Part shown: one piece after another, positions 1 to 34,578 of the stretch
Layout of the letters: the number at the start of each line of letters is the position of its first letter
Position numbering within the stretch: position 1 is the stretch's first letter
UHGV virus genome: UHGV-0107442
DNA: 34,578 nt
Direction: 5' to 3' (one strand)
DNA from: a virus
Notes under the pieces: model-generated
Databases searched by the model: none
What the model was told of the DNA's origin: nothing
Seen by the model: the letters and a program-made list of their open reading frames with translations, nothing else
Program-made: the position numbers and the translations under genes

Positions 1-10
1 TTAGCAAGGT

Positions 11-28
11 TGTGTACATTTGTACACA
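11..28. promoter_or_regulatory. Perfect palindrome TGTGTACA-TT-TGTACACA just upstream of the TetR-family gene; candidate autoregulatory operator
   Basis: Read directly: 8-2-8 inverted repeat (9-2-9 if 10..29 is included) ending about 20 bp before the ATG at 50. TetR-family repressors commonly bind such palindromes at their own promoter. Confidence 0.35.
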
Positions 29-49
29 ATTGCAGACAGAGGAAATGAC

Positions 50-586
50 ATGCGTCGCGCTAACGATCCGCAACGGCGAGAAAAAATTATCCAGGCCACG
101 CTGGAGGCGGTGAAACTTTACGGAATACATGCTGTTACGCACCGCAAAATTGCTACCCTTGCCGGGGTACCGTTGGGATCGATGACCTACTATTTTTCAG
201 GAATTGATGAGTTGTTGCTGGAGGCGTTCAGCAGTTTTACTGAGATTATGTCCCGGCAATATCAGGCATTTTTTAGCGATGTTAGTGATGCTCAAGGCGC
301 ATGCCAGGCTATCACCGATATGATCTACAGCTCACAGGTTGCAACGCCGGATAACATGGAGCTGATGTACCAGCTCTACGCGCTGGCTAGCCGAAAACCG
401 CTATTAAAAACGGTAATGCAAAACTGGATGCAGCGCAGTCAGCAAACGCTCGAACAATGGTTTGAACCCGGAACCGCCCGCGCGCTTGATGCGTTTATTG
501 AGGGGATGACGCTGCATTTTGTCACCGACCGTAAGCCGCTATCGCGCGAGGAGATTTTGAGGATGGTTGAGAGGGTTGCAGGGTAG
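50..586 (+). CDS. TetR-family transcriptional regulator, host gene flanking the prophage (possibly RcdA/YbjK-like; not verified)
   Basis: ORF 20..586 in the track begins with TTG; first ATG at 50 is preceded by GAGGA (39..43). 178 aa with an N-terminal HTH-like segment ([22 protein letters not shown]) typical of TetR regulators. GC content matches the host-like side. Confidence 0.8.
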
Positions 587-690
587 TAGATAAATTTTAG
601 ATAACAAAAAACCCATTTATGTAAACGGGTTAATGAAAACAATAAGTTAGAGTAAAAACAATAAGTTGGGTTGGTGGTCAGTGGTGGTTA
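587..690. other. Probable prophage-host junction (attL region) between the TetR gene and phage int
   Basis: Non-coding gap between convergent gene ends. Contains two 13-bp direct repeats AAAACAATAAGTT (636..648 and 655..667), which could be integrase arm-type sites. Exact core not determinable without the empty-site sequence. Confidence 0.4.
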
Positions 691-1743
691 TTACGGGGTA
701 ATGCCAACCGCTGCCGCCACTTTGTCGCCACTTGGCAGCGTTGCCAGAGGATTGAAACGGAGCGCCGTTTCCAGATGATCTGGTGCCAGATGTGCGTAAC
801 GCATAGTCATTTTTATATCGTGGTGTCCGAGAATTTTTTGTAAGGCGAGAATGTTTCCACCCGACATCATGAAGTGCGCCGCAAATGTATGGCGCAGAAC
901 GTGTGTGAGTTGACCGCGAGGGAGCACGATAGACGTTTTTTCCATCACGGATAAAAATTGAAAATAGCAGTCTGTAAAGAAATTGAACCCATCAAGCGCC
1001 ATGATCTCTTCGTAAAGCTCTTTACTGATAGGGATGCTTCTGTTTTTCTTCCCCTTCGTTCTGACAAAGGTAATTCGGTATTTGGTCACCTGTGAGCGGG
1101 TAAGATTTACGGCTTCACGCCAGCGTGCGCCTGTGCTTAAGCATATCTTAACTACCAGTGCCAGAATCGGGTCCTGACGTTTACAATCAGCCAGCAATTC
1201 AACAATCTGCTCATGGGTAAGCCATGCCATCTCTTTTTCTGCGATGGTGAATTTTCGCATGTTCTCCAGTGGGTTCGGATACGACCATTCGCCCAGGCGG
1301 GATAGTTCGCTAAAAACACTACTAAGATAGCTTTGCTCCAGGTTAATAGTGACCGGGCTTGCTCCTTTTTTCCATTTCTCGCTGAAGTAGATCTCACCCG
1401 TCAGGCGTTTATCTCGATAGTGGGCAAACATTTTAGATGTGAGATCGGTTGCAAGGGGATTGCCCAGAGCGTCAACCATCAACAGCAATTTGTCATAGAC
1501 ATGCTGCCCAGCGGTTAGAGCTTTACCATGTAGTTTGAACCATAGCTCAACTACGTCTTTCAGTGTTCGACGATCCACTGATTCACCCAGCCAGGGCTTT
1601 GCTTCGGTTTCTTCCATCGTGTGGCGCTCAAAAGCCAGAGCTTCGCCTTTGGTGGCGAATTGTTTACGCACACGACGCCCACTACGTCCGGCGGGGTAAC
1701 ATTCGCAAAGCCATTTCCCTGTGGTGAGTTTTCGTACTGCCAT
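691..1743 (-). CDS. int: Phage tyrosine integrase (P2/186 Int family)
   Basis: ORF 691..1899 (-) in the track; first ATG at 1743 is preceded by GGAGGG at 8-nt spacing on the minus strand. C-terminal catalytic region contains HVLRHTFA and MTMRYAHL (R-H-R-Y type). 350 aa versus about 337 aa for P2 Int. Confidence 0.9.
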   Translation of the reverse strand: MAVRKLTTGKWLCECYPAGRSGRRVRKQFATKGEALAFERHTMEETEAKPWLGESVDRRTLKDVVELWFKLHGKALTAGQHVYDKLLLMVDALGNPLATDLTSKMFAHYRDKRLTGEIYFSEKWKKGASPVTINLEQSYLSSVFSELSRLGEWSYPNPLENMRKFTIAEKEMAWLTHEQIVELLADCKRQDPILALVVKICLSTGARWREAVNLTRSQVTKYRITFVRTKGKKNRSIPISKELYEEIMALDGFNFFTDCYFQFLSVMEKTSIVLPRGQLTHVLRHTFAAHFMMSGGNILALQKILGHHDIKMTMRYAHLAPDHLETALRFNPLATLPSGDKVAAAVGITP

Positions 1744-1931
1744 AAAAAATGCCCTCCAGTAGAGAGCATTTTTACTGTATGTATAACCAGTGTCAATGTA
1801 TGAAATCCTACGACCATACATCTCACTGAAGCCATAATGAAGTTGGCTATTCTTTTTGCTATGTGAGCATGTAACTTTTGCGGTTAACCTGCGGCTCATT
1901 TTTATTTTAGACGCAGATATAAAAGCAAAAG

Positions 1932-2123
1932 TTATCGTGAGTTTTTAGTACAGATTTTTTTGGATTTACTAATAGTTCCATCATTGCAAACGAATTTGCC
2001 ATCTGAGGTACAGTGAGAAACACCTCCCTTTTTCCCTGAGCAGGGATAATTTCTAGCATAGGTAGTTAGTGGGTTTAATAACAAAGAACATGACAAAACC
2101 ACAAAAAATACCTTACCAAGCAT
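1932..2123 (-). CDS. Small secreted cysteine-rich protein (63 aa) between cI and int; candidate lysogen-expressed moron
   Basis: ATG at 2123 (-) with a strong GGGAGGAA SD 5 nt upstream. Hydrophobic N-terminus [23 protein letters not shown], then a mature part with 5 Cys and many Lys/Gly. AT-rich relative to the flanks; 15 bp downstream of the cI stop on the same strand. Confidence 0.5.
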
Positions 2124-2138
2124 AGTTTCCTCCCGGTA

Positions 2139-2708
2139 CTATTTAACATACTTGACTGTTAAACTTATAATTTTACCAATTATTTCAATGTCTTCTATCT
2201 TGCATTCGAAGGCTCTGTTTCCACCCTCGACGAAGATTCTTCCACCGGGTAAACGAGTAATGTCACGGATCGTTATTTCGCCATCAATACTTATTACCCA
2301 TTTACCATCACGTATATCATCAAATTCTTTATCACAAATAAATTCAGAATTGTTATCTGTGATGACAAAAGGTTTTTTTAACGTAGAGGGTAGAAATTCC
2401 TTATCAAAAATATAAAAACCGTCTTTCTGCAATGCTCCATCAGACAATAAATATTTTTCTACTTCTATAGTATTTGTATTTGCTGATGCTTGCTTTGAAC
2501 CATGCCCTGTTGTTAGCCAATTAAGCGAGGTGCCCGTTTCAAGGGCGCACTGGATTACCCAATCTGCTGGAAAAATATCACGCATATAGCGCGTTGCCAT
2601 GGTGCTCTTAGAAACACCTAAATGATCACAGAGAGCCTGACGGGTACCGAACCCATATGCTTCAACTAAACGTTCTATGGCTTTCTTACCGCCGCTATTG
2701 AAATCCAC
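2139..2708 (-). CDS. cI: Phage 186-type CI immunity repressor
   Basis: ORF 2139..2795 (-) in the track, but 2795 is GTG and the stretch 2709..2795 holds a sigma70-like promoter. GTG at 2708 (V30, SD GGAGGA upstream) gives 189 aa, close to 186 CI (192 aa). Similarity to 186 CI as remembered: EAYGF...HTH...CALETG...NWLTTG. Start uncertain between 2708 and 2795. Confidence 0.75.
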   Translation of the reverse strand: MDFNSGGKKAIERLVEAYGFGTRQALCDHLGVSKSTMATRYMRDIFPADWVIQCALETGTSLNWLTTGHGSKQASANTNTIEVEKYLLSDGALQKDGFYIFDKEFLPSTLKKPFVITDNNSEFICDKEFDDIRDGKWVISIDGEITIRDITRLPGGRIFVEGGNRAFECKIEDIEIIGKIISLTVKYVK

Positions 2709-2735
2709 AAGTCCTCCAAAGAAATCCAAAATTCG

Positions 2736-2764
2736 TTGACAGATTCCAAAAGCGATCTTAAAGT
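2736..2764 (+). promoter_or_regulatory. Candidate rightward lytic promoter (pR-like) in the cI-apl switch region
   Basis: TTGACA (2736..2741), 17-bp spacer, TAAAGT (2759..2764), reading toward apl (ATG 2854). The lysogenic promoter and CI operators should lie in 2709..2853 but were not resolved. Confidence 0.4.
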
Positions 2765-2853
2765 TGAACCAGAAGTGTTCTTTTGGAGCCTTCACTACTA
2801 ATCACGACAAACAACGGCTCGCCACAAGCCATATCTAGAAGGAATGTTGCCTT

Positions 2854-3057
2854 ATGACACCTAACATTTCAATTACTCTGAATACACCACATGTCACAAT
2901 CGAACGTTATAGCGAACTGACTGGCCTTTCTATTGATACGATTAACGACATGTTGGCTGATGGCCGACTACCTCGTCATCGTCTTCGTAAAGACAAAAAA
3001 CGTGAAAAGGTAATGATTAACCTGGCTGCTCTGACTGTTGATGCTTTGTCTGCTTAA
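2854..3057 (+). CDS. apl: Apl/Cox-like small DNA-binding protein (excisionase / lysogenic-promoter repressor)
   Basis: 67-aa ORF, first gene rightward of the switch, divergent from cI; position and size match 186 apl / P2 cox. ATG 2854 with AAGGA 10 nt upstream. Confidence 0.65.
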
Positions 3058-3067
3058 TAGACGTCTA

Positions 3068-3105
3068 TTTTCGCAATAAGACGCTGAGTTCGATTTTGCG
3101 ATAAG
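3068..3105. promoter_or_regulatory. Repeat pair between apl and cII (TTTTCGCAATAAG / TTTTGCGATAAG; inverted core TCGCAA...TTGCGA); candidate CII-type activator site for an establishment promoter
   Basis: Read directly. Direct near-repeats about 26 bp apart with an embedded inverted hexamer pair (3071..3076 and 3096..3101). In 186 the CII-dependent promoter pE lies in this relative position. Speculative. Confidence 0.25.
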
Positions 3106-3121
3106 TTCGGAGTTGAAAACC

Positions 3122-3631
3122 ATGTTTGATTACCAAGTTTCCAAACATCCACATTTTGATGAAGCCTGTCGTGCATTTGCATTGCGCCACAACTTGGTGC
3201 AACTGGCAGAACGTGCAGGTATGAATGTGCAGATTCTGCGGAACAAGCTGAATCCAGCTCAACCTCATTTATTAACCGCACCAGAAATTTGGTTGCTTAC
3301 TGATCTGACAGAAGACTCAACACTGGTAGATGGTTTTCTGGCACAGATTCACTGCCTGCCATGTGTGCCGATTAATGAGGTGGCAAAAGAGAAACTGCCA
3401 CATTACGTCATGAGTGCAACCGCAGAGATCGGGCGTGTTGCTGCAGGTGCGGTATCTGGCGATGTAAAAACCAGTGCAGGTCGTCGTGATGCCATCAGCA
3501 GCATTAACTCTGTAACACGACTGATGGCGCTGGCTGCTGTTTCATTGCAGGCCCGTTTACAGGCTAACCCTGCGATGGCGAGTGCGGTTGATACCGTAAC
3601 TGGCCTCGGTGCTTCATTCGGTTTGCTGTGA
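3122..3631 (+). CDS. cII: Phage 186-type CII lysogeny-establishment activator
   Basis: ORF 3113..3631 begins with TTG; ATG at 3122 gives 169 aa, the same length as 186 CII. Strong remembered similarity ([19 protein letters not shown]...NKLNP...[25 protein letters not shown]...). Confidence 0.85.
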
Positions 3632-3638
3632 GGTGCTT

Positions 3639-3935
3639 ATGCTGTCGAAAGAACCATCATTTGCATCGCTGCTGGTAAAACAAAGCCCGGCAATGCACTA
3701 CGGTCACGGCTGGATCACGGGTGAGGATGGAAAACGCTGGCATCCATGTCATTCACAAGATGAATTGCTGTCTGAATTGACCACGAGGAAACGGAGAAAG
3801 TCCAAATGTATGCGGCAGAAAGTGAAATGGTTTATCAGTTTCGTTACAGAGGGGAGAGTTATTCAGTACCTGAAGATGATTTGCTCTGTTGCTATCCGTC
3901 ATTGTCGGGCGATGGCAGTTACTTTTTCACGTTAA
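3639..3935 (+). CDS. Small early protein, possibly Fil-like (98 aa)
   Basis: ATG 3639, 8 nt after the cII stop, with GAGG upstream. N-terminus MLSKEPSFASLLVKQSPAMHYGHGWITGEDGKRWHPCHSQ is basic and Cys/His-containing. Its 3' end overlaps the next ORF by 130 nt in another frame, so the extent is uncertain. Confidence 0.45.
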   Translation: MLSKEPSFASLLVKQSPAMHYGHGWITGEDGKRWHPCHSQDELLSELTTRKRRKSKCMRQKVKWFISFVTEGRVIQYLKMICSVAIRHCRAMAVTFSR

Positions 3936-4030
3936 AGGATGGGACGTTTTTACGGGGAGAGCAGGTTAAAGAGACGATACGAAAAAATGTATCTCCTCTT
4001 GAGCGTTACCGTAAGAACAAAGAACGATAG
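3806..4030 (+). CDS. Hypothetical early protein (74 aa), overlapping the previous ORF out of frame
   Basis: ATG 3806 with GGAG at 9-nt spacing; no recognisable motif. Confidence 0.45.
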   Translation: MYAAESEMVYQFRYRGESYSVPEDDLLCCYPSLSGDGSYFFTLKDGTFLRGEQVKETIRKNVSPLERYRKNKER

Positions 4031-4052
4031 CTGCGTTTGGGGGATATGAAGT

Positions 4053-4394
4053 ATGGCAATTAATGGCGCTGCAGCAACTGTTCCATTAAGCCCCGGTGAA
4101 CGCCTGAATGGACTTAATCACATTGCGGAGTTAAGGGCGAAAGTTTTTGGCCTGAATATTGAGTCAGAGCTTGAGCGGTTTATTAAAGATATGCGTGATC
4201 CACGGGATATCAATAATGAACAAAATAAACGGGCACTGGCTGCCATATTCTTTATGGCAAAAATTCCAGCTGAACGTCATAGCATCAGCATTAATGAGCT
4301 GACCACTGACGAAAAGCGGGAGCTGATTAAAGCAATGAATCATTTTCGTGCAGTGGTGAGCTTATTTCCCAGACGGCTAACCATGCCGAATTAA
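4053..4394 (+). CDS. Hypothetical early protein (113 aa)
   Basis: ATG 4053 with a G-rich SD; sits in the early rightward operon between cII and the replication genes. Confidence 0.6.
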   Translation: MAINGAAATVPLSPGERLNGLNHIAELRAKVFGLNIESELERFIKDMRDPRDINNEQNKRALAAIFFMAKIPAERHSISINELTTDEKRELIKAMNHFRAVVSLFPRRLTMPN

Positions 4395-4461
4395 CCAACT
4401 AATGAAATTAATGGCGTAAACCCGCCGGGCATCCCTTTATCTAAATTCAGGAGAATTGGTT

Positions 4462-4695
4462 ATGCGTAATATTGATACCCTCACGACTAAAACCGGACCG
4501 GATGACGCAGGGCTTAATATTTTACTGACAGAGGCTCGTCTGGAAGAACGCCGGGCAAGGGCTGAAGCAATGGCAGCTCGCCTTGATCGCCTGGCGTGTC
4601 ATATCACATCCCGCCAGTTAAACCACGTCGAAGCGGCAGAACTGCTGCGTGTGACTGCTGAAGCAATCCAGAACGAAGCGCAGGAGATCCACTGA
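4462..4695 (+). CDS. Hypothetical early protein (77 aa), predicted helical
   Basis: ORF 4456..4695 begins with TTG; ATG at 4462 follows CAGGAG at 8-nt spacing. Its stop overlaps the next start (ATGA). Confidence 0.6.
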   Translation: MRNIDTLTTKTGPDDAGLNILLTEARLEERRARAEAMAARLDRLACHITSRQLNHVEAAELLRVTAEAIQNEAQEIH

Positions 4696-4922
4696 TGGCT
4701 GATGCAATGGATCTCGTCCAGCAGCGCGTTGAAGAAGAACGCCAACGTCATATCCGTGCTGCCCGTGCCAAAACGCCGGGCGTGTCCCGCGTGCTTTGCG
4801 TTGAGTGTGAAGCGCCAATTCCGCCAGCACGCCGTCGTGCCATTCCGGGTGTGCAGCTTTGCATTACCTGTCAGGAAATCGCAGAGCTGAAAGGCAAACA
4901 TTACAACGGAGGTGCTGTATGA
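4695..4922 (+). CDS. TraR/DksA-family C4 zinc-finger protein
   Basis: 75 aa with CVECE...(17 aa)...CITC, the two CxxC pairs typical of phage/plasmid TraR-like proteins. Translationally coupled to neighbours (ATGA overlaps at both ends). Confidence 0.7.
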   Translation: MADAMDLVQQRVEEERQRHIRAARAKTPGVSRVLCVECEAPIPPARRRAIPGVQLCITCQEIAELKGKHYNGGAV

Positions 4923-5776
4923 GCACCATCCTGAAATGGGCGGGAAATAAAACCGCCATAATGTCCGAACTGAAAAAGCATCTTCCTGCTGGCCCGCGAC
5001 TGGTTGAACCTTTCGCGGGTTCCTGTGCAGTGATGATGGAGACGGATTACCCCAGCTATCTTGTTGCGGATATTAATCCTGATTTAATCAACCTCTATAA
5101 AAAGGTTGCTGCTGATTGTGAGGCGTTTATATCTCGTGCCAGAGCTTTATTTGAGGAAGCAAACAGGGAGGTGGCTTATTACAACATAAGGCAGGAGTTT
5201 AATTACTCCACTGAAATTACTGATTTCATGAAAGCGGTATATTTTCTGTATCTCAATCGTCATGGTTACCGTGGGTTATGTCGCTATAACAAGAGCGGGT
5301 ATTTCAACATTCCCTACGGTAATTATAAAAATCCGTATTTCCCTGAAAAAGAAATTCGCGCATTTGCAGAGAAAGCCCAGCGGGCAACGTTTATCTGCGC
5401 CAGCTTTGATGAAACGCTGGCGATGTTGAAGGCGGGGGATGTGGTGTATTGCGATCCGCCGTATGACGGTACGTTTTCCGGCTATCACACTGATGGTTTC
5501 ACTGAAGATGACCAGTATCACCTGGCATCCGTTCTTGAACATCGGTCATCAGAAGGACATCCGGTCATTGTTTCTAACAGTGACACATCCCTGATCCGTT
5601 CGCTGTATCGCAATTTTACTCACCACTACATCAAGGCAAAACGCAGCATCGGTGTGGCAGCTGGTGATAGTAAATCTGCAACAGAAATCATTGCTGTTTC
5701 CGGGGCGCGCTGCTGGGTGGGATTTGATCCTTCGCGTGGCGTAGATAGTTCTGCTGTGTACGAGGTGCGTGTATGA
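4919..5776 (+). CDS. Dam-type DNA adenine methyltransferase (GATC-class N6-MTase), orphan
   Basis: ORF 4859..5776 begins with TTG; ATG at 4919 follows GGAGG at 8-nt spacing. Has the DPPY catalytic motif (VYCDPPY) and an N-terminal AdoMet region (ILKWAGNK...EPFAGSCAV). No adjacent restriction endonuclease gene. Confidence 0.85.
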
Positions 5777-8166
5777 GTCATGACGATATGAGCAACTCTA
5801 GCGGCTTTAACGAGGCCGCTGCATCATTTTCATGGAACGGCCCGAAAAAGGCCATTAACCCTTATCTGGACCCGGCGGAATTTGCGCCGGAGTCTGCACT
5901 TTCAAACCTGATCACTCTGTATGCTGCCGATAACGAGCAGGAACAACTGCGCCGCGAGGCACTGAGTGAGCAGGTCTGGGAGCGTTATTTCTTTAATGAA
6001 TCCCGTGATCCTGTCCAGCGCGAAATGGAGCAGGATAAGCTCATTAGCCGGGCAAAGCTGGCGCATGAGCAGCAGCGTTTTAATCCAGACATGGTCATTC
6101 TGGCTGACGTCAACGCCCAGCCTTCCCATATCAGCAAGCCGCTGATGCAACGTATTGAATACTTCAGCAGTCTGGGCAGGCCAAAGGCTTATTCCCGCTA
6201 TTTGCGTGAGACGATTAAGCCATGTCTGGAAAGACTGGAGCATGTACGCGACAGTCAGCTATCCACTTCTTTTCGCTTTATGGCAAGCCATGAAGGGCTG
6301 GACGGCCTGCTGATCCTGCCTGAAATGAGTCAGGATCAGGTAAAACGCCTGTCCACCCTGGTAGCAGCGCATATGAGCATGTGTCTTGAGGTCGCTTGTG
6401 GTGATTTGTATGCCACCGATGACGTTAAGCCAGAAGAAATCCGCAAGACATGGGAAAAGGTGGCGGCGGAAACCCTGCGACTGGATGTCATACCGCCTGC
6501 GTTTGAGCAACTCCGCAGGAAAAGAAACCGCCGTAAACCCGTGCCCTATGAACTTATTCCGGGTTCGCTGGCGCGTATGTTGTGCGCCGACTGGTGGTAT
6601 CGGAAATTATGGAAGATGCGTAGCGAATGGCGGGAAGAGCAGTTGCGTGCTGTTTGCCTGGTCAGCAAAAAAGCATCTCCCTATGTCAGCTATGAAGCCG
6701 TGATGCATAAACGTGAGCAGCGCCGTAAGTCGCTGGAGTTTTTCCGTTCTCATGAACTGGTGAACGAAGACGGCGACACGCTGGATATGGAAGACGTGGT
6801 AAACGCCAGCAGCAGCAACCCTGCGCATCGCCGCAATGAGATGATGGCCTGTGTTAAAGGTCTGGAGCTTATCGCGGAAATGCGCGGTGACTGCGCCGTT
6901 TTCTACACCATCACCTGTCCGTCACGTTTCCATTCCACGCTAAATAACGGCAGGCCAAACCCGACCTGGACCAACGCGACAGTAAGACAAAGCAGCGATT
7001 ATCTGGTCGGCATGTTTGCTGCATTTCGTAAGGCTATGCACAAAGCCGGGTTGCGCTGGTATGGCGTGCGGGTGGCTGAGCCGCATCATGACGGCACAGT
7101 TCACTGGCACCTGTTGTGTTTCATGCGCAAAAAAGACCGCCGCGCCATTACTGCATTGTTGCGTAAGTTTGCCATCCGTGAAGACCGCGAGGAGCTGGGC
7201 AATAACACGGGGCCACGCTTTAAGTCTGAGCTGATAAACCCGCGCAAAGGAACGCCGACAAGCTACATTGCGAAATATATCAGTAAGAATATTGACGGGC
7301 GTGGTCTGGCTGGCGAGATCAGTAAGGAAACGGGTAAATCCCTGCGTGATAACGCTGAATACGTTAATGCCTGGGCGTCTCTGCATCGTGTTCAGCAATT
7401 CCGCTTCTTTGGCATTCCGGGGCGTCAGGCTTACCGTGAACTGCGATTGCTGGCTGGTCAGGCGGCAAGGCAACAGGGGGACAAAAAAGCAGGTGCGCCG
7501 GTACTGGATAACCCGCGCCTTGATGCAATCCTGGCTGCTGCTGATGCTGGTTGTTTTGCCACTTACATCATGAAGCAGGGCGGCGTACTGGTTCCCCGCA
7601 AATATCACCTCATCAGAACTGCTTATGAAATTAACGAAGAGCCGACCGCCTATGGCGATCACGGCATTCGTATTTATGGCATCTGGTCACCCATTGCAGA
7701 GGGCAAGATCTGCACTCATGCAGTGAAGTGGAAAATGGTTCGTAAAGCCGTTGACGTTCAGGAGGCGGTAGCCGACCAGGGCGCTTGCGCCCCTTGGACT
7801 CGTGGCAATAACTGTCCCCCTGTTGAAAATATGAACAAATCAGGGGGGGATTTACCCGATATTAAAACCATGGATGAGAAGGAGCTGCAGGAATATCTCC
7901 ACAACATGGGCCAGAAGGAACGGCGGGAGCTGACAGCCAGGTTGAGACTGGTAAAACCGAAGCGAAAAAAAGCATACATACAGAGTATTTCGGAGCAGCA
8001 GCGCCTGCAGCTTGAGGCAGAACTGACTGCCAGAGGGTTTGAGGGTAGTGTATCTGAGATTGATTTGCTTCTGCGTGGCGGCAGCATTCCATCCGGTGCC
8101 GGTTTACGTATTTTTTACCGTAAACAGAGGCTGCAGGAAGATGACAAATGGCGTCGATGGTACTAA
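5773..8166 (+). CDS. A: Rolling-circle replication initiation protein (P2 gpA family)
   Basis: 797 aa; size and position match P2 A (761 aa). Contains the region [13 protein letters not shown] (HUH-like) and downstream YIAKYISK with candidate catalytic tyrosines. Start overlaps the Dam stop. Confidence 0.9.
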
Positions 8167-8235
8167 GGATGCTGTTTAACATTTCGTGCTTTATTGACTG
8201 GAGTCAGTACATCCAATTGACTGACAAAAAAGAGT

Positions 8236-8278
8236 TTTACATTTTTTCTTTCCTACTATACTGTTTGTAAAAACAGTG
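8236..8278 (+). promoter_or_regulatory. SOS-regulated promoter: -35 TTTACA / -10 TATACT overlapping a LexA box
   Basis: TACTGTTTGTAAAAACAGTG (8259..8278) matches the LexA consensus TACTGT-N8-ACAGTA in the CTGT-N8-ACAG core. -35 at 8236..8241 and -10 at 8257..8262 (15-bp spacer, suboptimal). Lies 47 bp upstream of the ATG at 8325. Confidence 0.55.
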
Positions 8279-8324
8279 GGTATATGTACAGTATTTGTGT
8301 ATCCGTGTAATGATAGGAGGGAAG

Positions 8325-8513
8325 ATGCAGGACTATCTTTTGGAGTCATTGAAGCTCCAGCGTATTGATTTTTTTATCAAGCTTGTAGCGGCTAGTGAGT
8401 GCAGCGACGAAGAAAAGCGGCTGGCTATCCAGTGGGTGTCCGAACTGACAGATGAGTTGATGGCGAAAATTCGCAGCCATGAATACAGCCGATCAATGGA
8501 CGTTACCAGTTAA
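8325..8513 (+). CDS. Small SOS-box-controlled protein (62 aa); candidate Tum-like antirepressor module
   Basis: ATG 8325 follows AGGAGGG. Function inferred only from context: 186 places its LexA-controlled antirepressor tum in the equivalent position. Confidence 0.45.
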   Translation: MQDYLLESLKLQRIDFFIKLVAASECSDEEKRLAIQWVSELTDELMAKIRSHEYSRSMDVTS

Positions 8514-8525
8514 AGGGAAATCTGT

Positions 8526-8747
8526 ATGCGCATTGAAATAATGATCGATAAAGAGCAGAAGATTAGCCAGGCCACACTGGAAGCCCTTGAATCCGAGCTC
8601 TACCGTAATTTGCGCCCTCTGTATCCCAAAACAGCAATTCGTATCCGTAAGGGCAGCGCCAATGGTGTTGAACTGAGCGGGTTAAAACTGGATGAAGACA
8701 AAAAGCGAGTAATGGAAATAATGCAGCAGGTTACATTAAAACGTTGA
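8526..8747 (+). CDS. DinI-family protein
   Basis: 73 aa; the MRIEIMI start and overall pattern resemble E. coli DinI (MRIEVTI...). SD AGGGAA upstream; downstream of the LexA box. Confidence 0.8.
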   Translation: MRIEIMIDKEQKISQATLEALESELYRNLRPLYPKTAIRIRKGSANGVELSGLKLDEDKKRVMEIMQQVTLKR

Positions 8748-8908
8748 TCCCGATAGGATCCTATCAGAGGGAACAAGGTTGAACAACGAGTGAAGCGAGG
8801 CGTTAGGTATGGCGGTCATGATCTTCAATGGCCGCCAGCTTTGTACTGTTTGCTCAACCAGCGGGTGCAACATACTTTTCTAACTCGAATATAAGATAAG
8901 ATTTTTTA

Positions 8909-8937
8909 TTTACAACACTTGGCTTGTTCCTTAGTAT
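8909..8937 (+). promoter_or_regulatory. Candidate sigma70 promoter for the ATPase-HNH operon
   Basis: TTTACA (8909..8914), 17-bp spacer, TAGTAT (8932..8937), in AT-rich DNA about 45 bp upstream of the ATG at 8983. Confidence 0.4.
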
Positions 8938-8982
8938 CTAGCTAATCCTGAATGTGGGTTAGTGGAAATTACAAGGAAATAT

Positions 8983-10164
8983 ATGAAACTGACTGAGCTA
9001 ACTATAAACGGTATCGGGGGGATAAAGTCCCTGTACGTAAAATTTAGGCCTGACATGAATATTATATGTGGGCCTAACGGAGTTGGAAAATCCACACTCT
9101 TGCTTGCTGCCTCCTTTCCTTTTCTTCATGGATACACTAATAGAATAAAACGCAATGTCACTTCTGAAACAGGAAGTGTTAGTCTAATAATAGAAGATAA
9201 TTCTGTTAACTTTAATTCAGTATTAGATGTTAACGTTCATTTGCCTACAGAAACAATTCACAACTTTAATAATAACGGATTTGATAAGAGGAAACTAATA
9301 AAATTTGAAATATTACGTAACTTTGATTATAAACATCTTGAGGCGTTGAATGCAGATAAATCACTATCCGATGATGCTGTTTCGCAACAGATTAATTTAG
9401 GTGTCAATTTACATGATATCAAGGATTGGTTTGCTAAGAGGGATTTGTTTGAAAAAGTAGATAATGGTTACGGTCCTAATACGATAAAAAATATACATCT
9501 TGCAAGGGAGTGTATATCAATTTTAAACCCTCAGTTTTCTTACAATCGCGTCGATCCTAAATCTTACGATATTTTTGTAAATACCCCGACCGGGGTAATA
9601 TGGTATGAATATCTGTCCTCGGGATTCAAATCATGTATGAGTCTCCTTCTCGGTATTATTAAAGAGATCGAGCTTCGTTATCCGGAGAAAGATATTTACG
9701 CCCAAGAATTTGATGGAGTGATTCTTATCGATGAAATTGAGCTTCATTTGCATCCTGAGTGGCAGGCAAGAATCACTGAAGCCCTTACGACAACATTTCC
9801 ATCAGCACAATTTATTGTCACAACTCACAGCCCACATGTAGTACAGAATGCAAAACCACATCAGATCATTGCGTTAGTACCAGATAATGATGGCACAGTG
9901 AGAGTAAAAGAACTTCCTGAAAATGGCTTGGGTTATTCTGCCTGGACAGTTGAAGAGGTTTTGTTAGATGTAATGGGGATGGAAAGCACTCTCAGTAGAA
10001 AACTACAAGAACTACTTGATAATTTCGAACGTTTTGTTGATGAAGAAAATTTCGACAAGGCGAAAGAAATTTATGATTATTTGGATATGGCATTGCATCA
10101 AAACAGTATTCTTCGTAAATCTCTTAAAATAAGCCTGATGTCAATTCGAGAGAGAGAAGAGTAA
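8983..10164 (+). CDS. ABC/SMC-like P-loop ATPase, Septu PtuA-like
   Basis: ORF 8962..10164 begins with GTG; ATG at 8983 follows AGGAA. Walker A GPNGVGKST, Walker B VILIDEIELHLHP, then TTHSP. 393 aa; the stop abuts the start of the HNH gene. About 33% GC versus about 52% in the phage backbone. Confidence 0.8.
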   Translation: MKLTELTINGIGGIKSLYVKFRPDMNIICGPNGVGKSTLLLAASFPFLHGYTNRIKRNVTSETGSVSLIIEDNSVNFNSVLDVNVHLPTETIHNFNNNGFDKRKLIKFEILRNFDYKHLEALNADKSLSDDAVSQQINLGVNLHDIKDWFAKRDLFEKVDNGYGPNTIKNIHLARECISILNPQFSYNRVDPKSYDIFVNTPTGVIWYEYLSSGFKSCMSLLLGIIKEIELRYPEKDIYAQEFDGVILIDEIELHLHPEWQARITEALTTTFPSAQFIVTTHSPHVVQNAKPHQIIALVPDNDGTVRVKELPENGLGYSAWTVEEVLLDVMGMESTLSRKLQELLDNFERFVDEENFDKAKEIYDYLDMALHQNSILRKSLKISLMSIREREE

Positions 10165-10165
10165 A

Positions 10166-10912
10166 ATGATTAAGCTTGAACGGAACTTTATTCCTGATTT
10201 TTTTACTCGTGTTGATCTTCTATCTTTAACTCAGGAGTTTAAAGATAATGGAACATCTGTTTGGCATCATCCGGAAGTAAAATCGGCATGTCTAAAATTA
10301 AGTAATGGCAAATGTGCATTTTGTGAGGTCAAGCTTGAAGAGGCTAGCACCTATAATGAAATTGAGCATTTTAAGGATAAAAAAAATTTCCCTGATGATG
10401 TTATTAGATGGGAAAATCTCCTTCCTTCATGCCGTCACTGTAATGGTTCAAAACAACGCCATAATGTTGTACTCAATCCTATAATAAATCCATGCAACGA
10501 TTTACCGTCAGAACACCTTTATATGATAGGGTATCGTATTAAAGGTAAAACTGATTTAGGTAAAACAACAGTGGATGTTTTAAACTTTAATCACAGGGAG
10601 CACAAGTTTATACCGCGTTGTAAAGCAGGGGAACTTATAGATAGCAGTATTGATGACGCAATAGAAAAACTTAATTGGTTTAATGAGAATCCAAGTACTA
10701 GACGTAAAAACATTCTTATGAATCTAGTCGAGGCAATATTAGGTGAGTGTCAGAAAACATCTCCCTTTTCTGCAGTATCAGCAACAATGCTTCATCGTTC
10801 AGTCGAATATTCTTATCTGAAAGAAACCATGCAGATGCAAGGATTATGGTCAGATTATATGCAGGAACTTCATGATGAATCTTTGAGCCTGACGTTACCG
10901 TCAATTCGCTAG
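10166..10912 (+). CDS. HNH endonuclease, Septu PtuB-like
   Basis: 248 aa with CAFCE...EIEHFKDKKNFPDDVIRWENLLPSCRHCNGSK (CxxC...H...N...CxxC HNH core). ATG 10166 is 1 nt after the ATPase stop. Confidence 0.8.
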   Translation: MIKLERNFIPDFFTRVDLLSLTQEFKDNGTSVWHHPEVKSACLKLSNGKCAFCEVKLEEASTYNEIEHFKDKKNFPDDVIRWENLLPSCRHCNGSKQRHNVVLNPIINPCNDLPSEHLYMIGYRIKGKTDLGKTTVDVLNFNHREHKFIPRCKAGELIDSSIDDAIEKLNWFNENPSTRRKNILMNLVEAILGECQKTSPFSAVSATMLHRSVEYSYLKETMQMQGLWSDYMQELHDESLSLTLPSIR

Positions 10913-10938
10913 TTAATACAGTTTTGCCCATAAAAGCT

Positions 10939-10974
10939 AAACGTTCAGATATTCTTGGCTGAACGTTTGATTTT
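10939..10974 (+). terminator. Rho-independent terminator after the HNH gene
   Basis: Stem AAACGTTCAG (10939..10948), 10-nt loop, CTGAACGTTT (10959..10968), followed by GATTTTAT. Confidence 0.6.
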
Positions 10975-11257
10975 ATGAAGACGATAAGCAGATTGGGCCC
11001 GAGTGAGTATCTCGGGAAAATAAACCATTTACATACTATGTTTAACGTTCAAAGCACACCTCAAGCTTTCTTAGTTCTTCTGCTTCGATATATAAACGGT
11101 CATTTGGTTACGAACATTCACTTCTCCCCTAAGTGCATGGCTATGCTGCATGAGATCGCATGACCGTTTGAGGAGCGTTGTAACGCAGGCGTGCCAGTTG
11201 TGACGGACTTTTTCGTATGTTATGCACCTGCATGAAAACCATTGCACAAAGCGGGCA

Positions 11258-11284
11258 GGCGTGGCGGGGATACGAGCGCGCGCT
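11258..11284. other. cos-like sequence (P2/186-type cohesive-end site)
   Basis: GGCGTGGCGGGGA at 11258..11270 matches the first 13 nt of the 186 cohesive end (GGCGTGGCGGGGAAAGCAT as remembered) and 12 of 13 of P2. The following GCGCGCT also resembles sequence next to P2 cos. The last 6 nt of the 19-mer differ, so this is not certain. Confidence 0.45.
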
Positions 11285-11378
11285 AACTCATAAATCCTAG
11301 ATTATTAGTGGATTTATCTCATTGAAATGTGCACTATTCCCAGCATTGAGTTGTACCAGATGTCTTTATGGAGGGACT

Positions 11379-13145
11379 GTGGCTTTTGTAACTGATATTC
11401 GGCTTGAAGATAATGCTATTGCTGCACCTGCGACAGCACAGGTTATGGCTCAGAGGCTAGGATCTGTATTACGTAAGAGATATGAAGAATTCATCCATAA
11501 AAGAGAGTGTGCACCAGGCCAAGCAGACTATGATGTAAAAATGGCTAGCAGGGCTTTAGCTGCATTCACTATGTATCAGTTAGGATGTGTGGATGATAAG
11601 TATGCAGGGGAGTCTGTATGTGATAGTAGTGAAGATGGTGGTATAGATGGAATAGCAATCAACCATAACGAAAAAATCGTTGTTGTTGTTCAATCAAAAT
11701 TTCACCAATCGGGAAACGGCACTTGGACAAGAGCCGATTTTATGTGTTTTAAGGATGCTTGTGAGAAGCTACAAAGTGAAAGATACGAATTATTTGATTC
11801 CATATTGCAAAATAAAAGCGGGGAAATAAGTGCGGCTTTAAGTAGTTTTGAATACAAGTTCATCTTTGCGATGGCGCATACAGGTAAAAAAGGTGCTGCA
11901 GAGGAAATATTAAATGATATGCGGGAATGGCAATATCAATTAAACGCTGCAGCTTTTACACCTGAGGATGAGCCTAAAGAGAACTGGGGATTTCAGGTTC
12001 ATTTAATATCCTCTGAAGATATGATGCATTGGTTACAGAATGGCTCTCGAAATCAAATTGATCTTAACAGGGTTGAAATTGAGCGTTTTGGATTTTTGAA
12101 TGAACCATATCAAGCTTTTTACGGGGCTATTAGTGGTGATCAAGTTGCAGAATGGTGGGAAGAGCATGGTGCTCGATTATTTACAAAAAACATAAGGAAT
12201 ATGCTTGGTAAAACAGAAGTGAATGAGGAAATAAAAAAGACAGCTATAGATAATCCTGATATGTTTTGGTTTTATAATAATGGGATTACTGTACTGGTTA
12301 AGGAGGTTGTTCCTCATAGACGAAACGCAGCTCCTAATATAGAGAGAGGGATTTTTGATTTTCGTGATGTAAGTGTCATTAATGGTGCACAAACAGTCAG
12401 TAGTATTGGCGCATGTAAAGATGCGCTTGGTGAAAACATATATAGACTCAAAGTGCCAGCCAGATTCATTGTTATAGATGATGATACTGATAATTTAACT
12501 GCAAATGCGATTACAAAAGCTAACAATTTCCAAAATAGAGTATTGGGAAGAGATTTTGCGTCGCAGCAGGCAGATCAACATAGATTGGCAAGGGAGTTAG
12601 TGCTTGAAGGATATCAATATCAGTTACTAAGAACAGATGAAGATCATTCACAGACAAATACGAAAGTCATTGACTTGGATGAGGCGCTCAATGCACTCGC
12701 ATGTTTAAGTAAAAATAATACGGTTGTATCGACACTAAAATCAAATCGCGGTAGGTTTTTTGAAAATTTTGAAGGCTCTCTATATAAAACTATTTTCAAT
12801 CCAAGATTAAGTGGTTTAAAACTTATCAATACTGTTCTACATTTTAGAGTTATAGATAAGTTGATCGGTAAAACATTACTATCAGTAGATAAAACTACCC
12901 ATAGTCGCAAGCATTTAATTATTACGCATGGTAATAGATACTATGCGTCTGTGCTATTGAGCAACGTTTCTGGGATACATAATAGCTCAGAAATTCTTGT
13001 TCCAGATGAAAAAAATCTTTCAGAAGAATTAAGTGCATTAATTCAACGTGCTGAAGAGTACATTGAAGATAATTACCCGAATGCCTATCCGGCAAGATTT
13101 TTTGCAAATCCAACGAAAATACAAGAGTTATACGATAATGTTTAA
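11379..13145 (+). CDS. AIPR-family (abortive-infection phage-resistance) protein with an N-terminal PD-(D/E)xK-like nuclease motif
   Basis: ORF 11322..13145 begins with TTG. Start uncertain: GTG 11379 (GGAGGG 3 nt upstream) or ATG 11445. N-terminal DSSEDGGIDGIAI...VVVVQSKF resembles Mrr/restriction-endonuclease-like D...QxK. Central WFYNNGITVLV...VINGAQT matches the AIPR hallmark as remembered. AT-rich. Confidence 0.7.
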   Translation: MAFVTDIRLEDNAIAAPATAQVMAQRLGSVLRKRYEEFIHKRECAPGQADYDVKMASRALAAFTMYQLGCVDDKYAGESVCDSSEDGGIDGIAINHNEKIVVVVQSKFHQSGNGTWTRADFMCFKDACEKLQSERYELFDSILQNKSGEISAALSSFEYKFIFAMAHTGKKGAAEEILNDMREWQYQLNAAAFTPEDEPKENWGFQVHLISSEDMMHWLQNGSRNQIDLNRVEIERFGFLNEPYQAFYGAISGDQVAEWWEEHGARLFTKNIRNMLGKTEVNEEIKKTAIDNPDMFWFYNNGITVLVKEVVPHRRNAAPNIERGIFDFRDVSVINGAQTVSSIGACKDALGENIYRLKVPARFIVIDDDTDNLTANAITKANNFQNRVLGRDFASQQADQHRLARELVLEGYQYQLLRTDEDHSQTNTKVIDLDEALNALACLSKNNTVVSTLKSNRGRFFENFEGSLYKTIFNPRLSGLKLINTVLHFRVIDKLIGKTLLSVDKTTHSRKHLIITHGNRYYASVLLSNVSGIHNSSEILVPDEKNLSEELSALIQRAEEYIEDNYPNAYPARFFANPTKIQELYDNV

Positions 13146-13149
13146 ACTA

Positions 13150-13173
13150 AAGGGAGGTTGCCTCCCTTTTTTT
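13150..13173. terminator. Bidirectional terminator between the convergent AIPR and portal genes
   Basis: AAGGGAGG-TTG-CCTCCCTT hairpin (13150..13168) running into a T-run through 13173, with an A-rich stretch on the other side. It fills almost all of the 30-bp gap between the two stops. Confidence 0.65.
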
Positions 13174-13175
13174 AA

Positions 13176-14201
13176 TTAGAAATGGTATTCTTGGAATTCA
13201 ATAACACCTTCTTTTATGAAATTGTTTATTTCTTGTAATCTTTTTTGCAATGGCAATAATTCATTACGTACAAATACTTTACTCGCCTTCTCTACATCTC
13301 CAAAGCCCCCAACATTATTAGGCATTATCCCCATCATTTGCGGTGGCACACGATGCGCCGCCATCATGTCATCCCGGCTCACGTTCTTGATGTTTAGAAA
13401 CTCATCCTTCGCCGCCACTTCTGACAACGGGATAATCTGAAGTCCGTCCTTTTTCCCGTTAGGCGAGTACATAAACAGGTTGCGGAAGTTACCTGGTCCT
13501 TTGGCGCTTTTCATCGCATTGCGGAGGTTGTTCACATCCTCCTGGTTTTGCGCGGCATCGGTCATGTACATGATGAAGCCTGCATGACTGCCGTTAATGT
13601 AATACTTTCGGCGGAACAGCGTGGCGGACTCGTTGAGCAGGGCTGACGGAATGGCAGAAAGGTAACCTGGCAGGCCGTAGATCTCCTGGTTGATGTCCGG
13701 TTCCATCAGATGAAAGATGCTTCCTTTCGTGAACTGATATGGCTGCGTGGTCATACCGTATTGCACAAACCAGTAGGTATCCAGGTCTAACCCGCGTCGG
13801 GTGTATTTTGCCAGGGCAGGTTCAAGGGCGATAACTTCACCGAAGCGGTTAGTGCGTTTCTCCAGGTAGGCGTTACCAAAAACCAGATAGTCCTGCACAA
13901 AACGTGAAAAAGCCTGCTGGCTGAGCAGCGGGTGAGGGATATAGGTGCTGGACAGAATGTTGCACTTTACTGCAATCGGGGAGCTGTGATGTACGGCAGC
14001 GCGGAAGGTTCGCGCCAGCCCGTCGAAACTCACTGGTGGCTCATACCAGCGGTCCATCTGTACGCATTCCACATAGTCCAGTAATTCGCGGCGGTCCAGA
14101 ACAGGAACGGGATCACCGAAGCTGAATGCTTCGGCTGAAGTTTGGTTTTTATGCTGGATCTGGTTCGTCGCCGCAGCGCGGTTTTTCTTACTCTTTCCCA
14201 T
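13176..14201 (-). CDS. Q: Portal protein (P2 gpQ family)
   Basis: 341 aa from ATG 14201 (-); the track's 14204 start is TTG. Size and position match P2 Q; the start overlaps the P stop (ATGA). Confidence 0.9.
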   Translation of the reverse strand: MGKSKKNRAAATNQIQHKNQTSAEAFSFGDPVPVLDRRELLDYVECVQMDRWYEPPVSFDGLARTFRAAVHHSSPIAVKCNILSSTYIPHPLLSQQAFSRFVQDYLVFGNAYLEKRTNRFGEVIALEPALAKYTRRGLDLDTYWFVQYGMTTQPYQFTKGSIFHLMEPDINQEIYGLPGYLSAIPSALLNESATLFRRKYYINGSHAGFIMYMTDAAQNQEDVNNLRNAMKSAKGPGNFRNLFMYSPNGKKDGLQIIPLSEVAAKDEFLNIKNVSRDDMMAAHRVPPQMMGIMPNNVGGFGDVEKASKVFVRNELLPLQKRLQEINNFIKEGVIEFQEYHF

Positions 14202-15967
14202 CAAAAAATCTCCACAATATTGCTGGTATTGGCGGACTCGCCCTGCAGCGGTTCGTTAAACAGTGCGTGCATTGTTGCCCAGGCCAGATCGGCATGGCTG
14301 GCTTCTTCGCTGCGGCTGGCTTCATAGGTTGGGCGGTTGCCGCTGGCGGTGGTGGCGCGACGGATTGCCATAAATGACTGCGCTATGTCGGTGTGTCCGG
14401 CGTCAAACTCCAGACGACGGTGACTGATAATGTCGTAGGCCTTGAGTACCAGGGCGTTTTTAACGTTGGGGTTGTAGACAAACTCCCGGACGGCTGGAAA
14501 AAACGCTTTCACGTTCTCGTAAACCCCGTGGCCGACACCTGTCGAGTCGATGCCGATGTAGGTCACGTTGTACTGTTCGGTCAGTTTTTTGATGGCGTCA
14601 GCCTGGGCGCGAAAGTCCATTCCGCGCCACTGGTGACGCTCAAGAATGCGGAACTTGCCGCCCGGTACGGTTGGCGGAGCCACCACCACGCATCCGGCGC
14701 TGTCGCCATTCTGCGTACCTTTCGCCGGGTCATAACCGATCCATACTTCGCGCCAGCCAAACGGGCGCAGGGCCAGTGCATGAAAGTCAGTCCAGACTTC
14801 CCAGCTGTCTACCATGCACGCCTGCAGCTCGCTGAGCGGGAACACGGACGCGAGATCGTCCACAAACTCGCACATCAGCAGGTTCTGGTATTCGTCCGGG
14901 CTGTACTCCATGCGCAACTGGTCAAGGTCGAACAGGTTACAGCCGCCGCGCACCGCATCTTCCACGGTGACTATCTGGCGGTATTGCCCGTCTGCGCACA
15001 GCAGGCCGGGGGCCAGATTGCTGTGGGACAGGTCGATGTCCACCTTATCGGCTTTGTTGCGCCCACGGTTGAACAGCGCACCGGACCAGAACGGATAAGC
15101 ACTGTGGGTCAGGCTGGATGGTGTGGAAAAATAGGTCTGCCGCCATTTCTTGTGAATAGCCATACCGGAAGCCACTTTGCGTAGCTCCTGAAATTTCGGT
15201 ATCCAGAAATATTCATCCAGATACAGGTTGCCGTGATAACTCTGAGCCGTGCGGGCATTGGTGCCGAGGAAGTAAAGCGTGGCCCCGTTAGGAAGCACCA
15301 TCGGATCGCCTTTCAGTTCCACATCCACTTCTTTGGCGAAGTCGATGATGTACTGCTTAAAGACGTGGGCCTGTGCCTTACTGGCGGAAAGAAAAATCTG
15401 GTTACGTCCGGTAAGCAGGGCGTCAATCAGGGCTTCACGGGCAAAGTAAAAGGTCGCGCCGATCTGGCGTGACTTCAGCAGGTTGCGGATGCGGTTGGTT
15501 TTTCCGACTTCCCACCAGTGGCGCTGGTAGTTGAACATGGAGGAATGGAAGATTTCTTCCAGCTTCTCAATCTGTTCATCGGTGAAGACATTCTTTTCCG
15601 GCTGACGGCGCGGGCCTTTGTTGCGGTTGGCGACGTTAGGGTTTAAGTCAGCTTCGTTGCCGCCATTGTTAAACTTGCCGATCCGCGCGTGGCGCTCCGA
15701 CTGGCGCGCCAGCAGGTCAATCTCTTTGAAATCTTTCCCTTCTTTGTGCTCCTTCATGATGAGCTGGCAGTAGCGTGCGGCGGTGGTGAGCTGCATCTGA
15801 TCCAGCGGCCCATAGTCACCCCACTTGTCGCGTTTTTTCCAGCTGTGAACGGTTGCAACTTTCTCGCCCAGCATTTCAGCAATGCGGGCTACGCGGTATC
15901 CCTGAAAGTACAGCAGCATGGCCTGCCGACGGGGATCGAGATCTGCGGGTGTCAGTGTGGTGTTCAT
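14201..15967 (-). CDS. P: Terminase large (ATPase) subunit (P2 gpP family)
   Basis: 588 aa; the P-then-Q leftward operon is characteristic of P2-like phages. ATG at 15967 (-). Confidence 0.9.
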   Translation of the reverse strand: MNTTLTPADLDPRRQAMLLYFQGYRVARIAEMLGEKVATVHSWKKRDKWGDYGPLDQMQLTTAARYCQLIMKEHKEGKDFKEIDLLARQSERHARIGKFNNGGNEADLNPNVANRNKGPRRQPEKNVFTDEQIEKLEEIFHSSMFNYQRHWWEVGKTNRIRNLLKSRQIGATFYFAREALIDALLTGRNQIFLSASKAQAHVFKQYIIDFAKEVDVELKGDPMVLPNGATLYFLGTNARTAQSYHGNLYLDEYFWIPKFQELRKVASGMAIHKKWRQTYFSTPSSLTHSAYPFWSGALFNRGRNKADKVDIDLSHSNLAPGLLCADGQYRQIVTVEDAVRGGCNLFDLDQLRMEYSPDEYQNLLMCEFVDDLASVFPLSELQACMVDSWEVWTDFHALALRPFGWREVWIGYDPAKGTQNGDSAGCVVVAPPTVPGGKFRILERHQWRGMDFRAQADAIKKLTEQYNVTYIGIDSTGVGHGVYENVKAFFPAVREFVYNPNVKNALVLKAYDIISHRRLEFDAGHTDIAQSFMAIRRATTASGNRPTYEASRSEEASHADLAWATMHALFNEPLQGESANTSNIVEIF

Positions 15968-16013
15968 GGCACAAACCTACAACCTTGAATGAAGGCTTTC
16001 CCCGCCTGCGGTT

Positions 16014-16031
16014 TGTGTGGTTGTCGGTACA
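16014..16031. promoter_or_regulatory. TGT-N12-ACA element between divergent P and O; candidate Ogr/Delta-type late-activator site
   Basis: TGT (16014..16016), 12 nt, ACA (16029..16031). P2-family late promoters carry this dyad upstream of the -35 region. It is the only such site in the 142-bp P-O intergenic region. Confidence 0.45.
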
Positions 16032-16109
16032 AATACCGCGCATTGTTTCACTGCCCCCATCACCGCAACCATAAGGCTCCAGTAAGTTTTTTCTAACGGA
16101 GCACGGCTC

Positions 16110-16943
16110 ATGACAGTGAAAGCAAAGCGTTTTCGCATCGGGGTGGAAGGTGCCACCACCGACGGACGCGAAATCCAGCGTGAATGGCTGGAACAGATGG
16201 CAGCCAGCTACAACCCGACGGTGTACACCGCGCTGATTAACCTTGAGCACATCAAGTCTTATCTGCCGGACAGCACCTTTAACCGCTACGGCAAGGTGAC
16301 GGCGCTGTTTGCTGAAGAAATCACGGAAGGTCCGCTGGCAGGCAAGATGGCGCTGTATGCCGACGTTGAGCCAACGGAGTCCCTGGTGGAGCTGGTGAAA
16401 AAAGGCCAGAAATTATTCACCTCTATGGAAGTCAGCCCGAAGTTCGCTGATACGGGCAAAGCCTACCTGGTCGGCCTGGCTGCCACTGATGACCCTGCCA
16501 GTCTGGGCACTGAAATGCTGACATTCAGCGCCAGTGCAGCCCATAACCCGCTGGCAAACCGCAAGCAGAATCCTGCCAATCTCTTTACCGCTGCAGAGGA
16601 AACGGTGATCGAACTGGAAGAAATCCAGGATGACAAACCGTCCCTGTTTGCCCGTGTCACGGCGCTGTTCACCAAAAAAGAGCAGTCCGATGACGCCCGG
16701 TTCTCTGATGTGCATAAGGCCGTGGAGCTGGTCGCCACTGAGCAGCAGAACCTGAGCGCACGCACCGAAAAATCCCTGTCTGAGCAGGAAGAACGTCTGT
16801 CTGAGCTGGAGACTGCTCTGCAGGCACAGCAGACCGCCTTTAACGAACTGGTGAATAAGCTGAGTCATGAAGACAGCCGCCAGGACTACCGCCAGCGTGC
16901 AACAGGCGGTAACGCCCCCGCTGACACTCTGACCAATTGCTGA
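16110..16943 (+). CDS. O: Capsid scaffolding protein (P2 gpO family)
   Basis: 277 aa, first gene of the rightward head operon; Glu/Gln-rich predicted coiled-coil C-terminal half. Confidence 0.85.
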   Translation: MTVKAKRFRIGVEGATTDGREIQREWLEQMAASYNPTVYTALINLEHIKSYLPDSTFNRYGKVTALFAEEITEGPLAGKMALYADVEPTESLVELVKKGQKLFTSMEVSPKFADTGKAYLVGLAATDDPASLGTEMLTFSASAAHNPLANRKQNPANLFTAAEETVIELEEIQDDKPSLFARVTALFTKKEQSDDARFSDVHKAVELVATEQQNLSARTEKSLSEQEERLSELETALQAQQTAFNELVNKLSHEDSRQDYRQRATGGNAPADTLTNC

Positions 16944-16959
16944 TGGAGCACAAAACCTG

Positions 16960-18018
16960 ATGAAGAAGAATACCCGCTTTGCTTTTAACGCTTACCTGCA
17001 GCAGCTGGCGCGTCTGAACGGTGTGGCAGTTGAAGAACTGTCCAGCAAGTTCACCGTGGAGCCGTCTGTGCAGCAGACGCTGGAAGACCAGATCCAGCAA
17101 TCCGCCGCTTTCCTGACGCTGATTAACGTCACGCCAGTGACCGAGCAGTCCGGTCAGCTGCTGGGGCTGGGTGTTGGCAGCACCATTGCCGGAACCACTG
17201 ATACCACCGCAAAAGAGCGTGAGCCTGTCGATCCGACGCTGATGGTCGATGTGGAATACAAATGCGAGCAGACCAACTTTGACACGGTGCTGACCTACGC
17301 GAAGCTGGACCTGTGGGCGAAGTTTCAGGATTTCCAGGTGCGTATTCGTGACGCGATCGTGAAACGTCAGGCACTGGACCGCATCATGATCGGCTTTAAC
17401 GGCGTGAAGCGTGCGAAAACCTCAAACCGTAGCGAAAACCCGCTGCTGCAGGATGTGAATAAAGGCTGGCTGCAGAAAATCCGTGAGGATGCACCGGATC
17501 ACGTCATGGGCAGCACCACCACGGGCGGTGAAACCACACCGGGTGCGGTGAAAGTCGGGAAAGGTGGCGAATATGCCAACCTGGACGCCGTGGTGATGGA
17601 TGCCGTCAATGAGCTTATCGACGTGGTCTACCAGGACGATGACGATCTGGTGGTGATTTGCGGTCGTGAACTGTTGTCTGACAAGTATTTCCCACTGGTC
17701 AACAAAGAGCAGGAAAACAGTGAAAAACTGGCTGCCGATATGATCATCAGTCAGAAACGCATGGGTGGCCTGCAGGCCGTGCGTGCGCCGTTCTTCCCGC
17801 CGAATGCACTGCTGATCACCCGTCTGGATAACCTGTCCATCTACTGGCAGGAAGACACCCGCCGCCGTTCAGTTATCGACAACCCGAAACGTGACCGGAT
17901 TGAAAACTTTGAATCCGTTAATGAAGCCTATGTGGTTGAGGACTACCGCTGCGCCGCACTGGTGGAAAACATCCAGATTGGTGATTTCAGCGCCGCCGCA
18001 GCCGAAACCGGAGCGTAA
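16960..18018 (+). CDS. N: Major capsid protein (P2 gpN family)
   Basis: 352 aa; strong remembered similarity to P2 N (...RFKFNAYL...KFTVEPSV...VKRQ.LD.IM.GFNGVKRA...DNSE.LAAD.IISQKR...). Confidence 0.9.
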   Translation: MKKNTRFAFNAYLQQLARLNGVAVEELSSKFTVEPSVQQTLEDQIQQSAAFLTLINVTPVTEQSGQLLGLGVGSTIAGTTDTTAKEREPVDPTLMVDVEYKCEQTNFDTVLTYAKLDLWAKFQDFQVRIRDAIVKRQALDRIMIGFNGVKRAKTSNRSENPLLQDVNKGWLQKIREDAPDHVMGSTTTGGETTPGAVKVGKGGEYANLDAVVMDAVNELIDVVYQDDDDLVVICGRELLSDKYFPLVNKEQENSEKLAADMIISQKRMGGLQAVRAPFFPPNALLITRLDNLSIYWQEDTRRRSVIDNPKRDRIENFESVNEAYVVEDYRCAALVENIQIGDFSAAAAETGA

Positions 18019-18021
18019 TCC

Positions 18022-18672
18022 ATGAGCCTGAGTCCCGCACGGCAGCATCGCCTGCGCGTTCAGGCTGAACAGGCCGCCCGCGAGGGCGGCAGTGTTCGCC
18101 ACGCATCGGGCTATGACCTGATGCTGCTGCAACTGGCGGAAGACCGCCGCCGTCTCAAGGGCGTTCAGTCCACGGTCAAAAAAGCGGAAATCAAGGTGGA
18201 GCTGCTGCCGAAGTACGCCGCCTGGGCAGAGGGTGTCCTGGCTGCCGGAGGCGCTCAACAGGATGACGTGCTGATGTACGTGATGCTGTGGCGCATTGAT
18301 GCCGGAGATTATGCCGGGGCGCTGGAGATCGGGCGTCATGCCCTGCGTCATGGCTGGGTGATGCCGCTGGGTAACCGCAACGTGCAGACCGTGCTGGCAG
18401 AGGAAATGGCAGACGCCGCGCAGAGCGCAATGCTTGCCGCCACCGGCTTTGATACCGATCTGTTGTTGCAGACGCTGGAGCTGACAGACGGTCTGGATAT
18501 GCCGGACCAGTCACGGGCGCGTCTGCATAAAGCGATTGGCGCTGTCCTGAGTGAAAGCAATCCGGCTTCCGCCCTTAATCATCTCAACCATGCGTTACAG
18601 CTTGATCCCCGCTGTGGCGTGAAAAAAGACAAACAGCAGCTGGAGCGCAGACTGCGCAATGACAGCCGCTGA
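18022..18672 (+). CDS. M: Terminase small / endonuclease subunit (P2 gpM family)
   Basis: 216 aa; position after N, 3 nt after its stop. Confidence 0.85.
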   Translation: MSLSPARQHRLRVQAEQAAREGGSVRHASGYDLMLLQLAEDRRRLKGVQSTVKKAEIKVELLPKYAAWAEGVLAAGGAQQDDVLMYVMLWRIDAGDYAGALEIGRHALRHGWVMPLGNRNVQTVLAEEMADAAQSAMLAATGFDTDLLLQTLELTDGLDMPDQSRARLHKAIGAVLSESNPASALNHLNHALQLDPRCGVKKDKQQLERRLRNDSR

Positions 18673-18767
18673 CAGAACGTGCCCCCGCGCACGGGCGGCA
18701 CGGGGTGGCGAAAGGCACTGCCACATCAAAACCCCGTCCACCGCCCTCTATTTCAGGAGAAAGCAGC

Positions 18768-19232
18768 ATGAAGTTTGTTGCGCCAGAACAGGCACCGGAA
18801 CAGGCGGAAATCATCAGAAATACGCCGTTCTGGCCTGATGTGGACCTGTCGGAGTTTCGCAGTGTCATGCGCACTGACGGCACGGTGACGCAGCCGCGTT
18901 TAAAGCAGGTTGCGCTGTCGGCAATTTCGGAGGTCAACGCAGAGCTGTATGAGTTTCGCAGACGTCAGCAGATGCTGGGGTATGTGTCGCTGGCTGAGGT
19001 TCCGGCGGAACAGCTGGACGGCAAAAGTGAGCGCATTCAGCACTATTTCAACGCGGTTTACTGCTGGGCACGCGCCATGCTCAACGAACGATACCAGGAC
19101 TATGACGCCACGGCATCCGGTGTGAAGCGAGGCGAGGAACTGGCGGAATCCAGCGGTGATTTGTGGCGTGACGCCCGCTGGGCCATCAGTCGGGTGCAGG
19201 ATGCGCCGCACTGCACAGTGGAGCTTATCTGA
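18768..19232 (+). CDS. L: Head completion / stabilisation protein (P2 gpL family)
   Basis: ORF 18705..19232 begins with GTG; ATG at 18768 follows CAGGAG. 154 aa; the stop overlaps the X start. Confidence 0.8.
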   Translation: MKFVAPEQAPEQAEIIRNTPFWPDVDLSEFRSVMRTDGTVTQPRLKQVALSAISEVNAELYEFRRRQQMLGYVSLAEVPAEQLDGKSERIQHYFNAVYCWARAMLNERYQDYDATASGVKRGEELAESSGDLWRDARWAISRVQDAPHCTVELI

Positions 19233-19435
19233 TGAAAGTGCGTGCGCATCAGTATGACACGGTGGACGCGCTTTGCTGGCGTCATTACGGGCGCACGCAG
19301 GGTGTCACGGAGCAGGTACTGAAGGCAAATCCGGGGCTTGCCGAATATGGCCCCTTTTTACCTCACGGGCTGCAGGTGGAGCTGCCGGACATTCCGACCA
19401 CCACCACCGTGCAGACCGTCCAGCTATGGGACTGA
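19232..19435 (+). CDS. X: Tail protein X (P2 gpX family)
   Basis: 67 aa, the same size and position as P2 X. Confidence 0.75.
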   Translation: MKVRAHQYDTVDALCWRHYGRTQGVTEQVLKANPGLAEYGPFLPHGLQVELPDIPTTTTVQTVQLWD

Positions 19436-19438
19436 ATT

Positions 19439-19654
19439 ATGACGCTTGAGCGAATCAGCGCCTTTATCACGTACTGCATCGCCGTTGTGCTGGCCTGGCT
19501 GGGCGATTTGTCCATCAAGGATGCCTCAACGCTGGGCGGCCTGATGATTGGTGTGCTGATGCTGGCTATCAACTGGTACTACAAGCACAAAGCCTACCAG
19601 CTTCTGCGCGACGGGCAGATCTCGCGGGAGGACTATGAATCCATCAATCGTTAA
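19439..19654 (+). CDS. Holin, probably a two-TMD pinholin
   Basis: 71 aa with two hydrophobic segments (ISAFITYCIAVVLAWLG and LGGLMIGVLMLAINWYY) and a charged C-terminus, directly upstream of and overlapping the endolysin gene. Confidence 0.7.
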   Translation: MTLERISAFITYCIAVVLAWLGDLSIKDASTLGGLMIGVLMLAINWYYKHKAYQLLRDGQISREDYESINR

Positions 19655-20147
19655 ACGCTGCCTTGTCGGGGCCGTGCTGGCTATTGCTGCCACGCTGCCG
19701 GGGTTTCAGCAGCTTCACACCTCCGTGGAGGGGCTGAAACTGATTGCCGATTACGAAGGCTGTCGTCTGCAGCCGTATCAGTGCAGCGCGGGCGTCTGGA
19801 CCGACGGCATTGGTAACACGTCAGGCGTCATTCCCGGCAAAACCATTACGGAACGACAGGCAGCAGAAGGACTGATTTCCAACGTGCTGCGTGTGGAGCG
19901 GGCGCTGGAAAGGTGTGTGAAACAACAGCCGCCGCAGAAGGTATATGACGCTGCGGTGTCGTTTGCCTTCAACGTGGGAACGGGCAATGCCTGCAGTTCC
20001 ACGCTGGTGAAATTACTCAATCAGCGGCGCTGGGCGGATGCGTGCCGACAGTTGCCGCGCTGGGTTTATGTAAAAGGTGTGTTTAATCAGGGGCTGGATA
20101 ACCGCCGTGCGCGGGAGATGGCCTGGTGTTTACAGGGAGCAAACTGA
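19635..20147 (+). CDS. SAR endolysin (T4-lysozyme-like, glycoside hydrolase family 24) with an N-terminal signal-anchor segment
   Basis: ATG 19635 follows GGGAGGA. N-terminal hydrophobic stretch CLVGAVLAIAATLPG, then EGLKLIADYEGCRLQPYQCSAGVWTDGIGNT (E...D...T catalytic arrangement). Confidence 0.85.
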   Translation: MNPSIVKRCLVGAVLAIAATLPGFQQLHTSVEGLKLIADYEGCRLQPYQCSAGVWTDGIGNTSGVIPGKTITERQAAEGLISNVLRVERALERCVKQQPPQKVYDAAVSFAFNVGTGNACSSTLVKLLNQRRWADACRQLPRWVYVKGVFNQGLDNRRAREMAWCLQGAN

Positions 20148-20148
20148 A

Positions 20149-20526
20149 ATGAAAAAGAAATTAATCAGCGGGCTGTTTCTGATGTTATGGATGGCGCTGT
20201 TAATCGCCGCAATGGTGTATCCGCAGGGGATTTTTCCGGTACTGGCAGCGTCCGGCGTTTGGGTAGCCTGTTTGCTGACATGGGCGGTAATTCCGGTAGC
20301 ACTGGCTGCGTTAATTAAGAATGGCCCGCTCTGGCAGGAGTTGAGGGCATCTTTGCTGAAGACAATTACCCGAAAAGAAAACGTATTTATCAGCTGGGTG
20401 ATGCGATTGCTGATTGTCGTAAGTCTCGCCTGGACGGAGTGGGCTATTACCCTGGTCTTTTATCTACTGACCGTTATTGCCTTCTGGATCACCCGTAATC
20501 AGATGGCGCAACAGGTAGCAGCATGA
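20149..20526 (+). CDS. LysA-like membrane protein (lysis accessory)
   Basis: ORF 20077..20526 in the track; ATG at 20149 follows AGGGAG, 1 nt after the endolysin stop. 125 aa, almost entirely hydrophobic helices. Confidence 0.65.
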   Translation: MKKKLISGLFLMLWMALLIAAMVYPQGIFPVLAASGVWVACLLTWAVIPVALAALIKNGPLWQELRASLLKTITRKENVFISWVMRLLIVVSLAWTEWAITLVFYLLTVIAFWITRNQMAQQVAA

Positions 20527-20951
20527 ACCGGTTGCTGCTGGGTGTGCTGGCGTTATTACTGACGGCGCTGGGCTGGCAGACGTGGCGGCTGGCTGATGCC
20601 AGCCAGACCATCAGCACGCAGGCAGACGAGCTGCAGAGCAAAAGCCAGGCGCTGGCAAAGAGCAACAACCAGCTTATCAGCCTGTCCATTCTGACTGAAA
20701 CTAACAACCGGGAGCAGGCGCGGCTCTATGCCGAAGCAGAACAGACCAGTGCACTGCTGAGACAACGACAACGCCGGATTGAGGAACTGAAACGTGAGAA
20801 CGAGGATTTACGCCGCTGGGCTGATACTCCTTTGCCTGCTGACATTATCCGGCTGCGGGAACGTCCGGCACTCACCGGAGGTGCAGCTTACCGTCAGTGG
20901 TTGTCCGCGAGTGACGCCGTGTCAGCTGGATCAGGCAGCGCCACACAATAA
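20523..20951 (+). CDS. LysB / Rz-like inner-membrane spanin
   Basis: 142 aa with an N-terminal TMD (LLLGVLALLLTALGW) and a coiled-coil-like, charged periplasmic domain. Confidence 0.7.
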   Translation: MNRLLLGVLALLLTALGWQTWRLADASQTISTQADELQSKSQALAKSNNQLISLSILTETNNREQARLYAEAEQTSALLRQRQRRIEELKRENEDLRRWADTPLPADIIRLRERPALTGGAAYRQWLSASDAVSAGSGSATQ

Positions 20952-21084
20952 CGGTGATCTGAACGCATTGCTGGATGAAACGGAGGCCGCCTGGGCGGTC
21001 TGTGCAGACAAAGTGGACATGATTATTGCGTGTCAGGAGCGAAACAGTGAACAAACCACAATCCCTGCGCCACGCCCTCAATAA
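20794..21084 (+). CDS. LysC / Rz1-like outer-membrane lipoprotein spanin, embedded out of frame in lysB
   Basis: GTG 20794 follows GAGGA at 8-nt spacing. Signal peptide with lipobox (LLTLSGC) and a Pro-rich mature part. The embedded arrangement matches P2 lysB/lysC. Confidence 0.65.
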   Translation: MRTRIYAAGLILLCLLTLSGCGNVRHSPEVQLTVSGCPRVTPCQLDQAAPHNNGDLNALLDETEAAWAVCADKVDMIIACQERNSEQTTIPAPRPQ

Positions 21085-21478
21085 AGCAGTGCCTTATGTC
21101 CGTAATAACCCGGACAAACTGCATCTGTTTGTGGATAACGGTTCGCTGGTTGCCACCGGGGCCAGCTCCATGTCATGGGAGTACCGCTACACCCTTAACG
21201 TGGTGATTGAAGATTTCAGCGGCGACCAGAATCTGCTGATGGCCCCGGTTTTGCTGTGGCTGCGGGATAACCAGTCTGATGCCATCAATAACCCGACGTT
21301 ACGGGAAAAGCTATTCACCTTTGAAGTGGATATTCTGCGCAACGATGTCTGTGATATCAGCCTGAACCTGCAGCTGACGGAGCGTGTGCTGGTCAGCACT
21401 GACGGAAGTGTGTCGAGCGTTGAAGCGATAACGGAACCCGATGAACCTGAAGAAATGTGGACGGTGAAACGTGGCTGA
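21047..21478 (+). CDS. R: Tail completion protein (P2 gpR family)
   Basis: ORF 21026..21478 begins with TTG; GTG at 21047 follows AGGAG at 7-nt spacing. Remembered similarity to P2 R (...LKTNPD.L.IFVDNGS...YTLNV...). Confidence 0.8.
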   Translation: MNKPQSLRHALNKAVPYVRNNPDKLHLFVDNGSLVATGASSMSWEYRYTLNVVIEDFSGDQNLLMAPVLLWLRDNQSDAINNPTLREKLFTFEVDILRNDVCDISLNLQLTERVLVSTDGSVSSVEAITEPDEPEEMWTVKRG

Positions 21479-21917
21479 ACTGCAGAAAGTAGACGACTGG
21501 CTGAGTGCCTTGCTGGCGAATCTGGAGCCAGTCGCAAGAAGCCGCATGATGCGTCAGCTGGCGCAGGAACTGCGCCGGACACAGCAACAGAACATCAGGA
21601 TGCAGCGCAATCCAGATGGCAGCAGTTATGAGCCGCGCAGAGTAACAGCACGCAGCAAAAAGGGGCGCATCAAACGTCAGATGTTTACAAAGCTGCGCAC
21701 CACAAAATACCTGAAAACTGCCGCCAGCGCCGACTCTGCCAGCGTGCAGTTTGAAGGCAAGGTGCAGCGCATTGCCCGCGTTCACCATTACGGCCTGCGA
21801 GATCGCGTCAGTCGTAAGGGACCGGAGGTGCGTTACGCAGAGCGTCGCCTTCTGGGTGTAAATGATGATGTTGAGGCAATGACCCGCGACATGATTCTGC
21901 AATGGCTGGCGGGGTGA
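21471..21917 (+). CDS. S: Tail completion protein (P2 gpS family)
   Basis: 148 aa; start overlaps the R stop. Begins with GTG. Confidence 0.8.
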   Translation: MAELQKVDDWLSALLANLEPVARSRMMRQLAQELRRTQQQNIRMQRNPDGSSYEPRRVTARSKKGRIKRQMFTKLRTTKYLKTAASADSASVQFEGKVQRIARVHHYGLRDRVSRKGPEVRYAERRLLGVNDDVEAMTRDMILQWLAG

Positions 21918-21921
21918 TCTT

Positions 21922-21939
21922 TGTATCAGCACTGATACA
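21922..21939 (+). promoter_or_regulatory. TGT-N12-ACA late-promoter activator site upstream of V
   Basis: Perfect dyad TGTATCAG-CA-CTGATACA in the 68-bp S-V intergenic gap. Confidence 0.5.
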
Positions 21940-21985
21940 AGTTGCAGCACTGCCGCCTTTCTTCCCCTGATGGCAACCTTTCCCT

Positions 21986-22564
21986 ATGAACGCACAATTA
22001 ACCGAAATCATGCGCCTTATCACCAACCTGATCCGCACAGGGGTAGTCACCGAAGTGGACAGGGAAAACTGGCTTTGCCGGGTGAAAACGGGCGAGCTTG
22101 AAACCAACTGGATCAGCTGGCTGACGCTGCGTGCCGGGAATGCCCGTACATGGTGGCGACCATCGGAAGGTGAGCAGGTGGTGCTGCTGAGTCTGGGCGG
22201 CAATCTGGAAACCGCCTTTGCGCTGCCCGCTGTCTATTCGAATCAGTTCGCACCACCGTCGACGTCGGCGGACGCCTGCGTGACAGAACATCCTGACGGT
22301 GGCTGGTTTGAATACGAACCCGCCACCGGGCGCTGGTATGTCAGGGGCATCAAATCAATGGTCATTGAGGCTGCTGACAACATCACCATGAAAACCAGTG
22401 AGTTTGTACTGGAGGCTGACCGCACGCGCATTAACAGCGAAGTGATGATCAATGGTGGCGTTACCCAGGGCGGCGGAGCGATGAGTTCTAACGGGATCGT
22501 GGTTGATGCGCATCAGCATACTGGCGTCCTGAAAGGCGGCGATACAACCGGAGGCCCGGTATGA
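21986..22564 (+). CDS. V: Baseplate spike / assembly protein (P2 gpV family)
   Basis: 192 aa; remembered similarity to P2 V (...W..WL..RAG...TWW.PS.GEQV...GG.L..AF.LP..YS...). Glycine-rich C-terminus. Confidence 0.85.
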   Translation: MNAQLTEIMRLITNLIRTGVVTEVDRENWLCRVKTGELETNWISWLTLRAGNARTWWRPSEGEQVVLLSLGGNLETAFALPAVYSNQFAPPSTSADACVTEHPDGGWFEYEPATGRWYVRGIKSMVIEAADNITMKTSEFVLEADRTRINSEVMINGGVTQGGGAMSSNGIVVDAHQHTGVLKGGDTTGGPV

Positions 22565-22920
22565 CGCTTTATAGCGGGATGAACAATACCAGCGGCAAAG
22601 TCATTACTGATATTGATCATCTGCGCCAGTCGGTGCGGGACATTCTGCTGACACCGCAGGGTAGCCGTATTGCCCGCCGGGAATATGGTTCCCTGCTGTC
22701 GGCACTGATAGATCAGCCACAAAATCCGGCATTACGCCTGCAGGTCATGTCGGCAGTGTATGTGGCGCTGAGTCGCTGGGAGCCACGGTTGACGCTGGAT
22801 TCCATCACCATCAACAGCAATTTTGACGGTTCAATGGTGGTGGAGCTGACCGGGCGGCGGAATAACGGTGTGCCTGTGTCCCTTTCCGTATCAACAGGAG
22901 CAGAGAATGGCAGTGATTGA
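22561..22920 (+). CDS. W: Baseplate protein (P2 gpW family)
   Basis: 119 aa; overlaps the V stop. Confidence 0.85.
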   Translation: MTLYSGMNNTSGKVITDIDHLRQSVRDILLTPQGSRIARREYGSLLSALIDQPQNPALRLQVMSAVYVALSRWEPRLTLDSITINSNFDGSMVVELTGRRNNGVPVSLSVSTGAENGSD

Positions 22921-23815
22921 CCTTTCGCAGTTGCCTGCACCGCAGATTGTGGATGTGCCGGACTTTGAGACGCTGCTTGCCGAACGCAAGGCAGAATTTG
23001 TGGCGCTTCATCCGAAAGATGAGCAGGAAGCAGTGATCCGCACGCTGGAACTGGAATCTGAACCCGCCACTAAATTGTTGCAGGAGAACGCTTACCGTGA
23101 GTTGCTTCTGCGCCAGCGCATTAACGAAGCCGCGCAGGCGGTGATGGTGGCTTACGCGATGGGCGGCGATCTTGACCAGCTCGCTGCCAACTACAACGTG
23201 ACACGCCTGACGGTGACGCCTGCTGATAATGATGCTGTGCCGCCCGTTGCAGCTGTGATGGAAAGCGATGAAGCGTTGCGCCTGCGTGTGCCTGCAGCCT
23301 TTGAAGGGCTTTCTGTTGCGGGGCCAACTGCAGCTTATGAATTTCATGCCCGAAGCGCCGACGGTCGGGTGGCGGATGCCAGTGCAACCAGCCCGGCACC
23401 TGCAGAGGTGGTGCTGACTGTCCTTAGCCGCGAAGGCGATGGAACTGCAGAAAAAGACCTGCTGGACGTGGTGGAAAAAGCTCTGAACAGTGAGAACGTC
23501 CGCCCGGTGGCTGACCGTCTTACGGTTCGCAGCGCAGAAATCATCCCGTATCGCGTGGAAGCCACCATTTTTCTCTATCCTGGACCGGAAGCAGAGCCGG
23601 TAATGGCAGCGGCAAAAGCCAGCCTGCAGAAGTACATCGCCAGTCAGACGCGTCTTGGTCGGGATATTCGCCGTAGCGCCATCTTTGCCGCCCTGCATGT
23701 TGAGGGGGTGCAGCGTGTGGAGCTGGCTTCTCCTCTGGCGGATGTGGTCCTGAACAAAACACAGGCGGCATCATGTACGCAGTGGAGCGTAACCAACGGA
23801 GGAACGGATGAATAG
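22907..23815 (+). CDS. J: Baseplate assembly protein (P2 gpJ family)
   Basis: ORF 22868..23815 in the track; ATG at 22907 follows CAGGAG. 302 aa, the same as P2 J. Confidence 0.85.
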   Translation: MAVIDLSQLPAPQIVDVPDFETLLAERKAEFVALHPKDEQEAVIRTLELESEPATKLLQENAYRELLLRQRINEAAQAVMVAYAMGGDLDQLAANYNVTRLTVTPADNDAVPPVAAVMESDEALRLRVPAAFEGLSVAGPTAAYEFHARSADGRVADASATSPAPAEVVLTVLSREGDGTAEKDLLDVVEKALNSENVRPVADRLTVRSAEIIPYRVEATIFLYPGPEAEPVMAAAKASLQKYIASQTRLGRDIRRSAIFAALHVEGVQRVELASPLADVVLNKTQAASCTQWSVTNGGTDE

Positions 23816-24413
23816 TCTGCTGCCACCGGGTTCAACACCACTGGAGCGCCGACTGGCGCAAACCTGCAGCGGGATTTCTGATCTGCAGGTGCCGCTTCGT
23901 GACTTGTGGAATCCGGCAACCTGTCCGGTCAGTTTCCTGCCTTATCTCGCCTGGGCGTTCTCTGTGGATCGCTGGGACGAGGGCTGGACAGAAAGCGTCA
24001 AGCGCCAGGTGGTGAAGGATGCTTTTTATATTCATCAGCATAAAGGGACCACCAGTGCCGTGCGGCGGGTGGTGGAGCCGTTCGGATTCCTGATCCGCAT
24101 TATTGAGTGGTGGCAGACCGGAGAAACACCGGGCACGTTTCGCCTGGATATCGGCGTGCAGGACCAGGGCATCACTGAAGATACCTATCTGGAACTTGAG
24201 CGACTGATAAGCGATGCCAAACCATGTAGCCGCCACATGATCGGCATGTCCATCAATCTGCAGACCAGCGGCCCGCATTGGGTGGGAGCCGCCAGCTATC
24301 TTGGCGAAGAAATCACGATCTATCCGTATATCAACGAAACGATTATTTCCGGTGGCACCGCGCATGAAGGCGGGGCGGTCCATGTTATTGACACAATGAG
24401 AGTGAATCCATGA
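23808..24413 (+). CDS. I: Baseplate / tail protein (P2 gpI family)
   Basis: 201 aa; overlaps both neighbours. Confidence 0.85.
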   Translation: MNSLLPPGSTPLERRLAQTCSGISDLQVPLRDLWNPATCPVSFLPYLAWAFSVDRWDEGWTESVKRQVVKDAFYIHQHKGTTSAVRRVVEPFGFLIRIIEWWQTGETPGTFRLDIGVQDQGITEDTYLELERLISDAKPCSRHMIGMSINLQTSGPHWVGAASYLGEEITIYPYINETIISGGTAHEGGAVHVIDTMRVNP

Positions 24414-25801
24414 GCACAAAATTTTATACCCTGCTGACGGATATTGGCGCGGCGAAACTTGCCAGCGCCGCCGCGCTCGGTGTGCCGCTAAAAATTACCC
24501 ATATGGCGGTGGGCGATGGCGGTGGAGTATTGCCAACGCCGGACGCAAAGCAGACGGCACTGGTAAATGAGAAACGCCGGGCTGCGCTGAATATGCTTTA
24601 TATCGACCCGCAGAACAGCAGCCAGATTATTGCCGAACAGGTGATCCCTGAAAACGAGGGCGGTTGGTGGATACGTGAAGTGGGCTTGTTTGATGAGTCC
24701 GGGGCATTGATTGCCGTGGGCAACTGCCCGGAAAGCTATAAGCCGCAACTGGCTGAAGGTAGCGGGCGCACTCAGACCGTGCGCATGGTGCTGATTACCA
24801 GCAGCACGGACAATATCACCCTGAAAATCGACCCTGCTGTAGTGCTGGCAACCCGCAAGTATGTGGATGACAAGGCACTGGAGCTGAAGGTGTACGCGGA
24901 TGATCAGATGGCAAAACATCTTGCCGCACCGGACCCGCATTCACAGTACGCGCCAAAAGCCAGCCCGACATTTACCGGAACCCCCAAAGCGCCAACGCCA
25001 GCGGCGGGGAATAATACCACGCAGGTTGCGACCACTGCGTTTGTACAGGCGGCACTGACGGCCCTTATTAATGGTGCGCCAGCCACGCTGGACACGCTGA
25101 AAGAAATAGCCGCAGCCATTAACAATGATCCGAATTTCAGTACCACCATTAACAATGCGCTGGCACTAAAAGCACCGTTGTCGAGTCCGGCACTCACCGG
25201 AACGCCAACAGCCCCCACGGCGGCGCAGTCGATCAACAATACACAGATTGCCACTACGGCTTTTGTGAAATCGGCGATTGCAGGAATGGTGGGTTCTGCA
25301 CCTGCTGCACTGGATACACTGAACGAACTGGCGGCGGCACTGGGGAATGATCCGAACTTTGCCACGACAATGCTTAATGCGCTGGCAGGTAAACAACCGC
25401 TGGACAATACGCTTACCAATTTGAGTGGAAAGGATGTAGCTGGTCTTCTCACATACCTTGGTTTGGGAGAAGCCAGATATGTCATTCAGCGAGGAGCTAA
25501 TGTCAATGGTGCATGGATACGCTGGTCAGATGGTGCAATAGAAGTATTTGGAACTGGTGGTTCCAATGATAATGGGCTGGCTAAAGTCGTTTATCCAATT
25601 GCACTACCTAAGCTTTCACGTTTTATCAGCATAGCGGAAAGAATAAGAACAGATTACGAGGCCACACCTAATAACGTTCACGTTTCAATGATCGTGGATG
25701 ACCAGGTCAGTAATACAGGTTTTTATGTCCGCTGCCAGATGTACGACGGAAGACCATCAACAAGTGCTTTTTCCTGGAGAGTTTATTGTGCGCCTGTTTA
25801 A
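24410..25801 (+). CDS. H: Tail fibre protein (P2 gpH-like constant N-terminal region plus variable C-terminus in the current orientation)
   Basis: 463 aa. Two tandem copies of a roughly 70-aa repeat (...TGTPKAPTPAAGNNTTQVATTAFVQAAL...DTLKEIAAAINNDPNF... and ...TGTPTAPTAAQSINNTQIATTAFVKSAI...DTLNELAAALGNDPNF...). The inversion crossover site lies inside the gene at 25458..25478 (encodes GLGEAR). Confidence 0.85.
   Translation: MSTKFYTLLTDIGAAKLASAAALGVPLKITHMAVGDGGGVLPTPDAKQTALVNEKRRAALNMLYIDPQNSSQIIAEQVIPENEGGWWIREVGLFDESGALIAVGNCPESYKPQLAEGSGRTQTVRMVLITSSTDNITLKIDPAVVLATRKYVDDKALELKVYADDQMAKHLAAPDPHSQYAPKASPTFTGTPKAPTPAAGNNTTQVATTAFVQAALTALINGAPATLDTLKEIAAAINNDPNFSTTINNALALKAPLSSPALTGTPTAPTAAQSINNTQIATTAFVKSAIAGMVGSAPAALDTLNELAAALGNDPNFATTMLNALAGKQPLDNTLTNLSGKDVAGLLTYLGLGEARYVIQRGANVNGAWIRWSDGAIEVFGTGGSNDNGLAKVVYPIALPKLSRFISIAERIRTDYEATPNNVHVSMIVDDQVSNTGFYVRCQMYDGRPSTSAFSWRVYCAPV
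25458..25478 (+). repeat. Left inversion crossover site, inside H
   Basis: Identical to the reverse complement of 26894..26914. Confidence 0.7.
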
Positions 25802-25985
25802 TCCTGTTACTTTGACTGAAGTAATCCCCGGTCTTCATGACGTGACCGGGGCTGTGGAATTACCAGAAGATAACTGGTTTTTTACTGCATCTGAAATCCC
25901 TGAAGGAATGGAAATATCTGTTAACGAGAAGGGCGAACCCATTCTGATTGAGATTAAACCATATCAGGTGGAACTGGCCAGATAA
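25788..25985 (+). CDS. Small ORF after the active fibre C-terminus; putative tail-fibre assembly/chaperone protein (65 aa)
   Basis: GTG 25788 follows GGAGA at 7-nt spacing and overlaps the H stop. Function assigned by position (equivalent to U of Mu-type invertible segments); no motif recognised. Confidence 0.4.
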   Translation: MRLFNPVTLTEVIPGLHDVTGAVELPEDNWFFTASEIPEGMEISVNEKGEPILIEIKPYQVELAR

Positions 25986-26220
25986 CCCCCGGCGCGGTGC
26001 TGGTATCTGCTTCCATCACCGCGTCGATATTACCAACATCATATTCAGTCATTTCCGGTTCCGGTGGTGCTATAAACTCTCCGTCAGAATAGAACCAACC
26101 GACGCCTGCATCTATATGATCAATATTTATAATTTCGCAGTTAGAGAATAAATCACCCTCTCCATCCCAGATAATAATATTTTTCACCACGCCATGTTCA
26201 ATCAGAGCAAAATTACTCAT
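25954..26220 (-). CDS. Small ORF of the alternative cassette; putative tail-fibre assembly/chaperone protein (88 aa)
   Basis: ATG at 26220 (-) overlaps the stop of the alternative fibre C-terminus (ATGA). Convergent with the ORF at 25788..25985, as expected for an invertible segment. Confidence 0.5.
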   Translation of the reverse strand: MSNFALIEHGVVKNIIIWDGEGDLFSNCEIINIDHIDAGVGWFYSDGEFIAPPEPEMTEYDVGNIDAVMEADTSTAPGVIWPVPPDMV

Positions 26221-26954
26221 CAGGCATACTCCTCAACAATAACTATTCCCGGGGCACCGTCACCTCCCGATTGAGCCTCACTTCCAGCAGGTGCGCAGGC
26301 TCCGCCTCCGCCAGAACCAAAGCCCTCAGCTTTACCACCACCACGTCCGCTGAATGATGAAGAACTTGCACCACCTATACCGCCTGAACCTAATGGTGTA
26401 TCCCCCCCGTTACCCCCTGCTACAGCTTTAACAGAGATAACCATTGCTCCTGGTGTTTTTGCACTACAGCGAAATGCTCTTAGTACAGTACCGGACGATG
26501 TCGGACTGGCACCCCGTGAAATACCCTGAATATATGATGTGTTTGCAGATGCTCCCCCCGCGCCACCGCCTGTACCACCAGGTGCAGTTATCATGGAACC
26601 GAAATAAGTTGTGCCACCTTCACTACCTGAATTTCTTCCGGCTCCCCCCCCTTTACCTGCAGCACCGATAATAACGTTGACTTCGAAATCATTATCAACC
26701 TCGAAAAATGCTTCAATAAATGCGCCGCTCAATCCAGCTCCGGCTGTTGCCTGCTGATTTTCTGTTGTTTCAGGAACCCCACCGCCGCCGCCACCGCCAC
26801 CAGAGGCAATGACCCTTATCTTTTTTGTCCCTGGTGTTGGGATATATTTTCCAGAGCTTTTAAAAATATTCGTGTTTAACAAACGACCAGAGAATCTGGC
26901 TTCTCCCAAACCAACGTTTAAGAAAATGCAGAGGTAACAGCTAACTGGCATCAT
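26220..26954 (-). CDS. Alternative, glycine-rich tail-fibre C-terminal cassette (silent in this orientation)
   Basis: The minus-strand ORF encodes VGLGEARF at the crossover site (26894..26914), in frame with the same GLGEAR encoded in H. Inversion would fuse about 230 aa of Gly-rich sequence (runs such as GGGGGGGG, GGTGGGAGG) to the H constant part. The first 14 codons before the crossover are probably not part of any real protein. Confidence 0.65.
   Translation of the reverse strand: MMPVSCYLCIFLNVGLGEARFSGRLLNTNIFKSSGKYIPTPGTKKIRVIASGGGGGGGGVPETTENQQATAGAGLSGAFIEAFFEVDNDFEVNVIIGAAGKGGGAGRNSGSEGGTTYFGSMITAPGGTGGGAGGASANTSYIQGISRGASPTSSGTVLRAFRCSAKTPGAMVISVKAVAGGNGGDTPLGSGGIGGASSSSFSGRGGGKAEGFGSGGGGACAPAGSEAQSGGDGAPGIVIVEEYA
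26901..26926. repeat. Right inversion crossover site (gix/hix/cix-like)
   Basis: TTCTCCCAAACC-AA-CGTTTAAGAAAA: two 12-bp half-sites around a 2-bp core, resembling remembered hix/gix sites (for example TTCTTGAAAACC-AA-GGTTTTTGATAA). Confidence 0.6.
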
Positions 26955-26981
26955 CTCCGGTTTTTATTCAGGGGGATGATC

Positions 26982-27548
26982 ATGCTTATTGGCTATGTAC
27001 GCGTGTCAACAAATGACCAGAACACCGATTTGCAACGTAATGCACTGAATTGCGCGGGATGTGAGCAGATTTTTGAGGACAAAATCAGTGGCACTAAGTC
27101 CGACAGACCGGGGCTGAAAAAACTACTCAGGACACTATCGGCAGGAGACACGCTGGTTGTCTGGAAGCTGGACAGGTTGGGGCGCAGTATGCGGCATCTT
27201 GTTACGCTGATAGAAGAGTTGCGCCAGCGTGGTGTGAATTTCGGAAGCCTGACTGACAGTATTGATACCAGTACCCCAATGGGCCGTTTCTTTTTTCATG
27301 TCATGGGTGCCCTGGCTGAAATGGAACGCGAACTGATAGTTGAACGTACCAGGGCAGGGCTGGCTGCAGCTCGTGCCAAAGGCAGAGTAGGTGGACGCCG
27401 TCCTAAGTTGACCACCGAACAGTGGGCACAGATTGGGCGTTTACTCGAGGCCGGAGAATCAAGACAGCGTATTGCACTGATTTTTGATGTAGGCGTTTCT
27501 ACCATTTATAGAAAATTTCCGGCAAATAAGATCAATGAATCCCCCTGA
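26982..27548 (+). CDS. Serine recombinase, DNA invertase (Hin/Gin/Cin/Pin family)
   Basis: MLIGYVRVSTNDQNTDLQ... with the catalytic-serine motif (VRVSTNDQ) and a C-terminal HTH. ATG 26982 follows AGGGGG; an alternative ATG at 26976 is in frame. Confidence 0.85.
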   Translation: MLIGYVRVSTNDQNTDLQRNALNCAGCEQIFEDKISGTKSDRPGLKKLLRTLSAGDTLVVWKLDRLGRSMRHLVTLIEELRQRGVNFGSLTDSIDTSTPMGRFFFHVMGALAEMERELIVERTRAGLAAARAKGRVGGRRPKLTTEQWAQIGRLLEAGESRQRIALIFDVGVSTIYRKFPANKINESP

Positions 27549-27596
27549 ATCAGCATTATGTTGATTATCCCTGCAAGCAGACAAATACCGTTATTT

Positions 27597-27614
27597 TGTG
27601 TGAATAACGACACA
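27597..27614 (+). promoter_or_regulatory. TGT-N12-ACA late-promoter activator site upstream of the sheath gene
   Basis: TGT (27597..27599), GTGAATAACGAC, ACA (27612..27614), 77 bp upstream of the ATG at 27691. Confidence 0.5.
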
Positions 27615-27690
27615 ACTGCGCTTAGCTGTTTGTCAGGCACAATCACTTCAACATAGGGCGAAGCCTAATCCAATCAGGAGGTTCGCCACT

Positions 27691-28863
27691 ATGGCTCAGG
27701 ATTACCACCACGGGGTGCGCGTTGTTGAAGTCAACGAAGGCACCCGATCTATTACCACGGTGAGCACCGCCATCGTGGGTATGGTCTGCACGGGCGATGA
27801 TGCCGATGCAAAAATGTTTCCTCTTAATAAACCCGTGCTGATCACTGATGTGCTGACTGCCAGCGGTAAAGCGGGTGAGTCAGGTACTCTGGCCCGTTCG
27901 CTGGATGCCATCGCTGACCAGGCAAAACCCGTGACCATTGTTGTGCGTGTGCCGCAGGGTGAAACGGAAGACGAAACCACGACCAATATCATCGGCGCAG
28001 TGACTGCTGAAGGTAAAAAAACAGGTATGAAAGCCCTGTTATCTGCCCAGTCACAGCTCGGCGTTAAACCGCGCATTCTCGGCGTGCCAGGCCACGACAC
28101 CAAGGCGGTAGCTACTGAGTTGCTGAGCGTGGCGCAAAGCCTGCGTGGATTTGCTTACCTGTCAGCGTATGGCTGCAAGACAGTGCAGGAGGCGATCACT
28201 TACCGCGAAAACTTCAGCCAGCGCGAAGGGATGCTGATCTGGCCTGACTTTACTGGCTGGGACACGGTGCTGAATGCCGAAGCAACGGCATATGCCACCG
28301 CCCGTGCGCTTGGTCTGCGCGCCAAAATTGACGAGCAGACCGGATGGCACAAAAGCCTGTCCAACGTGGGCGTGAACGGTGTCACCGGAATTTCTGCAGA
28401 TGTGTTCTGGGATCTGCAGGACCCGGCAACCGATGCAGGTCTGCTGAACCAGAACGACGTCACCACGCTTGTGCGTAAAGACGGTTTCCGCTTCTGGGGT
28501 TCCCGCTGCCTGAGTGATGACCCGCTCTTTGCCTTCGAAAACTACACCCGCACGGCGCAGGTGCTGATGGACACGATGGCAGAAGCACACATGTGGGCGG
28601 TGGATAAACCGCTTAACCCGTCGCTGGCCCGCGACATTATCGAAGGTATCCGCGCCAAAATGCGCAGCCTGGTCAGTCAGGGCTATCTCATTGGTGGTGA
28701 TTGCTGGCTGGATGAGTCGGTGAACGACAAAGACACGCTGAAAGCCGGAAAACTCACCATCGACTACGACTACACGCCAGTGCCGCCACTTGAAAACCTG
28801 ATGCTGCGTCAGCGCATCACCGATCAGTACCTGGTGAATTTCGCCAGCCAGGTCAGCGCGTAA
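27691..28863 (+). CDS. FI: Contractile tail sheath protein (P2 gpFI family)
   Basis: 390 aa (P2 FI is 396 aa); ATG follows CAGGAGG. Confidence 0.9.
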
Positions 28864-28872
28864 GGGGACAAC

Positions 28873-29388
28873 ATGGCTTTACCACGCAAATTAAAACACC
28901 TGAACCTGTTTAACGACGGGAACAACTGGCAGGGGATCGTTGAGTCGCTGACGCTGCCGAAATTTACCCGCAAATATGAGAAGTATCGCGGCGGCGGAAT
29001 GCCGGGTGCGGTGGATGTGGATCTGGGGCTTGATGACAGTGCGCTGGACACAGAATTTTCCATTGGTGGTACTGAATTGCTGCTGTTTAAACAGATGGGT
29101 AAAGCCACGGTGGATGGCATCCAGCTGCGCTTTACCGGCTCTATTCAGCGTGACGATACCGGGGAAGTGCAGGCCGTGGAGCTTGTCGTGCGTGGACGTC
29201 ACAAAGAAGTGGATTCCGGCGAGTGGAAGACGGGCGAAAGCAACACCACCAAAGTGACCAGTACCAACAGCTACGCGAAGCTGACCATCAATGGTGAGGT
29301 GCTCTATGAAGTGGACCTTATCAACATGGTGGAAATTGTGGACGGTGTGGACCTGATGGAAGCGCACCGCAACGCCCTCGGCCTCTGA
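28873..29388 (+). CDS. FII: Tail tube protein (P2 gpFII family)
   Basis: 171 aa (P2 FII is 172 aa), directly after the sheath gene. Confidence 0.9.
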   Translation: MALPRKLKHLNLFNDGNNWQGIVESLTLPKFTRKYEKYRGGGMPGAVDVDLGLDDSALDTEFSIGGTELLLFKQMGKATVDGIQLRFTGSIQRDDTGEVQAVELVVRGRHKEVDSGEWKTGESNTTKVTSTNSYAKLTINGEVLYEVDLINMVEIVDGVDLMEAHRNALGL

Positions 29389-29442
29389 TATATCTGAACG
29401 GCGCGGGATACCGCGCCAGAACCCAATTGACAGGACAGCAAA

Positions 29443-29745
29443 ATGAGCGATAAGCAGACTGAAAAGACCATTCAACTGGATACCCCCATCAAGCGCGGTA
29501 AAACAGAAATCACCGAAATTGTGCTGCGTAAACCGCAGTCCGGTGCGCTGCGCGGTACACGCCTGCAGGCCATTATGGATATGGATGTAAACGCGATGAT
29601 GACCGTGATCCCCCGCATCTCCAGTCCGGCACTGACTGCACAGGAAATTGCAGAGATGGACCCGGCAGATCTCACTGCCATGTCGGTTGAGGTTGTCACT
29701 TTTTTGTTGAAGAAGTCGGTGCTTGCCGTTTTACCGACAGCCTGA
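29443..29745 (+). CDS. E: Tail assembly chaperone E (P2 gpE family)
   Basis: 100 aa. Contains the slippery heptamer T_TTT_TTG at 29700..29706, 13 codons before its stop. Confidence 0.85.
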   Translation: MSDKQTEKTIQLDTPIKRGKTEITEIVLRKPQSGALRGTRLQAIMDMDVNAMMTVIPRISSPALTAQEIAEMDPADLTAMSVEVVTFLLKKSVLAVLPTA

Positions 29746-29879
29746 CGGTTGACGATCTGGTGGCAGATATCGCCACCATTTTTCACTGGCCGCCATCCGT
29801 TACTGACGTTATGCCGCTGACCGAAGTGCTGGAATGGCGGTATAAAGCGATTCAGAGAAGCGGGGCCAACGATGAGTGA
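29443..29879 (+). CDS. E+E' fusion produced by programmed -1 ribosomal frameshift
   Basis: After a -1 slip at 29700..29706 the new frame is open from 29706 to TGA at 29877..29879. It encodes VEEVGACRFTDSLTVDDLVADIATIFHWPPSVTDVMPLTEVLEWRYKAIQRSGANDE and ends just inside the start of T, as in P2 E/E'. Confidence 0.65.
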
Positions 29880-32800
29880 TAACAACCTGCGTCTGCAGGT
29901 CATTCTTAATGCGGTTGACAAGCTCACCCGCCCATTTCGATCTGCGCAGGCCAGTTCAAGAGAACTGGCTGCTGCTGTCAAAAAATCCCGCGATGCAATA
30001 AAGCAGCTTGATCAGGCCGGGAGCAGTCTGGACAGCTTCCGAAAGCTGCAGGCAGAAAATCAGAAATTAGGCGACAGGCTGAACTATGCCCGCCAGCGTG
30101 CAAATTTGCTCAGTCAGGAACTGGGAGCGATGGGGCCGCCTTCGCAACGTCAGGTTGTTGCTCTGGGCCGTCAACGGCTGGCTGTTCAGCGTCTGGAAGA
30201 ACGCCAGAAAAAGCTGCAGCAGCAGACGGCGCTTGTGCGTGCTGAACTGTACCGGGCGGGAATTTCTGCGAAAGACGATGCGGGAGCAACTGCCCGTTTA
30301 GCCCGTGAAACATCACGTTATAACCAGGAACTTTCGAAACAGGAGGCGCGGCTGAAGCGATTGGGGGAAGCTCAGCGTAGGATGAATGCAGCGCGTGCCA
30401 GTTATGCCCGTTCGCTGGAGGTGCGTGATCGTATTGCAGGTGCCGGAGCCACCACCACGGCTGCAGGGCTGGCAATGGGTGCGCCAGTGATGGCGGCAGT
30501 AAAAAGCTATACCAGCATGGAAGATGCCATGAAAGGTGTGGCAAAGCAGGTCAATGGTCTGCGTGACGATAATGGCAACCGCACTGCACGTTTTTATGAA
30601 ATGCAGGATGCCATCAAGGCTGCCAGCGAACAGTTGCCGATGGAAAACGGTGCGGTGGACTTCGCTGCACTGGTTGAAGGTGGTGCGCGCATGAACGTCG
30701 CAAACCCTGACGACAGCTGGGAAGATCAGAAACGTGACCTGCTGGCCTTCGCCAGTACGGCAGCAAAGGCGGCAACAGCCTTTGAGCTGCCAGCGGATGA
30801 ACTGTCAGAAAGTCTGGGGAAAATCGCCCAGCTCTACAAAATCCCCACCCGCAATATTGAACAGCTCGGTGATGCGCTGAACTATCTGGATGATAACGCC
30901 ATGTCGAAAGGGGCAGACATCATTGATGTGATGCAACGTCTGGGCGGTGTGGCTGACCGTCTGGATTATCGTAAAGCGGCGGCGCTGGGTTCCACCTTCC
31001 TGACACTGGGCGCTGCGCCAGAGGTTGCAGCCAGTGCAGCAAACGCGATGGTGCGTGAATTGTCCATTGCCACCATGCAAAGCAAGAGTTTCTTTGAAGG
31101 GATGAATCTGCTGAAACTCAATCCTGAAGTGATTGAAAAGCAGATGACGAAGGATGCGATGGGAACCATCCAGCGCGTGCTGGAGAAGGTAAACGCGCTG
31201 CCGCAGGACAAGCGCCTGTCTGCCATGACTATGTTGTTTGGTAAAGAGTTTGGCGATGACGCGGCGAAACTGGCAAACAACCTGCCGGAACTGCAGCGTC
31301 AGTTAAAACTGACAGCGGGCAATGATGCGCTTGGCTCCATGCAGAAAGAATCCGACATTAACAAGGATTCACTTTCTGCGCAGTGGTTGCTGGTCAAAAC
31401 CGGAGCGCAGAACACCTTCAGCAGCCTGGGCGAAACGCTGCGCCAGCCGCTGATGGATATTCTGTACACGGTGAAAAGCGTCACGGGGGCGTTGCGTCGC
31501 TGGGTGGAAGCTAACCCGGAACTGACAGGCACACTGATGAAAGCATCGGCTGTTGTGGCTGCGGTTACCGTCGGCCTCGGCACCTTAGCGGTGGCGCTGG
31601 CTGCAGTGCTGGGGCCGCTGGCAGTGATCCGTCTGGGATTCTCTGTGTTGGGTATCAAAACGTTATCTTCCGTTACGGCAGCAGTAACTCGAACCAGCAG
31701 CGCGTTGTCCTGGCTGGCTGGCGCACCACTGGCACTGCTGCGACGCGGGCTTGCTTCATCGGGCAACGCCGCAGGTTTACTTACTGCGCCGTTGTCGTCT
31801 TTGCGCCGCACGGCATCACTGACGGGAAATGTCCTGAAAACTGTAGCAGGTGCGCCGGTTGCACTTTTGCAGTCTGGATTATCCGGTTTACGTGCTGTTG
31901 CTGTGATGTTTATGAATCCTCTGGCGGTACTGCGCGGTGGACTGGCCGCCGCAGGCACGGTGCTGCGAGTACTGGCATCTGGTCCACTGGCGATGCTGCG
32001 CGTTGCCCTGTATGCCATATCTGGTCTGTTAGGTGCTCTGCTCAGTCCGATAGGTCTTGTGGTTACTGCACTGGCGGGCGTGGCGCTGGTTGTCTGGAAA
32101 TACTGGCAACCCATCACCGCATTTCTCGGTGGCGTGGTGGAAGGATTCAAAGCGGCGGCAGGTCCCATCAGTGCAGCGTTCGAACCGCTTAAGCCCGTGT
32201 TCCAGTGGATTGGCGACAAAGTGCAGGCGCTGTGGGGCTGGTTTACTGATCTGCTGACGCCCGTTAAGTCGACCTCTGCCGAACTGCAGAGCGCAGCGGC
32301 AATGGGGCGGCGATTCGGGGAGGCACTGGCGGAAGGGCTGAATATGGTCATGCATCCGCTGGACTCCCTGAAATCCGGCGTTTCCTGGTTGCTGGAGAAG
32401 CTCGGCATTGTCAGTAAAGAGGCCGCAAAGGCAAAACTGCTGGAAAGCGTGACGCGTCAGCAACCTGCGACGGTGAATGCAGACGGTAAAGTGATGATTC
32501 CATCGGGTGGTTTTCCGTCATGGGGATATGGCTTTGCGGGGATGTATGACAGCGGCGGCTATATCCCGCGCGGGCAGTTTGGCATCGTCGGTGAAAACGG
32601 GCCGGAAATTGTTAACGGCCCGGCAAACGTGACCAGCCGGAGAAATACAGCTGCACTGGCTGCCGTTGTCGCCGGAATGATGGGCGTTGCTGCCGCGCCA
32701 GCAGAGCTTCCACCGTTGCACCCCTTGGCACTTCCCGCGAAAGGTGGAGAAGCAATTGTGAGTCGCGCAGCCACTGTGCCGCTCGTTCAACGGATTGAGG

Positions 32801-32949
32801 CACCGACGCAGATCATCATTCAGACGCAGCCAGGACAAAGTGCGCAGGATATTGCGCGGGAGGTGGCACGCCAGCTTGATGAACGTGAACGCAGGCTGAA
32901 GGCAAAAGCCAGGAGTAACTACAGCGATCAGGGGGGATACGACGCATGA
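29872..32949 (+). CDS. T: Tail tape measure protein (P2 gpT family)
   Basis: 1025 aa; coiled-coil N-terminal region and Ala/Gly/Leu-rich hydrophobic repeats in the C-terminal half. Confidence 0.9.
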   Translation: MSDNNLRLQVILNAVDKLTRPFRSAQASSRELAAAVKKSRDAIKQLDQAGSSLDSFRKLQAENQKLGDRLNYARQRANLLSQELGAMGPPSQRQVVALGRQRLAVQRLEERQKKLQQQTALVRAELYRAGISAKDDAGATARLARETSRYNQELSKQEARLKRLGEAQRRMNAARASYARSLEVRDRIAGAGATTTAAGLAMGAPVMAAVKSYTSMEDAMKGVAKQVNGLRDDNGNRTARFYEMQDAIKAASEQLPMENGAVDFAALVEGGARMNVANPDDSWEDQKRDLLAFASTAAKAATAFELPADELSESLGKIAQLYKIPTRNIEQLGDALNYLDDNAMSKGADIIDVMQRLGGVADRLDYRKAAALGSTFLTLGAAPEVAASAANAMVRELSIATMQSKSFFEGMNLLKLNPEVIEKQMTKDAMGTIQRVLEKVNALPQDKRLSAMTMLFGKEFGDDAAKLANNLPELQRQLKLTAGNDALGSMQKESDINKDSLSAQWLLVKTGAQNTFSSLGETLRQPLMDILYTVKSVTGALRRWVEANPELTGTLMKASAVVAAVTVGLGTLAVALAAVLGPLAVIRLGFSVLGIKTLSSVTAAVTRTSSALSWLAGAPLALLRRGLASSGNAAGLLTAPLSSLRRTASLTGNVLKTVAGAPVALLQSGLSGLRAVAVMFMNPLAVLRGGLAAAGTVLRVLASGPLAMLRVALYAISGLLGALLSPIGLVVTALAGVALVVWKYWQPITAFLGGVVEGFKAAAGPISAAFEPLKPVFQWIGDKVQALWGWFTDLLTPVKSTSAELQSAAAMGRRFGEALAEGLNMVMHPLDSLKSGVSWLLEKLGIVSKEAAKAKLLESVTRQQPATVNADGKVMIPSGGFPSWGYGFAGMYDSGGYIPRGQFGIVGENGPEIVNGPANVTSRRNTAALAAVVAGMMGVAAAPAELPPLHPLALPAKGGEAIVSRAATVPLVQRIEAPTQIIIQTQPGQSAQDIAREVARQLDERERRLKAKARSNYSDQGGYDA

Positions 32950-33431
32950 TGATGGTGCTGGGATTGTACGTGTTTATGCTGCGCACCGTTCCGTATCAGG
33001 AACTGCAGTATCAACGCAGCTGGCGACATGCGGCAAACAGTCGGGTAAACCGACGTCCGTCCACGCAGTTTCTGGGACCGGAAAACGACATGCTGACGCT
33101 TTCCGGTGTTCTTATGCCGGAAATAACAGGCGGCAGGCTGTCGTTGCTGGCACTGGAGCAGATGGCAGAACAGGGGAAAGCATGGCCCCTGATTGAAGGC
33201 AGCGGCACGATTTACGGCATGTATGTGATTGAGGGACTGAATCAGACTAAAACGGAGTTTTTCCGCGACGGTATGCCGCGCCGGATTGAGTTCACCCTGT
33301 CGCTCAAACGAGTGGATGAATCCCTGTCCGATATGTTCGGTGATCTCAGTGCGCAACTGAATAATCTGCAGGACACGGCAACGTCTGCCTTAAGCGATAT
33401 CAGTAAAACGGTGGGAGGGCTGCTGTCGTGA
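32946..33431 (+). CDS. U: Tail protein (P2 gpU family)
   Basis: 161 aa; overlaps the T stop and the D start. Confidence 0.85.
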   Translation: MMMVLGLYVFMLRTVPYQELQYQRSWRHAANSRVNRRPSTQFLGPENDMLTLSGVLMPEITGGRLSLLALEQMAEQGKAWPLIEGSGTIYGMYVIEGLNQTKTEFFRDGMPRRIEFTLSLKRVDESLSDMFGDLSAQLNNLQDTATSALSDISKTVGGLLS

Positions 33432-34528
33432 ATTTCAGCTCTGAACTGCTTAACAAAGGCAACAAAACTCCCGCATTCAGCATCAGTATTGAGGGCAGGG
33501 ATATCACCACTGTGCTGGATAACCGCCTGATGAGTTTGACGCTGACGGATAACCGGGGCTTTGAAGCGGACCAGCTTGATCTGGAGCTGGATGACGCTGA
33601 CGGAAAAATCGTGCTGCCGCGCCGTGGTGCGGTTATTACGCTGGCGCTGGGCTGGAAGGGGCAGCCGCTTTTCCCGAAAGGGGCATTCACAGTGGACGAG
33701 ATTGAACACACTGGCGCACCGGACCGCCTGACTATCCGGGCGCGAAGTGCTGATTTTCGGGAAACGCTGAATACCCGCCGTGAAAAATCGTGGCACAAGA
33801 CCACCGTCGGGGAAGTGGTGAAGGAAATAGCCGCGCGGCACAAGCTGAAGATGGCACTGGGTAAAGACCTGTCGGATAAGCCCGTGGAGCATATAGACCA
33901 GACTAATGAGAGTGACGGCAGTTTTCTGATGCGGCTGGCGCGACAGTACGGTGCCATCGCGTCGGTGAAAAATGGCAATCTGTTATTCATCCGGCAGGGG
34001 CAGGGCAAAAGCGCCACTGGTAAACCTCTGCCAGTGATCACTATCACACGCAAGGACGGCGACAGTCACCGATTTACCCTGGCAGATCGCGGAGCCTACA
34101 CGGGCGTAATTGCCAGCTGGTTGCATACCCGCGAACCTGCGAAGAAAGAAAGCACCACGGTGAAGCGTAAGCGCAGAACTAAGAAGCAGAAGAAAGAGCC
34201 GGAAGCGAAGCAGGGCGATTACCTGGTGGGTACGGATGAAAACGTGCTGGTACTTAATCGCACTTATGCCAACCGGAGCAACGCTGAACGGGCAGCGAAA
34301 ATGCAGTGGGAACGCCTGCAACGCGGCGTTGCGTCATTCTCGCTACAACTGGCGGAAGGGCGGGCAGATCTTTACACGGAAATGCCAGTGAAAGTTAGTG
34401 GCTTTAAACAACCGATAGATGATGCGGAATGGACCATTACGACTCTGACTCATACCGTCAGCCCGGATAATGGTTTTACGACCAGTCTGGAGCTTGAAGT
34501 GAGGATTGATGATTTCGAAATGGAATGA
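33428..34528 (+). CDS. D: Tail protein D (P2 gpD family)
   Basis: 366 aa, GTG start overlapping the U stop (GTGA); last recognisable gene in the window. Confidence 0.85.
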   Translation: MNFSSELLNKGNKTPAFSISIEGRDITTVLDNRLMSLTLTDNRGFEADQLDLELDDADGKIVLPRRGAVITLALGWKGQPLFPKGAFTVDEIEHTGAPDRLTIRARSADFRETLNTRREKSWHKTTVGEVVKEIAARHKLKMALGKDLSDKPVEHIDQTNESDGSFLMRLARQYGAIASVKNGNLLFIRQGQGKSATGKPLPVITITRKDGDSHRFTLADRGAYTGVIASWLHTREPAKKESTTVKRKRRTKKQKKEPEAKQGDYLVGTDENVLVLNRTYANRSNAERAAKMQWERLQRGVASFSLQLAEGRADLYTEMPVKVSGFKQPIDDAEWTITTLTHTVSPDNGFTTSLELEVRIDDFEME

Positions 34529-34578
34529 TTCTTCGCAATGGAGAACTTTTAAGTTTGCAAAATGGAATAATGCGGTAT

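What the first reader, a model, noticed from the sequence alone, without database searches (positions are those of the whole stretch)
16014..27614. Three TGT-N12-ACA late-activator sites mark the late operons; P and O appear to share one
TGT-N12-ACA dyads occur at 16014..16031 (between divergent P and O), 21922..21939 (before V) and 27597..27614 (before the sheath gene), exactly where P2 late promoters are expected. Only one site was found in the P-O region, so either the two divergent promoters share it or the second site is degenerate. The activator gene itself (ogr/B homologue) is not in the window and is expected just downstream of D.
Basis: partly seen in the sequence, partly recalled or inferred. 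Interest (0 to 1): 0.4.

Follow-up and report, generated by a model that had tools for sequence, protein, structure and literature searches.

The report
P2-type late promoter activator sites
The three dyads are real, conserved binding sites for the phage's Ogr-type late activator in a P2-like E. coli prophage, arranged as in phages P2 and 186 (one site shared by the divergent P and O promoters); the only mildly new point is that the terminase (P) and baseplate (V) messages are predicted to start at their ATG, with no leader.

Summary
Confirmed and largely ordinary. The window is a Fels-2/4LV2017-like P2-family prophage inserted next to a host TetR-family gene. TGT-N12-ACA lies at 16014-16031 (P/O), 21922-21939 (before V) and 27597-27614 (before FI). 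The bare motif is not enriched window-wide (10 found, 9.06 expected). The extended form TTGTR-N10-YACAA is enriched (4 found, 0.16 expected). Three of those four sit in the three late intergenic regions; the fourth is a host-side operator-like palindrome. In hundreds of relatives every P-O, V and FI upstream region keeps one such dyad, with TGT/ACA invariant and the interior free to vary. A -10-like nAnnnT hexamer follows at a fixed 43.5-44.5 bp from the dyad centre. The GenBank records of P2 and 186 each annotate one activator site for both divergent head promoters, with start sites about 55.5 bp either side, so "P and O share one" is the known architecture. An ogr/Delta gene lies 91 nt after D in an E. 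coli genome identical over the window's last 1179 bases. Added inference: the dyad centre is exactly 55.5 bp from the A of the P ATG (invariant in 90 distinct relatives) and of the V ATG. Both mRNAs are therefore predicted leaderless. P2 annotates this for V, but P2 and 186 have a 23-nt P leader.

The parts
16013..16032 (.). Shared activator (Ogr-homologue) binding dyad TTGTGTGGTTGTCGGTACAA serving the divergent PP and PO promoters; centre 16022.5
   Evidence: It is the single dyad in all 50 and 90 distinct relatives' P-O spacers. TGT/ACA are invariant and the interior is variable. P2 and 186 annotate one shared site.
15974..15979 (-). Predicted PP -10 element TAGGTT (minus strand), at -12..-7 relative to the A of the P ATG
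   Evidence: TAnnnT is invariant in 90 distinct regions (TATGTT, TAGGTT, TAGGCT, TATTTT, TAATCT, TAGTCT). It starts 43.5 bp from the dyad centre. P2 has TAGCCT at the same offset before its mapped PP start.
15965..15967 (-). P start codon; its A (15967) is the predicted PP transcription start, giving a leaderless terminase mRNA
   Evidence: It lies 55.5 bp from the dyad centre, the distance of the annotated P2 PP start. The distance is invariant in relatives while the O-side distance varies from 81.5 to 100.5. The N-terminus aligns with P2 gpP from residue 1. M17 is not conserved.
16067..16072 (+). Predicted PO -10 element AACCAT; predicted start about 16079 (range 16078-16082), giving a leader of about 31 nt before O (ATG 16110)
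   Evidence: AACCAT or AAACAT lies 44.5 bp after the centre in 80 of 86 relatives and at 43.5 bp in the other 6. In 186 the annotated pV feature ends 56.5 bp from the dyad centre.
21921..21940 (.). PV activator dyad TTGTATCAGCACTGATACAA; centre 21930.5
   Evidence: Eleven unrelated upstream sequence families each carry one dyad centred 54.5-57.5 bp from the V ATG.
21974..21979 (+). Predicted PV -10 element CAACCT, at -12..-7 of the V ATG
   Evidence: nAnnnT at this place in 10 of 11 families (background 5.9%). P2 has CAATCT one base further upstream of its mapped start.
21986..21988 (+). V start codon; its A (21986) is the predicted PV transcription start (leaderless V mRNA, as annotated in P2)
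   Evidence: It lies 55.5 bp from the dyad centre. The P2 record places the V operon start on the first base of the V coding sequence (10308). V aligns with P2 V from M1.
27596..27615 (.). PF activator dyad TTGTGTGAATAACGACACAA; centre 27605.5
   Evidence: All 62 distinct FI upstream regions carry a dyad (61 carry one, 1 carries two).
27649..27654 (+). Predicted PF -10 element CAACAT; predicted start about 27661, giving a 30-nt leader with the Shine-Dalgarno AGGAGG at 27676-27681 before FI (ATG 27691)
   Evidence: nAnnnT lies 43.5 bp after the dyad centre in 62 of 62 relatives, while leader length varies from 23 to 30 nt.
13176..15967 (-). P-Q operon (terminase large subunit, portal), driven by PP
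   Evidence: Pfam; synteny with P2.
16110..21917 (+). O operon (scaffold O, capsid N, small terminase M, L, X, lysis genes, R, S), driven by PO
   Evidence: synteny with P2, 4LV2017 and Fels-2.
21986..25801 (+). V operon (V, W, J, I, H), continuing into the invertible tail-fibre segment, driven by PV
   Evidence: synteny.
27691..34528 (+). F operon (FI sheath, FII tube, E/E', T, U, D), driven by PF; the ogr homologue follows just beyond the window end

Best explanation
The three dyads are the operator sites of the prophage's Ogr/B/Delta-family zinc-finger late activator. Its gene lies about 40 nt beyond the window end. Each site is TTGTR-N10-YACAA and lies upstream of a weak sigma-70 promoter that has a -10-like nAnnnT hexamer but no -35 element. 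The dyad centre is 43.5-44.5 bp from the start of the hexamer, so about 55.5-56.5 bp from the transcription start. By analogy with P2, 186 and P4, the bound activator recruits RNA polymerase through the alpha subunit C-terminal domain and switches on four late operons: P-Q, O-S, V-H and FI-D. Because the site is two-fold symmetric, the single copy between P and O serves both divergent promoters, whose starts lie about 55.5 bp to the left and about 56.5 bp to the right. In this lineage (Fels-2, 4LV2017 and many prophages of Enterobacterales) the leftward start coincides with the A of the P ATG, and the PV start coincides with the A of the V ATG. Both first genes would then be translated from leaderless mRNAs. 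O and FI have leaders of about 30 nt with Shine-Dalgarno sequences. Shown here: the sites, their conservation, the spacing, the homology to annotated P2 and 186 features, and the presence of the activator gene. Inferred: binding, activation, the alpha-CTD contact and the exact 5' ends. The confidence of 0.9 applies to the sites being Ogr-type late-activator sites with one shared P/O site; the leaderless-P sub-claim alone is about 0.65.
For: Sites and statistics. Identity as a P2-family prophage with P2 late-gene order. P2 annotation: one activator site for pO and pP; starts at 3016 and 3127, both 55.5 bp from the centre of TGTGTCAGTGATAAGCCA (3063-3080); the V start on the V ATG; the pF site and start. 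186 annotation: one B site for pV and p12, plus the pJ site and initiation point. Conservation: 50 and 90 distinct P-O spacers have one dyad each, with invariant TGT/ACA and a variable interior. Eleven unrelated V upstream families (V protein 98-99% identical) each have one dyad 54.5-57.5 bp from the ATG. All 62 distinct FI upstream regions carry a dyad and a fixed-offset -10 (62 of 62), while leader length varies. No full sigma-70 promoter lies on the relevant strands. Leaderless P: the centre-to-ATG distance is 55.5 in every class-B relative, down to about 60% gpO identity, while centre-to-O ATG varies from 81.5 to 100.5. TAnnnT at -12..-7 of the ATG is invariant, while any AGG there is lost in most variants. 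One-codon indels inside the P N-terminus do not move the ATG relative to the site, and residue 17 is Leu in 14 of 38 variants. The N-terminus is homologous to P2 gpP from Met1. Activator: an ogr/Delta zinc-finger gene lies 91 nt after D in a 100%-identical E. coli segment, 51% identical to P2 Ogr with the C4 motif intact.
Against: No transcript 5' ends, binding data or activator-dependence data exist for this phage, so all start sites are predictions with an uncertainty of a few bases. The bare motif is not enriched window-wide. P2's and 186's own sites read TGT-N12-CCA rather than the perfect palindrome found here, so the specificity of this Ogr homologue may differ. The PO -10 assignment (AACCAT, against the overlapping CATAAG) is ambiguous by a few bases. 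RefSeq annotates the 4LV2017 P gene from the downstream Met17, which would give a 48-nt leader. Part of the invariance of the 55.5-bp distance could reflect shared ancestry rather than constraint. The 45-nt spacer averages only 68% pairwise identity with no indel, which argues against that.
Confidence: 0.9

Rival explanations
1. The three matches are chance occurrences of a loose 6-base pattern and have no function.
For: The bare pattern occurs 10 times against 9.06 expected in the window. Four matches lie inside genes and one overlaps the P start codon.
Against: Three sites fall in 352 bp of late intergenic DNA where 0.092 are expected. The extended motif occurs 4 times against 0.16 expected. 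One dyad at a fixed distance is kept in every relative, including V upstream regions that are otherwise unrelated in sequence.
Confidence: 0.01
2. PP has its own separate, degenerate activator site, so two sites lie in the P-O spacer and are not shared.
For: A second bare TGT-N12-ACA lies at 15956-15973. P2 and 186 sites are themselves imperfect (TGT-N12-CCA), so a degenerate site could escape a strict search.
Against: The 15956-15973 match overlaps the P start codon, is kept in only 12 of 38 relatives, and its left half is explained by coding. A site centred about 55 bp upstream of any start with a leader would have to lie at 16035 or beyond, where no core match of 5 of 6 or better is conserved. 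The P-side spacer between the dyad and the -10 is the least conserved stretch. P2 and 186 are annotated with one shared site.
Confidence: 0.04
3. PP starts upstream of the ATG, or P is translated from Met17 (15919), so P has a normal leader. The 55.5-bp coincidence would then be an accident of a compact spacer.
For: RefSeq annotates the 4LV2017 P gene from the Met17 equivalent. In the window, AGG lies 8 nt before the ATG and could pass for a weak Shine-Dalgarno sequence.
Against: The AGG is replaced by ATG, ATT or AAT in most relatives, while TAnnnT is invariant. Residue 17 is Leu in 14 of 38 variants, and DLDPRRQA upstream of it is invariant and shared with P2. The Pfam Terminase_5 domain begins at residue 11. 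The distance is invariant over 90 distinct spacers with 68% mean identity. No conserved -10-like element lies further upstream.
Confidence: 0.2
4. The dyads, especially the perfect 8+8 palindrome after gene S, are RNA hairpins acting as transcription terminators or attenuators, not protein-binding sites.
For: TGTATCAGCACTGATACA lies 4 nt after the S stop codon, where P2 annotates an O-operon terminator region. It can form a 9-bp stem.
Against: No T-run follows any of the dyads, and the terminator scan does not call them. Their folding energies are not unusual (z -0.8 to -1.4). In relatives the interior of the dyad is not self-complementary and only TGT/ACA are kept, which fits a protein-binding site rather than a stem.
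Confidence: 0.02

Closest known systems
Bacteriophage P2 late promoters PP, PO, PV, PF (Ogr-dependent)
   Same: The same four operons in the same order. A dyad lies about 55 bp upstream of each start. A single site between the divergent P and O promoters is annotated as serving both, 55.5 bp from each start. The V transcript is annotated as starting on the A of the V ATG. There is no -35 element. The activator gene lies directly after D. The consensus TGT-N12-ACA is stated in PMC3931495.
   Different: P2's own sites are imperfect (TGT-N12-CCA or -CAA), whereas the window's are perfect and extend to TTGTR-N10-YACAA. P2 has a 23-nt P leader with a GAGG Shine-Dalgarno sequence, whereas here the ATG sits at the predicted +1. 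The P-O spacer is 173 bp in P2 and 142 bp here. The Ogr proteins are only 51% identical.
Coliphage 186 late promoters p12, pV, pJ (B-dependent)
   Same: One annotated B-protein site (3798-3817) activates both divergent promoters p12 and pV. The geometry is 55.5 bp and 56.5 bp from the dyad centre, as predicted here. A pJ site lies before the sheath gene. The CI-type repressor and the gene order are the same.
   Different: The 186 sites are TGT-N12-CCA. 186 has a leader of about 23 nt on the terminase gene (class A, centre-to-ATG 78.5).
Salmonella prophage Fels-2 (Felsduovirus) and Klebsiella phage 4LV2017 (Elveevirus)
   Same: The closest sequenced relatives. The P-O spacer is 142 bp and the S-V spacer 68 bp, as in the window. 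Fels-2 also has an invertase before FI, and both have ogr after D. They belong to the same 'class B' with the dyad 55.5 bp from the P ATG.
   Different: Neither record annotates late promoters or activator sites. 4LV2017 annotates P from Met17.
Satellite phage P4 late promoters Psid and PLL (Delta-dependent)
   Same: The same activator family and the same TGT-N12-ACA consensus at about -55 (from my own knowledge of the Julien and Calendar work, cited in PMC3931495; not re-read here).
   Different: P4 promoters carry additional activator sites closer to the start (from my own knowledge). No conserved second site is seen here.

Membership tests
P2/186/P4-type Ogr/B/Delta-dependent late promoters | A partial-dyad element with consensus TGT-N12-ACA upstream of the promoter | tested here: met
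   Perfect matches at 16014-16031, 21922-21939 and 27597-27614. The extended form occurs 4 times against 0.16 expected. It is conserved in all relatives examined.
P2/186/P4-type Ogr/B/Delta-dependent late promoters | Dyad centred about 55 bp upstream of the transcription start | not testable with these tools
   No 5'-end data exist for this phage. Indirectly consistent: a conserved nAnnnT hexamer starts 43.5-44.5 bp from each centre, which places +1 at 55.5-56.5. This matches the annotated starts of P2 (55.5, 55.5, about 56, 56.5-58.5) and 186 (55.5, 56.5, 57.5).
P2/186/P4-type Ogr/B/Delta-dependent late promoters | Sites precede the late morphogenetic operons (P-Q, O..S, V..G, F..D) | tested here: met
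   Gene identities by Pfam and synteny with P2, 4LV2017 and Fels-2.
P2/186/P4-type Ogr/B/Delta-dependent late promoters | A weak promoter with a -10-like element but no recognisable -35 element | tested here: met
   The consensus scan finds no sigma-70 promoter on the relevant strands in the three regions. The -10-like hexamers are conserved.
P2/186/P4-type Ogr/B/Delta-dependent late promoters | A cognate Ogr/Delta C4 zinc-finger activator encoded by the element | tested here: met
   The gene is not inside the window. It lies 91 nt after D in an E. coli genome 100% identical over the window's last 1179 bases. The 4LV2017 homologue matches Pfam Ogr_Delta (5.8e-22). The E. coli homologue is 51% identical to P2 Ogr with the CxxC...CxxxxC motif kept.
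P2/186/P4-type Ogr/B/Delta-dependent late promoters | Transcription depends on the activator and on the alpha C-terminal domain of RNA polymerase (the rpoA109 phenotype) | not testable with these tools
   This needs genetics or in vitro transcription. It rests on my own knowledge of the P2 literature.
Shared bidirectional activator site (P2 pP/pO; 186 p12/pV) | A single dyad midway between two divergent late starts about 111 bp apart | tested here: met
   There is one conserved dyad in the 142-bp spacer. -10-like hexamers lie 43.5 bp to the left and 44.5 bp to the right. The P2 and 186 records annotate the same arrangement. The starts themselves are inferred.
Leaderless phage mRNAs (P2 V as the precedent) | The transcript's 5' end coincides with the A of an AUG start codon, with no Shine-Dalgarno sequence | tested here: inconclusive
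   Geometry and conservation point to +1 at 15967 (P) and 21986 (V). The start codon is ATG in all relatives and there is no conserved Shine-Dalgarno sequence. No transcript or translation data exist.

The most novel reading that the evidence does not exclude
In a large Fels-2/4LV2017-like lineage of P2-family prophages spread across Enterobacterales, the shared late-activator dyad is locked at 55.5 bp from the terminase (P) start codon. The packaging operon would then be expressed, like the V baseplate operon, from a leaderless mRNA. This differs from P2, 186 and PSP3, which keep a 23-nt leader with a Shine-Dalgarno sequence. Two of the four late operons would begin with leaderless translation, which may set low terminase and spike stoichiometry.
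Probability: 0.65. Interest if true: 0.35.

Novelty: new member of a known kind. Interest (0 to 1): 0.27.

Why it matters
The result gives a reliable, transferable annotation rule for late promoters in P2-family prophages: TTGTR-N10-YACAA, then nAnnnT 43.5-44.5 bp from the centre, then +1 at 55.5-56.5 bp. Database records of these very common E. coli, Klebsiella and Salmonella prophages lack such annotation. It corrects a probable start-codon error for the terminase gene in a RefSeq phage record. It also predicts leaderless terminase and baseplate-spike messages that can be tested directly. None of this changes the understanding of how P2-type late activation works. The shared bidirectional site and the leaderless V message are already recorded for P2 and 186.

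Tried and rejected
1. I replaced it with the extended motif and with positional and comparative tests.
2. The second bare match at 15956-15973 was considered as a second PP/PO site. I rejected it because only 12 of 38 relatives keep it and its left half is coding.
3. One-mismatch matches to the extended motif lie at 12167 (inside the AIPR gene), 15955 and 34329 (inside D). One-mismatch matches are not enriched (7 found, 4.38 expected), and I did not pursue them as promoters.
4. The terminator or RNA-hairpin reading of the dyads was rejected.
5. A class-II-like geometry for PP, with a start about 14 nt upstream of the ATG, was rejected. That stretch is the least conserved part of the spacer and holds no conserved -10.
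6. The fourth perfect extended match, at 10-29, turned out to lie outside the prophage, upstream of a host TetR-family gene. It is not a late promoter.
7. Literature: the primary P2, P4 and 186 promoter papers are not in the held library. Two full-text searches for leaderless P2-like terminase messages found nothing relevant, and one broad search was uninformative. Mechanistic statements about alpha-CTD contact and the extra P4 sites therefore rest on my own knowledge.

Full report
What the window is. The window carries a P2-family prophage, about 96% identical to Klebsiella phage 4LV2017 and 98% to Escherichia phage 500465-1 over the late region. The late-gene order is that of P2: Q and P leftward, then O through S, V through H, and FI through D rightward (Pfam; synteny with P2, 4LV2017 and Fels-2). 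It encodes an integrase (691-1899, minus strand), a 186-type CI repressor and a gpA replicase. Its left end lies near 603-616, judged by a partial match to the 4LV2017 attR core. The first 590 bases or so are host DNA encoding a TetR-family regulator. The last 1179 bases are 100% identical to several E. coli chromosomes, where the prophage abuts ybjL.

The observation. TGT-N12-ACA occurs at 16014-16031, 21922-21939 and 27597-27614, exactly as reported. The bare pattern is not enriched over the window: 10 matches against 9.06 expected. Four matches lie wholly in genes, two lie in host DNA at the left edge, and one (15956-15973) overlaps the P start codon. The three reported sites fall in the 352 bp of the three late intergenic regions, where 0.092 are expected (P about 1e-4). 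All three also share a longer consensus, TTGTR-N10-YACAA. That pattern occurs 4 times against 0.16 expected, and 0 of 100 shuffles reach 4. The fourth match (10-29) lies outside the prophage.

Comparison with characterised phages. The P2 GenBank record annotates a single 'activator binding site; pO, pP promoters' at 3057-3087. It places the P transcript start at 3016 (minus strand) and the O start at 3127. The dyad there, TGTGTCAGTGATAAGCCA (3063-3080), is centred at 3071.5, exactly 55.5 bp from both starts. The same record places the V operon start on the first base of the V coding sequence (10308), so P2's V message is leaderless. It places the pF site about 57 bp before the F start. The 186 record likewise annotates one B-protein site 'activation of pV and p12 promoters', plus a pJ site and initiation point. 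Measured from the TGT...CCA dyad centres, the annotated ends are 55.5, 56.5 and 57.5 bp away.

Conservation in relatives. I fetched 80 loci around gpO homologues from IMG/VR. They gave 50 distinct P-O spacers. Each has exactly one perfect dyad, with TGT and ACA invariant and the interior variable. I also fetched 80 loci from species-representative genomes, spanning 99% down to 46% gpO identity. These fall mainly into two classes. Class A comprises P2, 186, PSP3 (by its 165-bp spacer) and relatives. Its sites read TGT-N12-CCA or similar, and the centre lies 77.5-78.5 bp from the P ATG, which is 55.5 bp plus a 23-nt leader. Class B comprises the window, Fels-2 and prophages of Klebsiella, Citrobacter, Enterobacter, Pantoea, Erwinia, Tatumella, Rosenbergiella, Plesiomonas, Buttiauxella and others. 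Its dyads are perfect, and the centre lies exactly 55.5 bp from the A of the P ATG in all 90 distinct regions. The centre-to-O ATG distance meanwhile ranges from 81.5 to 100.5 bp. A few prophages (Serratia, Sodalis, Acerihabitans) have the centre 56.5-57.5 bp from the ATG, two Yersinia prophages 83.5 bp, and some of the most distant loci showed no match at the threshold used. The 45-nt P-side spacer averages only 68% pairwise identity, yet it never has an indel.

The V and FI promoters. The 80 closest V homologues (98-99% protein identity) have 27 distinct upstream regions, which fall into 11 mutually unrelated sequence families. Different cargo is evidently inserted after S. Every family carries one dyad centred 54.5-57.5 bp (mostly 55.5 bp) from the V ATG. 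Ten of the 11 families have nAnnnT at -12..-7 of the ATG, against a background frequency of 5.9%. All 62 distinct FI upstream regions carry a dyad (61 carry one, 1 carries two). A hexamer nAnnAT (GAACAT, CAACAT, TACCAT and others) begins 43.5 bp after the centre in 62 of 62, while the implied leader varies from 23 to 30 nt. On the O side, AACCAT or AAACAT begins 44.5 bp after the centre in 80 of 86 regions and 43.5 bp in the rest. On the P side, the hexamer at -12..-7 of the ATG is always TAnnnT. All four promoters thus share one architecture: dyad, a fixed 43.5-44.5 bp to a -10-like hexamer, and hence +1 at 55.5-56.5 bp. No full sigma-70 promoter is detected on the relevant strands, as expected for activator-dependent promoters that lack a -35 element.

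Predicted starts in the window. PP is predicted to start at 15967, the A of the P ATG. PO is predicted to start near 16079, leaving a leader of about 31 nt. PV is predicted to start at 21986, the A of the V ATG. PF is predicted to start near 27661, leaving a 30-nt leader with AGGAGG at 27676-27681.

The case for a leaderless P message rests on six points.
- The geometry is identical to the mapped P2 PP start.
- The TAnnnT hexamer is invariant and sits 6 nt before the A of the ATG.
- Any Shine-Dalgarno-like AGG is lost in most variants (TATGTT, TATTTT, TAATCT).
- The P N-terminus is homologous to P2 gpP from Met1, with an invariant DLDPRRQA motif.
- Residue 17, the start used in the RefSeq 4LV2017 record, is Leu in 14 of 38 variants.
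- One-codon indels inside the N-terminus leave the ATG fixed relative to the dyad.
This remains an inference. No 5'-end data exist for this phage.

The activator. The window ends 50 bases after D. In an E. coli genome identical over the window's last 1179 bases, an 'ogr/Delta-like zinc finger family protein' gene starts 91 nt after D, which is about 40 nt beyond the window end. Its product is 51% identical to P2 Ogr and keeps the C4 motif. The 4LV2017 homologue matches Pfam Ogr_Delta.

Rivals. Chance is excluded by position and conservation. A terminator or hairpin role is excluded because no T-run follows the dyads, their folding energies are unremarkable (z -0.8 to -1.4) and the dyad interiors are not complementary in relatives. 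A separate degenerate PP site is unsupported. A conventional leader on P is the main residual doubt, which I put at about 0.2.

Mechanism. By homology with P2 Ogr, 186 B and P4 Delta, the activator binds the dyad and contacts the alpha C-terminal domain of RNA polymerase at a promoter without a -35 element. One symmetric site serves two divergent promoters. The consensus and the four-promoter scheme are stated in PMC3931495.

Verdict. This is a new member of a well-known kind. The one modestly new element is the predicted leaderless terminase message, conserved across a large prophage lineage.

Noticed in passing
window 10-29 (with overlapping bare matches at 11-28 and 21-38): TTGTGTACATTTGTACACAA is a near-perfect 20-bp palindrome that matches the extended late-site pattern. 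It lies in host DNA, about 20 nt upstream of a TetR-family gene (ATG 50, stop 586; Pfam TetR_N and TetR_C_31), about 570 bp outside the prophage's left end. It is probably that regulator's own operator. The resemblance to the phage activator site is probably coincidental, but it sits directly beside the prophage.
   Followed up: partly
window 8962-13145: The cargo region upstream of Q carries a Septu defence pair, PtuA (8962-10164, PADLOC 1e-151) and PtuB (10166-10912, 2e-95). It also carries an AIPR/AbiU-like abortive-infection gene (11322-13145). This is the position where P2 carries old and tin.
   Followed up: partly
window 25446-27548: Inverted repeats at 25446-25478 and 26894-26926 (33 nt, 85% complementary) flank about 1.4 kb that holds a reverse-oriented glycine-rich ORF (26220-26954). 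A Hin/Gin-type serine invertase (26976-27548) lies next to it. This looks like an invertible tail-fibre segment of the kind annotated in Fels-2. The PF dyad lies just downstream of the invertase gene.
   Followed up: partly
L002 2459-4177 (Klebsiella phage 4LV2017 RefSeq, gene P); window 15919 versus 15967: RefSeq starts the terminase large subunit at the codon equivalent to Met17 (573 aa). Conservation of residues 1-16, with Leu at position 17 in 14 of 38 variants, indicates that the upstream ATG is the true start (588 aa, as annotated in Fels-2).
   Followed up: yes
window 34329-34348: TTGCGTCATTCTCGCTACAA has one mismatch to the extended activator-site pattern. It lies inside the 3' end of D, about 280 bp upstream of the ogr homologue. 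One-mismatch matches are not enriched (7 found, 4.38 expected), so this is probably chance. Possible autoregulation of ogr was not examined.
   Followed up: no
L001 (P2) and L243 (186) late promoter sites; L324-L403: The model phages P2 and 186 have TGT-N12-CCA at their annotated activator sites and no perfect TGT-N12-ACA there. Class-B prophages (Fels-2 and 4LV2017-like) have perfect palindromic sites. The split coincides with the presence or absence of the 23-nt P leader and may reflect different specificities of the Ogr homologues (51% identity).
   Followed up: partly

Follow-up and report, generated by a model that had tools for sequence, protein, structure and literature searches.

Tail-fibre switching by DNA invertases is long established from work on Mu, P1 and e14. 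Mu phage of the G(+) and G(-) states differ in host range, and any of the invertases Gin, Cin, Pin and Hin can stand in for another. In the G segment of Mu, and likewise in the architecture of the P1 C segment with Cin, a constant fibre N-terminus is followed by two convergent cassettes, each made up of a tip and an assembly protein, while the invertase gene lies just outside one site and carries an enhancer at its 5' end. In Salmonella, Hin is described as acting on 26-bp dyad sites (hix) together with a Fis-bound enhancer in the invertase gene, which has 15-bp core Fis sites at both ends (PMC3798978). The same paper cites Johnson and Simon (1985) for a 60-bp Hin enhancer and Kahmann (1985) for a stimulatory site of Mu within gin. 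Among P2-like prophages, inversion in those of EPEC has been demonstrated at the level of sequencing reads (PMC4272514), and a survey of hotspots found invertases to be common at the P2 Z/fun hotspot (bioRxiv 10.1101/2024.10.15.618418).

The locus described here lies in UHGV virus genome UHGV-0107442, analysed as one stretch of 34,578 nucleotides (the window). The host element is a complete P2-family prophage of Escherichia coli: the window encodes the full P2-type virion and replication set, including portal, terminase, capsid, lysis and tail genes, and a replication endonuclease is annotated in a 99.9% identical relative. Between the fibre gene H and the sheath gene FI, where phage P2 has G, the V-operon terminator and fun(Z), sits a compact module (Table 1); its replacement of the usual G gene had already been suggested by the initial annotation. 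With a probability of about 0.87, we read this region as a tail-fibre switch of the Gin/Cin/Pin type, flipped between two states by an invertase and giving rise to two kinds of virion.

Table 1. Features of the putative fibre switch (positions in the window)
Feature	Position	Strand	Remarks
Gene H, present orientation	24410-25801	+	463-aa tail fibre
Constant N-terminal part of H, 349 codons	24410-25457	+	Kept in both orientations
Left 26-bp crossover site, TTCTCACATACC-TT-GGTTTGGGAGAA	25446-25471	+	Core 25458-25459; inside H; encodes ...YLGLGE
Invertible segment, 1457 bp core to core	25458-26914		Exact reverse complement between UC4224 and UC4315
Tip A, last 113 residues of the 463-aa fibre	25460-25801	+	Fold and profile matches
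ORF65, 65 aa, GTG start	25788-25985	+	Overlaps last 14 nt of H; putative cognate partner of tip A
ORF88, 88 aa, mini tail-fibre-assembly-like	25954-26220	-	3' end overlaps ORF65 by 32 nt; putative cognate partner of the glycine-rich tip
Tip B, alternative C-terminus (silent), glycine-rich, about 230 aa	26220-26912	-	Joined to H upon inversion
Right 26-bp crossover site, TTTTCTTAAACG-TT-GGTTTGGGAGAA (read on - strand)	26901-26926	-	Core 26913-26914
DNA invertase gene, 188 aa, Gin/Pin/Cin/Hin-type serine recombinase	26982-27548	+	PF00239, HTH_7, identity to PinE/Gin
Candidate Fis-dependent recombinational enhancer, 63 bp	27004-27066		Inside invertase codons 8-29

Crossover sites and the adjacent invertase gene

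Perfect 21-bp inverted repeats, both encoding GLGEAR in frame, had been noted in the fibre gene and in a reverse-oriented cassette, and exact matching confirmed them. The window contains exactly two copies of the 21-nt sequence TTGGTTTGGGAGAAGCCAGAT, one inside H at 25458-25478 (+) and one at 26894-26914 (-), in the distal end of an ORF of reverse orientation (26220-26954), and both encode LGLGEAR in frame. It was absent from all 100 dinucleotide-preserving shuffles, even with 3 mismatches allowed. Since the inverted repeat continues imperfectly outward (33 nt, 85%), the functional unit is a 26-bp dyad site, of which the perfect repeat forms the inner part, with crossover at its outermost two bases. 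The left site aligns column for column with pixL of e14 and gixL of Mu, and the right site is one mismatch away from pixR of e14. Among related viral contigs, the left-site sequence of the window is the commonest (18 of 51), and the TT core is present in all 51 left sites and in 124 of 124 sites overall. These alignments identify the repeats as crossover sites of the pix/gix type, with the LGL(G/Q)E reading frame that e14 and Mu also use. A site-pattern scan of the whole window, allowing 3 mismatches, found no third crossover site, the third match listed being the other strand of the left dyad. A multi-site shufflon, such as that in one of the P2-like prophages of EPEC E2348/69, was thus rejected, as only two sites are present here.

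The gene that directly follows the segment encodes, as first annotated, a serine recombinase of the Hin/Gin family. The protein contains a PF00239 domain (E = 1e-52, residues 5-137) and an HTH_7 domain (E = 2e-15, residues 140-183), and it is 86% identical to PinE of e14 and 75% identical to Gin of Mu. The ORF is intact, with the catalytic Ser9 in the motif YVRVSTNDQ. Sequence similarity places it in the Din subfamily as a Gin/Pin-type DNA invertase. The right crossover site begins 81 nt upstream of its ATG; the same 81 nt separate site and gene in 65 of 73 related loci and 80 nt in the other eight, which indicates that the two are inherited as a unit.

The 5' end of the invertase gene contains two 15-bp Fis-consensus sites (27004-27018 and 27052-27066) with centres 48 bp apart. 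Johnson and co-workers are said to have described, in 1987, the same 48-bp spacing of Fis sites in Hin and Gin. Both 15-mers fit KNNYRNNWNNYRNNM, a very degenerate consensus, and they do so in alignment columns that coincide between the window, pinE and gin, and also in 76 of 76 related invertase genes. The variants found within these sites in the related genes are transitions, which preserve the degenerate consensus automatically. Synonymous divergence is lowest in codons 1-29 (0.14-0.18 versus 0.25), a modest drop in a part of the gene that is often constrained for other reasons. Further, QIGRLLEAG of the invertase corresponds to QAGRLL of Gin and PinE, and its RL pair matches, by numbering mapped through homology, Arg154/Leu155 of Hin, which contact Fis from helix 1 of the DNA-binding domain (PMC3798978). 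From these features we infer that the switch would depend on Fis and the enhancer.

Inversion in related prophages

The clearest evidence for inversion comes from E. coli UC4224 and the laboratory mutant UC4315, a lambda-Red derivative of UC4224 engineered at an unrelated locus (PMC13340028). Over 5.8 kb, an exact inversion of 1457 bp is the sole difference between the two, with 0 mismatches and identical flanks. The prophage locus of UC4224 is 97.5% identical to the window, and it flipped during a few laboratory passages. In strain 214-4, an untrimmed 35-kb assembly overlap holds both orientations, with the 1457-bp segment inverted between two otherwise identical copies; the likeliest reading is that a mixed read population yielded two consensus versions of a single locus. 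Where the initial annotation had allowed that only one orientation might ever be detected, public genomes were found to hold both. Nine complete genomes carry the window's orientation at full length (one at 99.9% identity) and 15 carry the flipped one (one at 99.6%); megablast matches to the flipped genomes span query positions 559-2018, which correspond to 25458-26917 of the window. Other cassette pairs beside the same invertase also occur in both orientations (L037 versus L023 and L054; L070 versus L057 and L060). As read from genome sequences, these comparisons show in vivo inversion for relatives 97.5-99.9% identical to the prophage of the window.

Assemblers can mis-join inverted repeats, and the overlap in the 214-4 record is itself an artefact, so that orientation differences among public genomes might be ascribed to assembly. 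This is extremely unlikely. The 24 complete genomes are independent, come from different laboratories and platforms and split 9 to 15, and the breakpoints fall exactly at the core dinucleotides with zero other differences. In addition, sequencing reads of any kind greatly exceed the 21-bp repeat in length and leave assemblers no ambiguity at this point.

The inversions observed are those of relatives' loci, not of the window's own strain. Moreover, the stretch upstream of the invertase gene yielded a weak terminator-like hairpin in place of any predicted sigma-70-like promoter. Both points would fit a frozen relic, in which the repeats and the invertase are kept by descent, the segment no longer inverts and the silent cassette decays. 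Such decay is, however, very improbable here: the recombinase gene retains its catalytic serine in an intact frame, the inner half-sites match perfectly and the two cores are the same, and the silent tip B cassette has kept an open frame, with 98% identity to copies that are expressed. The flip seen in UC4224, and the existence of alleles 99.6-99.9% identical to the window in both states, likewise speak for an active switch.

A working segment could nevertheless be inverted by another catalyst, namely a Din invertase supplied in trans (e.g. PinE of e14 or a Mu-like Gin) or RecA acting on the 21-bp repeats. The sites of the window are nearly identical to pix of e14, related loci lie at as many as 6 places in some genomes, and Din-family invertases cross-complement. 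Efficient RecA recombination, however, usually needs more than 21 bp, and the breakpoints lie at canonical invertase sites. UC4224, in which the flip occurred, has a single megablast-detectable invertase locus (H75), and the fixed distance of 80-81 nt between right site and gene in 73 loci also ties the segment to this invertase. We therefore regard catalysis by another enzyme as unlikely and retain the adjacent invertase as the probable agent of the switch.

The fibre gene and its alternative tips

Gene H follows the gene for P2 tail protein I (23808-24413). Its constant part contains the tail-collar fibre N-terminal domain PF12571 (E = 3e-65) and matches phrog_327 and other tail-fibre families. 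A flip had been predicted to exchange the current C-terminus and its small ORF for a glycine-rich C-terminus and a different small ORF, and the computed inversion agrees: the constant part is fused in frame to the glycine-rich tip, giving an uninterrupted 580-aa fibre. Both the 463-aa and the 580-aa fibres are annotated in RefSeq genomes, the latter as WP_198460249.1 in UC4224.

The AF2 model of tip A is of moderate confidence (pLDDT 79.7). Its best PDB matches are the foot of the R2/R1 pyocin fibre (6CT8, 6CXB, 6CL5 and 6CL6; TM about 0.5-0.6) and gp53 of AP22 (4MTM). At the profile level it matches phrog_2557 (E = 5e-15) and, weakly and below the cut-off, Pfam Gp53-like_C (E = 0.006). Tip A is thus likely to be a small beta-sandwich of the pyocin-foot/gp53 kind. 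Tip B matches PF21722 (Gly_rich_2) at 40.1 bits (cut-off 24.3) and the tail-fibre family phrog_6202 (E = 5e-55), and its model (pLDDT 89.9, pTM 0.86) has as best PDB matches the fibre gp24 of cyanophage Pam3 (7YPX and 7YFW; TM 0.61-0.63), tail-tip proteins of Bxb1 and the glycine-rich domains of ALK/LTK. It is likely a TNF-like plus glycine-rich tip resembling Pam3 gp24, the glycine-rich domain of which is described as receptor-recognising (PMC9608196). Judged by these models, the two tips have unrelated folds, each matching receptor-binding fibre ends, and the receptors that they recognise are most likely different.

Downstream of each tip lies a conserved, tightly linked small ORF. Homologues of ORF65, 141 in number and 57-90 aa long, occur across Enterobacterales, and none of them bears a name; ORF65 matches phrog_5400 (E = 2e-22) and, weakly, the tail-fibre-assembly family phrog_188 (E = 0.004). 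A gene of this type lies 3' of tip A in 6 of 6 viral loci carrying that tip. In ORF88, the last 22 aa hold the Tfa C-terminal motif IDAV..DTSTAPxVIWP (68% to TfaE of e14), the only Tfa feature retained, while the N-terminal 56 aa show a 53% match to a gene of phage Goslar annotated as tail fibre assembly and also match phrog_14370. ORF88-type genes occur 3' of the glycine-rich tip in 5 of 5 viral loci, including cases in which protein identity falls to 34% and 45%. The Tfa models of Pfam and NCBIfam matched neither ORF65 nor ORF88. We take the small ORFs to be putative tip-specific assembly factors. More tentatively, and with some doubt, they may represent a novel, minimal type of fibre helper, each specific to one tip. 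On that view, ORF88 would correspond to a Tfa cut down to a fibre-binding domain of about 55 residues plus the terminal DTSTAPxVIWP, without most of the helical trimerisation domain of Pam3 gp25 and Mu Tfa, and ORF65, from its widespread family of 57-90 aa, an unrelated helper or virion accessory for gp53/pyocin-foot-like tips.

In the proposed mechanism, dimers of the 188-aa recombinase would bind the two inverted dyad sites and, most likely, assemble with host Fis on the enhancer in the invertase's own 5' coding region. Cleavage at the TT core dinucleotides followed by rotation would then invert the 1457 bp between the cores. Because the crossover sits inside the fibre gene in the conserved LGLGE-coding frame, each flip would join the constant 349-residue N-terminus of H to one of the two C-terminal tips. 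[quoted passage not shown] With two states and alternative tips, a lysogen population would release two kinds of virion, most likely with different receptors.

The flip might also be real and yet selected for something other than phage host range, for instance for varying a tailocin-like particle of benefit to the host or for regulating the small ORFs. Co-option of such prophage switches by hosts has been raised as an idea (PMC4272514), and tip A does resemble the foot of an R-pyocin fibre. This role is quite improbable, however, as both tips have folds of receptor-binding fibre ends and the element, with its full virion and replication gene set, is a phage rather than a tailocin. A switch of phage receptor specificity remains our preferred reading.

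Relation to known switches and significance

The closest described system is the P segment of e14 in E. coli K-12. Apart from the similarity of the invertases, the two share 26-bp sites with identical inner half-sites and TT core, a crossover in the same LGLGE-coding frame of a fibre gene, and convergent tip-plus-helper cassettes whose 3' ends overlap by about 30 nt with an almost identical junction sequence. In strains ECE228 and ECE218, the same cassette pair (94.7% identical) even lies beside pinE in an e14-like element. However, e14 is a defective lambdoid element with a StfP-like constant part, whereas the present switch belongs to a complete P2-family myovirus prophage and has a P2 H-like one; the K-12 cassettes (StfP/TfaP and StfE/TfaE) also differ and encode full-length Tfa of 137-200 aa. 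The Mu and P1 plan of constant part, convergent cassettes and outlying invertase is reproduced, with the enhancer a candidate here, and the gix sites and Fis-consensus columns of Mu align with those of the window. In contrast, the gix core is TC, the tip domains are unrelated, and Mu has a segment of about 3 kb with Tfa proteins of 175-177 aa, compared with 1457 bp and ORFs of 65 and 88 aa. Hin, of the same recombinase subfamily, flips a promoter and has its gene inside its own segment, whereas here coding 3' ends are exchanged and the invertase lies outside.

Among P2-like phages, Escherichia phage 500465-1 (genus Wadgaonvirus) has the same sites, and its flanks match at 99.7% identity as far as the inner edges of the two. 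A DNA invertase is annotated there between fibre and sheath genes as well, but the phage carries StfE-like and other tips with Tfa of 147-200 aa. Compared with other invertase-bearing P2-like phages, the window is distinct in pairing a gp53/pyocin-foot-like tip with a glycine-rich one, both with unusually short partner ORFs, which makes its segment the second-shortest of 51 measured.

The system thus joins the known Gin/Cin/Pin-type fibre switches, already reported in P2-like prophages, and introduces no new principle. The practical value of the locus is modest but real. Two ORFs which pipelines list separately, as 'phage tail protein', 'glycine-rich domain-containing protein' or 'hypothetical protein', are alternative ends of one fibre gene. 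Orientation differences here between otherwise isogenic genomes, such as engineered mutants of UC4224, should be put down to spontaneous phase variation rather than to off-target editing or misassembly. The locus also provides two naturally exchangeable receptor-binding modules in compact form, flanked by defined 26-bp sites and of possible use in host-range engineering of P2-like phages and tailocins. If the small ORFs do prove to be minimal helpers, this segment would show that very little suffices for the folding and mounting of two distinct receptor-binding tips.

Crossover sites and gene layout

The 21-nt sequence TTGGTTTGGGAGAAGCCAGAT occurs in exactly two copies in the 34.6-kb window, in opposite orientations, and 100 dinucleotide-preserving shuffles gave 0 matches with three mismatches permitted. 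No other inverted repeat of the region ranked higher in a repeat finder, which extended this pair imperfectly outward to 25446 and 26926 (33 nt, 85%). The left copy lies within H, the tail-fibre gene, which is directly preceded by the gene for P2 tail protein I, and the right copy lies close to the start of an opposite-strand ORF encoding a glycine-rich domain. LGLGEAR is encoded in frame by both copies. The recombinase gene beyond them, which is followed by the tail sheath gene, encodes a 188-aa protein with a resolvase catalytic domain and an HTH_7 domain, the catalytic serine lying within YVRVSTNDQ. Its identity is 86% to PinE, the e14 invertase, and 75% to Mu Gin (Gin structure 3UJ3). The initial annotation had claimed perfect 21-bp inverted repeats in the fibre gene and a reverse cassette, both in frame (GLGEAR) and followed by a Hin/Gin-family serine recombinase, and these claims are borne out.

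Positions of the features in the window
Feature	Position	Strand	Remarks
PtuA AAA ATPase (Septu pair, 8962-10912)	8962-10164	+	PADLOC PDLC00305, E 1e-151
PtuB HNH nuclease (Septu pair)	10166-10912	+	PDLC00342, E 2e-95
AIPR/AbiU-like abortive-infection protein	11322-13145	+	607 aa; PDLC02357, E 7e-25
H, tail fibre	24410-25801	+	463 codons; N-terminal 150 residues match phage tail-collar fibre domain PF12571, E 3e-65
Left 26-bp dyad site (functional unit)	25446-25471
Left 21-nt repeat	25458-25478	+
Left core (expected strand exchange)	25458-25459
ORF65	25788-25985	+	65 codons; GTG start overlaps final 14 nt of H
ORF88	25954-26220	-	88 codons; ATG overlaps tip B stop codon
Small-ORF junction	25954-26022		counterpart in the e14 locus (L006) at 3018-3085
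Tip B ORF	26220-26954	-	244 codons; glycine-rich domain PF21722
Right 21-nt repeat	26894-26914	-
Right 26-bp dyad site (functional unit)	26901-26926
Right core (expected strand exchange)	26913-26914
Weak terminator-like hairpin	26943-26962	+	between right crossover site and invertase start
12-nt inverted repeat	26966-26977 and 27539-27550		ATTCAGGGGGAT / ATCCCCCTGAAT
Recombinase (invertase)	26982-27548
Candidate Fis sites	27004-27018 and 27052-27066		48 bp centre to centre
TGT-N12-ACA dyad	27597-27614		TGTGTGAATAACGACACA
Tail sheath	from 27691

Reference crossover sites were taken from fetched sequence of the Mu G segment with gin and of the E. coli K-12 e14 P segment with pinE. In alignment, the window sites match e14 pix and Mu gix, the crossover sites of PinE and Gin, column for column, so the functional unit on each side is a 26-bp dyad site. 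Beyond the 2-bp core and the inner half-site, the perfect 21-bp repeat takes in seven more bases of common coding sequence, and strand exchange would be expected at the two cores. Among related viral-contig loci, the core is TT in 124 of 124 sites, and the right crossover site begins 81 nt upstream of the invertase start codon in 65 loci and 80 nt upstream in eight.

Half-sites and cores of the crossover sites
Site	Outer half	Core	Inner half
Window left	TTCTCACATACC	TT	GGTTTGGGAGAA
Window right (reverse complement)	TTTTCTTAAACG	TT	GGTTTGGGAGAA
e14 pixL	CTCTCGAAAACC	TT	GGTTTGGGAGAA
e14 pixR (reverse complement)	TTTTCATAAACG	TT	GGTTTGGGAGAA
Mu gix, both sites	TTATCCAAAACC	TC	GGTTTACAGGAA

The frame through the crossover site reads L-G-L-(G/Q)-E in the window, e14 and Mu alike, so in-frame crossover is shared across the family rather than accidental. 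No third crossover site turned up in a pattern search of the window; with two sites only, this is a two-state switch, and a shufflon is ruled out. Neither the fibre parts nor the small ORFs received a family-level name from NCBIfam. In four retrieved loci (L001, L002, L004 and L010), PGAP lists the silent tips as free-standing genes for a 'glycine-rich domain-containing protein', a 'phage tail protein' or a 127-aa 'hypothetical protein'. The first ~13 codons of these genes (MMPVSCYLCIFLNV...) translate the spacer that separates the invertase gene from the right crossover site; the genes are annotation artefacts of the off state.

Both orientations in related prophages

Inversion was sought by megablast of window positions 24900-27700 against 5,426 complete E. 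coli genomes. Nine genomes carry the window's orientation at full length (best identity 99.9%), and a second class of hits covers query positions 559-2018 only, on the opposite strand, which is exactly the stretch between the repeats. When the flipped sequence was built in silico and searched likewise, 15 genomes matched it at full length (best identity 99.6%). Further cassette pairs beside the same invertase, likewise in both orientations, are found in viral contigs. The initial annotation had proposed the finding of one orientation only as its refutation; since both occur in relatives, including near-identical prophages, that check came out in favour of switching.

A parent-mutant comparison is provided by the cheese isolate UC4224 and its lambda-Red deletion mutants UC4315 and UC4316, which were altered at an unrelated locus, hes-sisA (PMC13340028). 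The segment is flipped in UC4224 and UC4316 and has the window's orientation in UC4315. Compared base by base, the two versions of the 1457-bp stretch running from one repeat to the other are perfect reverse complements, with 0 mismatches, between identical flanks of 2058 bp and 2286 bp. A single locus is detectable in UC4224 with this query (hit H75), and the adjacent invertase is therefore the obvious catalyst of the flip.

Strain 214-4 (NZ_CP025840.1, loci L013 and L014) holds the prophage locus twice, once per orientation, and the two versions are identical over 6.8 kb apart from the flipped segment. The reading of this strain as a tandem double lysogen, its two copies in different states, is ruled out by the extent of the duplication, which spans host pot/ybj genes and reaches both ends of the record, with frameshifted genes near each. 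The last 35 kb of this RefSeq 'complete genome' duplicate the first 35 kb, host genes included (1-35,071 and 5,103,639-5,138,709, ~35 kb), as an untrimmed circularisation overlap. The best explanation for the two orientations is that the culture was mixed when sequenced.

Fibre tips, partner ORFs and cassette exchange

Tip A, the terminal 113 fibre residues in the window's orientation, gave an AlphaFold model of moderate confidence (pLDDT 79.7) that resembles the receptor-binding foot of the R1/R2 pyocin fibre and gp53 of phage AP22. A sub-threshold Pfam match to Gp53-like_C is consistent with these structural matches. Homology of tip A to the silent tip of phage 500465-1 was ruled out, the similarity being confined to the LGLGEA junction. 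Tip B, the ~230 residues that would end the fibre after inversion, was modelled confidently (pLDDT 89.9, pTM 0.86), with best matches to the cyanophage Pam3 fibre gp24, mycobacteriophage Bxb1 tail-tip proteins and the ALK/LTK glycine-rich domains.

Each tip is accompanied by a small ORF. ORF65 follows tip A in all six viral loci with tip A and belongs to a family of 141 unnamed proteins across Enterobacterales. A match to positions 1-65 of the 145-position profile phrog_5400 would make it a truncated Tfa; this reading is ruled out because all 141 homologues are 57-90 aa long, and the lack of similarity between ORF65 and the 147-aa Tfa of phage 500465-1 also counts against it. For the Pam3 fibre, a required chaperone is described that combines an N-terminal beta-sandwich of 55 residues with a helical domain for trimerisation (PMC9608196). 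Residues 1-56 of ORF88 have a match in phage Goslar, in a gene with the annotation tail fibre assembly, and its final 22 residues are the Tfa C-terminal motif, 68% identical to e14 TfaE. An ORF88-like gene follows the glycine-rich tip in all five viral loci with such a tip, even at 34% and 45% protein identity. We infer that ORF65 and ORF88 are tip-specific helpers.

The cassettes appear in other settings and are replaced in similar ones. The Peduoviridae phage 500465-1 shares its flanks with the window at 99.7% identity as far as the inner edge of each 26-bp site, and the cassettes inside are unrelated. The e14-like element of strains ECE228 and ECE218 carries the window's cassette pair at 94.7% identity beside pinE. 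In E. coli ECE228 (L009; NZ_CP196312.1, 1215-3581), both cassettes lie between the StfP N-terminus on one side and pinE on the other; PGAP annotates this stfP as an incomplete pseudogene, probably because the flip-dependent fusion is not modelled. Partial megablast matches among the complete E. coli genomes, at 82% or 69% query coverage, indicate from the alignments that either cassette can be replaced singly. ORF65 and ORF88 overlap convergently by 32 nt, and their ~45-bp junction is nearly identical to the e14 tfaP/tfaE junction. It is plausible that this junction anchors single-cassette swaps through homologous recombination, which fits the genomes of the 82% and 69% classes, differing in one cassette only. 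Very small helper ORFs keep the segment to 1457 bp, and only one of the 51 segments measured (range 1102-1986 bp) is shorter. Such modularity is consistent with mosaic evolution, long known for the fibre genes of inversion regions.

Candidate enhancer and prophage setting

The Gin and Hin systems use a Fis-bound enhancer within the 5' part of the invertase gene. Work of 1985 by Kahmann and by Johnson and Simon, as cited in PMC3798978, reportedly places the Mu site within gin and gives the Hin enhancer ~60 bp. The enhancer carries 15-bp core Fis sites, one at each end (PMC3798978). When the classical Fis consensus was scanned against the aligned 5' regions of pinE, gin and the invertase gene of the window, two matches fell at identical alignment columns in all three. 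Their spacing in the window, 48 bp between centres, is that reported for the Hin enhancer. Among 80 retrieved viral-contig loci with close invertase kin, 76 invertase genes could be extracted; both 15-mers fit the loose consensus in all 76, the variants being transitions, which keep the consensus automatically. Synonymous sites, compared pairwise along the gene, diverge least in codons 1-29 (0.14-0.18 vs 0.25 elsewhere), and the codons beneath the proximal site are nearly invariant. For a candidate enhancer, these signals are only suggestive, because the consensus is loose, transitions preserve it and 5' gene ends often evolve under other constraints.

A promoter scan yielded no candidate invertase promoter and no sigma-70-like promoter. 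Both pinE and gin are preceded by a conserved block, TGGCATCAT..G.TTTTA. The perfect 12-nt inverted repeat that precisely brackets the invertase ORF is not conserved in e14 and may be due to chance.

The window is a complete P2-family prophage. A prophage beside ybjL in a Norwegian wild-bird isolate shares 99.9% identity with it over the query region, and phages including vB_EcoM-813R9 and Klebsiella phage 4LV2017 are ~95% identical to the window over most of its length. The Septu defence pair lies between the replication and portal genes, the classical P2 cargo hotspot, and is adjoined by the abortive-infection gene, whose counterpart in the 99.9% relative is annotated as an AIPR family protein. 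P2 has fun(Z) in the stretch that runs from the V operon to pF, the promoter of the F operon, whereas the window has the invertase there and, as initially proposed, the invertible cassettes at the G position. A perfect TGT-N12-ACA dyad, read by eye, is centred 85 bp upstream of the sheath ATG, and the annotated activator-binding site of P2 pF lies 83 bp upstream of FI; the comparison is one of dyad spacing alone, the P2 pF region and the window's FI upstream region giving no useful sequence alignment. This dyad probably serves the F operon as its Ogr-dependent late promoter, which would then have survived insertion of the invertase upstream of it.

The element operates in the manner of the switches e14 P/Pin, Mu G/Gin and P1 C/Cin and has the testable defining features of that family, the enhancer being a candidate and the effect on host range putative. 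Inversion has been demonstrated from sequencing reads in P2-like prophages (PMC4272514), invertases have been noted at the P2 Z/fun hotspot in a hotspot survey (bioRxiv 10.1101/2024.10.15.618418), and the gene is already labelled a DNA invertase in phage records. The initial finding is therefore correct but ordinary, invertase switches of this kind being already known, and only the particular pair of tips and the very short partner ORFs are mildly unusual.

Follow-up and report, generated by a model that had tools for sequence, protein, structure and literature searches.

With regard to the switch itself, the closest described relatives of the locus reported here are the invertible G segment of Mu, C segment of P1 and P segment of e14, which are operated by serine invertases of the Din family (Gin, Cin, Pin, Hin). 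In all of them the invertase gene adjoins the segment, recombination takes place between inverted 26-bp sites, one of which lies within the fibre ORF, and the fibre is provided with two alternative C-termini, each with its own tail-fibre assembly (Tfa) gene behind it. The crossover site as a universal joint is the classical picture for this invertase family, and classical P2 is not known to have an invertible segment. In e14, inversion of the P segment is reported to yield StfE2, a receptor-masking defence protein with a gp53-like domain (PMC12529663).

With regard to glycine-rich fibre ends, the closest described relative is gp24 of cyanophage Pam3, which was solved together with its chaperone gp25 (PDB 7YPX / 7YFW) and is a stand-alone fibre of 280 aa with an alpha-helical N-terminal shaft. 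The structure contains a TNF-like sandwich, the strands of which extend into six loops with two glycine-rich motifs each, and these motifs stack in a four-layer lattice ~5 Å apart; receptor recognition was assigned to this domain, and binding by the variable distal ends of the loops was proposed (PMC9608196). The gp38 adhesins of the S16 / T2 type likewise consist in part of a polyglycine-II lattice of glycine-rich motifs showing variable receptor-binding loops (PMC9608196, PMC13243192), and a survey described the domains of Pam3, Bxb1, S16 gp38 and ALK as polyproline-II/polyglycine-II helix bundles (PMC13243192). [quoted passage not shown]

The window, i.e., the whole stretch of 34,578 nucleotides that was analysed (UHGV-0107442), is an almost complete P2-like prophage. 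It contains a CI-type repressor and structural genes, among them the Phage_tail_fib gene H (24410-25801) and sheath- and tube-sized ORFs beyond the invertase, and near-identical E. coli loci annotate the corresponding genes as baseplate J, tail protein I, tail sheath and tail tube. Between the prophage replication gene and the portal gene lies an anti-phage defence cargo (8962-10164, 10166-10912 and 11322-13145), which comprises a Septu pair (PADLOC PtuA E=1e-151, PtuB E=2e-95) and an AIPR-domain protein (Pfam AIPR E=7e-35; PADLOC AbiU E=7e-25). In the window orientation H has 463 aa; its constant part takes up residues 1-349, and the next seven, 350-356 (LGLGEAR), are likewise common to both versions of the fibre, because they are encoded by the repeat. 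With H of related prophages, in either orientation, the constant part shares 96-97% identity. No sequence relative of the active tip was found in the PDB, and NCBIfam held no model for H, the Gly-rich tip or either of the two small ORFs behind the tips. The small ORF behind the active tip matches positions 1-65 of 145 of phrog_5400 (E=1.9e-22) and weakly the tail-fibre assembly phrog_188, and judging from these alignments it is probably an N-domain-only chaperone of the active tip. The features of the locus are compiled in Table 1.

Table 1. Positions of the fibre gene parts, crossover sites and adjoining genes in the window.
Feature	Position	Strand	Characteristics
H constant part, common to both fibre versions	24410..25457	+	Pfam Phage_tail_fib N-terminal domain, E=2.9e-65
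Left crossover site, 26 bp	25446..25471		TTCTCACATACC-TT-GGTTTGGGAGAA; core dinucleotide 25458-25459
Active variable tip of H, 107 aa	25478..25801	+	In frame with H; matches C-termini of PHROG 2557 and 2712
65-aa ORF 3' of the active tip	25788..25985	+	WP_001236016.1 in related genomes
Putative Tfa chaperone of the Gly-rich tip, 88 aa	25954..26220	-	Conserved N-terminal domain, retained DTSTAPxVIWP tail
Silent Gly-rich alternative tip	26220..26912	-	230 aa including shared GLGEAR, 224 aa tip-specific; PF21722 TNF-like and glycine-rich domain
Right crossover site, 26 bp	26901..26926		TTCTCCCAAACC-AA-CGTTTAAGAAAA; core dinucleotide 26913-26914
Serine DNA invertase, 190 aa	26976..27548	+	Pfam Resolvase E=1.2e-52, HTH_7 E=1.5e-15

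The segment is flanked by the 33-nt inverted repeat I1 (25446-25478 / 26894-26926), each arm of which holds a 26-bp site made up of two 12-bp half-sites and a 2-bp core, one site being situated inside gene H and the other just before the invertase gene. The latter starts 50 bp past the right site; annotations of related phages and genomes call it 'recombinase family protein' or 'DNA invertase'. At the inner half-site, 15 of 16 bases match the e14 P-segment repeat TTGGTTTGGGAGAAGG (PMC12529663). An in-silico flip carried out from core to core (25458-26914, 1,457 bp) produced an in-frame H' of 580 aa, in which residues 1-356 (ending LGLGEAR) were unchanged and followed by 224 Gly-rich residues, and which was 97% identical to WP_198460249.1, a 580-aa 'phage tail protein' of E. 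coli UC4224. While UC4224 thus has the fused arrangement, UC4315, a laboratory derivative and according to its record a mutant of UC4224, has the orientation of the window, and UC4316 again has the flipped one. Among 5,426 complete E. coli genomes the H::Gly-tip junction was present in 16 and the Gly-tip::invertase junction in 17, numbers which are not strictly comparable, as the two junction queries have different constant halves, and which nevertheless show both states to be clearly common. Because the flipped arrangement is found in nature, the segment is regarded as an active switch of the Mu-G / P1-C / e14-P type.

In every respect tested this switch is a Din-family invertible segment: the position of the serine invertase, the inverted 26-bp sites with one inside the fibre ORF and the two C-termini with a Tfa gene behind each are as in Mu G, P1 C and e14 P, the crossover sequence hardly differs from that of e14, and, as in Din-family switches, the frame is kept on inversion and both orientations occur in nature. 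Unlike in Mu G, P1 C and e14 P, the backbone is P2-like, one tip is a PF21722 Gly-rich domain and both Tfa genes are shortened (65 and 88 aa), overlapping tail to tail at 25954-25985. In E. coli 214-4 (NZ_CP025840.1) a fused and a silent junction were observed in one genome (5123176-5123576 and 18085-18978), the distance between the two, which spans the start of the record, being ~33 kb; this strain presumably carries two related prophages in opposite switch states.

The minus-strand translation of 26220-26912 has 230 aa plus stop, begins with GLGEARFSGRLLNT and closes with GAPGIVIVEEYA. The earlier note, made from the letters alone, had described a silent cassette of about 230 aa dominated by Gly, Ser and Ala, with poly-Gly runs and the terminus GIVIVEEYA, and at exact coordinates this description holds: glycine accounts for 61 of the 230 residues (26.5%), alanine for 12.2% and serine for 10.9%, the three together making up about half of the total (49.6%), and the terminus and all runs are present in the translation (GGGGGGGG at residues 38-45, GGTGGGAGG at 112-120 and GGGGACAPAG at 201-210). 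The strong difference from the active C-terminus that it had also claimed was found in composition, with 8.3% glycine in the active tip and 7.3% in the whole of H, as well as in sequence, the variable tails of 224 aa and 107 aa having no significant similarity in BLASTP (best E=0.61). Position 26912 marks where the right crossover half-site ends on its inner side; the open frame as such spans 26220-26954 on the minus strand, and in the silent orientation an ATG at 26952-26954 (minus) opens an ORF of 244 aa, which is a separate CDS in RefSeq. A promoter scan upstream of the silent ORF returned no promoter-like site, the number of sites being at chance level, and we therefore infer that the Gly-rich tip is most probably not expressed in the window orientation.

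That the Gly-rich frame is real follows from a Pfam match above the gathering score together with 241 database homologues (E<=0.001). The Pfam family in question is PF21722 (Gly_rich_2), which was matched with 35.2 bits against a cut-off of 24.3 (E=1.7e-8) over profile positions 9-224 of 226 and which is carried by most database homologues of the tip. The tip furthermore matches the C-termini of tail-fibre PHROGs 6202, 863 and 454 (phrog_6202 E=9.6e-55). In BFVD, 254 viral models match at E<=0.001, many of them named tail fibre, and these include fibres of Achromobacter, Xanthomonas, Edwardsiella and Escherichia phages, cyanophages, mycobacteriophages and giant viruses. After clustering at 50%, 29,770 representatives match at E<=0.001, the weak end of which may be inflated by compositional bias, and 3,240 at E<=1e-30. 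A tblastn search of the tip against 50,697 phage records gave nothing, probably owing to the low-complexity filter; this is not to be read as absence, since the PHROG, IMG/VR and BFVD searches give many phage relatives. The literature found for PF21722, Gly_rich_2 and 'glycine-rich domain-containing protein' consisted of plant papers only. Many stand-alone PF21722 proteins of 308-320 aa in E. coli and relatives (P0039, P0041, P0067, P0076 and others) bear the name 'carbohydrate kinase' in NCBI records, which was rejected, because no kinase occurred among the family or fold matches.

An AF2 monomer model of the tip, built with 59 homologues, reached a mean pLDDT of 87.4 and a pTM of 0.85 and shows ten beta-strands, with the glycine stretches in neither strand nor helix. 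A search of PDB sequences with the single tip sequence retrieved nothing, and the family profile was required: built from 59 members, it aligns with chain residues 70-284 of Pam3 gp24 (7ypx_A) at E=3.3e-11. The alignment takes in the closing strand, GxxGIxIVxxY, which reads GIVIVEEY in the tip and GIIIVQYF in gp24. Judged by this profile alignment, the relation to gp24 is one of homology and goes beyond mere likeness. The tip is hence a folded domain of the PF21722 / Pam3 gp24 type, a fold already known and very widespread. The earlier note had suggested a different receptor-binding fold in a silent alternative tip, or else a tip resembling an intramolecular chaperone; the former is supported, the fold now having a name and many homologous Gly-rich fibre tips having been found (PHROG, BFVD, and Pam3 gp24 by profile), and the latter is not, as no such domain was found by sequence or fold.

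About ten Gly-rich motifs are readable in the tip sequence, and 14 glycines are invariant across the family. The least conserved columns coincide with the lowest model confidence (pLDDT 66-72) at residues 121-165, which makes this stretch a candidate for the distal receptor-contacting surface. By analogy with the solved relatives, the tip would be trimeric, its glycine stretches would take up polyglycine-II geometry and its distal end would contact the receptor; seen in this way, it would work as the gp38 and ALK domains do, by a rigid polyglycine lattice which presents variable loops. Several differences from the described examples were noted. As opposed to the stand-alone gp24, the domain is here the exchangeable end of a P2-type fibre of 580 aa, the host is an enterobacterium instead of a cyanobacterium, and the chaperone is without a helical trimerisation core. 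The 'tail wing brush' gp33 of mycobacteriophage Bxb1 and the subdomain of its tail spike gp29 (PDB 9D93) are tail-tip decorations of a siphovirus, not the end of a contractile-tail fibre, and the identity is only 18-23%. The metazoan ALK/LTK glycine-rich domain (PDB 7LIR, 7LS0, 7NX3, 7LRZ) binds a cytokine and is part of an animal receptor kinase, and at E<=0.1 the ALK Pfam family was not matched by the tip.

The stop codon of the Gly-rich ORF (26220-26222) overlaps the ATG of the next gene by 1 base (TGATG), which suggests translational coupling with the 88-aa ORF. When downstream ORFs from 80 IMG/VR loci encoding tip relatives were aligned, the gene directly downstream was often related to the 88-aa ORF, even where the tips were only 31-50% identical, and a shared N-terminal domain of ~55 aa emerged (YAlI.nG.V.N...WDG...GiGW.Y..G.F..PP). 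Relatives of 132-146 aa continue into a Caudo_TAP domain, those of 132-138 aa matching PF02413 at E=3e-14 to 4e-30, and N-domain-only ORFs of 61-84 aa sit behind many related tips. The 88-aa ORF itself has no Pfam match and no C-terminal helical Caudo_TAP domain; an in-frame internal gap of ~45 aa removes the helical core and keeps the DTSTAPGVIWPVPP end. A homologue search with its single sequence recovered near-identical proteins only. The profile of the chaperone family matches Mu Tfa (5yvq_B) at E=3.6e-14. Its match to the N-terminus of Pam3 gp25 (7ypx_a) is in register, though weak (E=0.032). Compared with TfaMu, the 88-aa protein is without the helical core thought to drive TfaMu oligomerisation. 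From these alignments, the scores of which are modest, we regard the 88-aa ORF as the putative chaperone of the tip itself. Its place right behind the tip, with a small beta-sandwich N-domain, agrees with the arrangement of Pam3 gp24-type tips. The 65-aa and 88-aa ORFs are convergent with an overlap of 32 bp, and both are shortened versions of longer families.

At least seven different N-terminal constant regions precede LGLGEAR and the tip (97-99% identity) in E. coli proteins (e.g., P0004, P0007, P0009, P0013, P0017, P0019). One of these regions, in the IMG/VR genome UViG_2529292853_000008 (L005, 3710-4693), belongs to a Mu-like tail module that also contains Phage_Mu_Gp48 and a Mu GpP-type baseplate protein. 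The occurrence on several constant regions including a Mu-like one indicates that the invertible cassette is shared across phage lineages, and its attachment to varied constant regions at LGLGEAR points to the LGLGEA-encoding crossover site as the universal joint. The cassette appears to move among P2-like, Mu-like and at least five other fibre backbones by way of this conserved site. One E. coli protein (P0006, 294 aa) is chimeric: the leader of the silent cassette is followed by ~45 residues from the 'active' tip, then by LGLGEAR for a second time and by the Gly-rich tip, which suggests either that crossover sites number more than two at some loci or that inversion gave an aberrant product.

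A different view would take the Gly-rich ORF for a remnant cassette, decaying and non-functional, or for a low-complexity spacer, which travels with the invertible segment and never serves as a working tip. It could draw on the rarity of the exact cassette, which was found in 35 of 5,426 complete E. coli genomes and at megablast level in no phage record of the INPHARED collection, on the internal deletion of the chaperone, and on indels in seven of the 35 copies, which are annotated as frameshifted or partial. These indels lie mainly in the coding-strand homopolymers G8, G6 and G7 (26644-26651, 26554-26559 and 26402-26408), and the affected genomes often have several of them or have indels scattered through noisy sequence; since this is the pattern of long-read assembly error, they are probably sequencing errors, although real slippage or inactivation is possible, by a frameshift in the G8 tract in the cases with a single indel. 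Slippage in the (Gly)8 run was considered and dismissed, as exactly eight glycines are present in 24 of 24 close homologues and the run is encoded by mixed GGT/GGC/GGG codons without a homopolymer. Disruption in related prophages, to which the earlier note had drawn attention, was seen in seven of the 35 copies, the indels of which resemble homopolymer sequencing errors. We consider a remnant or spacer very unlikely. The Gly-rich part might also act as an intramolecular chaperone or auto-cleaved assembly domain in place of a receptor-binding surface, as it would stand at the extreme C-terminus of a trimeric fibre. C-terminal domains of this kind, the endosialidase-type S74 domains, occur in other fibres and tailspikes. 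Since the tip has no such domain and a separate chaperone gene, and since the homologous domain of Pam3 is described as the part which recognises the receptor, this function is scarcely credible here.

Glycine-rich motifs presenting hypervariable loops are also what would be expected if the tip were an adhesin module of the T-even gp38 type (S16/T2); in gp38, however, the adhesin is a protein of its own, in which an attachment domain is combined with a beta-helix and a polyglycine sandwich, a composition which the tip does not share, and direct membership in that group is highly improbable. It has finally to be asked whether the product serves, instead of or besides a part in the virion, as a receptor-masking defence protein in the lysogen in the manner of StfE2 of e14. 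The crossover site is the same as in the P segment of e14, the silent orientation still offers the ATG-initiated 244-aa ORF that RefSeq lists as a CDS, and Septu and AIPR defence genes are present on the same prophage. On the other hand, the prophage looks complete, the fibre gene belongs to the late tail operon, the silent ORF has no promoter-like site before it, and StfE2 has a gp53-like domain and is not Gly-rich, all of which leaves a defence protein with hardly any probability.

We consider it highly probable that the Gly-rich ORF keeps an alternative receptor-binding tip for the P2-like prophage fibre in store, without a promoter, and that the invertase switches it. The adjoining serine invertase would recombine the inverted 26-bp sites and flip 1,457 bp, whereby the last 107 residues of H and the small chaperone gene behind them would be exchanged for the 224-residue Gly-rich domain and the 88-aa chaperone gene. 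The tip is predicted to fold as a TNF-like sandwich of about ten beta-strands, with the inter-strand loops formed by glycine-rich motifs of the kind which in solved relatives pack as a lattice of hydrogen-bonded polyglycine-II-type helices, and the least conserved and least confidently modelled stretch (~121-165) would be the surface which contacts the receptor distally. During folding of H', the N-terminal domain of the 88-aa Tfa may hold the tip as Pam3 gp25 does. The outcome would be a phage population with two host specificities.

Taken as a whole, this is a well-explained and fairly ordinary host-range switch, and the Gly-rich tip does not overturn current understanding. No paper was found on a PF21722-type tip in a P2-like invertible segment, and some copies of the tip are already labelled 'glycine-rich domain-containing protein' in RefSeq. 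The database names 'carbohydrate kinase' and 'hypothetical protein' are corrected for a large family (~30,000 cluster representatives), and the small set of domains with a polyglycine-helix lattice, relatives of the ALK receptor domain, gains enterobacterial examples. As a further-reaching idea, and by analogy with e14, inversion might in addition to supplying a virion part switch on a receptor mask in the lysogen that blocks adsorption of other phages, for which the tip and mini-chaperone would be used and the fused H' or the ATG-initiated 244-aa ORF might be the masking protein; we consider this a long shot. A milder and likelier novelty is that a tip of the PF21722 fold may need only the ~55-aa N-domain of Tfa, and if this is true, tip and mini-Tfa would form a self-contained host-range cassette. 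Since the folds of the two tips are presumably unrelated, it is very probable that the two phage subpopulations differ in the receptor they use, and the locus gives concrete and inexpensive access to host-range switching in P2-like E. coli prophages. Together with the 88-aa chaperone gene, the cassette measures ~0.95 kb; it is a compact module, portable by nature, which is found on several fibre backbones and would be useful for host-range engineering of P2-based or tailocin-based antibacterials.

Follow-up and report, generated by a model that had tools for sequence, protein, structure and literature searches.

The window analysed here is a stretch of 34,578 nucleotides, the virus genome UHGV-0107442, and the locus of interest lies in its tail operon, where the genes follow the order FI (sheath)-FII (tube)-E-(E')-T-U-D. 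E and the -1 frame extension E' sit between FII and T, and the E' stop codon overlaps the start of T, as a P2-type layout requires. The features of this region, all on the plus strand, are as follows.

28873..29388, plus strand: FII, the tail tube gene, an open reading frame whose identical copy bears the RefSeq name 'phage major tail tube protein'.
29400..29417, plus strand: GC-rich hairpin GGCGCGG-GATA-CCGCGCC in the FII-E intergenic region, found by folding 29389-29442.
29443..29745, plus strand: E, the zero-frame product, a tail assembly chaperone of 100 aa (PF10109, phrog_103).
29689..29692, plus strand: GAGG, a Shine-Dalgarno (SD)-like tetramer and tentative stimulator, recognized by wobble conservation.
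29700..29706, plus strand: slippery heptamer T_TTT_TTG, the predicted shift site, read directly and the same in P2.
29706..29879, plus strand: E', the -1 frame extension, 57 codons and a TGA (PF06528).
join(29443..29706, 29706..29879), plus strand: predicted E+E' fusion coding sequence, 145 aa, from direct reading and Pfam.
29707..29745, plus strand: overlap of the E tail (LKKSVLAVLPTA, then stop) with the beginning of E', both frames read.
29715..29738, plus strand: 6-bp hairpin GUCGGU/ACCGAC, tentative and weak, found by folding, after an 8-nt spacer from the heptamer.
29872..32949, plus strand: T, the tape measure gene, an open reading frame of 1025 aa whose ATG overlaps the E' stop.

In the reading of the window's open frames, E begins at ATG 29443 and ends at TGA 29743-29745, giving 100 aa. 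The E-frame codons at the site are GTC ACT TTT TTG TTG, which places the heptamer in the X_XXY_YYZ phase, and its final codon, TTG at 29704, stands 13 codons ahead of the E stop. From G29706 the -1 frame holds 57 sense codons (VEEVGACRFTDSLTVDDLVADIATIFHWPPSVTDVMPLTEVLEWRYKAIQRSGANDE) and closes at TGA 29877-29879, within the string ATGAGTGA that also contains the T start at 29872. The first-pass annotation had described a T_TTT_TTG 13 codons before the E stop and a -1 frame open for 57 codons to a stop just inside T; the first proved exact to the base (29700-29706), and the second agrees with the stop at 29877-29879 and the T start at 29872. Across the junction, the predicted E+E' would read ...VVTFLVEEVGACR, also written ...SVEVVTFLVEEVGACR, and its tryptic junction peptide would be ISSPALTAQEIAEMDPADLTAMSVEVVTFLVEEVGACR.

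Both parts of the predicted fusion belong to known tail families. E matches PF10109 (Phage_TAC_7, described as tail assembly chaperone E/41/14) over residues 9-88 with E=1.1e-18 and 67.5 bits, the cut-off being 25, and matches phrog_103 with E=9.6e-44. The -1 extension matches PF06528 (Phage_P2_GpE) with E=5e-19 and 67.9 bits, the cut-off being 23, in a match that spans only the last 37 residues of E'. Each Pfam match thus lies above its curated cut-off in its own frame, the two stand side by side on the 145-aa fusion, and PHROG tail families likewise match both the E part and the E' part. An NCBIfam scan of E, E' and the fusion returned no family, a PDB sequence search with the fusion found nothing at E<=1, and the AlphaFold2 model of E+E' from a 26-sequence alignment was unusable (mean pLDDT 51, pTM 0.46, below 50 in the E' part). 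At the DNA level, prophages in several E. coli chromosomes are 100% identical to the region, and about a fifth of complete E. coli genomes (1033 of 5426) match it; the Salmonella phages RE-2010 and SEN8 (Felsduovirus) and one Yersinia phage reach 84-86% identity.

The arrangement extends well beyond these close copies. A protein-pattern scan with one genome per species yielded 40 loci, from Escherichia to Pantoea, Erwinia and Hafnia, and 38 of them, together with the window, the identical E. coli copy and three phage records, make up a set of 43 sequences. All 43 loci carry TTTTTTG/A at the same codon, followed by an open -1 extension of 57-64 aa. Viral contigs were scanned by E' motifs only, with search patterns that do not include the heptamer and are blind to it, and 569 relatives were confirmed; TTTTTTG/A is present in every one of the best 80 of these 569, and the 57-58-codon extension is complete in 79 of those 80, the remaining contig ending before the E' stop. 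A tblastn search aligned the fusion to 80 viral contigs across 434 nt, split between two frames, and among 50,697 phage records tblastn gives a two-frame match in 425, including phages of Burkholderia, Ralstonia, Pseudomonas, Vibrio, Mannheimia and Acidovorax.

Twelve of the distant relatives, which lie at 39-51% identity, were opened. TTTTTTG is kept in P2, phiCTX, KL3, Ralstonia RS-AB1, Acidovorax Alfacinha3, PSP3 and ENT90. The remaining five have a different X_XXY_YYZ heptamer at this position: TTTTTTC in Vibrio MAR, TTTTTTT in Zymomonas, G_GGA_AAG in Mannheimia, C_CCT_TTC in Klebsiella ST16-OXA48phi5.4 and A_AAT_TTT in E. coli phage 503458. All twelve sites open into a -1 reading frame with the motif [MV]AD[IV]A..FHW.P. 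The predicted slippery character and its phase are retained in the distant relatives despite the change in sequence. The first-pass annotation had counted a lack of conservation of the extension as evidence against its reading; an open -1 frame is found in all relatives examined.

Patterns of variation within the close relatives indicate which frame is read on either side of the E stop. Upstream of the site, the column entropies of the three E-frame codon positions in 38 distinct close sequences are 0.38/0.18/0.97; beyond the E stop (29746-29871), those of the -1 frame are 0.25/0.09/0.65. The variability of third codon positions thus shifts from the E frame to the -1 frame once E has ended. 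From this pattern we conclude that the -1 frame is translated there and is under purifying selection. Within the 12-codon overlap itself, close relatives show no stronger conservation of the -1 frame than of the E frame (1250 summed pairwise amino-acid differences vs 903 in the E frame); frame conservation in the overlap was therefore dropped as an argument and replaced by the comparison with P2 and Hafnia. In that comparison the length of the E tail varies by lineage (6, 12 or 22 codons) and the spacing of E' is kept, with 18 residues to the conserved motif in both this phage and P2, 10 of the 18 identical.

The heptamer is conserved beyond what its codons demand. Across 98 distinct sequences its synonymous positions (NNT TTT TTR) are invariant: the codon before TTT specifies T, G, I, S or D, yet always ends in T; Phe is always TTT; and Leu is always TTG or TTA, never CTN. 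In the same sequences, Val wobble positions nearby hold three or four different bases. This synonymous invariance indicates selection on the RNA sequence itself.

It is the homology and conservation just described, and not the motif, that give the site its significance. TTTTTTG occurs 20 times on the two strands of the window, for which dinucleotide shuffles expect 9.5 +/- 2.7, and the 40 genes of the window contain 36 in-frame X_XXY_YYZ heptamers where 37.9 are expected; judged by the window count and the 40-gene count, the heptamer is not a significant signal by itself. By our own calculation, moreover, a frame of 57 codons would stay open in random sequence with a probability of roughly 6%. 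Such numbers would suit a heptamer and open frame that arose by chance, or a decayed relic without function, but the Pfam match of the -1 frame (E=5e-19), its wobble periodicity and the retention of the arrangement in more than 120 loci (123), reaching other proteobacterial classes, refute this explanation and leave it a negligible probability.

For only 2 of the 36 in-frame heptamers does the -1 frame extend beyond the zero-frame stop, and the E site is one of them. The other, G_GGG_GGA at 32931-32937, is in phase five codons before the T stop; it is the Shine-Dalgarno sequence of U, and its -1 frame is the frame of U (32946..33431). A T-U fusion through slippage at 32931-32937 is conceivable.

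Automated annotation offers a different account of E'. In RefSeq, PGAP places a coding sequence at 29760..29879, 'GpE family phage tail protein'; on this view E' would be made solely as a separate peptide of 39 aa, initiated at GTG 29760, with no frameshift. This codon is indeed a start codon in all 97 distinct close relatives (GTG in 95, ATG in 2), and the restriction of PF06528 to the last 37 residues would agree with such a product. However, the SD match before 29760 is the weakest of those compared, at -3.0 kcal/mol vs -4 to -11 for the starts of FI, FII, E, T, U and D, and the homologous codon is not a start in distant relatives, where it encodes Trp (Vibrio MAR), Ala (Ralstonia) or Ile (Mannheimia, Acidovorax) while the slippery heptamer is still kept. 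The 18 residues of the -1 frame that precede this codon keep their length and include the 10 identities to P2, whereas the zero-frame tails differ (12 vs 6 codons), and independent initiation leaves the nucleotide invariance of the heptamer unexplained. In addition, the P2 GenBank record gives gpE+E' as a joined coding sequence, and a local hairpin at 29758-29778 may be what keeps GTG 29760 invariant. We regard independent initiation as very improbable, and E' is predicted to be translated only as the C-terminal part of E+E'. The first-pass annotation had expected ORF callers to miss this product: the 145-aa fusion is missed, as anticipated, although the region is not, given the 39-aa PGAP frame from GTG 29760.

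The hairpin at 29758-29778 lies inside E' and resembles a terminator, with the sequence UGGUGGC-AGAUAUC-GCCACCA followed by UUUUU (codons LVADIATIF). In 44 distinct close relatives the wobble positions of its stem are conserved and those of its loop vary, but many relatives have an interrupted U tract (ATC TTT). It is not homologous in P2, where the same 5' arm pairs with a different partner. Given the broken U tract and the missing P2 homologue, we do not treat this hairpin as part of the mechanism; it may be the reason for the GTG at codon 29760 in close relatives.

The homopolymeric nature of the shift site also invites an explanation by slippage of RNA polymerase, in which one extra U in the T6 run would put E' in frame without any slip by the ribosome. 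Database entries suggest that the run can change in length. About 35 single-ORF proteins with both domains are present in the protein database (matches P0001-P0037), and those inspected show the junctions TFFVEEVG, which fits one extra T, or TFVEEVG, which fits two fewer, or else other frame errors and garbled stretches, pointing to a run that is prone to indels in sequencing or replication. The inspected single-ORF 'fusions' fit changes in the length of the T6 run, or long-read or assembly indels at other points of the gene, and do not appear to be true fusions; clusters of the normal 100-aa E have hundreds to more than a thousand members. On the other hand, the bacterial cases of transcriptional slippage reviewed in PMC5009743 involve runs of about 9 A or T, as against 6 here, and the heptamers GGGAAAG, CCCTTTC and AAATTTT of relatives, with a longest homopolymer of 3-4 nt, are tandem-tRNA sites and poor polymerase sites. 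The heptamer also keeps its X_XXY_YYZ phase with respect to the E frame, a property of consequence only to ribosomal slippage. Polymerase slippage is accordingly even less credible than independent initiation, and slippage by the ribosome is the reading we favour.

RNA elements around the site were surveyed on both sides. Upstream, a Glu codon gives rise to GAGG at 29689-29692, with 7 nt between this tetramer and the heptamer. The codon reads GAG in 94 of the 98 distinct sequences, GAA in one and AAG in P2. Other Glu codons in E and E' are mostly GAA, and the wobble sites beside GAGG vary freely. Motifs resembling AGGTG occupy the same place in P2, PSP3, phiCTX and the Ralstonia and Acidovorax phages. 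It is a tentative suggestion, and on balance a doubtful one, that the P2-type shift site may be more than a bare heptamer and include an upstream SD-like stimulator. The published spacing for SD-stimulated -1 shifts is 9-14 nt, and GAGG at 7 nt falls just short of it; if the stimulator were real, its spacing would be shorter than the accepted 9-14 nt window.

Downstream, we found no conserved stimulator. The hairpin at 29715-29738 has a folding energy of -7.2 to -8.7 kcal/mol and is kept in the close clade and lost in P2 and Hafnia, and neither compensatory changes nor covariation were found for it. Folding of 84 nt gives z = -1.66, and the 60 nt downstream fold no better than shuffles (z = 0.05 for the window, -1.29 to +1.55 across 14 lineages). 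RNAalifold on 12 lineages recovered only two short helices without convincing covariation, and Rfam has no match at the site. A conserved 3' stimulator was rejected on the basis of the folding z-scores, RNAalifold and Rfam, in agreement with the description of P2-type sites without hairpins in PMC3091744.

A further hairpin precedes E. Directly after the FII stop, the FII-E intergenic element forms a 7-bp stem with a GATA loop (minimum free energy of 29389-29442, -17.4 kcal/mol), and nearly all relatives, P2, phiCTX and the Vibrio and Mannheimia phages among them, have a hairpin at this position, though the stems are unrelated in sequence. A T run comes after it in the Vibrio and Mannheimia phages, and some of these hairpins are annotated as a terminator. 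The element may be an attenuator, or one that affects mRNA stability, keeping E/T/U/D lower than sheath and tube.

Comparison with P2 is the most direct. The P2 codons at the homologous position are GGT TTT TTG, with an E of 91 aa, an E+E' of 142 aa and an extension of 57 codons ending on the T start, and the figures given for P2 E/E+E' in PMC3091744 are the same as those we computed. The P2 GenBank record (AF063097) contains a joined E+E' coding sequence with the note '-1 frameshift; essential tail protein' and a feature 'site of -1 translational frameshift' directly after the heptamer. The P2 E/E+E' frameshift in the FETUD tail operon was reported by Christie et al. 2002 (J Bacteriol 184:6522), as cited in PMC3091744 and PMC5009743. 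This phage shares with P2 the TTTTTTG at the homologous codon (…[VG]FL), the 57-codon extension, the Pfam families, the gene order and the overlap of the E' stop with the T start (ATGAGTGA in this phage, ATGAGTAA in P2), and unlike these features the E+E' protein is only 47% identical over its full length. The E tail past the site is 12 codons long in this phage and 6 in P2, E has 100 aa vs 91 and E+E' 145 vs 142 aa, and the 6-bp hairpin 8 nt downstream is present in this phage's clade but absent in P2. A P2-like E/E' arrangement had been proposed from the sequence at first pass, together with a comparison of the -1 extension to P2 E'; the Pfam families, gene order, homologous heptamer and conserved extension all agree with it, as do the PF06528 match (E=5e-19) and the full-length alignment of E+E'. 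RE-2010 and SEN8, at 84-85% DNA identity, have identical architecture and heptamer and carry both a 'tail protein E' and a 'tail protein E'', but their E' is annotated as a separate 39-aa frame instead of a joined product, as it is in RefSeq E. coli.

The lambda gpG/gpGT pair provides the wider class, defined by overlapping reading frames and a -1 slip as summarised in PMC3091744 and PMC5009743, and tail-chaperone frameshifts of long-tailed dsDNA phages are described by Levin 1993 and by Xu, Hendrix and Duda 2004, 2013 and 2014, as cited in PMC5009743. As in lambda, two overlapping frames lie between the tube and tape-measure genes with a -1 slip near the end of the first, two products at a fixed ratio would be made, neither expected in the virion, and a 3' stimulator is not needed. 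No sequence similarity to lambda G/T was detected, the Pfam matches being P2-specific families only, and the tail is contractile here and non-contractile in lambda. According to PMC5009743, frameshift efficiency in P2 and its relatives is 2-3 fold above that of lambda G-T; the SD-like stimulator, if real, would account for this difference. The site also recalls the E. coli dnaX/IS cassettes, in which a tandem-slippage heptamer is preceded by an SD-like element (here GAGG, with its wobble G conserved), although the heptamer here is U-rich and not A_AAA_AAG, the SD-like spacing is 7 nt vs the published 9-14 nt, and no supported stem-loop or pseudoknot was found at the 5-9 nt distance 3' of the shift site.

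Taken together, the homology of both parts, the conservation of the heptamer and the shift of wobble variability identify the locus, with high confidence, as the E/E+E' pair of a P2-like prophage, predicted to be made by -1 ribosomal frameshifting and a counterpart of lambda G/GT. For slippage in this prophage, its frequency and the binding partners of the products, we infer from P2 and lambda. Most ribosomes that start at ATG 29443 would stop at 29743-29745 and yield the 100-aa chaperone E. A minority would slip back by one base with tRNA-Phe and tRNA-Leu on TTT TTG (29701-29706), the slipped tRNAs re-pairing with TTT TTT (29700-29705) and decoding resuming at GTT 29706. After 57 further codons these ribosomes would stop at TGA 29877-29879 over the T start codon, giving the 145-aa E+E' with the junction ...VVTFL followed by VEEVG.... 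Classical tandem -1 slippage on U_UUU_UUG would in this way provide E and E+E' from one start.

The roles of the two products may be drawn by analogy with lambda, for which PMC5009743 pairs the shared domain with the tape measure and the extension with the tube protein. By the lambda G/GT analogy and from P2 genetics, the E part common to both products would coat the tape-measure protein T, and E' would bring in the tube protein FII, after which tube and then sheath would polymerise to the length set by T. A fixed slip frequency would set the E : E+E' ratio; in lambda G/GT the corresponding ratio matters for tail assembly.

Two other regions of the window deserve mention. In the region 25446-27548, two 33-nt inverted repeats with 85% complementarity, at 25446-25478 and 26894-26926, enclose a segment of 1.4 kb with tail-fibre and tail-fibre-assembly genes, and an open frame for a Hin/Gin-type recombinase (26976..27548) adjoins the segment. 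The prophage NZ_AP042673.1, otherwise 99.96-99.99% identical, differs from the window exactly between the repeats, and the segment looks like an invertible host-range switch. Between the replication and portal genes, 8983-13145 encodes an AAA ATPase, an HNH endonuclease and an AIPR-family protein, named after the RefSeq annotation of a near-identical prophage mapped with an offset of +391, and looks like a P2-type hotspot of anti-phage defence cargo.

The feature has already been described, in the literature and in the P2 GenBank record since 2002, and is biologically nothing new. The frameshift is routinely annotated by hand in P2, PSP3, KL3 and L-413C, and every RefSeq record inspected has E' as a separate 39-aa frame and leaves the 145-aa fusion unlisted. 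The value of the finding therefore lies in annotation: the region finds a match in 1033 of 5426 complete E. coli genomes, and the fusion is absent from every RefSeq record inspected. The wobble-conserved GAGG and the conserved FII-E hairpin are mildly new, as small leads on expression ratios in the tail operon; if the SD-like stimulator holds true, the FII-E hairpin would be a second layer of stoichiometry control in the operon.
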